A DNA stretch of 63,943 nt, counting the filler, from Nemertoderma westbladi (taxonomy: Eukaryota > Animalia > Xenacoelomorpha): the NCBI GenBank assembly GCA_032718475.1. It is 3 parts of 3 records of this genome, joined end to end, with 100 filler letters (N's around TTAATTAATTAA, not from the genome) between each part and the next. Parts side by side here need not be neighbours in the genome. Positions count along the whole stretch, not along the records: positions 1 to 30,174 come from JAUCBJ010001031.1; 2 more parts are not named here. One strand, given 5' to 3'. The notes beneath the pieces are model-generated. The model was given only the letters and a program-made list of their open reading frames with translations. It was not told the origin of the DNA and did no database searches. Both the position numbers and the translations under genes were made by a program. Positions 1 to 63,943 of the stretch are shown one piece after another. Each line of letters begins with the position of its first letter. The first letter of the stretch is position 1.

Positions 1-1229
1 GAAATGACGGAGTTGATAGAAGATGGTCTTGGTATCGGGGAGCGATATACTCTACTTTTACAAGCCGTAATGGTACGTATATGGGCTTCTTAACTACTGG
101 TCATTCTATCAATTTACACAATACGGACTATGTCGACTATATATCCTGCCCAGCGGAGTCGGAACCATAAACGGAAATTCGAATGCGAAAATTCTATTCG
201 AAATCGACTCGAAAGAAAAGACACTTAAGAAACAAATGGACGCGGTAACTCCAACGTATATTTGGAATTCTTGATAGAAGCATTGTAACAACAAATAAAT
301 ATCACCCGCGTTTACCCTACCAGACGTGCGTCTTTGGTATTATTACGATAAATGCCCTAGACCCAACTAATAAACGGAAAGACATAAACATCCACGTAAA
401 CCGAAACTTGTTGACGTATCACCTATGCTCACTCGGCTCGAACGATCCTGGAGTAAACCTACGATCAGAGTCCCGGAATACTCGGTCAAACCTCCTCATT
501 CCTTAGTTGGACCTCAGACCTGCGATCTTGGTGGTGTCGCGGATCCTCGCGGACTGTATTCATGGTTCAAAGATCTAGTGCTACCCTAACAATTAATCGG
601 TAACACTCCGACAGTGATTTCTAGCTAGTCGCCCATCTTACCTAGCCGGATTGTGACGCGGACACCTAATATCACTATCCAACCGTATGGTCGTCCACGT
701 TTAACGCGATACAACCCCTCATCAAGGGGAAGGAGAGCGTTGTACGAAACGAGTTAAACGCTATTTTATAAAGATCAAAAAGGAAACCTGCGTTTGTTCA
801 GATAAACGTAAGTTATAACAGTGAGTCCAATCGATAAACGAATTGTCTTTATCTCAATTCGATTGAGAAATCCAGAATCTCTAAGAAGTTATCGAACTTG
901 GACGATCTTATTCTCTGCGAGAGTTTTTTGGATGAACGTATCCAGCTACGAGCGGAGGAAAATCAGCTCGAGGAGAAGCATATCGAAACGGCAGATACCT
1001 CGACCACAATCCTACACCTTCTGATGCAATCATATTGCACCCTTCACCCAGGAGTTATGGCCCTCCTAGTAAAGTGGCTCCCCCCAAAGAGAAAAAGACT
1101 CTTGCTAGCCTCAAAAAACTGCGTAAACGCCGTCTGCGTAAGAAAGACTAACTGTTTAGAGTATCTTTATGTTTTAGAAACTGTGATTTTTATATTTTAT
1201 AGACTGAAAATCCCATTTTCTGGGAGCGG
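1..1229 (+). mobile_element. 3' internal region of an LTR retrotransposon-like element (no recognisable pol)
   Basis: Colinear with ~50500-51761; ends in a purine-rich GGGAGCGG (PPT-like) directly before TGTAAAAGC in both copies. Confidence 0.6.
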
Positions 1230-2481
1230 TGTAAAAGCTTTTACTGAATTGTCCGGTTATTTTTCCTTATTTTTCCCGTAAAGTACTCTGTAGTTGGTTT
1301 ACCAGGCATAAAAAGGCCGTGTCCTTGCTGTACTGGTGTTTTAGCGGACATAAGAGCTATTTCTTCTGTATTTGTACTTTAGAGGACATAATCCGTAATT
1401 CCGTGACGTAAAAGCTCGATACTCTTGAAAACAGTGTCGCTACCATGACGACGGCTAGCAGCTGATATTGCCACGTCGACGTTTCTTTGTTTCTCTGTTC
1501 TCTCGTTGTTCAGGTTGACCAATCAGAGCGTTTGTTGTCTTTGTGTTGGAGGTATATACAGAAACTCAGTAGTTCAGTGTTATGTTTTTGCCCAGAGCCT
1601 AAGAACCGGCTTTGGCACCTCCGTGTTTTCAGTTTTTAGTCTTACACTAGTAGGTTTAATTATAAAGGGCATATATCCTTTAACTGACATACCGGTACTG
1701 ACATACCGGTACTAACATACCGATCAAACTCATGGAATCACTGCTGACTGATGATACATCCTGACTGCTGAAACATTGCAAACTCATAGCAATCAGTGTT
1801 CAGTTGTTGTTTTATACTGCTATTTACTGTCAGTTCTTCATAATATGGTTGATGAATTATTATATTTGGAATAACGATAAATAACCCCGAAACCCAATAT
1901 TCTTGATATACCGAAGGTAAGAGAGAAAGGTTACCAATAACGATTGTGACTTATGTTAAAGTGGTTTGAAGTGAATCTAATGTTATTTGATAGACCCTAC
2001 ATGAGTCAGCCTGTGTTCCTTTTATATGTGACTAAAATCAGTGAAGATTGGCAGATTAGTGTGCAGTATTGTGCAGCATTGTGTATGAGTGAGTCTGTTA
2101 AAGAAGCAATTCCTAAAGAATGCGCCATATATGTGAATTATAATTAAGCCATATCGTTGTGAGTAGTTTAAGTCATAACTCTGTTTATATAGATAAAGCG
2201 CCACGTCCTAAAGGAACTGTTAATATTCCCGAAGGTGAATAATATTGTCAGAGATTATATAATACTGTCAGTCGAATAATACATTAGGCTTACATAGCAA
2301 TAAAATTAAACCGTCGAACCCAATCTCCCGGGAATATCCAGCGGGTGAATGGTCGCGCACGGATTGGTTTCGACTAGTGTAGTGAATCAAATACTTGTCA
2401 TAGACTAAAAACTGATTTAATATCTAGAAGACATCTTAATTTGGTGGGTTAAACTGCCAAAAGTCTGAAAGCGCGAACAAT
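1230..2481 (+). mobile_element. LTR copy 1 (3'-end truncated)
   Basis: Starts TGTAAAAGCTTTT like the copies at 47474 and 51762; ~1590-2481 is colinear with ~52130-52949; the terminal ...TTTACA is missing. Confidence 0.65.
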
Positions 2482-4329
2482 CATTAATTAAATTATTGAC
2501 TTCAATAGAAGTCAACTCTGGGTCAGTACCCGATTTACCCTGCAAACGAAGTGAAGCTTTGTTAATCTGCTTGGTAAACCGGCTCTTCAAGTTACCACAC
2601 ACCTTTCTATAGTTCGAAACAGTTAATGGCTCTGCTGTAGTAGGCATTATGATAATTAATTAATTTATTATTCTACAAAATTACAGTTTGTATTATAATC
2701 TAAAAATAATATTATTAAGAATATAATCAAGAACAATGGCTTGGGTCACCATGGTTCTATTAGAAGAACGTGACGGACACTTACACACATTTAAACATAT
2801 TAAACTAAAACACACGCTTGGATACATTCCGCACTTACTGTAACAGACTGTACTGTATATACAGTACACGTAGTACACGATACTGTATACGCGTACGTAG
2901 GAAATTCATTCATACTAACTAGCATGGCATAAAAGAAAGGGGGGCACCGTGTAAGAACGTAACAGCCACCACCCGCGGGATAAATCCCGCGAACCTCACT
3001 GCAGGTCCCAAATGACCCGAGAGGTTCTCAAGAAGGTACGTCCGGCTTCCAAAATGACAGACGTCCTTATACACAACATTATAAAGAACAAGAAACATAC
3101 ATAACGTATGAATTTCCTACACACACGTACTGTACTGTACATCACATGTACACCACGCCACTGAGCAGTGCACGGAACATACCAAAACGTTGCCAATAAA
3201 ATATATCTAAACATGACTCAAAGGATGGAACATAAACAAACATGTACAGATAAATACAAATCCGATATTACTATTGAGACTGAAAATTTATAAGATCCAA
3301 TACGAAGGAATCACTACACGTATTTTAGTGTAAAATGCGGAACTAATATCGCATTTCGTTTATGTAGTTAGTGTGTGATTTTCTAACTTGTTTAAAATAA
3401 TCCGGACTATAATTAGGGAGAATTAACGTATTTATACCTTATCTAAAAGGCTAAAGCATTGGCAATATTTAGGCCCATTATCGTGACAAACGAATAAATA
3501 ACAGATCGGATTTATATTTATACTGACCATGACATATCAAGGGTGAAATCACTAATACTAATTAATATACTATCGCCTTGGGGCGAACAGGAAGATACCG
3601 GGACGAAACCGAGTAGGGATCGAAGTGACAGCCGTCGCTGAATAAACAGGCTGCGGTCTTCATAGATACCAGGTGATTTCCCGCCAGGCGTTCGTCCTTA
3701 TTGCGTCCTCCACGTCATTCCGAGAGAAACTCCGGTGACCCAAGACTTCGCCCTTTAGTGACTAAGGGCGACCATGCTTCTCATAACAAGTTTATAAGAA
3801 AATAACTAAACCAAATCTCATTATAATTGCCGTAAGAGTGGCGCTAAAATACGGTAACTTGTCCCGTATTCTCTGGAAAATATAGCCGGATACCAAATAT
3901 ACAAATGAATCAAATAAAAGGATAAAGAATAACGAAATATTAAATATATTATTAACGATATTAGATAGTCGTTAATATTACTAGCAAAAAACAAACAATG
4001 AATATTATTTTTACTCAACTCTAAAAGCTAATCAATGATACATAGCAAAACAGAGCTGTAATTGATTTTGAGAGTAGCCAATCACAGATTAGACATTCCC
4101 AATAGTACCATTAGCTAAGCTTCATATAAACAGCTGTTTGTATAGAGTAACAAGAATTCTCTACCTAATTATAATTAGAGCATATCCCTTGGCGTGAGCA
4201 AAGCTCCGAAGGGAAACGATAACCAATAATGAACACTATGATAATAATACACATGCGACTGGACAGCACAATTATAACTTTACAACCTATAAATTTGATT
4301 TGAAATAAAGACTTATTTGACAAGGTGCG

Positions 4330-5670
4330 CGTAGAATCTTACAGTAGCTTTCGAAAGAAATATACTTTTCATGCCCTATATTTTTTACTTATTATGCCCT
4401 TATACAGTTATATAATTACTTTAATGCCCTATACAATTTATAACTTTTTATGCCCTATATTTTTTACTTATTTGACTTATTTTTATGTAGGCCTAACAGT
4501 AACACGGTACAATGTACAACCTAATACAGTACCGGTGTCCTAGGCGATTCTGCCCCCCCCCCCCCCCTCCCTATAGACTTACAGTATAATAATACTGTAG
4601 TAGAACTGCCTTAGCGTTCCGTACAGGGTAATGTAGCATTAGGTTCCGAATGGCCGTAGCTTTAGGTCCTGGCACATTAGGTCCTGTAGCGTTTAGGTCC
4701 TGTAGCATACAGTATATATCTGATTAGTTTTCTATTCACTCATTCTACAATATTCCTAACTCTCGTTTATTATTTTGGTTCCTACTCCTCCTGCTCCTAA
4801 CCTGCTCCTTTACTAACTTGCCTGGTTTTGGAGGCAGATTGCTAATCAGGAGCTAACGCCACGGACAATATGCTACCAGGACCTAATGCCATGGACCTAA
4901 AAGCTACAGTACCATCAAGACCTAAAGCGCCAGGACCTAAGGCACCATAACCCCGTGCAGCACTTTAACTTAGATTTATTGGTTTATTTTTTTTGTTTAG
5001 GGTTGGTTGGTGAGGCCCAAACCCGAATTAAAACAGTCATGTAACACCCTAACCCTAAATCATGGAGGCTCTAATCTAGGAAATTTTGTAAAATTTTGGA
5101 TCCCATTAATATGGTCAATTTCTGAATTACGTCGTTTATTACTGTAGTTTAATTTGTAATTGCAATAGGCCTTCTAGTGCAGTAGTGGGTTTCTTTCTAC
5201 TTATCAGTGTTAATTTTTTCATTTGAATAACTGTATTTGTAATTCAATAATGAACTTTCTAGTTAACTAATTCAATCAATCATTCATTAAGTTGTTTTTT
5301 TAGTTTAATTTATAATTGCAATAGGCCTAGTGCAGTTCGAGGAATTCCTACTCCTTATCAGTGTTAATTTTTCAATTTATAAATTACAGAATTAAATTAC
5401 TATTATAATAGATTATTGTTGTGTATCAATTTCTAAGTATTTCTCACAGGGACGGGTGTATTTGCGTTTTATTGACAGTAATAATCAACAGTCTGACAGT
5501 CAAGTATAGCAGTTTTGCTAGTCCAAAAAAATATAGGGCGGAAAAGTACTTATATAGGGCATAAAAGTATTAATAGAAAAAAAAATAAAGGGCAAGTGAG
5601 TAAAAAATATAGGGCAAAAAAAAAAATAAAAAATATTGGGCAAAAAAATAACTGCCCTTTCGAAACAAAT
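4330..5670. mobile_element. Degenerate foldback/MITE-like element with subterminal repeats
   Basis: Left arm has repeated TGCCCTATA, right arm has repeated TATAGGGC(A); boundaries approximate. Confidence 0.45.
4626..4954. mobile_element. Nested MITE-like element
   Basis: Repeated (T)TAGGTCC on the left mirrored by repeated GGACCTAA on the right; GGG...CCCC ends. Confidence 0.5.
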
Positions 5671-6526
5671 TATGTTTTTTTACTTGATGATATAATCTCT
5701 GTTTACTTGGTATTATTTCGTTCGTCATTATTGTAGTTTTATTGTTGTTGTTTGTGTTTTAGCATTTATCCCTCTATCGGTTGTTGCCTTTGCCCTTATT
5801 CATAAATGTGTATTAGTAATAAGTTATAACTTCTAATTAGGTATTCGTACCTGTGGTGTTCCCCCTGTTTATATTTTAATGTTTAAAATTAAACTAAGTG
5901 TCTTAAATAAATAAAAATAAATGTTGAACAGATAGTATGACAGTATAATAGGCCTAAATAGCCGAAACTACTGTAGAATAAGATAAATTCATATTTTTCA
6001 CAGGAGCCATTCGGCAATTAAATCTGTACTCCATGAACACGCTTGTCATGCTGTACCATGGCTACAGTATTTTCATATCTCCTCATACTGTCACACACGA
6101 CAGCATGATACAGTAGAGTATACCAGTATACTGGTACTGCAGTACTGGCTGACTGGCATGCAATACTGCAATACAGCAATAGACAGATAGATCAGATCAG
6201 TAGATAGCTGCAGCTGGATTGGCAGGCCTATTCTGTATGCGATACAGCGCTATGGCAGTATGGTCAGGTTAAAAGAACACTGTCTGACACTGGCAGTACC
6301 TCCTACAGCCTGACAGCAGTACCGGTAACTGTTAAACACGGTCCAGACGGTCTGACCACTGACTGACGGTTGTCACATGACTATTCCCTAGCCTACTGCC
6401 TACTGCCCTATGCCTATTAAAGATTGCGGTTTAAAGATCTACAATAAATATTATTAAATCAGATAGGCCTAGGCCTAAGTGTAAGTGCTAAGACCTAGCG
6501 GCGTTAGACCTAGTGCAGTACCGGTG

Positions 6527-6687
6527 ATGAAGCTAACTGATACAGTGGTTCGAAGTTTTCACGTTGCTAAAGTTTTCAGAGAGAACGCGGAACGAATTAA
6601 TTCCATAGATTTCTCACACAATGGTGAAACTTTGATATCCAGCAGTGATGATGATTCAATTGTTATCTATGATTGTCAAACTGGAAC
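6527..6687 (+). CDS. WDR82: WD repeat-containing protein 82 (SET1/COMPASS Swd2 homologue), exon 1
   Basis: [50 protein letters not shown] matches the WDR82 N-terminus; donor GTAAGT at 6688 (phase 2). Confidence 0.95.
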
Positions 6688-7181
6688 GTAAGTCAGTAAG
6701 TTGTCTTGCACCCAGCTGCCCAGCCCAGCGGCCACCGCCAACATCCTTTCAAGTCATTTATCAAATAAGGCTGTGGCTAGGCGAGGACAGGAGGAGGCCC
6801 TCCGCCCGCCCTACCTACACAACTACTGCCATATCAGCTTCTACAGTTCTGCAGTTCTATGCAAGGTGCCCTAGCCACTGGCACTGAGCCATATACAAAT
6901 TACAATACTATTTGGCTATTGCTGTATTGGCCAGCCGGCAGCCCAGCAGTTCTGAATTTTATTTCATTCAATCGTTATTCCCTGAAATCAAATCACATCA
7001 GCAATTAATGTATCAAATGTATGTAACATGCTGACATGTGGTAACATAGTTATAGGGACCCAATATAACATATGGCAGTATGGGGGTTACGTCTGTACGT
7101 TTGATCCGAAGTAACTTTCTCTCTGTCACCCTATTGCTATTCTTATTCTTATTACTATTACTGTATTACTCATTGTTGCAG

Positions 7182-7279
7182 GCCAAAGAAGACCTTATAC
7201 AGCAAGAAGTATGGAGTGGACTTCATTCGCTATACGCACAGTCAGACTACAGTCATTTATAGTTCAAATAAAGTTGATG
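7182..7279 (+). CDS. WDR82: WDR82 exon 2
   Basis: ttgcag acceptor; [32 protein letters not shown]; donor GTACGT at 7280 (phase 1). Confidence 0.95.
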
Positions 7280-7320
7280 GTACGTTTCTAATTGTTATCT
7301 CGTCAGTCAAGGCAAGGGGA

Positions 7321-7613
7321 TATCACACTAGAGGCTCCACATTTTCACGGTTCTCGTGGGCCTCGAGGTTACAATAGTGGCGGCCCAAACCCTAATTAAG
7401 GCAGTAATTTAACGCTAATAGTAACCCTAGTAATGTCCGAAATTCCTTTAATTATGGTTTGTGCCTAACCATGAAACCCTAACCTAAAAAACAACCAATA
7501 TTCCAGTCAGTACCTACAAAACATCCCAAAATCAAGTCATTAAGTAACCCAAGACAGCCAAGTAAAATAACGCTGTATGTTTTCTTTATAAAAAGAGGAG
7601 TCTGGAGTGTGAT
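7321..7613. mobile_element. Small MITE in WDR82 intron 2
   Basis: Imperfect TIRs TATCACACTAGAGGCTCC / GGAGTCTGGAGTGTGATA. Confidence 0.5.
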
Positions 7614-7871
7614 ACAGCCTCTCGTCAATATAGTATGTTTTTTCTATCCAAATTGTTCATATCCTCTTTGGAGGCCATCACCAACACCATACTACTGACG
7701 TGTGGAATATGGAATAGTCCACTCGTCAGTACCGTATTTAACCTGTGAGAGCTTTAAGAAAATAGTTTATTGTACCCCAACCCAGTTCAGCACCGTAGAG
7801 AAATATAATCACAAAATTTATATATTTTTTTACAAACGATTATTGAATTGTATACAATCTCTCTTTTACAG

Positions 7872-8022
7872 ATACTATTCGATATCTTTCTCTCCACGAC
7901 AATAAGTACATACGCTACTTTCCCGGACACACGAAGAAAGTGGTTGCCATGTCAATGTCTCCAACCGATGATACGTTCCTCTCGGGGTCTCTAGATAAAA
8001 CTCTTCGATTATGGGACCTCAG
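7872..8022 (+). CDS. WDR82: WDR82 exon 3 (no downstream exons in this contig)
   Basis: ttttacag acceptor; [51 protein letters not shown]; donor GTAATT at 8023 (phase 2). Confidence 0.95.
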
Positions 8023-8203
8023 GTAATTTCCTCTTTCCATCCCATTAGGGGGGGGGGGGGGGGGGGGGCGTGGTAGATTTTTCAATTACAATCCCCTCTA
8101 GTGCAGATTTTATGAGGATTTCAAAACTTCAAACCGTTTGTTAACAGCTAATGTAATTCAAAAGTTATGGGTGATATGTTAACCTTACTTTGTGTAAGTA
8201 TAG

Positions 8204-11200
8204 GTAAATGTACTACCGATATGTTTGTTTAGGTAAATGTACAACCGATATGTTTGTTTAGGTAAATGTACAACCGATATGTTTGTTTAGGTAAATGTAC
8301 TACCGATATGTTTGTTTAGGTAAATGTACTACCGATATGTTTGTTTAGGTAAATGTACAACCGATATGTTTGTTTAGGTAAATGTACTACCGATATGTTT
8401 GTTTAGGTAAATGTACTACCGATATGTTTGTTTAGGTAAATGTCACACTACCGATATGTTTGTTTAGGTAAATGTACAACCGATATGTTTGTTTAGGTAA
8501 ATGTACTACCGATATGTTTGTTTAGGTAAATGTACTACCGATATGTTTGTTTAGGTAAATGTACAACCGATATGTTTGTTTAGGTAAATGTACAACCGAT
8601 ATGTTTGTTTAGGTAAATGTACTACCGATATGTTTGTTTAGGTAAATGTACAACCGATATGTTTGTTTAGGTAAATGTACAACCGATATGTTTGTTTAGG
8701 TAAATGTACAACCGATATGTTTGTTTAGGTAAATGTACAACCGATATGTTTGTTTAGGTAAATGTACAACCGATATGTTTGTTTAGGTAAATGTACTACC
8801 GATATGTTTGTTTAGGTAAATGTACTACCGATATGTTTGTTTAGGTAAATGTACAACCGATATGTTTGTTTAGGTAAATGTACTACCGATATGTTTGTTT
8901 AGGTAAATGTACTACCGATATGTTTGTTTAGGTAAATGTACAACCGATATGTTTGTTTAGGTAAATGTACAACCGATATGTTTGTTTAGGTAAATGTACA
9001 ACCGATATGTTTGTTTAGGTAAATGTACTACCGATATGTTTGTTTAGGTAAATGTACTACCGATATGTTTGTTTAGGTAAATGTACAACCGATATGTTTG
9101 TTTAGGTAAATGTACAACCGATATGTTTGTTTAGGTAAATGTACAACCGATATGTTTGTTTAGGTAAATGTACTACCGATATGTTTGTTTAGGTAAATGT
9201 ACTACCGATATGTTTGTTTAGGTAAATGTACAACCGATATGTTTGTTTAGGTAAATGTACAACCGATATGTTTGTTTAGGTAAATGTACTACCGATATGT
9301 TTGTTTAGGTAAATGTACACGGACTACCGATATGTTTGTTTAGGTAAATGTACTACCGATATGTTTGTTTAGGTAAATGTACAACCGATATGTTTGTTTA
9401 GGTAAATGTACTACCGATATGTTTGTTTAGGTAAATGTACAACGGACTACCGATATGTTTGTTTAGGTAAATGTACAACCGATATGTTTGTTTAGGTAAA
9501 TGTACTACCGATATGTTTGTTTAGGTAAATGTACTACCGATATGTTTGTTTAGGTAAATGTACTACCGATATGTTTGTTTAGGTAAATGTCACGACTACC
9601 GATATGTTTGTTTAGGTAAATGTACTACCGATATGTTTGTTTAGGTAAATGTACAACCGATATGTTTGTTTAGGTAAATGTACTACCGATATGTTTGTTT
9701 AGGTAAATGTACTACCGATATGTTTGTTTAGGTAAATGTACAACCGATATGTTTGTTTAGGTAAATGTACTACCGATATGTTTGTTTAGGTAAATGTACT
9801 ACCGATATGTTTGTTTAGGTAAATGTCACGACTACCGATATGTTTGTTTAGGTAAATGTACAACCGATATGTTTGTTTAGGTAAATGTACTACCGATATG
9901 TTTGTTTAGGTAAATGTACTACCGATATGTTTGTTTAGGTAAATGTACTACCGATATGTTTGTTTAGGTAAATGTAACGACTACCGATATGTTTGTTTAG
10001 GTAAATGTACAACCGATATGTTTGTTTAGGTAAATGTACAACCGATATGTTTGTTTAGGTAAATGTACTACCGATATGTTTGTTTAGGTAAATGTACTAC
10101 CGATATGTTTGTTTAGGTAAATGTACAACCGATATGTTTGTTTAGGTAAATGTACTACCGATATGTTTGTTTAGGTAAATGTACTACCGATATGTTTGTT
10201 TAGGTAAATGTACACTACCGATATGTTTGTTTAGGTAAATGTACAACCGATATGTTTGTTTAGGTAAATGTACTACCGATATGTTTGTTTAGGTAAATGT
10301 ACAACCGATATGTTTGTTTAGGTAAATGTACTACCGATATGTTTGTTTAGGTAAATGTACAACCGATATGTTTGTTTAGGTAAATGTACTACCGATATGT
10401 TTGTTTAGGTAAATGTACAACCGATATGTTTGTTTAGGTAAATGTACTACCGATATGTTTGTTTAGGTAAATGTACTACCGATATGTTTGTTTAGGTAAA
10501 TGTACTACCGATATGTTTGTTTAGGTAAATGTACTACCGATATGTTTGTTTAGGTAAATGTACAACCGATATGTTTGTTTAGGTAAATGTACTACCGATA
10601 TGTTTGTTTAGGTAAATGTACTACCGATATGTTTGTTTAGGTAAATGTACTACCGATATGTTTGTTTAGGTAAATGTACAACCGATATGTTTGTTTAGGT
10701 AAATGTACTACCGATATGTTTGTTTAGGTAAATGTACAACCGATATGTTTGTTTAGGTAAATGTACAACCGATATGTTTGTTTAGGTAAATGTACAACCG
10801 ATATGTTTGTTTAGGTAAATGTACAACCGATATGTTTGTTTAGGTAAATGTACTACCGATATGTTTGTTTAGGTAAATGTACTACCGATATGTTTGTTTA
10901 GGTAAATGTACTACCGATATGTTTGTTTAGGTAAATGTACAACCGATATGTTTGTTTAGGTAAATGTACAACCGATATGTTTGTTTAGGTAAATGTACAA
11001 CCGATATGTTTGTTTAGGTAAATGTACAACCGATATGTTTGTTTAGGTAAATGTACAACCGATATGTTTGTTTAGGTAAATGTACAACCGATATGTTTGT
11101 TTAGGTAAATGTACAACCGATATGTTTGTTTAGGTAAATGTACTACCGATATGTTTGTTTAGGTAAATGTACTACCGATATGTTTGTTTAGGTAAATGTA

Positions 11201-14200
11201 CAACCGATATGTTTGTTTAGGTAAATGTACAACCGATATGTTTGTTTAGGTAAATGTACAACCGATATGTTTGTTTAGGTAAATGTACAACCGATATGTT
11301 TGTTTAGGTAAATGTACAACCGATATGTTTGTTTAGGTAAATGTACAACCGATATGTTTGTTTAGGTAAATGTACAACCGATATGTTTGTTTAGGTAAAT
11401 GTACAACCGATATGTTTGTTTAGGTAAATGTACTACCGATATGTTTGTTTAGGTAAATGTACAACCGATATGTTTGTTTAGGTAAATGTACAACCGATAT
11501 GTTTGTTTAGGTAAATGTACAACCGATATGTTTGTTTAGGTAAATGTACAACCGATATGTTTGTTTAGGTAAATGTACTACCGATATGTTTGTTTAGGTA
11601 AATGTACAACCGATATGTTTGTTTAGGTAAATGTACAACCGATATGTTTGTTTAGGTAAATGTACAACCGATATGTTTGTTTAGGTAAATGTACAACCGA
11701 TATGTTTGTTTAGGTAAATGTACAACCGATATGTTTGTTTAGGTAAATGTACTACCGATATGTTTGTTTAGGTAAATGTACAACCGATATGTTTGTTTAG
11801 GTAAATGTACAACCGATATGTTTGTTTAGGTAAATGTACAACCGATATGTTTGTTTAGGTAAATGTACTACCGATATGTTTGTTTAGGTAAATGTACAAC
11901 CGATATGTTTGTTTAGGTAAATGTACAACCGATATGTTTGTTTAGGTAAATGTACTACCGATATGTTTGTTTAGGTAAATGTACAACCGATATGTTTGTT
12001 TAGGTAAATGTACTACCGATATGTTTGTTTAGGTAAATGTACTACCGATATGTTTGTTTAGGTAAATGTACTACCGATATGTTTGTTTAGGTAAATGTAC
12101 AACCGATATGTTTGTTTAGGTAAATGTACAACCGATATGTTTGTTTAGGTAAATGTACAACCGATATGTTTGTTTAGGTAAATGTACAACCGATATGTTT
12201 GTTTAGGTAAATGTACAACCGATATGTTTGTTTAGGTAAATGTACAACCGATATGTTTGTTTAGGTAAATGTACAACCGATATGTTTGTTTAGGTAAATG
12301 TACAACCGATATGTTTGTTTAGGTAAATGTACAACCGATATGTTTGTTTAGGTAAATGTACAACCGATATGTTTGTTTAGGTAAATGTACAACCGATATG
12401 TTTGTTTAGGTAAATGTACAACCGATATGTTTGTTTAGGTAAATGTACAACCGATATGTTTGTTTAGGTAAATGTACAACCGATATGTTTGTTTAGGTAA
12501 ATGTACAACCGATATGTTTGTTTAGGTAAATGTACAACCGATATGTTTGTTTAGGTAAATGTACAACCGATATGTTTGTTTAGGTAAATGTACAACCGAT
12601 ATGTTTGTTTAGGTAAATGTACAACCGATATGTTTGTTTAGGTAAATGTACAACCGATATGTTTGTTTAGGTAAATGTACAACCGATATGTTTGTTTAGG
12701 TAAATGTACAACCGATATGTTTGTTTAGGTAAATGTACAACCGATATGTTTGTTTAGGTAAATGTACTACCGATATGTTTGTTTAGGTAAATGTACAACC
12801 GATATGTTTGTTTAGGTAAATGTACAACCGATATGTTTGTTTAGGTAAATGTACAACCGATATGTTTGTTTAGGTAAATGTACAACCGATATGTTTGTTT
12901 AGGTAAATGTACAACCGATATGTTTGTTTAGGTAAATGTACAACCGATATGTTTGTTTAGGTAAATGTACAACCGATATGTTTGTTTAGGTAAATGTACA
13001 ACCGATATGTTTGTTTAGGTAAATGTACAACCGATATGTTTGTTTAGGTAAATGTACAACCGATATGTTTGTTTAGGTAAATGTACAACCGATATGTTTG
13101 TTTAGGTAAATGTACAACCGATATGTTTGTTTAGGTAAATGTACTACCGATATGTTTGTTTAGGTAAATGTACAACCGATATGTTTGTTTAGGTAAATGT
13201 ACAACCGATATGTTTGTTTAGGTAAATGTACAACCGATATGTTTGTTTAGGTAAATGTACTACCGATATGTTTGTTTAGGTAAATGTACTACCGATATGT
13301 TTGTTTAGGTAAATGTACAACCGATATGTTTGTTTAGGTAAATGTACAACCGATATGTTTGTTTAGGTAAATGTACAACCGATATGTTTGTTTAGGTAAA
13401 TGTACAACCGATATGTTTGTTTAGGTAAATGTACTACCGATATGTTTGTTTAGGTAAATGTACAACCGATATGTTTGTTTAGGTAAATGTACAACCGATA
13501 TGTTTGTTTAGGTAAATGTACAACCGATATGTTTGTTTAGGTAAATGTACAACCGATATGTTTGTTTAGGTAAATGTACAACCGATATGTTTGTTTAGGT
13601 AAATGTACTACCGATATGTTTGTTTAGGTAAATGTACAACCGATATGTTTGTTTAGGTAAATGTACAACCGATATGTTTGTTTAGGTAAATGTACAACCG
13701 ATATGTTTGTTTAGGTAAATGTACAACCGATATGTTTGTTTAGGTAAATGTACAACCGATATGTTTGTTTAGGTAAATGTACAACCGATATGTTTGTTTA
13801 GGTAAATGTACAACCGATATGTTTGTTTAGGTAAATGTACAACCGATATGTTTGTTTAGGTAAATGTACAACCGATATGTTTGTTTAGGTAAATGTACAA
13901 CCGATATGTTTGTTTAGGTAAATGTACTACCGATATGTTTGTTTAGGTAAATGTACAACCGATATGTTTGTTTAGGTAAATGTACAACCGATATGTTTGT
14001 TTAGGTAAATGTACAACCGATATGTTTGTTTAGGTAAATGTACAACCGATATGTTTGTTTAGGTAAATGTACAACCGATATGTTTGTTTAGGTAAATGTA
14101 CAACCGATATGTTTGTTTAGGTAAATGTACTACCGATATGTTTGTTTAGGTAAATGTACAACCGATATGTTTGTTTAGGTAAATGTACAACCGATATGTT

Positions 14201-15673
14201 TGTTTAGGTAAATGTACAACCGATATGTTTGTTTAGGTAAATGTACTACCGATATGTTTGTTTAGGTAAATGTACTACCGATATGTTTGTTTAGGTAAAT
14301 GTACAACCGATATGTTTGTTTAGGTAAATGTACAACCGATATGTTTGTTTAGGTAAATGTACTACCGATATGTTTGTTTAGGTAAATGTACTACCGATAT
14401 GTTTGTTTAGGTAAATGTACTACCGATATGTTTGTTTAGGTAAATGTACAACCGATATGTTTGTTTAGGTAAATGTACAACCGATATGTTTGTTTAGGTA
14501 AATGTACAACCGATATGTTTGTTTAGGTAAATGTACAACCGATATGTTTGTTTAGGTAAATGTACAACCGATATGTTTGTTTAGGTAAATGTACAACCGA
14601 TATGTTTGTTTAGGTAAATGTACTACCGATATGTTTGTTTAGGTAAATGTACAACCGATATGTTTGTTTAGGTAAATGTACAACCGATATGTTTGTTTAG
14701 GTAAATGTACTACCGATATGTTTGTTTAGTAAATGTACTACCGATATGTTTGTTTAGGTAAATGTACTACCGATATGTTTGTTTAGGTAAATGTACTACC
14801 GATATGTTTGTTTAGGTAAATGTACTACCGATATGTTTGTTTAGGTAAATGTACAACCGATATGTTTGTTTAGGTAAATGTACAACCGATATGTTTGTTT
14901 AGGTAAATGTACAACCGATATGTTTGTTTAGGTAAATGTACAACCGATATGTTTGTTTAGGTAAATGTACAACCGATATGTTTCTTTAGGTAAATGTACA
15001 ACCGATATGTTTGTTTAGGTAAATGTACAACCGATATGTTTGTTTAGGTAAATGTACAACCGATATGTTTGTTTAGGTAAATGTACTACCGATATGTTTG
15101 TTTAGGTAAATGTACTACCGATATGTTTGTTTAGGTAAATGTACTACCGATATGTTTGTTTAGGTAAATGTACAACCGATATGTTTGTTTAGGTAAATGT
15201 ACTACCGATATGTTTGTTTAGGTAAATGTACTACCGATATGTTTGTTTAGGTAAATGTACAACCGATATGTTTGTTTAGGTAAATGTACAACCGATATGT
15301 TTGTTTAGGTAAATGTACAACCGATATGTTTGTTTAGGTAAATGTACAACCGATATGTTTGTTTAGGTAAATGTACTACCGATATGTTTGTTTGGGTAAA
15401 TGTACAACCGATATGTTTGTTTAGGTAAATGTACAACCGATATGTTTGTTTAGGTAAATGTACAACCGATATGTTTGTTTAGGTAAATGTACTACCGATA
15501 TGTTTGTTTAGTTAAATGTACTACCGATATGTTTGTTTAGGTAAATGTACAACCGATATGTTTGTTTAGGTAAATGTACAACCGATATGTTTGTTTAGGT
15601 AAATGTACTACCGATATGTTTGTTTAGGTAAATGTACAACCGATATGTTTGTTTAGGTAAATGTACAACCGAT
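8204..15673 (+). repeat. 29-bp tandem array (~257 copies) of the ACO2 3' splice-site junction
   Basis: Unit GTAAATGTAC[A/T]ACCGAT-ATGTTTGTTTAG; the last copy runs directly into the aconitase exon (GKCTTDH). Confidence 0.98.
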
Positions 15674-15781
15674 CATATATCAGCTGCTGGGCCTTGGCTG
15701 AAATACCGCGGCCATCTGGACAACATATCTAACAACTTCTGTATTGGCGCCATAAATATAGAGAACGACCAAGCCAACAAG
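15657..15781 (+). CDS. ACO2: Mitochondrial aconitate hydratase, penultimate exon
   Basis: (G)[41 protein letters not shown], the aconitase swivel-domain motif; acceptor AG 15655-15656 (phase 1), first donor GTTAGT at 15782 (phase 0). Confidence 0.93.
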
Positions 15782-18700
15782 GTTAGTCGAAATACAGAGA
15801 ACGACCAAGCCAACAAGGTTAGTCGAAATATAGAGAACGACCATGCCAACAAGGTTAGTCGAAATATAGAGAACGACCAAGCCAACAAGGTTAGTCGAAA
15901 TATAGAGAACGACCAAGCCAACAAGGTTAGTCGAAATATAGAGAACGACCAAGCCAACAAGGTTAGTCGAAATACAGAGAACGACCAAGCAAACAAGGTT
16001 AGTCGAAATATAGAGAACGACCAAGCAAACAAGGTTAGTCGAAATATAGAGAACGACCAAGCAAACAAGGTTAGTCGAAATATAGAGAACGACCAAGCAA
16101 ACAAGGTTAGTCGAAATATAGAGAACGACCATGCCAACAAGGTTAGTCGAAATATAGAGAACGACCAAGCCAACAAGGTTAGTCGAAATACAGAGAACGA
16201 CCAAGCAAACAAGGTTAGTCGAAATATAGTGAACGACCAAGCCAACAAGGTTAGTCGAAATATAGAGAACGACCATGCCAACAAGGTTAGTCGAAATATA
16301 GAGAACGACCAAGCAAACAAGGTTAGTCGAAATATAGAGAACGACCAAGCCAACAAGGTTAGTCGAAATATAGAGAACGACCAAGCCAACAAGGTTAGTC
16401 GAAATATAGAGAACGACCAAGCCAACAAGGTTAGTCGAAATACAGAGAACGACCAAGCAAACAAGGTTAGTCGAAATATAGAGAACGACCAAGCAAACAA
16501 GGTTAGTCGAAATATAGAGAACGACCAAGCAAACAAGGTTAGTCGAAATATAGAGAACGACCAAGCAAACAAGGTTAGTCGAAATATAGAGAACGACCAT
16601 GCCAACAAGGTTAGTCGAAATATAGAGAGCGACCAAGCAAACAAGGTTAGTCGAAATATAGAGAACGACCAAGCAAACAAGGTTAGTCGAAATATAGAGA
16701 ACGACCAAGCCAACAAGGTTAGTCGAAATATAGAGAACGACCAAGCCAACAAGGTTAGTCGAAATATAGAGAACGACCAAGCCAACAAGGTTAGTCGAAA
16801 TATAGAGAACGACCAAGCCAACAAGGTTAGTCGAAATATAGAGAACGACCAAGCAAACAAGGTTAGTCGAAATATAGAGAACGACCAAGCAAACAAGGTT
16901 GGTCGAAATATAGAGAACGACCAAGCAAACAAGGTTAGTCGAAATATAGAGAACGACCAAGCAAACAAGGTTAGTCGAAATATAGAGAACGACCAAGCAA
17001 ACAAGGTTAGTCAAAATATAGAGAACGACCATGCCAACAAGGTTAGTCGAAATATAGAGAACGACCATGCCAACAAGGTTAGTCGAAATTTAGAGAACGA
17101 CCATGCCAACAAGGTTAGTCGAAATATAGAGAACGACCAAGCAAACAAGGTTAGTCGAAATATAGAGAACGACCATGCCAACAAGGTTAGTCGAAATATA
17201 GAGAGCGACCAAGCAAACAAGGTTAGTCGAAATATAGAGAACGACCAAGCAAACAAGGTTGGTCGAAATATAGAGAACGACCAAGCAAACAAGGTTAGTC
17301 GAAATATAGAGAACGACCAAGCAAACAAGGTTAGTCGAAATATAGAGAGCGACCAAGCAAACAAGGTTAGTCGAAATATAGAGAACGACCAAGCAAACAA
17401 GGTTAGTCGAAATATAGAGAACGACCAAGCAAACAAGGTTAGTCGAAATATAGAGAGCGACCAAGCAAACAAGGTTAGTCGAAATATAGAGAACGACCAA
17501 GCAAACAAGGTTGGTCGAAATATAGAGAACGACCAAGCAAACAAGGTTAGTCGAAATATAGAGAACGACCAAGCAAACAAGGTTAGTCGAAATATAGAGA
17601 ACGACCAAGCAAACAAGGTTAGTCGAAATATAGAGAACGACCATGCCAACAAGGTTAGTCGAAATATAGAGAACGACCAAGCCAACAAGGTTAGTCGAAA
17701 TATAGAGAACGACCAAGCCAACAAGGTTAGTCGAAATATAGAGAACGACCAAGCAAACAAGGTTAGTCGAAATATAGAGAACGACCAAGCAAACAAGGTT
17801 AGTCGAAATATAGAGAGCGACCAAGCAAACAAGGTTAGTCGAAATATAGAGAACGACCAAGCAAACAAGGTTGGTCGAAATATAGAGAACGACCAAGCAA
17901 ACAAGGTTAGTCGAAATATAGAGAACGACCAAGCAAACAAGGTTAGTCGAAATATAGAGAACGACCAAGCAAACAAGGTTAGTCGAAATATAGAGAACGA
18001 CCATGCCAACAAGGTTAGTCGAAATATAGAGAACGACCATGCCAACAAGGTTAGTCGAAATTTAGAGAACGACCATGCCAACAAGGTTAGTCGAAATATA
18101 GAGAACGACCATGCAAACAAGGTTAGTCGAAATATAGAGAACGACCATGCCAACAAGGTTAGTCGAAATATAGAGAGCGACCAAGCAAACAAGGTTAGTC
18201 GAAATATAGAGAACGACCAAGCAAACAAAGTTGGTCGAAATATAGAGAACGACCAAGCAAACAAGGTTAGTCGAAATATAGAGAACGACCATGCCAACAA
18301 GGTTAGTCGAAATATAGAGAACGACCAAGCAAACAAGGTTAGTCGAAATATAGAGAACGACCATGCCAACAAGGTTAGTCGAAATATAGAGAACGACCAA
18401 GCAAACAAGGTTAGTCGAAATATAGAGAACGACCATGCCAACAAGGTTAGTCGAAATATAGAGAACGACCATGCCAACAAGGTTAGTCGAAATATAGAGA
18501 ACGACCAAGCAAACAAGGTTAGTCGAAATATAGAGAACGACCAAGCCAATAAGGTTAGTCGAAATATAGAGAACGACCAAGCAAACAAGGTTAGTCGAAA
18601 TTTAGAGAACGACCATGCCAACAAGGTTAGTCGAAATATAGAGAACGACTAAGCAAACAAGGTTAGTCGAAATATAGAGAACGACCAAGCAAACAAGGTT

Positions 18701-21700
18701 AGTCGAAATATAGAGAACGACCAAGCCAATAAGGTTAGTCGAAATATAGAGAACGACCAAGCAAACAAGGTTAGTCGAAATATAGAGAACGACCAAGCAA
18801 ACAAGGTTAGTCGAAATATAGAGAACGACCAAGCAAACAAGGTTAGTCGAAATATAGAGAACGACCAAGCAAACAAGGTTAGTCGAAATATAGAGAACGA
18901 CCAAGCCAACAAGGTTAGTCGAAATATAGAGAACGACCAAGCCAACAAGGTTAGTCGAAATATAGAGAACGACCAAGCCAACAAGGTTAGTCGAAATATA
19001 GAGAACGACCAAGCAAACAAGGTTAGTCGAAATATAGAGAACGACCAAGCAAACAAGGTTAGTCGAAATATAGAGAACGACCAAGCCAACAAGGTTAGTC
19101 GAAATATAGAGAACGACCAGCCAACAAGGTTAGTCGAAATATAGAGAACGACCAGCCAACAAGGTTAGTCGAAATATAGAGAACGACCAAGCAAACAAGG
19201 TTAGTCGAAATATAGAGAACGACCAAGCCAACAAGGTTAGTCGAAATATAGAGAACGACCAAGCAAACAAGGTTAGTCGAAATATAGAGAACGACCAAGC
19301 AAACAAGGTTAGTCGAAATATAGAGAACGACCAAGCAAACAAGGTTAGTCGAAATATAGAGAACGACCAAGCCAACAAGGTTAGTCGAAATATAGAGAAC
19401 GACCAAGCAAACAAGGTTAGTCGAAATATAGAGAACGACCAAGCAAACAAGGTTAGTCGAAATATAGAGAACGACCAAGCAAACAAGGTTAGTCGAAATA
19501 TAGAGAACGACCAAGCCAACAAGGTTAGTCGAAATATAGAGAACGACCAAGCAAACAAGGTTAGTCGAAATATAGAGAACGACCAAGCAAACAAGGTTAG
19601 TCGAAATATAGAGAACGACCAAGCCAATAAGGTTAGTCGAAATATAGAGAACGACCAAGCAAACAAGGTTAGTCGAAATATAGAGAACGACCAAGCAAAC
19701 AAGGTTAGTCGAAATATAGAGAACGACCAAGCAAACAAGGTTAGTCGAAATATAGAGAACGACCAAGCAAACAAGGTTAGTCGAAATATAGAGAACGACC
19801 AAGCCAACAAGGTTAGTCGAAATATAGAGAACGACCAAGCAAACAAGGTTAGTCGAAATATAGAGAACGACCAAGCAAACAAGGTTAGTCGAAATATAGA
19901 GAACGACCAAGCAAACAAGGTTAGTCGAAATATAGAGAACGACCAAGCCAACAAGGTTAGTCGAAATATAGAGAACGACCAAGCAAACAAGGTTAGTCGA
20001 AATATAGAGAACGACCAAGCCAACAAGGTTAGTCGAAATATAGAGAACGACCAAGCAAACAAGGTTAGTCGAAATATAGAGAACGACCAAGCAAACAAGG
20101 TTAGTCGAAATATAGAGAACGACCAAGCCAACAAGGTTAGTCGAAATATAGAGAACGACCAAGCAAACAAGGTTAGTCGAAATATAGAGAACGACCAAGC
20201 AAACAAGGTTAGTCGAAATATAGAGAACGACCAAGCAAACAAGGTTAGTCGAAATATAGAGAACGACCAAGCAAACAAGGTTAGTCGAAATATAGAGAAC
20301 GACCAAGCAAACAAGGTTAGTCGAAATATAGAGAACGACCAAGCAAACAAGGTTAGTCGAAATATAGAGAACGACCAAGCAAACAAGGTTAGTCGAAATA
20401 TAGAGAACGACCAAGCAAACAAGGTTAGTCGAAATATAGAGAACGACCAAGCAAACAAGGTTAGTCGAAATATAGAGAACGACCAAGCCAACAAGGTTAG
20501 TCGAAATATAGAGAACGACCAAGCAAACAAGGTTAGTCGAAATATAGAGAACGACCAAGCAAACAAGGTTAGTCGAAATATAGAGAACGACCAAGCCAAC
20601 AAGGTTAGTCGAAATATAGAGAACGACCAAGCAAACAAGGTTAGTCGAAATATAGAGAACGACCAAGCAAACAAGGTTAGTCGAAATATAGAGAACGACC
20701 AAGCAAACAAGGTTAGTCGAAATATAGAGAACGACCAAGCAAACAAGGTTAGTCGAAATATAGAGAACGACCAAGCAAACAAGGTTAGTCGAAATATAGA
20801 GAACGACCAAGCAAACAAGGTTAGTCGAAATATAGAGAACGACCAAGCAAACAAGGTTAGTCGAAATATAGAGAACGACCAAGCAAACAAGGTTAGTCGA
20901 AATATAGAGAACGACCAAGCAAACAAGGTTAGTCGAAATATAGAGAACGACCAAGCAAACAAGGTTAGTCGAAATATAGAGAACGACCAAGCAAACAAGG
21001 TTAGTCGAAATATAGAGAACGACCAAGCAAACAAGGTTAGTCGAAATATAGAGAACGACCAAGCAAACAAGGTTAGTCGAAATATAGAGAACGACCAAGC
21101 AAACAAGGTTAGTCGAAATATAGAGAACGACCAAGCAAACAAGGTTAGTCGAAATATAGAGAACGACCAAGCAAACAAGGTTAGTCGAAATATAGAGAAC
21201 GACCAAGCAAACAAGGTTAGTCGAAATATAGAGAACGACCAAGCAAACAAGGTTAGTCGAAATATAGAGAACGACCAAGCAAACAAGGTTAGTCGAAATA
21301 TAGAGAACGACCAAGCCAACAAGGTTAGTCGAAATATAGAGAACGACCAAGCAAACAAGGTTAGTCGAAATATAGAGAACGACCAAGCAAACAAGGTTAG
21401 TCGAAATATAGAGAACGACCAAGCAAACAAGGTTAGTCGAAATATAGAGAACGACCAAGCAAACAAGGTTAGTCGAAATATAGAGAACGACCAAGCAAAC
21501 AAGGTTAGTCGAAATATAGAGAACGACCAAGCCAACAAGGTTAGTCGAAATATAGAGAACGACCAAGCAAACAAGGTTAGTCGAAATATAGAGAACGACC
21601 AAGCAAACAAGGTTAGTCGAAATATAGAGAACGACCAAGCAAACAAGGTTAGTCGAAATATAGAGAACGACCAAGCAAACAAGGTTAGTCGAAATATAGA

Positions 21701-24700
21701 GAACGACCAAGCAAACAAGGTTAGTCGAAATATAGAGAACGACCAAGCAAACAAGGTTAGTCGAAATATAGAGAACGACCAAGCAAACAAGGTTAGTCGA
21801 AATATAGAGAACGACCAAGCAAACAAGGTTAGTCGAAATATAGAGAACGACCAAGCCAACAAGGTTAGTCGAAATATAGAGAACGACCAAGCAAACAAGG
21901 TTAGTCGAAATATAGAGAACGACCAAGCAAACAAGGTTAGTCGAAATATAGAGAACGACCAAGCCAACAAGGTTAGTCGAAATATAGAGAACGACCAAGC
22001 AAACAAGGTTAGTCGAAATATAGAGAACGACCAAGCAAACAAGGTTAGTCGAAATATAGAGAACGACCAAGCAAACAAGGTTAGTCGAAATATAGAGAAC
22101 GACCAAGCAAACAAGGTTAGTCGAAATATAGAGAACGACCAAGCAAACAAGGTTAGTCGAAATATAGAGAACGACCAAGCAAACAAGGTTAGTCGAAATA
22201 TAGAGAACGACCAAGCAAACAAGGTTAGTCGAAATATAGAGAACGACCAAGCCAACAAGGTTAGTCGAAATATAGAGAACGACCAAGCCAACAAGGTTAG
22301 TCGAAATATAGAGAACGACCAAGCAAACAAGGTTAGTCGAAATATAGAGAACGACCAAGCAAACAAGGTTAGTCGAAATATAGAGAACGACCAAGCAAAC
22401 AAGGTTAGTCGAAATATAGAGAACGACCAAGCAAACAAGGTTAGTCGAAATATAGAGAACGACCAAGCAAACAAGGTTAGTCGAAATATAGAGAACGACC
22501 AAGCAAACAAGGTTAGTCGAAATATAGAGAACGACCAAGCAAACAAGGTTAGTCGAAATATAGAGAACGACCAAGCAAACAAGGTTAGTCGAAATATAGA
22601 GAACGACCAAGCAAACAAGGTTAGTCGAAATATAGAGAACGACCAAGCAAACAAGGTTAGTCGAAATATAGAGAACGACCAAGCAAACAAGGTTAGTCGA
22701 AATATAGAGAACGACCAAGCCAACAAGGTTAGTCGAAATATAGAGAACGACCAAGCAAACAAGGTTAGTCGAAATATAGAGAACGACCAAGCAAACAAGG
22801 TTAGTCGAAATATAGAGAACGACCAAGCCAACAAGGTTAGTCGAAATATAGAGAACGACCAAGCAAACAAGGTTAGTCGAAATATAGAGAACGACCAAGC
22901 AAACAAGGTTAGTCGAAATATAGAGAACGACCAAGCCAACAAGGTTAGTCGAAATATAGAGAACGACCAAGCCAACAAGGTTAGTCGAAATATAGAGAAC
23001 GACCAAGCAAACAAGGTTAGTCGAAATATAGAGAACGACCAAGCAAACAAGGTTAGTCGAAATATAGAGAACGACCAAGCAAACAAGGTTAGTCGAAATA
23101 TAGAGAACGACCAAGCAAACAAGGTTAGTCGAAATATAGAGAACGACCAAGCCAACAAGGTTAGTCGAAATATAGAGAACGACCAAGCAAACAAGGTTAG
23201 TCGAAATATAGAGAACGACCAAGCAAACAAGGTTAGTCGAAATATAGAGAACGACCAAGCAAACAAGGTTAGTCGAAATATAGAGAACGACCAAGCAAAC
23301 AAGGTTAGTCGAAATATAGAGAACGACCAAGCCAACAAGGTTAGTCGAAATATAGAGAACGACCACGCAAACAAGGTTAGTCGAAATATAGAGAACGACC
23401 AAGCAAACAAGGTTAGTCGAAATATAGAGAACGACCAAGCCAACAAGGTTAGTCGAAATATAGAGAACGACCAAGCAAACAAGGTTAGTCGAAATATAGA
23501 GAACGACCAAGCAAACAAGGTTAGTCGAAATATAGAGAACGACCAAGCCAACAAGGTTAGTCGAAATATAGAGAACGACCAAGCCAACAAGGTTAGTCGA
23601 AATATAGAGAACGACCAAGCCAACAAGGTTAGTCGAAATATAGAGAACGACCATGCCAACAAGGTTAGTCGAAATATAGAGAACGACCAAGCAAACAAGG
23701 TTAGTCGAAATATAGAGAACGACCAAGCCAACAAGGTTAGTCGAAATATAGAGAACGACCAAGCAAACAAGGTTAGTCGAAATATAGAGAACGACCAAGC
23801 AAACAAGGTTAGTCGAAATATAGAGAACGACCAAGCCAACAAGGTTAGTCGAAATATAGAGAACGACCAAGCAAACAAGGTTAGTCGAAATATAGAGAAC
23901 GACCAAGCCAACAAGGTTAGTCGAAATATAGAGAACGACCAAGCCAACAAGGTTAGTCGAAATTTAGAGAACGACCATGCCAACAAGGTTAGTCGAAATA
24001 TAGAGAACGACCAAGCAAACAAGGTTAGTCGAAATATAGAGAACGACCAAGCCAACAAGGTTAGTCGAAATATAGAGAACGACCAAGCAAACAAGGTTAG
24101 TCGAAATATAGAGAACGACCAAGCCAACAAGGTTAGTCGAAATATAGAGAACGACCACGCAAACAAGGTTAGTCGAAATATAGAGAACGACCAAGCAAAC
24201 AAGGTTAGTCGAAATATAGAGAACGACCAAGCCAACAATGTTAGTCGAAATATAGAGAACGACCAAGCCAACAAGGTTAGTCGAAATATAGAGAACGACC
24301 ATGCCAACAAGGTTAGTCGAAATATAGAGAGCGACCAAGCAAACAAGGTTAGTCGAAATATAGAGAACGACCAAGCAAACAAGGTTGGTCGAAATATAGA
24401 GAACGACCAAGCCAACAAGGTTAGTCGAAATATAGAGAACGACCAAGCCAACAATGTTAGTCGAAATATAGAGAGCGACCAAGCAAACAAGGTTAGTCGA
24501 AATGTAGAGAACGACCAAGCAAACAAGGTTAGTCGAAATATAGAGAACGACCAAGCCAACAAGGTTAGTCGAAATATAGAGAACGACCAAGCAAACAAGG
24601 TTAGTCGAAATATAGAGAACGACCAAGCCAACAAGGTTAGTCGAAATATAGAGAACGACCAAGCAAACAAGGTTAGTCGAAATATAGAGAACGACCAAGC

Positions 24701-27206
24701 CAACAAGGTTAGTCGAAATATAGAGAACGACCACGCAAACAAGGTTAGTCGAAATATAGAGAACGACCAAGCAAACAAGGTTAGTCGAAATATAGAGAAC
24801 GACCAAGCAAACAAGGTTAGTCGAAATATAGAGAACGACCAAGCAAACAAGGTTAGTCGAAATATAGAGAACGACCAAGCCAACAAGGTTAGTCGAAATA
24901 TAGAGAACGACCACGCAAACAAGGTTAGTCGAAATATAGAGAACGACCACGCAAACAAGGTTAGTCGAAATATAGAGAACGACCAAGCCAACAAGGTTAG
25001 TCGAAATATAGAGAACGACCAAGCCAACAAGGTTAGTCGAAATATAGAGAACGACCAAGCCAACAAGGTTAGTCGAAATATAGAGAACGACCAAGCCAAC
25101 AAGGTTAGTCGAAATATAGAGAACGACCAAGCCAACAAGGTTAGTCGAAATATAGAGAACGACCAAGCAAACAAGGTTAGTCGAAATATAGAGAACGACC
25201 AAGCAAACAAGGTTAGTCGAAATATAGAGAACGACCAAGCAAACAAGGTTAGTCGAAATATAGAGAACGACCAAGCAAACAAGGTTAGTCGAAATATAGA
25301 GAACGACCATGCCAACAAGGTTAGTCGAAATATAGAGAGCGACCAAGCAAACAAGGTTAGTCGAAATATAGAGAACGACCAAGCAAACAAGGTTGGTCGA
25401 AATATAGAGAACGACCAAGCCAACAAGGTTAGTCGAAATATAGAGAACGACCAAGCCAACAAGGTTAGTCGAAATATAGAGAACGACCAAGCAAACAAGG
25501 TTAGTCGAAATATAGAGAACGACCAAGCCAACAAGGTTAGTCGAAATATAGAGAACGACCAAGCCAACAAGGTTAGTCGAAATATAGAGAACGACCAAGC
25601 CAACAAGGTTAGTCGAAATATAGAGAACGACCAAGCAAACAAGGTTAGTCGAAATATAGAGAACGACCAAGCCAACAAGGTTAGTCGAAATATAGAGAAC
25701 GACCATGCCAACAAGGTTAGTCGAAATATAGAGAACGACCAAGCAAACAAGGTTAGTCGAAATATAGAGAACGACCAAGCCAACAAGGTTAGTCGAAATA
25801 TAGAGAACGACCAAGCAAACAAGGTTAGTCGAAATATAGAGAACGACCACGCAAACAAGGTTAGTCGAAATATAGAGAACGACCAAGCAAACAAGGTTAG
25901 TCGAAATATAGAGAACGACCAAGCAAACAAGGTTAGTCGAAATATAGAGAACGACCATGCCAACAAGGTTAGTCGAAATATAGAGAACGACCAAGCAAAC
26001 AAGGTTAGTCGAAATATAGAGAACGACCAAGCAAACAAGGTTAGTCGAAATATAGAGAACGACCAAGCCAACAAGGTTAGTCGAAATATAGAGAGCGACC
26101 AAGCAAACAAGGTTAGTCGAAATATAGAGAACGACCAAGCAAACAAGGTTGGTCGAAATATAGAGAACGACCAAGCAAACAAGGTTAGTCGAAATATAGA
26201 GAACGACCAAGCCAACAATGTTAGTCGAAATATAGAGAACGACCAAGCAAACAAGGTTAGTCGAAATATAGAGAACGACCAAGCCAACAAGGTTAGTCGA
26301 AATATAGAGAACGACCAAGCCAACAAGGTTAGTCGAAATATAGAGAACGACCAAGCCAACAATGTTAGTCGAAATATAGAGAACGACCAAGCAAACAAGG
26401 TTAGTCGAAATATAGAGAACGACCAAGCCAACAAGGTTAGTCGAAATATAGAGAACGACCATGCCAACAAGGTTAGTCGAAATATAGAGAACGACCAAGC
26501 AAACAAGGTTAGTCGAAATATAGAGAACGACCAAGCCAACAAGGTTAGTCGAAATATAGAGAACGACCAAGCCAACAATGTTAGTCGAAATATAGAGAAC
26601 GACCAAGCCAACAATGTTAGTCGAAATATAGAGAACGACCAAGCAAACAAGGTTAGTCGAAATATAGAGAACGACCAAGCAAACAAGGTTAGTCGAAATA
26701 TAGAGAACGACCAAGCAAACAAGGTTAGTCGAAATATAGAGAACGACCAAGCCAACAAGGTTAGTCGAAATATAGAGAACGACCAAGCAAACAAGGTTAG
26801 TCGAAATATAGAGAACGACCAAGCCAACAAGGTTAGTCGAAATATAGAGAGCGACCAAGCAAACAAGGTTAGTCGAAATATAGAGAACGACCAAGCAAAC
26901 AAGGTTAGTCGAAATATAGAGAACGACCAAGCCAACAAGGTTAGTCGAAATATAGAGAACGACCAAGCAAACAAGGTTAGTCGAAATATAGAGAACGACC
27001 AAGCAAACAAGGTTAGTCGAAATATAGATAACGACCAAGCCAACAAGGTTAGTCGAAATATAGAGAACGACCAAGCCAACAGGGTTAGTCGAAATATAGA
27101 GAACGACCAAGCAAACAAGGTTAGTCGAAATATAGAGAACGACCAAGCAAACAAGGTTAGTCGAAATATAGATAACGACCAAGCCAACAAGGTTAGTCGA
27201 AATATA
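15754..27206 (+). repeat. 36-bp tandem array (~318 copies) of the ACO2 5' splice-site junction
   Basis: Unit ATAGAGAACGACCAAGC[A/C]AACAAG|GTTAGTCGAAAT; the first copy is the true exon end. Confidence 0.98.
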
Positions 27207-27269
27207 AAGAAGGAACTAAAGTAAAAAGGTGTTGTCGAAGTAGAGAATGAATCACTTGATTTAATTTAT

Positions 27270-27425
27270 AATATCAATTTATAAACATATGTTATATATT
27301 TATATATTTATTATTATTATTATTTTATTTATATAATATATATATATATAATATTAATATAATAATATTATAATATTAATATAATAATATAATAATATTA
27401 ATATTATTATTATTTATATATATTT
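27270..27425. repeat. AT-only low-complexity tract
   Basis: TAT/ATA/TAA simple repeats with almost no G or C. Confidence 0.8.
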
Positions 27426-27555
27426 CCTACCAGCTACAGTTATGTTGAACAGTTAGCCGAAGCCGGAGGCGACCCAATGGCTCCTCCTTTCGATAGCTGC
27501 TACTCCTATCCCTTGTTTTCCTATCTCCTTGTTTTCTATCTTCCTATCTAGGCGC

Positions 27556-28247
27556 TACTATCTGCTACCCGAAGGTAGGGGTGGGCGCTACTCCTATCTG
27601 CTACCCGAGGGTAGGGGTGGGCGCTACTCCTATCTGCTACCCGAAGGTAGGGGAGGGCGCTACTCCTATCTGCTACCTGAAGGTAGGGGTGGGCGCTACT
27701 CCTATCTGCTACCCGAGGGTAGGGGTGGGCGCTACTCCTATCTGCTACCCGAAGGTAGGGGTGGGCGCTACTCCTATCTGCTACCCGAAGGTAGGGGTGG
27801 GCGCCACTCCTATCTGATACCCGAAGGTAGGGGTGGGCGCTACTCCTATCTGCTACCCGAGGGTAGGGGTGGGCGCTACTCCTATCTGCTACCCGAAGGT
27901 AGGGGTGGGCGCTACTCCTATCTGCTACCCGAGGGTAGGGGTGGGCGCTACTCCTATCTGCTACCCGAAGGTAGGGGTGGGCGCTACTCCTATCTGCTAC
28001 CCGAGGATAGGGGTGGGCGTTACTCCTATCTGCTACCCGAGGCTAGGGGTGGGCGCTACTCCTATCTGCTACCCAAGGGTAGGGGTGGGCGCTACTCCTA
28101 TCTGCTACCCGAGGGTAGGGGTGGGCGCTACTCCTATCTGCTACCCGAGGCTAGGGGTGGGCGCTACTCCTATCTGCTACCCGAGGGTAGGGGTGGGCGC
28201 TACTCCTATCTGCTACCCGAGGGTAGGGGTGGGCGCTACTCCTATCT
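27556..28247 (+). repeat. G-rich 36-bp minisatellite (~19 copies) in the ACO2 last intron
   Basis: Unit CTACTCCTATCTGCTACCCGA[A/G]GGTAGGGGTGGGCG. Confidence 0.95.
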
Positions 28248-28269
28248 ACTACTCCTATCCCTTGTTTTC

Positions 28270-28384
28270 CTCCCAGTAATTCAACTGGTGCTCATTTTAT
28301 CGACCCCAGTGGATGGACCCTGGCGGGGCTCGAACCTTCAACCCCGATTGTAAGCCTGGCGTTCAACCAACGAACTAAGCTACC
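28270..28384 (-). mobile_element. tRNA-derived SINE head
   Basis: Minus strand reads GGTAGCTTAGTTCGTTGG (A-box-like) ... GGTTCGAGCCC (B-box), followed by GGGGTCGATAAAATGAGCACCAG, which resembles a conserved SINE central domain. Confidence 0.6.
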
Positions 28385-28451
28385 CAGTCAGTTTCATTTA
28401 TGTTTTAATAGTCCTTTGTTTACAATTTGTAATTTATTATAATTAATTCAG

Positions 28452-28907
28452 GTGAAGAATGTTTTAACTGGAGACTATGAGGGAGTACCAGACACCGCTC
28501 GCAAGTACAAGGCGGCCAATATCCCGTGGGTTGTAGTCGGAGACGAGAACTATGGAGAAGGGAGTAGTCGCGAACACGCAGCATTGGAACCCAGACACCT
28601 CGGGGGCAGAGCTATCATTGTGAAAAGTTTCGCGAGAATACACGAAACCAACCTCAAGAAACAAGGCGTTCTGCCACTCACATTCAGTTCGCCGTCCCAT
28701 TACGATAAAGTCAGACCGGACGATAGGATCTCTCTCCTAGGATTGGCTAATCTGTCTCCAGGGAAACAGGTCGAATGCGTGCTGACTCACAGCGATGGAA
28801 CCAAAGACTCTATTATGCTGAATCAATCGATGAATCAGGGACAGATTGAGTGGTTCAAGGCTGGCAGCGCTCTTAACAAAATGGCTCGCGACTTGGCTGG
28901 TAAATAG
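28452..28907 (+). CDS. ACO2: Mitochondrial aconitate hydratase, terminal exon
   Basis: ttcag acceptor; VKNVLTG...[43 protein letters not shown]...WFKAGSALN; in frame with the previous exon. Confidence 0.97.
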
Positions 28908-29294
28908 AACATTCTAGAATTCGCGTAGATTATAAACGTACATTTTATTGGTTAACTGTGACATCGTTTGTTAGCACATAAAAGTAGTTAGTTAGAGGCC
29001 TGTACCTAAATATTTTATATTTATATCGCTACCTTGTCGTTCAAAGCGTGCTAACTAAGCAAGTAGTTATTGATAGTAAAAATGTTTGAATAATGAACCT
29101 CCTTAGATTATGACTATTTAATATACTTTTTTCGATTCAGGGTAAATATCGGTGGTAAATTTCTTCCCGTTTTTTTTAAGTTATGAGTGTCGTAATTCTA
29201 CGCAAAAACACAAATAAATAATTATATTTACACAATAATTTATGTTATAATATTTACGCATAAAATTAATCCACAACAGAAAGCTTTTATTCTA

Positions 29295-30173
29295 CTACAG
29301 TTCATCTTTCTTCTTATCTTCTCCACTCTCTTCTGCGAACTCTTTCATTATATTATCAATGAACTTCGCTAACTTCTCCAACTCCCATACGCCACTGTAA
29401 TCGGCAACTCGATTGTCAATTTGCATGAAAAGTTTCACCGAAGGAAACTCATCAACTACAATGTCGTAAAGCTGATTGGCCGTAGCGTCTATCTTACCGA
29501 AGACAATATCATTGTTATCTTTATACTTTTCGGCCAGTTCTTCTAATAATTTATCCAGTTTCTCACAGAGTCGGCAGGAAGGTCCTAAGAATCCCACTAA
29601 AGCATTAACACCAGAATTTCGTACAACCTCATGGAAAGTTCTACCAACTAACACCTTAACTGGCTTATCGAACCAACCTTCAGGTATCGGCTCACTTTCA
29701 TGCTGACTCATTATTTTACCTTCCAAACATTGATTCACGAATTCTTCTACATTTTCCCTTGATATTTTTTCTAAAACTTTTGGTTTATATATCTTCATAT
29801 CGCCCTCTAGACTTTGCACAACTCTGACTGTAGGGATATCTGAGTCGTACAACTGGAAGTATTCCAAAACTCGGAAATTATCTTTCAAAGTCGCTTCAAT
29901 AAATACGAATAAAACTCTACCTTTAAAAAGTTCAGCAGTTTCCTCAAACTCCTTCAGTATGTCAGCGAATCCCTCAGACAGATGGTCTGCAAACAGAAAC
30001 GCGTGACGTTTAATATGACCGTCGAATAATATTGAAGCGGTATCGTCAGTAAAGTCGACCACTAACGGAAGTTTGCTGTGCCTTATAAACGAGGCCAAAG
30101 CCTTAAGAGTAACTTCGCCTTTATATTGGTCTCGCGTGTTCCCTTTATTTTTGAATACAACAATCTCATTGTC
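29295..30173 (-). CDS. Protein disulfide isomerase family member, C-terminal b/b'/a' region (5' end cut by contig end)
   Basis: PVKVLVGRTF, CRLC at the thioredoxin active-site position, KIDATAN, FPSVKLF, acidic tail and KDEL; frame open to the contig edge. Confidence 0.9.
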   Translation of the reverse strand, partial: DNEIVVFKNKGNTRDQYKGEVTLKALASFIRHSKLPLVVDFTDDTASILFDGHIKRHAFLFADHLSEGFADILKEFEETAELFKGRVLFVFIEATLKDNFRVLEYFQLYDSDIPTVRVVQSLEGDMKIYKPKVLEKISRENVEEFVNQCLEGKIMSQHESEPIPEGWFDKPVKVLVGRTFHEVVRNSGVNALVGFLGPSCRLCEKLDKLLEELAEKYKDNNDIVFGKIDATANQLYDIVVDEFPSVKLFMQIDNRVADYSGVWELEKLAKFIDNIMKEFAEESGEDKKKDEL

Positions 30174-30174
30174 G

Positions 30175-30274
30175 NNNNNNNNNNNNNNNNNNNNNNNNNN
30201 NNNNNNNNNNNNNNNNNNTTAATTAATTAANNNNNNNNNNNNNNNNNNNNNNNNNNNNNNNNNNNNNNNNNNNN
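30175..30274. other. Artificial contig spacer
   Basis: N44 + TTAATTAATTAA (stops in all six frames) + N44. Confidence 0.97.
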
Positions 30275-30327
30275 AACCTACTGTAGGCTGAGAACACTCC
30301 CCTTAGGCTGAAAACACTCCCCCTTAA

Positions 30328-31009
30328 GGGGGGGGGGGGGGGGGGGGGGGGGGTACACCATTTTGGTCAAAAATATGTCGAAATTTTTTTATGATCTATT
30401 ATCTCATTGCTACGTTTTTAAGTTATAACAATTTCCATTTAGGGATTCCTATTAAATTACTATCTACTATGTATAATGAAAGGTCGATTATCTCCAAATA
30501 TTTATTTTATGAAATTGTCAACTTCAAAACCCTACTACTTCTACAATTTTTGAGCAATTAGTCTGAAACTTTCTGTGGGTGTCTACATAGCCACCCTGCA
30601 TAAAAGTATCAGACAACTTTTCGAAATTATTTGTTAATAAAATTTAATACTATTTATAACAAACCTAAAAATTTAGCATAAATTTGCAGCGCCACCTAGC
30701 GGTGCAGAATTATTTTCACAAAATTTCGCCTGATAGTTATGTTGCCCCATCTTTGATCTATCATATAAAAAAACTTTCATGTGATTAGATTCAAAACTGT
30801 AAAAGCCTTAGGGTTTTAAGCGCAACCAAGTTTTTTTTGTTGTTAACTAGTATTAACTAATATTAAATAGCGAAAAATAAAAATTTTCTAACCTGTCATG
30901 TAGAATAGCATCTTAGGCACCTATATTCCAAATTATAGCCAAAACCAAACAATTTTGAAACGCTGAGAGTGATAAATCGAAGAGTTGTCCGAAAATGGTG
31001 TACCCCCCC
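30328..31009. mobile_element. MITE with TTAA target duplication (Kolobok-like GG termini)
   Basis: TTAA-G(n)TACACCATTTT ... AAAATGGTGTACCCCCCC-TTAA; inserted in a short GGCTGA...CTCCCC tandem repeat. Confidence 0.75.
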
Positions 31010-32263
31010 TTAAGGCTGAAATGACTCCCCTAATTGAGTTATACTGTAGTTCATATCCGTACCTGTGGTATTTTCGTATATTGCTAAAATAATACTGTAA
31101 CCTATGTTATTGAGTTATCGTTTATTGTTTTGGTTAGAAAAGGCCGCCACTATAACCTGCTCCTTTCCGTTAAATAAGAAATCTAGAGAGAAAACTGGGG
31201 AGTATTCTGAAAAATTGAAAAATCGTCACAAGCATGCCTTGGTGAAACAAAAATGTTTATTATTAATTTATGGAAAGGAGCTGGTAATAGTGGCAGGCTA
31301 TTCTAATCAAAACAATAAACGAGAGTGACTCACATTGGTTTCAGTTTATTTTTTCCTCGTTTTCAGCTGTTATTTATTACCAACTTCCGCTTGAAATGTT
31401 TTTTTTCCACATGCGACCAACTTCAGCTACTGTCTGTAATATTGATACCGGGTTATCAATAAGATGTTATCAATAATTGCGTTCAGCTGGAATATTTCCG
31501 AAATAGTTTCCGATTGAAATTACAATTTCTGAGATCAATTATACTGAAGATTTTTTTCAAGGTTTAAAGTTTAATTAAATAGTCCAAATAAAATAAGGGG
31601 GCGTTCATTAGTGACGTTACGGTCAATATGGGGAGGGGGGACTAGAAATTTGTGACAAACTGTGACATATGGGGGAGTCAACTACACTTTACTAACGAAC
31701 GAAAATCGTGGTCACGATATATTAAATGTCTACTGTCAGACTATAGAAGTGCCCTATACAAAATCGCGGGATTTTTGTTCATGAATCCCGGGATTGCATT
31801 GTCTTCAGGGATCCTGGGACAACCAGCCCAACTATGTAGTACCGGTACATACTAGAAAGCCAGCAAGCTGGCTGGAAGGAGCCCGGGGGAAGAATCCTAT
31901 TTACAAGAAAGACTATTACAGTACAAATAAACCTTGTCGGTCAACAGTAAGTAACCTAAACAATTGTCTAAACTATAAGGCGTGGGGCTAGCTGACTTTG
32001 TGGCTCGTCCCACATAATTAAAATTGAAACTTTGCTATGACAACACACCCGGTTCTTTTAAATTTGCGTGATTTGATTTATGCTCGCACCACTATTTGTA
32101 AGAAATGTTAAAAATTTTCTTACAGTATGCCAATGTAGTAATGGTATTAAAATATAATTAAATTAATTTGCACTATTAATGCTTCAGCTAAAAAATGATG
32201 CTAATCCTTTGTAATAAAAAAAATAAGAATATTATTTTTAAGAACATTCTACATATATCCTAT

Positions 32264-32696
32264 ACACGAAGTGGGGACTTCGCGCAGCACGAAGTTGGCG
32301 AAACCTTAGCGAATTGACACTGTTAGGGGGTGGGTCAATTTATGCAAATAGTTGTCGTCGTTAGTTGTTTTCACTTTCAGACCTTTGGCCCTCTAGCGGC
32401 AGACTGGAGAACTGCAGATGGATTCGCCTCCTTTGAAAGTCACAGCTAATGGTCTAATACATATCTGCCAAGTTTCAGCTTAAACGGATTAAAAGCAAAG
32501 AAATGGGAGGGCATTTAATGTTTAGACATGTGGCCCTCTAGCGGGAGACCATTGCACTGATGGTCTCTGAAAGTCTCTCAAAAATCTCAACTTTTGCTCA
32601 TATTGATACCTACAAATTTTCAACTTGGCAGCTTTAAATCCGACAAAGTTATTAGCATGTCAAAATCGTAACGACGACGACGACGACAACGACGAC

Positions 32697-32741
<45 letters not shown>

Positions 32742-32834
32742 AACGACGACGACGACAACTATTTGCATAAATTGACCCACCCCCTAACAGTGTCAATTCG
32801 CTAAGGCTCCGCCAACTTCGTGGCTCGCCCCACA
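32264..32834 (+). mobile_element. ACA-flanked inverted-repeat element with (ACG)n microsatellite
   Basis: ACA-CGAAGTGGGGACTTCGCGCAGCACG...; ~75-bp inverted arms; (ACG)n; ...CGTGGCTCGCCCC-ACA. Confidence 0.8.
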
Positions 32835-34149
32835 AAATAATCAGCGAATGATTCGTGGAATAATAATATAATCCTACTGCAGTGGTATAATTTATTTTTT
32901 TTATTGACAACTCAACTATTTTCTGTCTATCCCTGAGAGCTGATAAAGGATGTGTAGACTCAGACAGCAGCCAGCAGCAGGAGGGGTGTAGTCAAGAAAT
33001 TCTGCATTGATGGAATTCTATCTCAGGCAGCCCTGCACTAAACCATTCCTACACAGCTAGCTGCTGCAGCAGCTCAGGAAGGAGTTGTTACTTTACCATT
33101 GCTTTTAATTTCGCGACAAAGTAATTTCAAAAAAACGAAATATATCGAATACCACACATTGAATTGATCTGATATTTTGCAACGCGATTATGAACCACCA
33201 AAGCAATTTACTTGTAAAATTTCAACAAAATCGCCAGGCAGGAAGTGCCTGAACCTAGATAATTATCAGTCAGTCAGTCAGTCAGTGTTATATATCCTGA
33301 GATTTGTACAGTAAGTATCCCGCAGATTTTTACAGTAAGTATCCCGCCTGTCGAGCGGGCTCCTAATTAAAAGGTAGAACGACATACTGTATAACGTTTT
33401 ATAACCACGTATAGCGAACTATAATATGAAACTTTAACGTGATATGGTATAGTACTTTACTGTTTCTTTACTGAATAACTCCCATTAGGTGGGTTTAACT
33501 TTCGGAGTAATCTTAGGCTAATCTGAACAACAGTCGTAAGTCCATTAAATCTATCTTATATCGTTATTATGATAGCACATTATACTGTAGGTCGTTCTTG
33601 ACTAACTTCAGGTCTCAGGTGTAGTGCTTGACGGTTTTGGAAGACATGAACTGCAATTAGCCTAGCACTGTTTGAATTTCTCTCCTGTATATAAAATTTA
33701 TCTCCTGTATCTCTCTCTCACTGTATATGAATAACATTTTCTCACTAGTGTGAGTGTGTCAGAGGATTGACACCAGAAACTCATGTCAACCCACATTACA
33801 ATTTAGTTATTTACAGCATGTGAACAATTTACCAAACTCACGAAATTAGCTCTTGAGTAATATGAATTAAACACATATCAGACAGTCTGCTTACGTACTG
33901 TAGGTAGGCTACCGGTTTTACTGTAGTTATAGACAATAATAAAATAACGTTATTAATAATTGCACTGAATTTTGAAGAAATATAATTAAATTTTGAAAAA
34001 TAAATAGAAATGAAAGAAATATTGCGGGAAAGACGAGAAAATATTGAACAGAAATGTTAGACTACTGTAATATGTATGAAAGGTGGGGGGTTGGGGGGGG
34101 GGGGGATGTAAAGTGTTTCTTTAATATTGAGTTATAGAATATCTTCGCC

Positions 34150-34302
34150 TCACAGGAAATAGAATGGTCAAAAATCGCCGAATCTTTAGTCGAATCGAAT
34201 CTTTAGGACAGAGAACCTACCGGTCCGGTAGGTCTTACCAGTGTGTTCCTCAATGCGTTTCCCAAGGTGTCGTATGGTACGGCCAATGTAGGAGGCTGGG
34301 CA
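34150..34302 (-). mobile_element. Penelope-like element, GIY-YIG endonuclease fragment (distal half)
   Basis: Minus strand CPASYIGRTIRHLGKRIEEH...SAIFDHS. Confidence 0.8.
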
Positions 34303-36014
34303 CTACTACTACTACTAGTATCGGCATGCTGCATTGCAGCTGCACTTTTAAGAAAGCTGTCCCGGCTTGTCGACAAAATTGCGGCGCCACAACTCCCTAT
34401 CACCCATGACATTTGCTAGATCATCCGCATCTTCAAGGCCAGTGTCCTTTAAGATGCGTCTCAAGAAAGTCATGGGCTGTCCACCATGTTTTATTCACTC
34501 CATGAGGCTGCCAAAGTACAAGATTATGCACTGGCTGGTCCTCACGGTGAAAGCAATGTCCTGCAAAGCGGAGGCGATTTTGTTCTAGTGTCAAGCTTGG
34601 GGGAACCAATGAGACACCTCCAATATTATATAGTGTCTGGTTGGAGATGTGTGCATTGTACTTGACACAATGAACCCGGCGTAGCATTCTTGTGAATGTG
34701 CCATCCAGAGATTTGGTGTCCTCAGCAGTTAGAGCCCAGCATGGTGCCCCATAGAGGAGTACTGGAACTGCTGTTGCTCTAAATAATCGGACCTTAAGAT
34801 TCCGATTAATTCTCGGTGACTTCCAAATCCTGGAAAGCCTATTCAAGGCTGCCCATGCCTTTCCCTTACGTATTCGAAGGTCCTCACCTGACTTCCGGAT
34901 CCATCATCCCAGGTAACAGAAGTCGTCCACATGCTCAAGCATACCATCCTTTGAGCTTATGCGCATCCGATCAGAGACTTGCTGAGAACTTTCAAAGTTA
35001 ACTGTCAAAATTTTGGTCTTTCTGGAGTTAATAAAAAGACCAACACTAGAAGCAGCATGCTCCAATGAGCTGAGGAACGTTGGGCTCCCTCTAGTGATTC
35101 TGAGAGTACTCCTAAGTCATCAGCAAAGTCTAGATCAGTTAGGTACTTGGCAGGATTTCCTCGACTTCTGGAGCCAGTAGGTGGAGTTATCATCACCCCA
35201 TCATCATTATGATGATCTAAGGACATGCGTAGAACATAGTCAACCACTATTATGAACAAGAATAGGTGCAAGTGTGTCTCCCTGGAGGACGCCCCATAAC
35301 ACTTCAAATGGTTCTGTGTCACCATCAACAGTAGGCACAAATGTTGTCGAACCATCGTATACTGATCTGATTGCTGCAATAATTTCATCAGGAATCCCAT
35401 ATAATGAAAGTATGCTGAACATACGTGAGCGGGAGACTGAATCAAAGGCCTTGAAGAAGTCAACAAAGATAACAGCCAGATGCATGTCTTTCTTTTTTGA
35501 TAACTCTTCAATTATCCTTCTAAGTGCCAAAATGGGTTCCATGGTCCCACGACCTTTACGGAACCCATTCTGATTTCCACGGAGCATTCTCTCAATGGGA
35601 TCCCTGATGCGATTTAATAGAATTCTATTGTATAGCTTTGCAGCAATCGAGATCAACGAGATTCCCCGAAAAGAACCATAGAGTGTTAGGTTGCCCTTCT
35701 TGGGAACTGGCACCAACTTATTTGTTTTCATTTCTTGTGGGACTCTTGTTGTTCGGTACATGTCTTCTGATGGGATAGATGAGCCTTAAACACTCAGGTA
35801 TTTTAAAGACCTCAGGGGGAACACCATCTACTCCACTGGCACGATTGGTCTTAATGCTCTTTGCAGCAGCCTTCACTTCTGCAAAGGAGATATCGCCAAT
35901 GGGAATATCTGGGAGTACCGACTCAGACACTTTTACTTCTATAAAGTTATCAGGCAATACCCTGTCATTATTGAGGAGCTTTTCAAAGTGGGCCTTCCAA
36001 CCATTGAGGCGATC
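34303..36014 (-). mobile_element. 5'-truncated RTE-like LINE (degenerate RT)
   Basis: FRGISLISIAAKLYNRIL, QNGFRKGR, FVDFFKAFDSV, GVLQGDTLAP, LDFADD; frameshifts; (TAG)n tail; 9-bp TSD GGCTGGGCA at 34294-34302 and 36015-36023. Confidence 0.9.
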
Positions 36015-36470
36015 GGCTGGGCAGCTTCCACAGTTGTATTTATAGACGACTCCAGAACGCATGAGGAGGGGGGCGCAGTCTTTATAGGGAAAGAGGGAGG
36101 ACAACCTACAGCTATTTTGAAAGACTATTTTGAGTTCAATATGGGGGAAGCATCGAAATAAACGTAATAGACGATTCTTAATAAGAATGCCGTGGTGACC
36201 TGTGAAAGGAAGGCATATCATCACGGGGCGTTTTGGAACAGACTGGGAGTTGGCAGGAGGATTATTGAGTCTAGAGAGAAAGAGATTGGTAACAGAGTCC
36301 ATAAGTGACTTGGGATAGCCATTGGAGCGCAAGGTGGTGCAGAGATCAACCAGAATGGAATGGAAAGTAAGATAACTAGATGAAATATAAAACAATCTAC
36401 TAATAAGAGTATAAACCAACCCAAATTTATAATTGCACAGCATGAAACTGTCATAATTTGTGTACAAACC
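36015..36470 (-). mobile_element. Penelope-like element, RT C-terminus/linker and start of GIY-YIG
   Basis: YKFGLVYTLISRLFYISS...NGYP...LPFTG...SGVVYKYNCGSC. Confidence 0.8.
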
Positions 36471-37303
36471 AGTATAGGTAGCTTTCCCACAATATTTCTT
36501 TCATTTCTATTTATTTCTCAAAACTTAATTAAATTTCTTCAAAATTCAGTGCAATTATTTATAACGGTATTTTATTATTGTCTATAACTACAGTAAAACC
36601 GGCAACCTACCTACAGTACGTAAGCAGACTGTCTATTATTGTGTTTTCCATTTATACAGTATATAGTGTAATATGAATTCATTTATTTGAGCCCTGAGTG
36701 AAATGTACCATATAACCTACTGTACAGTAGATACAGTACGTAAATTGATCAACTATTTCAAATAATTTATCATAAAATAAAATACTACAGTAGTAATAGA
36801 AACTCACATCCTATTAGACCTCGGAAAAGAATACGTATTCTTTTGACAATTGACAATTATTTTACTGCACACTAAATAAATTGTATTATATATTAATTGG
36901 TAGCACAAATGAATGAAATTATAACTTAATAGGAACAATTGTTAAAAAAGGCAGTCGTCGTGTAGTATTGCAAGCTTGAAGGGCGTAAATGTATCAGGAA
37001 GCGATAGACAGTGATGAGCATAAAATAATGGAATTCAGTATTACCATCAGAGCAAAATGTTATCAGAAGAACGCTTTCACTTTCAGACATTTTACCCTAT
37101 CATTCGTGTCACTTGAATATGAACACATATAAAAAGAAATGTTTTCGCACTGCTACTGAAATGTCTATAAAACGATTAAGAACTTGAAAATGCTTTCTTC
37201 AGAATATAAATATCCATTAATTTGTGATTAAGATTTCATTGATAATAACACAAAATTCGATACTTTTACCCTAACCATATAACTTAGTCCACTTAATATA
37301 CAC

Positions 37304-38266
37304 TTAATAAGTGTAATAGCGCTGATTACGGGAGTATTTAAGATAAACTAGACGATTACTACCAGTTTCGTACACAAATAACCCTTGATTTCCATCCACG
37401 ATCATTGAAACCGAGCCACCGAACCCATCCACGGGAACCACATCCAATCGAGCTACTTCGGTACCATCCTCAACATTTCTATATATTCCGAGGAAATCCT
37501 TGCCTTCTCCGTGAAGAGGTACTATTAAATGCGAAGCTCCACCTCCTATACGTAGGGATTCGATCCCTCCAATAGGCCCGGATTTACCGCAGAGGAGAAC
37601 ACATCCAGTTTCCTCCAATTCGAGGGTAATGTTGGGTTTGGAGCCGGTAGACTTATAGCTGCATATGGATAAGGTTTCTGCGTTTCGGTCGAACAAACCG
37701 AGTGTTAACTCGAAGCCATACCCAACCCTGGGAATAACTAACTCCCCGACTTGGCTCACTTGCGATATCCAATCAATAGACCAATCCTCTTCATTTAGTT
37801 TTATTACATTCTTGTTGATAGTTATAAGATAAATACCATGAATCGTATAGACGCCTACTATAGACCCAATGGGTTTATCTTGATATCTCTCGTTACGAAG
37901 ACATATACGTTTAACTACGACGCCATCATTCCTATCTACGACAAACACGCAATCATCTGTAGCAGCGATCCAAAGCGTATCGGTGGGACTTTCTAAGAAT
38001 CGAATCTGTTTATTGGTGGAGTCGCAGTCGGTATTTAAAGTAATCGGTTTCCCTTCTAGAGTCATAAAGTCATCGTTGTTGTTTACATTATAGAATACAA
38101 CCTTCTTTGTATTAGAATCGGTAATTCCGAGGATTCTCCCAAGACCACCACCAATGACACCCAGTTTACCGATTCCTGTCTGACGATAATCGATCCGACA
38201 CGTTTCGGTTACTTTCGGCTTCTCTAATAATTCCTTCTGGTATTGGTGGAGGTTGAATCTTTCCAT
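37304..38266 (-). CDS. Hypothetical intronless 320-aa protein, possibly a beta-propeller
   Basis: 963-bp uninterrupted ATG-TAA ORF of ordinary composition in AT-rich flanks; beta-strand-rich, C-terminal LFVYETGSNRLVYL resembles an NHL-type blade (inference). Confidence 0.65.
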   Translation of the reverse strand: MERFNLHQYQKELLEKPKVTETCRIDYRQTGIGKLGVIGGGLGRILGITDSNTKKVVFYNVNNNDDFMTLEGKPITLNTDCDSTNKQIRFLESPTDTLWIAATDDCVFVVDRNDGVVVKRICLRNERYQDKPIGSIVGVYTIHGIYLITINKNVIKLNEEDWSIDWISQVSQVGELVIPRVGYGFELTLGLFDRNAETLSICSYKSTGSKPNITLELEETGCVLLCGKSGPIGGIESLRIGGGASHLIVPLHGEGKDFLGIYRNVEDGTEVARLDVVPVDGFGGSVSMIVDGNQGLFVYETGSNRLVYLKYSRNQRYYTY

Positions 38267-40660
38267 GACTTGTGGGGCTGCGGGGGCTGGTGCTTTCTTC
38301 TGTATGAGAGTAATAGTGTTTCAATATAAAATGTTAAAGTTGGACAGCTAAGGCCTACTTTACTATCTAGGTAAATTTGGGTTAAATGCAACCCAAACAG
38401 CCGACAGCAGGCAACCGACAAGCTTCAATCGATGCGGACAACCGTCATTATGATCACGAATTAAATTAAACAGTATACTGTAACATGTGCTCTTCAATCG
38501 TGTTTATTGTTTTGGTTAGAATAACCTGACCCTTTCCCTTAACATTTATAAAGTTTTCGGTTTGGTTGTCGGCTGTTGGTTTTCTGCATTTAGCGTAGTT
38601 AGCTTTTATTAGGCGTTCCTTTCTTTACTACCTTCCATACCTTACTATATACAGTGCAAGCACCATCTTCCAGTAATACTATACTGTACAGTACAGTATT
38701 ATACTGTATGTGAGTAGAGAGAGGTGGAGTGTGCATCATGTACTGTAGTGTAAGTACATAATGTAGCTGTGTGAAGTGAAGTCACTCACACATACAGTAT
38801 ACGAGTCAATGTAACATAAAACCCAACAGTAAATTCACAATCAATCCAAGTACATATTTTTAAATATTAAATTACCTTATTTACCTTATTATTGCACAAA
38901 AGTTCATAAAAATGTATTTTGCGAATCATATCGCCATATTTATTCATGGAACAAAATTCTACTTAAATTATTTGCCGGTAACCACTTCGTTATTACCAGC
39001 GGCCCACCCTCCATAATTATGCCGTCTAGGTCTTATCACACTGTTTTATCACACTGAAAATTAACAGTGTACATAATTCATATTTAAATTCTATTCAATA
39101 AACATTGGCTAATTGTAAAGCGAGTAGTTGGTTCTAACTTTGGTGAGCGAGTGAAAATATGGTTTCTAATGTAAATTAAAAAGTATAGTAATGTACGATG
39201 GATATGACTAACTTTTATCATGTGGATATTTTATGATGGCGTCGGATATGAAAATGGGAAATAATCCGCATAAATGATTTATAGCCATTTTGGGGCATTA
39301 GCAAGATACTGTACAGTTGTATCAAAAATAAGGTTCTTTTGCATTCCGAATAAGTTTTGGGGTACCCTCTCTTTTTGCCTAGATTGTCTGGCGTGCAATT
39401 AAGATAATGGAACACAAAATAGATCTTAAACCCCAATATATAAGGAAAGAGAGATAAGGAGACAGTTCCGCATTCAAGGTACAACAAGAACACAGTGGTA
39501 ATACAGTATAATTGACTGTAGCACACCAAGTTGTATATGTTTCCCAAGGGAGTGCCGCAGAAAGTCAAATACAAAAGCGCAGATACAACACACAATATCT
39601 CACTTATCTCACATTAAGGTGTAGATATGTGTATACTGTCATACATTAACATTATACCATACCTAAACTGTACCTAGATTTAACAGGCCACGTCATATTT
39701 ACGATGTGGTGTGGTGTCGTGTTTTAATATTTTGATTTGTTGCAAACTTAAAGACAGATGCAATAACTTTACTATCAACTTGAATTACAAATCCCATGTG
39801 CCACGTCCCTTGTGCCACGCGCCTTGTGCCATGTCCCTTGTTGTGCCATATCCCTTGTGCCACTGTACGATGCACATGAGTAGTGGTGTTATATTCTGAT
39901 TTACCGAGGATGACATCCTGGATCACTGACGTACATTACAGGTGGTGGCCTACCTGAATGGGACATCTTCTAACAAGAGATCATAAATTACAGTCACACA
40001 GACAGTACGTGCTTAGTTGTAGAGTAGACATCAACCTTCAAGGCGGGAAGGGAGGTAGAAAAGGGTCCCAATTTACATACAGTACAGTATAGTTAGTTGG
40101 CAGACTGTTACTGTGACACTAACCTTATTGGGGACTACTGGCAAGAACCTAGGGTCGTAGTCTGCGGATCAGGGAATAGCTACGACGCCCGCATTCTGTA
40201 GTGCAAGAGTGTCACCTTAGTGTAGTTCCATTCTGTTAAAATATAACCTTCGCAGAACCACGCACAATCAAAATCTAGCCTGGCCTCTGTCAGTCTATAG
40301 GTATTAAATAAAAAATATATATCTAATCTACAGTATTTTGCACTCACTCTCTACATTCGTTAGTGCAACAAACACAAAAGCTACCAGCAGACTACAAAGT
40401 CCCAAGTCCTGGGACTGTACACTGTACAGTATAAACACGAACATATGAAACTGACAAGTGTAAATAGTTATTACATGAAAGGTAAACATTAAACAACACA
40501 TACATACAGTAAAGCATGATAACATGCAAATATATTGGTAAAGTACAAATAAACTAAGAAATTACCTCTATTAACAGTTTAAGGTTTTAGCTGTAAAGTG
40601 CTTTACTGTAATACAGCTTATGGACAGGCAAAAGCCATTCGTTTTTTTACTGGAGAGACA

Positions 40661-40693
40661 CTTGAAATTCAAATTACCCGCCGGCGGGAATTT
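40661..40693 (+). promoter_or_regulatory. Putative RRM2 cell-cycle promoter: CHR-like plus palindromic E2F site
   Basis: CTTGAAATTCAAA (TTCAAA = reverse of CHR TTTGAA) adjacent to AAATTACCCGCC|GGCGGGAATTT, ~620 bp upstream of the ATG. Confidence 0.6.
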
Positions 40694-41305
40694 AGCTATT
40701 CATTTTGTATTCCAGGAATTTCCTTCTTTGAGAAAGTCGCCAGCTGTTATCTATTCCAGTAGGTATTCATCTGTCAGTCTGTTGTTAGATAGAGGCTATC
40801 TTGCTGTAAAGTTTTGCAGTACTGCTGTACTGCAGTAGGCCTAAATCTATATATTACTATGTACTGTACTGTATATACCGATATAGGCATATACTGCATA
40901 ATATGCAGGCTATAAAGATAGTCAGATTGTGGGTTGTAGGCCTAATGCTGTAATGCAGTACAGTAGGCCTAATGGTGCATGACAACGACAGCTCTCATTA
41001 CTGCATTAGGCCTAGCATGATTGCCATGATTCCTGTACCTCTGTCTGTCTGTACCGGCACTACTAACCGGTCACCACACCATCTGAACATTGCAGTAATC
41101 TTCAGTCAGTATCAACAGATCTAGCAGTCTAGGCCAAATTCTGAAATTGCAGCTGTGTGTGTTGTGTATCATTTACAGCATTATCATCATTCCCTGATTC
41201 ATTTCTCCACACAGCTACATCTCCTGATCTCATCTTCTTTAACTTTTAACTTTTCCACATCTTGTAACCCCCTGCATCCCTGTGTTTCATATTTTTGGAG
41301 TTGCT

Positions 41306-41845
41306 ATGGAAACAGAATCCCCCCAGAAATTCCAGAAAGTCGCACCGATTTCCCCATTCCAAAAACTAGTCGTAGAAAAATCCGAGAGCCCGCGCAAAAT
41401 CTTATCTCCTAGGAAACGGATCGCTGCGAATACAGACATCGACTCATTGAAACAAATGACCGCGTCGTCTCCAAATAAGTTAGTGAAGGAGAACCTGGAA
41501 GTTGTGCACGAAAGCAAGGAGAACATAGTCGACAATGTGGACAGTAAGGTTGACAAGGTCGAGGATAAAGTCTTAGAGAAGTATAGCGACGAGCCTTTAC
41601 TACGAGCCAATCCTAGTCGGTTTGTTATCTTCCCAATCCAGTACCACGATATATGGCAGATGTACAAGAAGGCTGAGGCCTCATTCTGGACGGTAGAAGA
41701 AGTCGATCTCTCCAAGGACATGATGCATTGGGAATCGTTGAAGGACGGGGAGAGACACTTTATTTCTCACGTTCTCGCATTCTTTGCAGCTTCCGATGGG
41801 ATTGTTAACGAGAATCTCGCGGAGAGGTTTATGAGCGATGTGCAG
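41306..41845 (+). CDS. RRM2: Ribonucleotide reductase small subunit, coding exon 1
   Basis: [43 protein letters not shown]...[13 protein letters not shown]; two KEN motifs; donor GTTCGT at 41846. Confidence 0.95.
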
Positions 41846-42411
41846 GTTCGTCTAGTTTGTCGAATTAATCGATAATTATTGAAAATATAATATGTTGATC
41901 GGAGATATAATTTTTCCATTACAAATTCTGCCTAAATTTATCTTAACTTAGTACTATTATTCCACATTAACAGCATCAGCCGGCCAATCTGCCAATCATA
42001 AAACCACTATCCATTGTATGTGTAACGCCTTTCACATTTTGAATGACCTCTGAATGACTTCCTTGGAACTTATAAGTTTTGTGCAAAAGAAGCCCTGCTG
42101 CTATTTTTATGTAATTTGTACTGCAACACTTACATTAACATTAAGTTATATTAAAGAACGCATCTCCCTCACTTTCTCTATCGTAGAAATATTATCCTTC
42201 AAAAAAAGTAACGATTAGGAATGTCATAAATAATTAATTTTATGCCAAAACTTAAATTTTTTCATTTAATAATCGTTATGGAGTTACAAAAATTGCTACT
42301 TTTTCTTAATCAATGATATAATAGCATTATATTCCAGTTATTATTTAGATATTCTGGAACTTATTTTGTCTAATTTCCTATTGTGTTTTGACTTTTATTT
42401 TTACTCTGTAG

Positions 42412-43119
42412 ATTCCGGAAGCTCGTTGTTTCTACGGCTTCCAGATCGCCATGGAGAACGTGCACTCGGAGATGTACTCGCTGCTAATCGACACCTACAT
42501 CCGGGACTCTTCCGAGAAACAACGGCTCTTCAACGCGGTCGAGACGATGCCCTGCGTCAAACAGAAAGCGGACTGGGCGCTGCGATGGATCGGGGATGAT
42601 ACCTCGACGTACGCCGAGAGAGTCGTCGGATTCGCCGCGGTGGAAGGCGTCTTCTTCTCTGGCTCCTTCGCCGCCATATTCTGGTTGAAGAAACGCGGAT
42701 TGATGCCGGGGTTGACGTTCAGTAACGAGTTAATCTCGCGGGATGAAGGTCTGCATTGCGACTTCGCGTGTTTAATGTTCCGACATCTCGTTAATAAACC
42801 GACGGCCGAACGCGTTCAGTCGATTATTCGCGACGCGGTGGTTATCGAGCAGCGCTTCCTCACGGAAGCGCTCCCCGTCGATTTAATCGGGATGAATTGC
42901 CGATTAATGACTCGGTACATCGAGTTCGTGGCCGATCGATTGCTTCTCGAGCTCGGCTCCGATAGGATTTACAACGTCGAGAATCCCTTCGATTTCATGG
43001 AGAACATCTCGTTGGAAGGGAAGACCAACTTCTTCGAGAAACGCGTCGGCGAGTACCAGAAGGCGGGGGTTATGAGTCGCGCGGAGGATAAGGTTTTCAC
43101 ACTTGACGCTGATTTCTGA
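42412..43119 (+). CDS. RRM2: Ribonucleotide reductase small subunit, coding exon 2
   Basis: tgtag acceptor; [22 protein letters not shown]...[11 protein letters not shown]...[10 protein letters not shown]...FTLDADF stop; spliced product 415 aa. Confidence 0.97.
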
Positions 43120-44329
43120 GCGTCTGTAACTCTGTAACTCAACTCTGTAACTACGTCTAACAGCCTTCCTCATTACTCTACTTAGCTCTCCAGCTCTGGT
43201 ATATTTATTATAAAAACCCTAGAAACTTTCTTAGTTTATAGTAAAAGTGGTTTTTGTTTAGCTAAAGTTCCTTTACTGCCATAAAACGGTCTCCTCGAAT
43301 TAGTCAACATCATCAATTTCAATTAACTTGAATTGTTTAAAATAAATTGTCTCTTATTTATTTCGGAATTGGCAACTTGATTTTTAATGTTTCTCTATTA
43401 TTATTGTTATTCCTTGTCGTTTATTTTCATACTATAATGTCACTATTTTGTATTTATCACTTTCATAACGTCTGTTTGCCGATTTGTAACTGAATATTTT
43501 CAGATTAAATCACGCGAACTTTACTTACTATTAAACTAAACAATATCTGTATTATATTAAAGTGCAATCAATAATATGTAAATGAAACTTATTTTTATTA
43601 TCTCAATATTATTCAAACTGGTGTATTTTTTATTTTATAATCTCGAACTTTAATCACTTATACTATTATTCGATATTGTATTTTATCGATTTAACTAAAA
43701 CCAAGTTTTCTATCAGTTTTAGTTTTTACTGCCTCTTTAAAAATAAAACAATAATTATTTATTATTTTTATGAAGTTCCCATAATTCTAGAACGTAATTA
43801 ATAATATAAATAGTTAGTGATGTATTGTATAACAACTGTAGGTCTATTTCACATGTTACCGGTACTTATACTCCATCGGGTTATGAAAACTTTGTCCAGT
43901 TTGGTTTTTAATACTAACACGTTTGTAGTTTTGTTTGTTTGTATCTTGTTTGGTTTTCTTTAAAATGCGATGCAATTTACAACGGAAGTATTTTGTCACA
44001 AACGTCATCTAATAAAAAACATTTAGTTAACTAAATATATTTTTATTTAAACAACCCGGGACAGTAATCTCGTCCTCCCCCGATCCGCTCTCTTACATAA
44101 CAATATTTACTTAAAATATTTTAATTTTAATTGATTTGAATTAATTATAATTTTATTTATTTGAATCAATTTCAGATTGTTTTTAAGTAACTGTGATCGC
44201 TTTTTTGGATTAAAGTTAAACAGGCGCTCTCAATACATCCGTTTGTTTAACAATAAAAAGGCATTACAATTTTGAAATAATTCAATGATGATTTAAAAAA
44301 TTCCACTCGCTCCGCCCGCGCTTTTTACT

Positions 44330-44992
44330 CCCGTCTGCACAGGCAGTCCTCTGATAATCTACAGGAGCTAATAAACCAACAGGTTGATGCCATCAATGAT
44401 GCTGACGACAGCAGGCAATCATCCCAGGCATGGAGATCGATCAATTTGCTTACTGGGCGGAAAAGCCAACCAACTACCAACGTTAAGGCTGAATCACCAG
44501 TCGATCGACTCAATGGTTGGAAGGCCCACTTAGAAAAGCTCCTCAATAATGACAGGGTATTTATTGCCTGATAACTTTATAGAAGTAAAAGTGTCTGAGT
44601 CTGTACTCCCAGATATTCCCATTGGCGATATCTCCTTTGCAGAAATGGAGGCTGCTGCAAAGAGCATTAAGACCAATCGTGCCAGAAGAGTATATGGTGT
44701 CCGACCTGGAGATTTTAAAATGCCGTAGTGTTTGGAGCTCATCTATCCCATCATAGTAGACATGTACCGAACAACAAGAGTCCTACAAGAAATGAAAACA
44801 AATAAGTTGGTACCAGTTTTTCCCAAGAAGGGCAACCTAACACTCTATGGTTCTTTTCGGGGAATCTCATTGATCTCGATTGCTGCAAAGCTATACAATA
44901 GAATTCTATTAAATCGCATCAGGGATCCCATTGAGAGACTGCTCCGTGGAAATCATAATGGGTTCCGTAAAGGTCGTGGGACCATGGAGCCC
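44330..44992 (+). mobile_element. Internal fragment of the same RTE-like LINE family
   Basis: Near-identical to the reverse complement of ~35535-36014 (DRLNGWKAH...QNGFRKGRGTMEP), with frameshifts. Confidence 0.88.
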
Positions 44993-45504
44993 AGTTTCGG
45001 AACAGGGGGGAAACTGGACGCAAAACTCGCCTTGGCGAATTAATATCCCGCCTCAATGTTAAATTATCAATTTAGGGAAAGGGGCAGGTTACAGTGGGAC
45101 GTTATTTTAACCAAAACAATAAACTAAGCACAATACAACAGGTTACAGTTTTATTTTTGAGAATAATCAGCTGTTATTTGCGTCGAATTTCCCCTGGAGA
45201 GGGATGAATTTTTATTGCGTCGAGTTCCCCCCCCCCCCCCCCCCCCCCCTATCTGCAGTTTCGAAGTGTTATGGGGTTATATATATCTTATTATTATTTT
45301 TATAATTTTAATATGGTAGTTTAGCTTACTATGTAAATATAGAAAACGAAGACATTTTTTTTTTCGTTTTCTATATATTTACCATGCAATAATAAATTAA
45401 TATTTAGTAATACTATAACTATACTATAACTATAATTACGCGTTCTGCCCAAAGTCGTTTTATTTGTAAATTTACTTTGCATTTTATTTTAATGTTAAAT
45501 ATAA

Positions 45505-45545
45505 TCCGCTGAAGACACCCGCAATGGGAGAAATGCGCATACGGA
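45505..45545 (+). ncRNA. Minimal type-I hammerhead ribozyme-like motif (Penelope pLTR type)
   Basis: TCCG-CTGAAGA-CA-CCC gcaat GGG-A-GAA-ATGCGCAT-A-CGGA: stem I TCCG/CGGA, core boxes, palindromic stem III, AUA cleavage triplet. Confidence 0.6.
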
Positions 45546-47473
45546 CATACTGTTTCTTCTTAAATATACGTCGAGGCAAGACCCTCACCTCAGTTCAACC
45601 TTCCCTGCAGCCCCCTGGAGGCTCAACATATAATACAGTACGATCAGGTCCTCGCCACGCTCGATCCTCGACCTCAATCCGCATCACACGCAATTTTTGA
45701 CTACGGGACATGCATACAGTAAGGTACAGTACTAGTTTATTAATAATTTACTATACTTAATATTAATTTTTATAAATTGAGAATTGATATAACAATTCAA
45801 ACAAATAATTGAACAAATAAACAAATCAAATAATTACAAATAAAGCAAGTAGGCCTACAAATTTTAATTTCCCGACACACCTGGTTTTTCCAGTAGGGAA
45901 ATAATCAGTAAAAAGTCAGTAAAATAATTCCAGCCCTATATGTAACCCGTTGGTAATACAATATGTGAGATCAGACCGCTTATTCCCCAAAGAGCTCACA
46001 CGGGGATAGACCAGCAGTCGCCAAGAGACGCCGCATTGCCTACCAGAATGGCCATGACAGTGCGCTGCAGTATAACGGTGTGGAGACGTGAACCGAACTG
46101 CTGCGCTGGAGGAAGCAGGATGTCTCTGGACCGAGGCGGCTTATGGTCTCGAAGGCACGATGGTCACCCCCGCAAAGGTCGAGTTGTTCCCCTGCCCCCC
46201 CCCCCCCCCCTGCAGCATCGCTGTCCCCTGCTACATATGAGGATCTGCTGGCACTGTGGCATCACAGGCCCTGGGACCATGGCACGAGGGTCACCCCATC
46301 TACCCGCTTCCCACCATTTCGACAGAGTTCCAAGGAAAGAAGGTTGCAGTATAGAAGGAACCCCATGGCTGCCCAGCGCTCGCCTCACTATGTCATTTAT
46401 AAGGAACCGACCAGCGCTCCTCCATCAAAAGAGTCCATGTAGACCATTGGAGGAAACTGGACTACCGCAACGATCGCAGGTGTGGGTGTGGGGAGGCATC
46501 CCACTGCTGCGTTTTTTAACGCAATGCGTTTTTCTTTCAGAGCTTGCGATAAGACCACTTTTTTTTTCCGAAAACTATCAAATTTTGCGTTTTTTTCTTG
46601 AAATTTAGAGAATGTTTGTCCCACATATCCCACATATTAAAACCTAAAAGTTTGTAAGAAGGTGCAAATTATAATTTGTACTGTAGTAAGTTCGTTTTGT
46701 GCAATATTCACTACTATCTCATACTGTATAAGAATTTCTATTTAAGCAACAGATGTACCACTACCGGTTACCAATTCATTATCTGATTCAGTGATTGATA
46801 ATGGCTGCGATCTGCAGTTGAAATATATTTCTTTTGCCTAGGCCCTACCGTACTGCCGTACCGATTCGAATTGTATAAATAGTACCTAATATACTGCTTG
46901 ACAATTATATTTTATACTCCGAATTAAACTTATTATTTTCTTACTTATTCTTTTTAGAATAGTATTTTGCAGGTAGTGCTTTTTTTACCGCTATGTTTGA
47001 AGCTCATTAGGTGGTTGATGATGTACTGAGATAACGAAATGCGTTCTGATCGTAGAACGTGTTCCGAAGAGGAACACACGGGTTCGTTGGCGGATCGCAG
47101 GGAGTCCTCGCGGGTGTAAACGATACTCCGACAGCGCAGACAACCGACAAACCGCGGTCATGAACTAAAATAACACCGCAACATGTGCTATTGTCTCTCA
47201 CATATTGTTCTACTGTATAGTGAGAATTACAGTAAGCCTAGCTGTAACTGTAACCCGTCCCTTCCTTTTAAACATTTACAACTGTTATCGGTTGTGTGGT
47301 GTTGTTCGCTGTAGGTTTTCGTCGTAGCGTTTATACCCCAGCTGAGTTTATAATTAGTAGTATCAAACGGATAATACTGTACACGAATCTGGACCGAACT
47401 GAACCGAACTGGATCGAAAGAGTGGCGAACTGGACCGCCAAATGAAAGATAACCTAAAAACAACCATCCATGC

Positions 47474-48674
47474 TGTAAAAGCTTTTGTGGGATAACTGAT
47501 ACGTTTGCCTTTGCTGGCCAGTTCCCCCCCAGTCGCTAGAATACTCTCAAAGGGATTTATAACTAAAATAGTGCAAGCTACCAGCTTATTGGCTGATGTG
47601 CTGTACGGAGATATCTGGGCTCAGTTTAATCGGCCAACTAGCTTAGAGAGGTTGCCTTAGCCTTGCTGTCGTGTCGGCCAATAGAATTTGCGTAGGCGTT
47701 GATTTCGACCTATCCCAGCGCTACTGAACTGAATTTCCTATCTCTATGCTCATCCTCTGTGTTGAACGGGGCTTCGTGGAATAAGAGTTTTTGGTATACT
47801 CGTATAGTGGTAGTAGTCATATGATTTTATATGATTCTGTTGTTGTGTTCCCATTTTCGCCATAACACCGGCTTTTGGGAAGAACTCTAGTAAAACTGCT
47901 TAAATTATCGAAAGTATAAACTGTTACCTAACTCACGAATCCTACCGAATCTTAACTCACTATTAATCATATTGTTTGTACTGTTAGTTGCCGTCAGTTA
48001 TTAATTGTACCTATTTGTTGATGGAAATATTGCTCTTTGGATAATACGGATAAATCTCCCAAATTTCCCAATTTTCTTGATACACTACAGGTTAGAGAGA
48101 CAGGCTATACATAACAATTGCGATTTATATTAATGTGGTGTGTATTGAATCTAATGTTATTTAGCAGACCCTACATGAGTCAATTGCTACTCTCTTTATG
48201 TGTGATCAAATATACTGACGGTCGGCAGAATAGTGTGCATGATTGTGATTGGTAACAAAGTATTTCCTAAAGAATACGCTTTATACTTTAATCATAAGCA
48301 GTATCGTTGCGTTTAGTATAAGTCCTAGCTCTGTTTAAATAGATAGAGCGCCACGTCCTAAAGGAACTGTTAATATTTCCCGAAAGCCAATAATATCTGT
48401 CAGGAATTAATTATTAACGATCTATCGAATAATACAGTAAGTTTACGCTGCAACCTTACACTGCAATAACAAAATTTAAGCATCCGAATTCAGCCTCCCG
48501 GGTGTAGATCCATCGGGTGAATGATCGCGCATGGGCTGACTTCGGCTAATGTTTTGTGTATTAGCATAAATTGTTGTCGTATGCTAAAGGTGTTTTAATT
48601 AACTAAAAGACATATAAATTTTGGCAGGTTAAACTGCTAAAGGTCTTCAAAAGTGCGAACAGTAACAGTTTACG
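47474..48674 (+). mobile_element. LTR copy 2 (diverged)
   Basis: TGTAAAAGCTTTTGTGGGATAACTGAT start shared with 51762; colinear blocks through to ...GCGAACA...TTTACG. Confidence 0.65.
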
Positions 48675-48974
48675 ATCTTATTGCAGTAGGCAATAAGGTT
48701 GCAAAATACCGTAGTAACCGGTATTTCTGTAGGTCTGTAGGCCCAACTGTCCTAACCGGTACTGCTGTATAAGTACATTAGTATTATTCGATCTTGATTA
48801 TTGTATACCGGTAGGTCTCGATATTAAATCGGGGACGCCTGGTTTTTATTGGGATTTTACTTAGGTCTATTTCTGTCAGTTTTATTGAGCAGAAGGCGTG
48901 TGACCCTGCTCAGATTGTTCAGATAATTGTAGGCTGAGCTGCTGTCTGACTGTGTTGAGTTTGGAGAGATTACG

Positions 48975-49437
48975 GCGTGTGTAGAGTTTGTCTGATCAAG
49001 TGCCGTTAGTAAGTTGGGGCAGCCATATGCGGTAAGGTCAATCCCCTCTTAAAGAATAAGTCGTACTACCGTGTTAGAACGCATACTAACTAACTGTTTC
49101 AGAATCTGCATATACTGTAGTTTATTTAGGCTTGATCGTAGTCTGCCAGTGTTTTAGCCTGTGTTTGTTTGTGTGGTCTGTTCAGGTACCGTAATAGTTA
49201 TTACTCAGATATTTTGTAGGCTGGATTGTTGTCTAGCTATTCTTAGGCCTGAAGGGATTGCTGCGTGTGTAGAGTTGGTCTGATAAAGTGCCGTTAGTAA
49301 GTTGGGGCAGCCATATGCTGTAAGGTCAATCCCCTCTTAAAGAATAAGTCGTACTACCGTGTTAGAACGCATACTAACTAACAGTTTCAGAATCTGCACA
49401 TACTGTAGTTTGTTTAGGCTTGATAGTAGTCTGCCAG
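48975..49437 (+). repeat. Direct duplication of ~175 bp (48975-49149 / 49263-49437)
   Basis: GCGTGTGTAGAG...GTCTGCCAG repeated at 288-bp offset; possibly the leader region of the LTR element. Confidence 0.85.
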
Positions 49438-50273
49438 CGTTTGGTTTGTATTTTGTTTGAGTATTCTGTACGGGTAGCGTGATATTTATTATTCAGAGTT
49501 TACGCGATTATTCGCAACATTCATGTCCCCAAGTTTATTCCTACAGTAATTGTGCTTGTTATACATACCGTTATAGTTAAATTAACCCCGGTACTACACG
49601 GGCTGCTTGGCGTAGGACAAGACTGGTGACTCTGTGCTCTGGTCACTCCAGCAGATGCCGTGGTTCTTTTAACTGTTCAAGTATATTTAACTACTGATTA
49701 TTTGTTATACCGGTACTTGTACCTAATTTAGGGTTTAGTGTACAGTGCTTTCCGAAGTAATTAGTGTAGGCAGTATATTTGTGTTGTAAAGTGGTTGATA
49801 GGCACATTCGTTAGCTCTATTAGCTTCTGGGTAGGAACAATCCGTGATACATAACGTAGTACCTATAGCGATACGGTTATAGGTCGTCAGGCGGTGGTAT
49901 TTTCCTATCTGGACAGTACAGTATATTTACTACTACTTATTATTTCAAATACCGTAGTACCCTGTCCGTTGTAATAACCAGAAATCTAACCCTTTGTTAG
50001 GCTGGTTTGTAGACTTCCTGTAAAATTACCCTAAAAATTTCGTACGTAATATTTTTGTTGTGTTTAATTAGAGAATTAATCTCACCCGTATCGTAAGTAA
50101 TTTGTAGTATTAAGTAACTTAGGTAAATTAGAATTATCAGTTTTAGTGTCAAATAAATAGCACTTCACTGAGAGCGTACCGCTTCTGTGTAGTGACTCCC
50201 CCAGAAATAATAACATTTATTTCAAATATTGACAAAACCCTTTTAAACGGGTATATATCTATTATAAATCAAC

Positions 50274-50373
50274 NNNNNNNNNNNNNNNNNNNNNNNNNNN
50301 NNNNNNNNNNNNNNNNNTTAATTAATTAANNNNNNNNNNNNNNNNNNNNNNNNNNNNNNNNNNNNNNNNNNNN
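50274..50373. other. Artificial contig spacer
   Basis: N44 + TTAATTAATTAA + N44. Confidence 0.97.
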
Positions 50374-51761
50374 TTTACAAGCGTTTGTTGATAGCTTAAT
50401 ACGCGGCGACGTTAGTCCAACTGCTGCGGAGGACGATGGTCGTTATATCGAACCGCCAATGTCCCAAGAGCAGCTCACGCGTGGGTTGGACTATAGAAAA
50501 TTCGCTGCTCGCTATACGCATCGTAATGGTACGTATATGGACTTCTTAACTACCGGCCATTCTATCGATTTACACGATACGGACGATGTAGACACAAAAA
50601 GGGAAATGGTATTATTTAAATATCCTACCCAGCGGAGTCGTAACAATAAACTGAAATTCGAATGCGAAAATTCTATTCGAAATCGACTCGAAAGAAAGGA
50701 CGTTCAAGAAGCTGATAAACGCGGTAACTCCAATGTATATTTAGAATTCTTGAAGAGAAGCATTGTAACACCAAATAAATATCACCCACGTTTCCCCTAT
50801 AAGACGTGTGTCTTGGTATTATTACGATGAATGCCCAAGACCAACCAACAAACGGAAAGACATGAACACCAGTGGAGACGTTGCTTTGAACGCGGTTTGC
50901 TCGCTGTGTTTGCGGGAGTTTCGGGAGAAACTTGTTCGATGTGTTACCCACGCTCTCTCGACTCAGGCGATCCTTGAGTAGACCTATGATCTGAGTTCCG
51001 GAATGCTCGGTCAGACCTCCTCATTCCTTAGTTAGACCTCAGACTCTTGATCCTAACAGTATCACGGATTATCACGAACTGTACTTACCGTTCAGAGATC
51101 CAGTGTTACCCGAACCGTTAGTCGGTGGCACTCATGGTTGTGGGCTCCTTAAATATCCGCCCATCTTACCTGGCCGGATTGGGGCACGGGCATCCGATAT
51201 CGCCATTCAATCGTATAATCGGAATCGTTCCCGTTTAACACGATACCACCTGTCATCAAGGTGGAGGAGAGCGTTGTACGAAAAGAGATAGACGCTATTC
51301 TACAAAGATCAGAAAAGAAATCTACGTTTGCTCAGATAAACCTAAATTATAACAGCAAGTCCAAGCGGTAAACGGATTGGCTTTATCCCAGTTCGATTGG
51401 GAAATCCATAGTCTCTAAGACGATATTGAACATGGACGACCCTATTCTCGGCGAGAGTTTTAGACGAACGTATCCAACGATGAGCGGAGGAAAATCAGCT
51501 CGAGGAGAAACATATTGAAACGGCGGATACCCCGACTATAATCCCACGCCTTCTGATGCAATCATATTGCACCCTTCACCCAGGAGTTATAGCCCTCCTT
51601 GTAAAGTGGCTCGCCCCAAAGAGAAAAAGACTCTTGCTAGCTTTAAAAAACTGCGTAAACGCCGTCTCCGCAAGAAAGACTAACTGTTTAGAGTATTCTC
51701 GTATTTTAGAAACTGTGATTTTGTATATTTTATAGACTTAAATCCCATTTTCTGGGAGCGG
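50374..51761 (+). mobile_element. 3' internal region of the LTR element (second copy)
   Basis: Colinear with 1-1229; PPT-like GGGAGCGG before the LTR. Confidence 0.6.
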
Positions 51762-52959
51762 TGTAAAAGCTTTTGTGGGATAACTGATTCGTTTGCTTTG
51801 CTAACCAGTTCCCCCCAAGGCGCTGGAATACTCTAAAAGGGATCTCTAGCTCGAATAGTGCAAGCTACCGGCTGATTGGCTGATTTGCTGTACGAAGGGA
51901 TCTGGGCTAGGTTCGATCGTCCAACCAGCTTGGGAAGGTTGCCCCATAGCCCTGCTTTCTGTATCTGCCAATAGGATTTGAGTTGGTTTTGATTTTGACC
52001 TATCACAGATCTACTGAACTGAATTTCCTATCTGTATGCTCATTCTCTGTGGTGGGTGAGATCTTTGTAGAATAAGGGTAGCTGGTATTCTTATAGTTAT
52101 TCTTATCAGTGTTCAGTGTTGGTTATCCTGAGCCAGGAAGAACGGCTTTGGAATATTTTTGTGCTTTTCTGCTTTAGCCTTACACTAGTAGGCTTAATTA
52201 TAAGGACATATATCCGTTATCTGCATACCATACATAACATACCATACCTAATCAAACAACCTGTGCATACTTTTATAACGTTATACTGCTATTTACTGTC
52301 GGTTCTTCATAATATGGTTGATGAATTATTATATTTGGAATAACGAGAAATAACCCCGAAACCCAATATTCTTGATATACCGAAGGTAAGAGAGAAGGGT
52401 TACATATAACGATTGTGACTTATGTTAAAGTGGTTTGAAGTGAATCTAATGTTATTTGATAGACCCTACATGAGTCGGTCCGTGTTCCTTTTATATGTGA
52501 CTAAAATCAGTGAAGATCGGCAGATTAGTGTGCAGTATTGTGCAGTATTGTGTATGAGTGAGACTGATAACGAAGCATTTCCTAAAGAATGCGCCATATA
52601 TGTGAATTGTAACTAAGCCATATCGTTGCGTGTAGTTTAAGTCATAACTCTGTTTATATAGATAGAGCGCCACGTCCTAAAGGAACTGTTAATATTCCCC
52701 GAAGGTGAATAATATTGTCAGAGATTATATAATACTGTCAGTCGAATAATACATTAGGCTTACATAGCAATAAGATTAAGCTGTCGAAATCAATCTCCCG
52801 GGTATATCCAACGGGTGAATGATCGCGCACAGATTGGTTTCAACTAGTGTAGTGAATCAAATACTTGTTAGAGGCTAAAGCGATTTATTATCTAGAAGAC
52901 ATCCTAATTTGGCGGGTTAAACTGCCAAAGGTCTGAAAGCGCGAACAATAGCCTTTACA
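51762..52959 (+). mobile_element. Complete LTR copy 3 (~1.2 kb)
   Basis: Inverted termini TGTAAAAGC ... GCCTTTACA (TG...CA). Confidence 0.75.
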
Positions 52960-53399
52960 ATTCATGTTCACGGGCTCAGGATGGTCTGCATCATATAGAT
53001 GAACGCACATGATAGAGTCAAGATCCAACTTGTAGGATGACGGACTGACGACCTGCTAGGCCTACCTCGCTAGCACCCATCCGGTACATTGCAAAATTGA
53101 ATAATTGAATCATTTTGTGTTTATGATTATAAACAATATGTGAACTGAAAAAAGCTAATCTAAGATTTACTGCTGGTTCTTACCAATGTAAGTCAAGAAC
53201 CAATCACAGTAGATCCACTCCGCTCTCCTGCTGGGTCCTATTTATTGAGATTACTACTTAACCAACCCAGCCTGCTGCAGGCCACCTATGATTGGTCTGC
53301 AAGTAGCTAGCTACCTGGCTAACCGATGTATCATTCGCTCAGATTGGTGCTCTTTAGCTGAATATATTAATTTAGATTATGGCTTCCGACATTTATGGC

Positions 53400-53417
53400 T
53401 ACCGACACACACACATG

Positions 53418-53457
<40 letters not shown>

Positions 53458-53526
53458 TTTTGAAAAACGGCCATAGTATAATTATATCAGTTCGCTGATG
53501 GCTCGCCATTCGTGTCTCGCCCCACA
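53400..53526 (+). mobile_element. 3' end of an ACA-flanked element with (CA)n microsatellite
   Basis: (CA)n followed by ...CGTGTCTCGCCCC-ACA, the same terminus as the elements at 55087 and 56222. Confidence 0.6.
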
Positions 53527-55086
53527 GACCTTTCACAGCTCCAACTGGATGGATACTACAAACCAATAATTAATAATAGACAATACGGCAAGCGTGATAG
53601 GGGAGGCACCGCTATTTACATAAAACAGGGAATCCAATACTCAACTGATGTTAACTTTACTGTAGATGGGTGCGAATCCTCTTGGGTACTGCTAACAGCA
53701 GAGAGAGCTCACCGTAAACCTCTACTTCTAGGAACGCTGTACCGCCCAGACTCATGCACTGAATCCAAATTCTCGGACGAACTTAATAATTTACTTACTA
53801 AAGTTACAGACTCGAAATACGACACAATTATAACAGGGGATATCAATATTGATACCTTAAAACAAAATTACAAAACAAAAACCTATAACAATACATTAGG
53901 CACTTACGGATTCCAACAGCTAATAAAACAAGCAACGAGAATAACACCTTACTCAAAAACCTTAATTGACCACATATCCACCAATATAACCGATAAATTT
54001 GTTACAGCTGGTGTTTTTCTAGCAGAAATGGGAACCTCTGACCATTTGGCCACATTTGTTGTTGTCAACTCTGTTGACGTTTATCTGTCCGAAACTGAAA
54101 CTCCTCGATCAATTTATGATTATAATAAATTTACTAAAGATAAATTCTTATCTGACATAAATAATCCTTCAAATTGGACATATAATGATGACGCTATTTT
54201 GAAAGAAGAAAAATTCCAAGTTTTTTACAACAATTTTAATTTAATTTGTGTCAACCATTTGCCGAAAAAAACAATAAACCCGAAATTAATTCCGAAAAAA
54301 CCATGGATGACAACTAACTTGGTCAAATGTGTAAGGAGGAAAAATAAACTATACACTGCTTTCATCTCAAACCCGTCGGATACAAATCTTTCACAATATA
54401 AAACCTACCGAAACACTCTCACAAAAATTATGCGTAATGCCCAAAAAAGTTATTACGAAAATGAGTTTCTGAAAAATCAAAACAATAGCAAAAAAACCTG
54501 GAAAACAATAAATACGGCACTACATAGATCCAAAAAATTATCGTCCCCCGTGAAAATCAAGATAGATTCACTAGATTCAACTACAACTGATAAATCTATT
54601 ATTGCTAATATATTAAATAAACACTTTGCATCGATTGGGCCGCAATTAGCGAGTAAAATACCAAAATCACAAAGGCAACCAACTCGTTATGTAAAAAATA
54701 ATAAATTTAATTCTTTCTCACTCATAGAACCCAGTGAAACTGAAATAATATATTTTTTGTTAGATATCGACAAAAATGTCTCAACTTTTGACGAGTTTCC
54801 TGTCTTATTGGTCAAATTAGCTGCCCACAGCCTTGCCCCTCACCTAACTTATCTCATTAACCTTTCAATTAAAAATGAATTCTACCCAGATGCTCTAAAA
54901 AAGGCTAAAATAATACCAGTTTTCAAATCCGGAGATCCAACCGATAAAAACAATTACCGCCCGATATCAATATTACCCTTATTCACAAAGATATATGAAC
55001 GTGTAGTCAATTCCCAATTACTGACCTTCTTAAACAAATACGACCTGTTATCACCATGTCAACACGGATTTCGTAAACACATAACG

Positions 55087-55717
55087 ACACGTTCGTGGGG
55101 ACTTCGCGCAGCACGTAGTCGGCAAGCCTTGGCATACGGTTCATATAGAGCAAATGGGGCATGTCTAGTTTGGACCCCATATCCCATGCTATAAATGTAT
55201 TCATTCGATATACAATCATATGTTAATCCGCTAGGTGGTGTCAAATTGTTATTCTGCAATTTCGTACTTACCAGTGCAGCACTGTACAGCAGTACCGTAC
55301 CGGTTGGCCTATGTCATTACTTCTGAGTCTCTAGCGGATCCCCAATTAAATGTCTTAACTTTTCAATTTCGTAAAAGATAGACTTCATGATTCTCTACAG
55401 GCCACCAAAATTTCAGCTCAGGAAAATGAGGCCTTCCCGAGAAATTTAACATTTTCTAAAAACCACATAATCTGTCGTAGCTGACGTCAGACTGCATGAT
55501 TTTTCACCAAACTTTACAAACTTTCTAAACTTTCTCTCTACTACTTACCTACTAAGTTTGGTTCAATTCCGAACGAGCGATGCCGAGAAATTCGCGTTCA
55601 AACATTTACCAGACAGACGGACGGACAGACAGACAGACGGACAGACAGACGGACATGCCCCATTTGCCCTATATGAACCGTATGCAAAGGCTCGCCGACT
55701 ACGTGTCTCGCCCCACA
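55087..55717 (+). mobile_element. ACA-flanked inverted-repeat element with (GACA/GACG)n, copy A
   Basis: ACA-CGTTCGTGGGGACTTCGCGCAGCACG...; ~55-65-bp inverted arms; ...CGTGTCTCGCCCC-ACA; removal restores the LINE frame (KHITTTDA). Confidence 0.9.
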
Positions 55718-56221
55718 ACGGACGCTATTCTTACTGTTACGGAACAACTACAGGAAACTCTTGACAACGGTAGCTCTGCATGTTTAATATCAGTAGACTT
55801 AAAGAAAGCCTTCGACACCCTACCACATGACATACTACTGAAAAAATTAGATTGTTACGGGATACGGGGACTTCCATTGCAACTTATAGGCAGCTTCTTA
55901 CATAACCGCTCTCATATTGTCTCTATTGATGGTATTACCTCAGAACCAGCTTTGGCCCCTTGCGGTACCCCACAGGGGGCTATATTAAGTCCCATTTTGT
56001 TTCTTATGTACATAAACGACTTACCGCTCTGCACAAAACTTTTCACCACACTCTTTGCAGACGACACAACTTTACTCTATTGCCATAGCAATACTGACAC
56101 ACTAATTTCGACAGTCAATACGGAACTCTCTAAATTAGACAATTGGCTCATTGACAATAAATTATCCCTAAACCTTAAAAAAACTGAATATATAATCTTT
56201 AACAACTCTAGGAACTATATA

Positions 56222-56844
56222 ACACGTTCGTGGGGACTTCGCGCAGCACGTAGTCGGCAAGCCTTGGCATACGGTTCATATAGAGCAAATGGGGCATGTC
56301 TAGTTTGGACCCAATATCCCATGCTATAAATGTATTCATTCGATATACAATCATATGTTAATCCGCTAGGTGGTGTCAAATTGTTATTCTGCAATTTCGT
56401 ACTTACCAGTGCAACACTGTACAGCAGTACCGTACCGGTAGGCCTATGTCATTACTTCTGAGTCTCTAGCGGATCCCCAATTAAATGTCTTAACTTTTCA
56501 ATTTCGTAAAAGATAGACTTCATGATTCTCTACAGGCCACCAAAATTTCAGCTCAGGAAAATGAGGCCTTCCCGAGAAATTTAACATTTTCTAAAAACCA
56601 CATAATCTGTCGTAGCTGACGTCAGACTGCATGATTTTTCACCAAACTTTACAAACTTTCTAAACTTTCTCTCTACTACTTACCTACTAAGTTTGGTTCA
56701 ATTCCGAACGAGCGATGCCGAGAAATTCGCGTTCAAACATTTACCAGACGGACGGACGGACAGACAGACAGACAGACGGACATGCCCCATTTGCCCTATA
56801 TGAACCGTATGCAAAGGCTCGCCGACTACGTGTCTCGCCCCACA
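56222..56844 (+). mobile_element. ACA-flanked inverted-repeat element, copy B
   Basis: Near-identical to copy A; removal restores the LINE frame (RNYITPNI). Confidence 0.9.
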
Positions 56845-57364
56845 CCCAACATCACTATACGATCCACTAATCTTACGGAAGCTACCGCAACTAAGTTTTT
56901 AGGTATATATATTGATAATAAAATTAACTGGTCGACTCATTGTGAATACATACTCTCTAAAATATCCAAATTATCTGGTATTTTCTTCAAATTGCGACAC
57001 ATTTTACCTCTACACATTATGAGAACCCTGTACTTTGCACTAGTTCACCCTCACATACTGTACGGAATTTTAATGTGGGGAAATAGCTACAACTATAACA
57101 CGTCGAAAATAAAAGTAAAAATAAATAAGATAATCAGAGCAATAACATTTAGCCATTACGAAGCGCATGCAGCACCTATTTATAAATCTCTACAAATCCT
57201 CCCACTAGAAAAATTATTTGACCTAGAAGTAGCTAAATTTATGTACGACATTAACAAACATAAGAAAACTGAAACCATGCAAAAAATATTCCGTCACACA
57301 AGTACAATACACAAATATTCTTTGTCGTTGAATAGTTACCTTTCGGGGGTGTAAACGTTAAGAA

Positions 57365-57802
57365 GACACTGGTGCAAACAGTGGTGCAGAAACAGTGGTG
57401 CAGACACTGGTGCATACAGTGGTGCAGACAGTGGTGCAAACTGTGGTGCAGACAGTGGTGCAGACAGTGGTGCAGACAGTGGTGCAAACACTGGTGCAGA
57501 CAGTGGTGCAGATACTGGAGCAGACACTGGTGCAGACAATGGTGCAGACACTGGTGCAGACACTGGTGCAGACAGTGGTGCAAACACTGGTGCAGACAGT
57601 GGTCCAGACAGTGGCGCAGACAGTGGTGCAGACCGTGGTGCAGACAGTGGTGTAGACAGTGGTGCAGATAGTGGTGCAAACACTAGTGCAGAGAGTGGTG
57701 CAGATACTGGAGCAGACACTGGTGCAGACAATGGAGCAGACACCTGGTGCAGACACTGGTGCAGACAATGGTGCAGACACCTGGTGCAGACACTGGTGCA
57801 AA
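57365..57802 (+). repeat. 12-bp minisatellite
   Basis: Unit GACA[G/C]TGGTGCA, about 36 copies. Confidence 0.95.
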
Positions 57803-59889
57803 CCAGACATGGTACAGTCTAATTATATCGCCCAACGGTGCCTCATCGCATGTTTAAACTGTGAGTTAACAGTGACACGTTAATCTATACCTAGAGCTTA
57901 CATACAGACCTGATACAGGGTAGATCCAGGTGCCCAGGAAGGGGTTGGTCGTTGCCAATTGGTCAATACCAATTACTTGGCCTACATAATATGATCGGCC
58001 CACAACATAGTAAGTAAAGCGACCAGTCCCTTGCAAAATATTGCCTCCTATATCACCATTGAAACGGAGCCTATAGATCTACATTGAGGCGCCAACCCTC
58101 CGGCCCAAAACGGGACACACAAACTCCTGACTAGAGTCTGAGTGGAGTTTGTGTTATCACTAGTCCAATGCAGTGCCAAAAAGTCTGCCAAGATTGGAAA
58201 GATTAATTTGCTATCAGCTTGTCGCAGTCCAGTGCCCAATACGAACCTGAGAATTTAAGTAGAACTACAGTTTAATCCGAGTGAATCAAGTTGCTGGGAG
58301 CCGAACTCTGAACAAAGAAACCAAGTCTAACTAACTGGACTGCGCTAAAAGCCTAAAGCAGAGCTGGAGCAGCAATCTCCAGCAGAGAGGCTACTAGTTT
58401 GCTGTCAATCAATGGGCGGTTTGTTTGAAGAAATGCTGCCCCACACTAAACTTTGAATGTAAATTAAATCAAACACTAAAGCCTGTTATCTATTCACACT
58501 CTCTACATCGATCTATTTATCTACAATGAACTTACATACCCAATATTAATTAAAAATTCTTTTTAGTTTTTCAATTCTTGAAAAACTACCATATAGGCCC
58601 GTTGCCATGGCTCCCAGTGAACCTAAATAAATTTTGAGAGTTGATTAATTGATTCATTTATGAATTCCTTCAAACAGTTCTAAAAAACGAAACTTTTGCA
58701 CGAATTCGAAATGACTGCGTGTCTTTTCCCCCCACTACTACAAGACAGCTTAGCGAATTTAATTCATTAATCTATTCTAAACTATTCTAAGAAATATGAT
58801 GATATGAATTATATTAATGTATACAAACTGCGAGCAGCAGTGACTCAAAGGAATGAGGCTTAAGCGACAGTTTTTGATTGTTTTATAAAAGTTTTAAGTT
58901 TTATATAAGTAATATAAGTTTTATAAACAATCAAACGCTGTTGCTTAATCCTAATTCCTTGAAAACTTTACCGCAAAACCAAATAATATAAATGTTAAAT
59001 GTCTAACTGAGAGGTTAATATACTTTTTAATCATAAAAGATCCAAGTTGAAATTAAAATGTTAAATAACGAGATGCAGGTATGTTTAATTTGTTTATCTT
59101 TACTGGAGTCACTGCTTATAATAAAACGGGATAATCAAATTATTGTCTCATGCTCAGTCGTCAGTCTGACTTGTTGGCAACTAATTCGAATGTAATTGTT
59201 ATTATCGATATTCGATAAATAAGTATTGGAAATTAACACTCTTCTTATTATAACTGTTCTGTAGTAGAATTTTAGTAGTACTGTATAAAAACGTTATTGA
59301 AACTCTTTGCAATTGCCGTAGCACTGTCGAGTTTGAAGAAAAGGTGCTGGAAATGTGTGGGTCTTGGGATACATTAGAACTGGAAGTCAAACAAGTAGCT
59401 TCATTATCTGGCTTGTTCGTCATTGGAAGTAAAAATTTGTGTAATTTCTCTTTAGTACACAAAGGGTTAAGGAAACATCTAACCCACACTTGATGAGGTA
59501 CAGCTTCCATTCTTTGTCGCCGCAGACGCCGCGCCTGTTGGATTTACTGCGATAGGAAAGTAGCTGACTCTGACAGCAGAGAGCTTTATGCAATCAATAT
59601 AGTCTCAAAGGGAATCAAAGGCGGCAAGTATTAAGACCTATTATTGAACAATTATTAGTAACTAACCTTAGTATAGATACCATTGTATGTTAATTTATCA
59701 CTTTAAATTACATTCTTATGATTAACGGTCTCAGACAGACTGCTTGGCGCCTGGCTTCCGCCAATTTTTACAACAACCAACAATGACCAACTACAGATAC
59801 GACCCGCCAAGCTGCTGCAAAGCCCCTATATTTAGTGGGCCAGTTATTTCTCTTACATTAGAATCCCTGAAACCAGTGTCGCAGCCACT

Positions 59890-60200
59890 ACTACAGTACT
59901 ATTACTACTACTACGATCGGCATGCTGCATTGCAGTTGCATTATATATATATTACATACATATTAAGAATCCTATGCCGGCTTGCTGACAAAATTGCGCC
60001 GCCACAACACCCTATCACCCATGACATTCGCTAGATCATCAGCATTTTCAAGACCAGTGTCCTTTAAGATGCGTCTCAACAAAGTCATCGGCTGGCTGGC
60101 ACCATGTCTATTCGTTCGATGAGGCCTCCAAAGCATAAAATTATGCACTGGCTGGTCATCACGGCGAAAGCAATGTCCTGCTAAGCGGAAGCGGTTCCGT
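59890..60200 (-). mobile_element. 3' fragment of the RTE-like LINE
   Basis: Similar to 34303-34580 (RFRLAGHCFRRDDQPVH...), with a (TAG)n-like tail. Confidence 0.8.
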
Positions 60201-62127
60201 TCAATACAATTTTGATGGAATAGGGGTTTTCGAGGACGCTGATCACGACAACACTTGATAAAAATATTTTCTGGAAATGCAAACATCATTTATTGGGACC
60301 CCAGAACGAAAATAAAAGTAGAAAAAATTTCAAACTGTTAAGTTTTCAAAGCTTCTGATCACGATACATTTCGTTAAAAATCATTCCTGGTAACGCAACT
60401 ATAATTTTTGGCTTTTGTCTGGTGGGACAAAAAAACAAGTAGGTTGAAATTTCAAACGGCAAAAATCGAGTTTGGTTGGATAATACAATATTTTTGAGTG
60501 TCTTATTCGTGATCAGAATCTCCGTAAACCCAATGTAATAATAAGGTTGATTTGGAAATGATTTTTATATATTTCAAATTTGTGGGACATGTATTTTTCG
60601 TGCCGCACATTGACACGTATCTAAAAAAGCCGTTATCAACAAGGTAGGTTATTTTTCAGTGCCATGTTCGTGATCAGCATCCCAAAAACCCATATGGTCA
60701 TAAATTCAATTTGATTTCGCGGTGATTTTTCATTATCATATTTCCACTACCGGTACTTGTTTTTTTTCGTGCTCCAGGGGGTACAAATACCTGAATGATA
60801 ACTAATACAGTATAACAACATGCCTAAGTTGTTATCCTACGCAACTCTTCGATATGTTTGATGTTGATAAATAAACTTTCCCAATGAAATCAGCACATTG
60901 TAAAACTCAGTAGCCAAACTGTACGGCAAATTTAATACTTTTGGTTGTTTGAAAATTTATAGCTAGTTGCACTTTTGGTGTTCTTTTAGTTTCTATTAAA
61001 AAATAAAAATTTAAATTTTGCGCACATGTATTACGTGCGCACTACGCACTAAATTATTAAGGACGTACGATACGCCTTGGCTATTATTTGATATTTTGCG
61101 TGTTTTTTGTAAAAATTCGGACTTATGGTGTTTTGCCTAATTGAGGATACCTTGTTTTCTAGGCAATACCCCGCAACTATCGTATAGTTACGGGATAATA
61201 CCAGAAAATGGTGTTCCCCTTTGTTTTGGCAAAACACCATAAGTCAGAATTTTTACAAAAAAACCGCAAAATATTTCAAAGATAATTCTAAATCAAATTG
61301 AAAGTTTAGTTATATGAATTCTATATATATTTAGTTATCAAAAAACACAATAACAAGTAAACTGAGGCATCTCTCTAAAAAATAAACAGTTTTTATCGAT
61401 TATCTCAGAACTACAAAAATCGACTTAGGGGGTTCTGCCTTGAAGTCATCATCATTGTTGTTCACCTCCAACCAAGACTAACAGTTCGCCTCTCTTTGAC
61501 TAAAGTAAAAAGCATTTCAATAGTTGTTGAAAATTCGTAACTTTGGCCGTAACTTTGGCTTTGGTTCGTAACTGGCGTAACTTTATATACCCCAGGTAGA
61601 GTATTAATTCATCTCACATTCTAACGAAAACTTTGAAATACTCGATTATTTATTGAGCCAATCCACATTGTGCTTTATAATTTTGCTTTATATATAATTG
61701 TTTAGTACAATCTTGAATAAATTCACGTTTGGAGTTAGTAGGCCCTATATATTACCTCGAAATACCAGGATTATACGGAAAATTGATATAAATAATATCA
61801 AGTTTTATATCAAATTATATCAAATTATATACCGGTACACAAAGTGTTGAACAGCATCAAACTACTCCTAATACTTACTCTGTAATGGAATTGCTGCCCA
61901 GTTGCTCTGTTCATCCGTGGGGGACAACGGCGCCGATTAATCTACTATTTTAGCTTTAAACTTTGAGGTAAAAAACAGTTTGTAATTAATTAATTCGTTA
62001 GCCGTCATATCGTTTTATATAAATTTAAGAATGTTTACATTGCCTTAATTTGATGATCAGAACAAATGGATGGCGCCTGATATCGACGGTTTTACATCAG
62101 TGATGCGAATACGTAAGACTACGACAT

Positions 62128-62864
62128 TAGTGTTTAAACGGGATCAGACTTTTCGGGATTTCAGGGATCGGGACCGGGATTATCGCTCTCGGGATATCGT
62201 TTTTCGGTATCGGGATTGCAATTTTAGATTAAATTCCCTAAAAGTTATTAGTATATGTGGTGGTTTTGGGTAACATTCACTTTATTTTACACTTCTGAAA
62301 TATTAGTAAGATAAAGTTTTATTAAAATTAATTTGCATTTGATTACTGGAGATGGTTTACTGAAATATAAATTATATATAATCAGAACATTTCCGAACTG
62401 TTGGAACTATTTATTACACATTTATAGGAAGGGATCTAGGGGTCTTAACCTCGAATGACAAGTTTATTTTACCGAAAATAACTTATCTTTTATTGGCGCA
62501 ATTGTAGGACTAATCCCATCACATGCGTACTTTTTAACCAGTAAGGATTGGAGATATATGAGATATTAATTTCAAAAAAATTTGAAATGATTTGAGAACC
62601 CGGGACCTCGAGGTGGAAGCCGAGACAACAACTATTCGAGGTTAAGGCCCCTAGATCCTTTCCTATAATAAATGTATAATAACAAACACCTCGAAAAACA
62701 CAGCTGGCCAACACATTGTTACTTAGGAACTATTTATCAGATATTCAACAAATTTACTTTACTATACTTCGTGATCCCGTTCCAGAAAAGTCCGTGTCGC
62801 GACCGTGATTACATTTTTCGCCGGGATCCCGGTTTTTCGGGATTTGGATCCGGTTTAAACACTA
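62128..62864. mobile_element. MITE with TAG...CTA termini (hAT-like) and CGGGAT subterminal repeats
   Basis: TAGTGTTTAAAC ... GTTTAAACACTA; no clear TSD. Confidence 0.65.
62427..62663. mobile_element. Nested MITE flanked by TATA
   Basis: ~30-bp TIR GGAAGGGATCTAGGGGTCTTAACCTCGAAT / ATTCGAGGTTAAGGCCCCTAGATCCTTTCC. Confidence 0.75.
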
Positions 62865-63264
62865 TTATATAATCTATAGAGCTATGTCTATCGGTACCGG
62901 TACCGAGTGGTAGTTGCTTTGTATCTCCTCTCCTACAATATCTACTGATCTGTCTATAGAGTACTTTACTTATCTCCTGAAATATCTATACGTTTTTATG
63001 CCGAATATATCTTAATCCGATTATAACCAATTTGATAGGTACCGGTACTGTAATGTAAAAGGTTAATTTCGGAAAAATATTTCGGAATGTACCGGTAATT
63101 TATTAATCGTATTTTGGTTGTGGAGAGGATTCAGTCGTGGTCTTTAGTCTCTTAGACTTTATATTATAAATTGAATATAATATCAACCTCAGTATTATAA
63201 CTCTCAAGCTTTATCCAATTCGCTACTGTAAGGAATGAACAACGCCAAACTGTCAATGTTTGCT

Positions 63265-63375
63265 GGGCCACGTCTGAGTCCGATTGGTCCACCTTCACCC
63301 GCCACTTCAGATCTTCAGTAGTTAACCAACCTCGGTTAGGTCAGATCCAAACATTCAATGGAGACCACCGAATGG
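63265..63375 (+). other. Degenerate 5S rRNA-like sequence (pseudogene or SINE3 head)
   Basis: GATCTTCAGTAGTTAACCAACCTCGG...ATGGAGACCACC loosely parallels the 5S internal control region. Confidence 0.3.
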
Positions 63376-63439
63376 CGCGCTATTTGAATTACATTCAGTT
63401 TTAGAATCTACACTCTGTGATATAAAATATAGTCCCACT

Positions 63440-63685
63440 TTGGTGTAGTGGTTGCATTGTATTCACTTCTCCTGATGGTCATGGGTTCGATCCCCGCTTG
63501 GGGGCCTGGGCATTTTCGTTTCGGCACGAATTCTTTAAAAGGACTAGCCACGGTTAAATAATAGCTAAATTAATACTGTAGTTTCCTCTGGGGAGTAAAG
63601 TTCTGGGGGGTCCGAGCACTAATATATACTAACTCGTCATACTATGAGCGTAATAATCCCTGGCCTAAAGGCGGAATAAATCTTT
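63440..63685 (+). mobile_element. tRNA-derived SINE
   Basis: A-box TGGTGTAGTGG, B-box GGTTCGATCCC, no intact cloverleaf, AATAAA near the 3' end. Confidence 0.55.
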
Positions 63686-63775
63686 TCTTTTTAATATAAT
63701 TATTATGTGTAGGGCTAAATTTAATATTAATATTAAATAATAATTATATTAATATTAAATATATTTAATTCCTAG

Positions 63776-63934
63776 GTTTTTACGGGCGTTTCTAAGGGGA
63801 GCTGCACCGCTCCAACTCCCCGGGAGAAGTCAGATAAACAACCGAGTGACTACGAACGGGAGAGGATTGAACACGCTAAGAATATAATGGCCCCGTTCAT
63901 ACTGCGGAGGTTAAAGAAGGACGTTATGAAACAG
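63776..63934 (+). CDS. SMARCAD1: Internal exon of an SNF2-family chromatin remodeller (SMARCAD1/Fun30-like)
   Basis: cctag|VFTGVSKG...SDYERERIEHAKNIMAPFILRRLKKDVMKQ|gtgggt; PFILRR motif with the ERI-HAK context typical of SMARCAD1; not in the ORF track. Confidence 0.8.
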
Positions 63935-63943
63935 GTGGGTCCC

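Follow-up and report, generated by a model that had tools for sequence, protein, structure and literature searches.

Introduction

How can an exon be spliced precisely when each of its two ends has been copied hundreds of times into the neighbouring intron? The question is raised by a 125-nt exon of the aconitase gene ACO2 of Nemertoderma westbladi (assembly GCA_032718475.1), lying in a stretch of 63,943 nt that was analysed as a whole and is called the window below. The initial annotation described this exon (15657–15781) as bracketed by arrays of its own acceptor junction (~257 copies) and donor junction (~318 copies). TRF and counts of splice sites bear out this description. The same annotation suggested that the arrangement, should it recur genome-wide, would be a distinctive gene architecture; a distinctive new architecture is not supported, as tandem copies of exon boundaries form an already named class in the accounts given by PMC3087553, where they are called "mirages", and by PMC1557585, where they appear as VNTRs. 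We consider it probable, at roughly 0.7, that the locus carries a pair of mirage minisatellites on an expressed ACO2 exon, that these arose by local tandem duplications, and that the innermost sites are chosen by exon definition together with first-donor choice.

The ACO2 exon and its flanking arrays

The exon at 15657–15781 (plus strand; phase 1 in, phase 0 out) is the penultimate coding exon of ACO2, matching positions 10–50 of the Aconitase_C profile and, in tblastn, amino acids 589–631 of P0003. The last coding exon (28452–28907, plus strand) encodes 151 amino acids and a stop, and covers Aconitase_C positions 53–130. Both exons are open, share 76–79% identity with homologues and align to them with at most one gap. 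KCTTDH and NYGEGSSRE are spaced by 73 residues in 117 of 120 homologues as well as in the window, which suggests that 12-residue insertions are probably selected against. Residues 1–588 are absent from the window, in which tblastn found no 5' exons of the gene. Matches to ACO2 at 8155–8220 (three of five queries, E 1.4–9.6 on the window) were rejected as an exon, being mostly the GKCTTD of the first array unit. Among the matches listed, the best identities were 78% for the last ACO2 exon, 85% for WDR82 exon 1 and 83% for RRM2; these best matches are scattered across many animal groups.

The acceptor array (8201–15673, plus strand) was found by TRF with a period of 29, 256.7 copies and 97% matches. 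Each 29-bp unit consists of 12 nt of intron and 17 nt of exon, carries a pyrimidine tract before AG|GT and a donor-like sequence after it, and ends in an in-frame stop. Within 8201–15656 there are 256 AG dinucleotides, 254 of which stand as TAG|GTAAAT, the real acceptor included, and the real 29-mer has 162 exact copies in the array. The unit contains no YTNAY branch motif, and the branch point of the real acceptor would now have to derive from array sequence. Seven units of odd length in the left part of the array resemble noisy forms of a single insertion variant. A search of metagenome contigs with the 29-bp unit gave 0 matches.

On the other side, the donor array (15754–27211, plus strand) repeats a 36-bp unit made of the exon end and the intron start (TRF: period 36, 318.3 copies, 97%). 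It holds 318 GT donors spanning 15782–27192, and 303 of them retain the 9-mer of the real site. The unit length is a multiple of three, and the array is in frame and free of stops for 79 units. A 7-nt microhomology lies at the breakpoint, so that the unit can be divided in several equivalent ways, from 28+8 to 21+15, of which 24 nt of exon plus 12 nt of intron is one. The second donor of the array bears no protective mutation. A hairpin is predicted over the donor in the unit, with 9 and 20 of 500 shuffles folding equally well; the folding z of -4.8 is inflated by periodicity. The idea that the real donor is selected because RNA structure hides the decoys was rejected, as 306 of 317 decoys are predicted to be more open than the real donor. 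A third array (27558–28252; 19 copies of an unrelated 36-bp unit) lies in the same intron, off the splice junction.

The two junction arrays contain 12 and 20 unit types in a non-looping order. Compared with 30 shuffles, their unit order has no excess of long duplicated blocks (15 against a mean of 13.4 and a maximum of 19; 8 against a mean of 7.7 and a maximum of 9). Both have homogeneous cores and mixed edges, the fractions of non-major units being 0.55/0.16/0.40 and 0.62/0.13/0.61, a pattern to be read qualitatively. This core and edge pattern agrees with mirage turnover as presented in PMC3087553. No dispersed copies of either unit occur elsewhere within the window. Once the arrays are collapsed, ~600 bp of unique intron is left. 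The intron thus does not consist only of duplicated exon sequence, as it would had it been gained through duplication of an AGGT segment of an exon, the units also holding intron letters that are absent from the mRNA.

Use of the innermost splice sites

The run X4, recognised as RNA from its spliced joints, contains one contig of 1,885 nt that matches 15655–15783 with 0 differences, and the exon is thus unchanged in the mRNA. The loose ends of this contig, judged by comparison with homologues, correspond to the ordinary preceding ACO2 exon and to the exon at 28452, the first bases of which are those found behind the 125-nt exon in the RNA. Accordingly, the dominant mRNA, as represented by this one contig, uses the innermost acceptor and the most upstream donor (15781 to 28452), as the initial annotation had expected for normal aconitase. 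The objection that this copy may be untranscribed finds no support as far as tested, the exon sequence being present in normal ACO2 mRNA. The RNA basis is a single contig from a single sample; rare isoforms are lost from contigs, and the arrays of the sampled individual are not directly seen. X4 gave no cover over bins made up of array sequence alone, a gap that carries no evidential weight, and run X5 contributed one uninformative contig.

Array copy number and integrity of the assembly

Both units occur at high depth in the DNA runs of two samples (X1 and X3), which indicates that neither array is merely an assembly expansion; the doubt raised on this point by the initial annotation is answered as far as tested. 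The summed depth of the acceptor unit reaches 136,592 in X1 and 162,242 in X3, where single-copy depth is 24–29 and 12–20, respectively, and that of the donor unit is 13,575 and 23,116; such sums do not equate to copy numbers. A single 54-nt contig of X3 has a depth of 13,771, which is ~550–690 times a single-copy depth of 20–25. After worst-case correction, 212 (X1) and 370 (X3) acceptor copies and 17 (X1) and 47 (X3) donor copies remain, or half of these if contigs were counted twice. With regard to length instability between alleles or cells, a further feature of mirages, the X3 depth suggests more acceptor copies than the window holds, contig depth being different from allele length. Over WDR82, X3 differs from the window at 1 position in 996 and may not be independent of it; X1 differs by 7 substitutions and 14 gap letters in 817.

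The left flank of the acceptor array belongs to WDR82 and not to ACO2. Exon 1 (6527–6687, plus strand; tblastn amino acids 1–54, 79–85%) is joined to exon 2 (7182–7279, plus strand) by a GT..AG RNA joint, 6687>7182, in X4, which also supports exon 2 by its joints. Exon 3 (7872–8022, plus strand) reaches amino acid 137 of ~313. From an X4 loose end behind 8024, compared with homologue residues, the WDR82 RNA runs from exon 3 into a normal exon 4 outside the window, in which tblastn found no 3' exons of this gene. A poly-G run (8048–8068) and a dispersed repeat (8069–8199) fill 8048–8200, and the join near 8200 between WDR82 intron 3 and the ACO2 acceptor array is likely chimeric, because the WDR82 mRNA continues normally elsewhere. 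X1 record 7 and X3 record 14 both stop at 8068, and depth over 8038–8163 is ~2,200–3,100. X3 record 16 matches 8128–8199 exactly and then runs for 221 nt unlike the window; it is possibly another copy of the dispersed repeat. Another X3 contig reaches the array through a different, unique flank that carries the intron part of the unit and has 0 matches in the window. A misjoin also fits the absence from the window of both the ACO2 5' exons and the WDR82 3' exons, with both mRNAs continuing normally. The window itself is a chain of short contigs. A WDR82–ACO2 fusion protein was rejected, as exon 3 spliced to the real acceptor would run directly into a stop, and WDR82 transcripts go on in the normal way. 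Owing to the likely chimeric join, 257 is a minimum-type figure for the contig and not a measured allele length. Moreover, no DNA contig among the matches listed bridges the exon and the arrays, and the linkage of exon and arrays in cis hence rests on the window's own contig, suspected of one misjoin.

Comparison with known boundary-spanning repeats

The array pair shows features of mirages and is about 10-fold larger than the published cases compared. Its units of 29 and 36 bp run head to tail across exon boundaries fixed by RNA, many AG and GT are kept, regular splicing is undisturbed in the dominant form, and concerted evolution is confined, in qualitative terms, to the core. Amphioxus mirages are described at Adh3, the globins BflGb6 and BflGb9, troponin C and PGBD5 (PMC3087553, PMC3902484). 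According to PMC3087553, their units of 10–160 bp lie at a 5' or 3' exon–intron boundary, AG/GT is often kept, and regular splicing is unaffected. The ACO2 arrays share with them a homogenised core and divergent edges. They differ from the accounts cited in having ~257 and 318 copies, compared with 3–6 in BflGb6 (Adh3 lies outside this comparison), in flanking both ends of one 125-nt exon, and in extending over 7.5 and 11.5 kb at 97% identity in an essential metabolic gene.

Human VNTRs spanning donors, as reported in PMC1557585, comprise F7 intron 7 (37 bp, 5–9 copies), IFI6/6-16 (25 pseudo-sites), CBS intron 13 (31 bp, 15–20), LMNB2 and PDGF; in F7, the sole donor used among identical ones is the most upstream. 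At ACO2 likewise, the first unit crosses the exon–intron boundary and is followed by identical donors, of which the most upstream is mainly used. Unlike the human cases reported there, ACO2 has >10x the donors, a unit length divisible by three that leaves 79 units open, and an acceptor array paired with the donor array on the same exon. Furthermore, the pyrimidine tract, AG|GT and donor-like sequence of the acceptor unit resemble recursive sites and the dual-specific AGGT arrays of human UBC and VCX3A (PMC10809524), and the units are candidates for dual use as both site types. Compared with the UBC and VCX3A arrays as described, the ACO2 acceptor array is intronic, non-coding and composed of 29-nt units, out of frame with a stop. 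The OVERMEGA megasatellites (bioRxiv 10.1101/2021.07.19.452908) also involve duplication and amplification of an exon–intron segment, but their units, as reported, are at least 90 bp and become coding multi-exon repeats, whereas the ACO2 units of 29–36 bp are spliced out.

Origin and tolerance of the arrays

The two arrays likely originated in separate local tandem duplications and grew by slippage or unequal exchange; the donor array was probably initiated where the 7-nt microhomology recurs at a distance of 36 bp. They are likely tolerated through exon definition and first-donor choice of the innermost sites. The innermost acceptor alone would have a downstream exon and donor with which to pair, and the first donor past the exon would win, as in the tests on human F7. 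This preference can be relaxed, since two extra donors are used in IFI6 and CBS (PMC1557585). Two safety nets may add to this tolerance. Use of an upstream acceptor would lead to a stop after 9–21 codons and to decay, and the AG|GT of each acceptor unit would permit repeated splicing to an identical final junction, so that wrong choices could, judging from the unit, be re-spliced. Of the strict exon-definition and proximity selection put forward in the initial annotation, use of the innermost sites is supported for the dominant mRNA; on the acceptor side such selection is not the only route, since recursive re-splicing at AG|GT units would yield an identical product.

Taken further, such re-splicing becomes an explanation of its own, which we regard as unlikely. 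The upstream exon would first be joined to an early AG, and the recreated donor AAG|GTAAAT would be re-spliced until the real exon is defined; the acceptor array of more than 7.5 kb would then be, equally doubtfully, a ladder of >250 recursive AG|GT ratchet points on which wrong acceptor choices self-correct. The final mRNA would be the same as after direct splicing. It is favoured by the 254 units reading TAG|GTAAAT and by the AAAG that precedes the exon at the mRNA junction, so that each step would regenerate a site with 7/9 matches to the U1 consensus, equal to the window's real donors (6–8 of 9 matches). Tandem AGGT dual-specific sites are, moreover, reported to be used stochastically in human UBC (PMC10809524). 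However, the contigs, a form of data in which it could not appear, contain no splicing intermediate, Gly-Lys codons explain the initial GT of the exon simply, the last ACO2 exon also begins with GT and has no array, and position +5 is A and not G. In addition, the real exon regenerates the identical donor and has to keep it silent, and such a donor can evidently stay unused. If true, the ladder would explain how a junction within an essential gene could expand to the size of a satellite, and together with 317 in-frame decoy donors it would enclose one exon that the spliceosome still finds exactly. Also unlikely is a genome-wide architecture in which some process of this genome directs the seeding of tandem arrays preferentially to splice junctions. 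Of the four large arrays in the window, two cross a junction (post hoc P ~2e-4 relative to the window as a whole), and PMC3087553 suggests that mirages may be general in cephalochordates. Yet P becomes ~0.05, again post hoc, if the 726-bp collapsed ACO2 stretch is taken as a local hot spot, the window was chosen for this feature, the eight others of the 10 splice sites located in it are without an array, and the third array sits off-junction in the same intron. Purging of in-exon duplications from an essential exon could also enrich junction-spanning survivors without targeting.

The remaining alternatives concern the contig itself. That the array-bearing 3' end is a non-functional duplicate or rearranged copy truly fused to WDR82 intron 3, with the mRNA coming from an array-free ACO2 elsewhere, appears very improbable. 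The window has just the last two ACO2 exons, behind the 5' half of WDR82, and the WDR82–ACO2 splice meets a stop at once; the unique centre of the exon is without DNA cover, which makes its copy number unreadable, and in short contigs an array-free donor is indistinguishable from the exit of the array. Against such a copy, the exon equals the RNA contig over 129 nt and the start of the next exon matches as well, both exons are open and conserved as given above, X3 offers a more natural array entry and a path leaving the window at 8199, and the window is a chain of short contigs. Less probable still is that a duplication of few copies was inflated artefactually during assembly or amplification, a reading that is largely refuted already for the acceptor unit. 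The probable misjoin near 8200 and the seven odd-length acceptor units speak for it; the high depth of both units in runs from two samples and studies, and the non-looping order of the 12 and 20 unit types, speak against it.

Significance

Under the preferred reading of a mirage pair with innermost-site choice, a known, little-studied repeat class gains a member roughly ten times larger than before, which moreover flanks a single exon of an essential enzyme on either side. As a practical warning, such arrays may sit at assembly misjoins and break gene models. The ACO2 arrays constitute a strong natural test of splice-site choice among identical copies. Intermediates should be absent under exon definition and first-donor scanning, recursive splicing predicts reads from the upstream exon to an internal unit, and unit variants would reveal which copy is used in splicing.

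ACO2 exons and array structure

Two arrays flank the 125-nt ACO2 exon (15657-15781), whose 41 residues belong to the C-terminal aconitase domain; the last exon (28452-28907) supplies the remainder of that domain. The relatives of this coding sequence are animal mitochondrial aconitases, at identities of at most 78%. Tandem Repeats Finder places the acceptor array at 8201-15673 (period 29 bp, 256.7 copies, 97% matches) and the donor array at 15754-27211 (period 36 bp, 318.3 copies, 97% matches), in agreement with the roughly 257 and 318 copies of the initial annotation, which had also correctly divided the acceptor unit into 12 nt of intron and 17 nt of exon. TAG|GTAAAT occurs 254 times in the acceptor array, the final occurrence serving as the real acceptor, and 162 units match the real 29-mer exactly. 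The 318 GT sites of the donor array run from 15782 to 27192, and 303 keep the real 9-mer. Unit order is non-looping in both arrays, and the units are uniform in the core and mixed at the ends; the longest repeated block of units is 15 in the acceptor array (30 shuffles: mean 13.4, maximum 19) and 8 in the donor array (shuffle mean 7.7, maximum 9). Seven acceptor units of 31-36 bp in the left part of the array (8433-10200) resemble partial forms of one 7-nt insertion variant and are possibly consensus noise.

The breakpoint of the donor array falls inside a 7-nt microhomology common to exon and intron, 36 bp apart, which is a plausible seed of the first donor-unit duplication; inspection of the acceptor unit revealed no comparably clean seed. 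The intron after the 125-nt exon measures 12,670 nt, or about 600 nt without its arrays. The ACO2 stretch is repeat-prone, as the same intron holds a third array (27558-28252) away from any splice junction. A 29-bp direct repeat (93%; 27494-27522 and 28243-28271) brackets this array and suggests that it was born by duplication.

Two of the four arrays longer than 400 bp in the window span a splice junction, and eight of ten located splice sites have no array. Calculated post hoc, the probability of this overlap is 2e-4 for arrays placed anywhere in the collapsed window, and 0.05 for arrays confined to the ACO2 stretch, which is 726 bp after collapsing. A genome-wide process that seeds arrays at splice sites, as raised initially, is a candidate explanation of low probability. 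Elsewhere, a 12-bp minisatellite of 36 copies (57364-57800) lies on no known junction, and the single intron (41846-42411) of a ribonucleotide reductase small subunit gene (41243-43119, plus strand) bears no array on its junctions.

Read depth and expression

The ACO2 3' region is present in five of eight sequencing runs, from three studies, among the matches listed. Unique WDR82 introns served as the single-copy reference, with depths of 24-29 in the DNA run X1 and 12-20 in the DNA run X3. Summed depth, which over-counts copies, reaches 136,592 (X1) and 162,242 (X3) for the acceptor unit and 13,575 and 23,116 for the donor unit; a further run, X2, which lacks a single-copy reference, gives 1,231 and 767. 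In the worst case, where each contig represents one 31-mer, the acceptor unit would still be present in 212 (X1) and 370 (X3) copies, or half as many if double-counted, and the donor unit in 17 (X1) and 47 (X3). The donor figures are further lowered by the 95% likeness threshold, since the units compared are minor variants. A single 54-nt X3 contig has a depth of 13,771 alone, about 550-690 times single copy. X3 differs from the window once in 996 nt and may be its own source; X1, with 7 substitutions and 14 gap letters in 817 nt, is a different haplotype. The satellites are therefore real and shared between samples, and an assembly expansion of a few copies, the case proposed initially as refutation, is very unlikely. 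In size, the acceptor satellite may exceed what the window shows.

The contigs of X4 skip WDR82 introns at GT..AG joints, marking it as an RNA run. One 1,885-nt X4 contig matches 15655-15783 without difference. Hand translation of the loose end on the upstream side yields ...VVLIKVK-G, resembling the residues preceding GKC in homologues, and the downstream loose end is the beginning of the exon at 28452. As both ends are the normal neighbour exons, the dominant ACO2 mRNA of the X4 individual uses the innermost junctions, as the initial annotation had anticipated; this support comes from one sample, whose contigs lose rare forms and whose arrays are not seen directly.

The left flank and other features of the window

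Left of the acceptor array lie the first three exons of WDR82, covering residues 1-137 of a protein of about 313, an identity overlooked initially. Five queries each found no later WDR82 exons and no ACO2 exons before residue 589 in the window. In X4, WDR82 exon 3 runs into SPTCQGVMHL by hand translation (SPNCQGLMHL in homologues), and this normal continuation means that an intact WDR82 exists elsewhere. The DNA contigs of WDR82 intron 3 stop at a poly-G (8068), an X3 contig is exact over 8128-8199 and then continues for 221 nt unlike the window, and the array contigs loose before 8201 (seven in X1, one in X3) extend as further array. No DNA piece among the matches listed bridges 8199-8201. 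In one X3 contig the array is preceded by at least 255 nt of different, unique sequence whose end is the intron portion of the unit with a 5-nt insert; such a start should be expected of a junction duplication, and the array of the window starts mid-unit instead. We put the probability that WDR82 was joined to the ACO2 array by misjoin at roughly 80%, the alternatives being a private rearrangement near 8200, or WDR82 and ACO2 genes that are interleaved. The left flank should be regarded as unreliable.

The window consists of three short contigs strung together by N-padded linkers with six-frame stops (30175-30274 and 50274-50373), across which neighbours are unrelated. Convergent with ACO2, an uninterrupted 292-codon protein-disulfide-isomerase-like frame (29295-30174, minus strand) carries two domains of the thioredoxin type, terminates in KDEL, and is cut by the contig end. 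A 338-codon open frame (37304-38320, minus strand) has no Pfam match at E 0.01. An unnamed dispersed element occurs in all three contigs (66-1242 versus 50522-51774; 1812-2481 versus 52281-52949 and 47975-48661; identities 79%, 94% and 71%), so the three derive from one organism. A 151-codon frame of this element, at 50375, is without a match in Pfam. By eye, 34433-36500, 44281-45043 and 53482-57354 resemble fragments of non-LTR retrotransposon endonuclease and reverse transcriptase.

Comparison with known repeats

Tandem copies of either exon boundary with normal splicing are named mirages in PMC3087553 and PMC3902484, and the ACO2 arrays share this trait, with boundary-spanning units and normal splicing in the dominant mRNA. 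The distinctive architecture envisaged initially, should such arrays recur genome-wide, is not supported as new, the kind being already named (PMC3087553). Donor-spanning VNTRs with 5-25 sites are described for five human genes in PMC1557585. Open PMC and bioRxiv text, covered mostly at the level of hit listings, yielded no exon flanked on each side by repeats in the hundreds. The array-flanked ACO2 exon is real and expressed, and its arrays are extreme in size, yet within the known mirage kind.

Proposed origin and splice-site choice

The unit structure, the edge pattern and the account of mirages in PMC3087553 suggest that the arrays began by local tandem duplication and were enlarged through slippage or unequal exchange. 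According to PMC1557585, the most upstream of identical donors is used in F7, as tested experimentally, and two further donors are in use in IFI6 and CBS. Each unit included through an outer ACO2 donor would insert 12 residues, and the frame stays open across 79 units. The protein stretch thus lengthened, from KCTTDH to NYGEGSSRE, measures 73 residues in all but three of 120 homologues (one has 72, one is fused and one lacks a motif), so accuracy of donor choice is probably important. Folding is disfavoured as the selector, since the real site is predicted to be less open than 306 of the 317 decoys. The donor unit is predicted to fold as a small hairpin (15763-15798) pairing the donor itself, in real site and decoys alike.

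The last acceptor alone is followed by an exon with its donor at 125 nt; splicing to one of the remaining 253 would bring a stop after 9-21 codons. The upstream ACO2 exon ends in AAAG and every acceptor site is AG|GT, so a wrong splice recreates a donor that equals the real ones of the window, with a score of 7/9 against the U1 consensus (real donors, 6-8). A wrongly chosen acceptor could then be re-spliced stepwise to the same final mRNA, making the X4 contig compatible with direct and recursive splicing alike. Dual-specific AGGT arrays are in use in UBC (PMC10809524), and by this analogy a recursive-splicing ladder is conceivable for the acceptor array, though unlikely. The ACO2 arrays are of interest chiefly for testing how splice sites are chosen and whether recursive splicing might rescue wrong choices.
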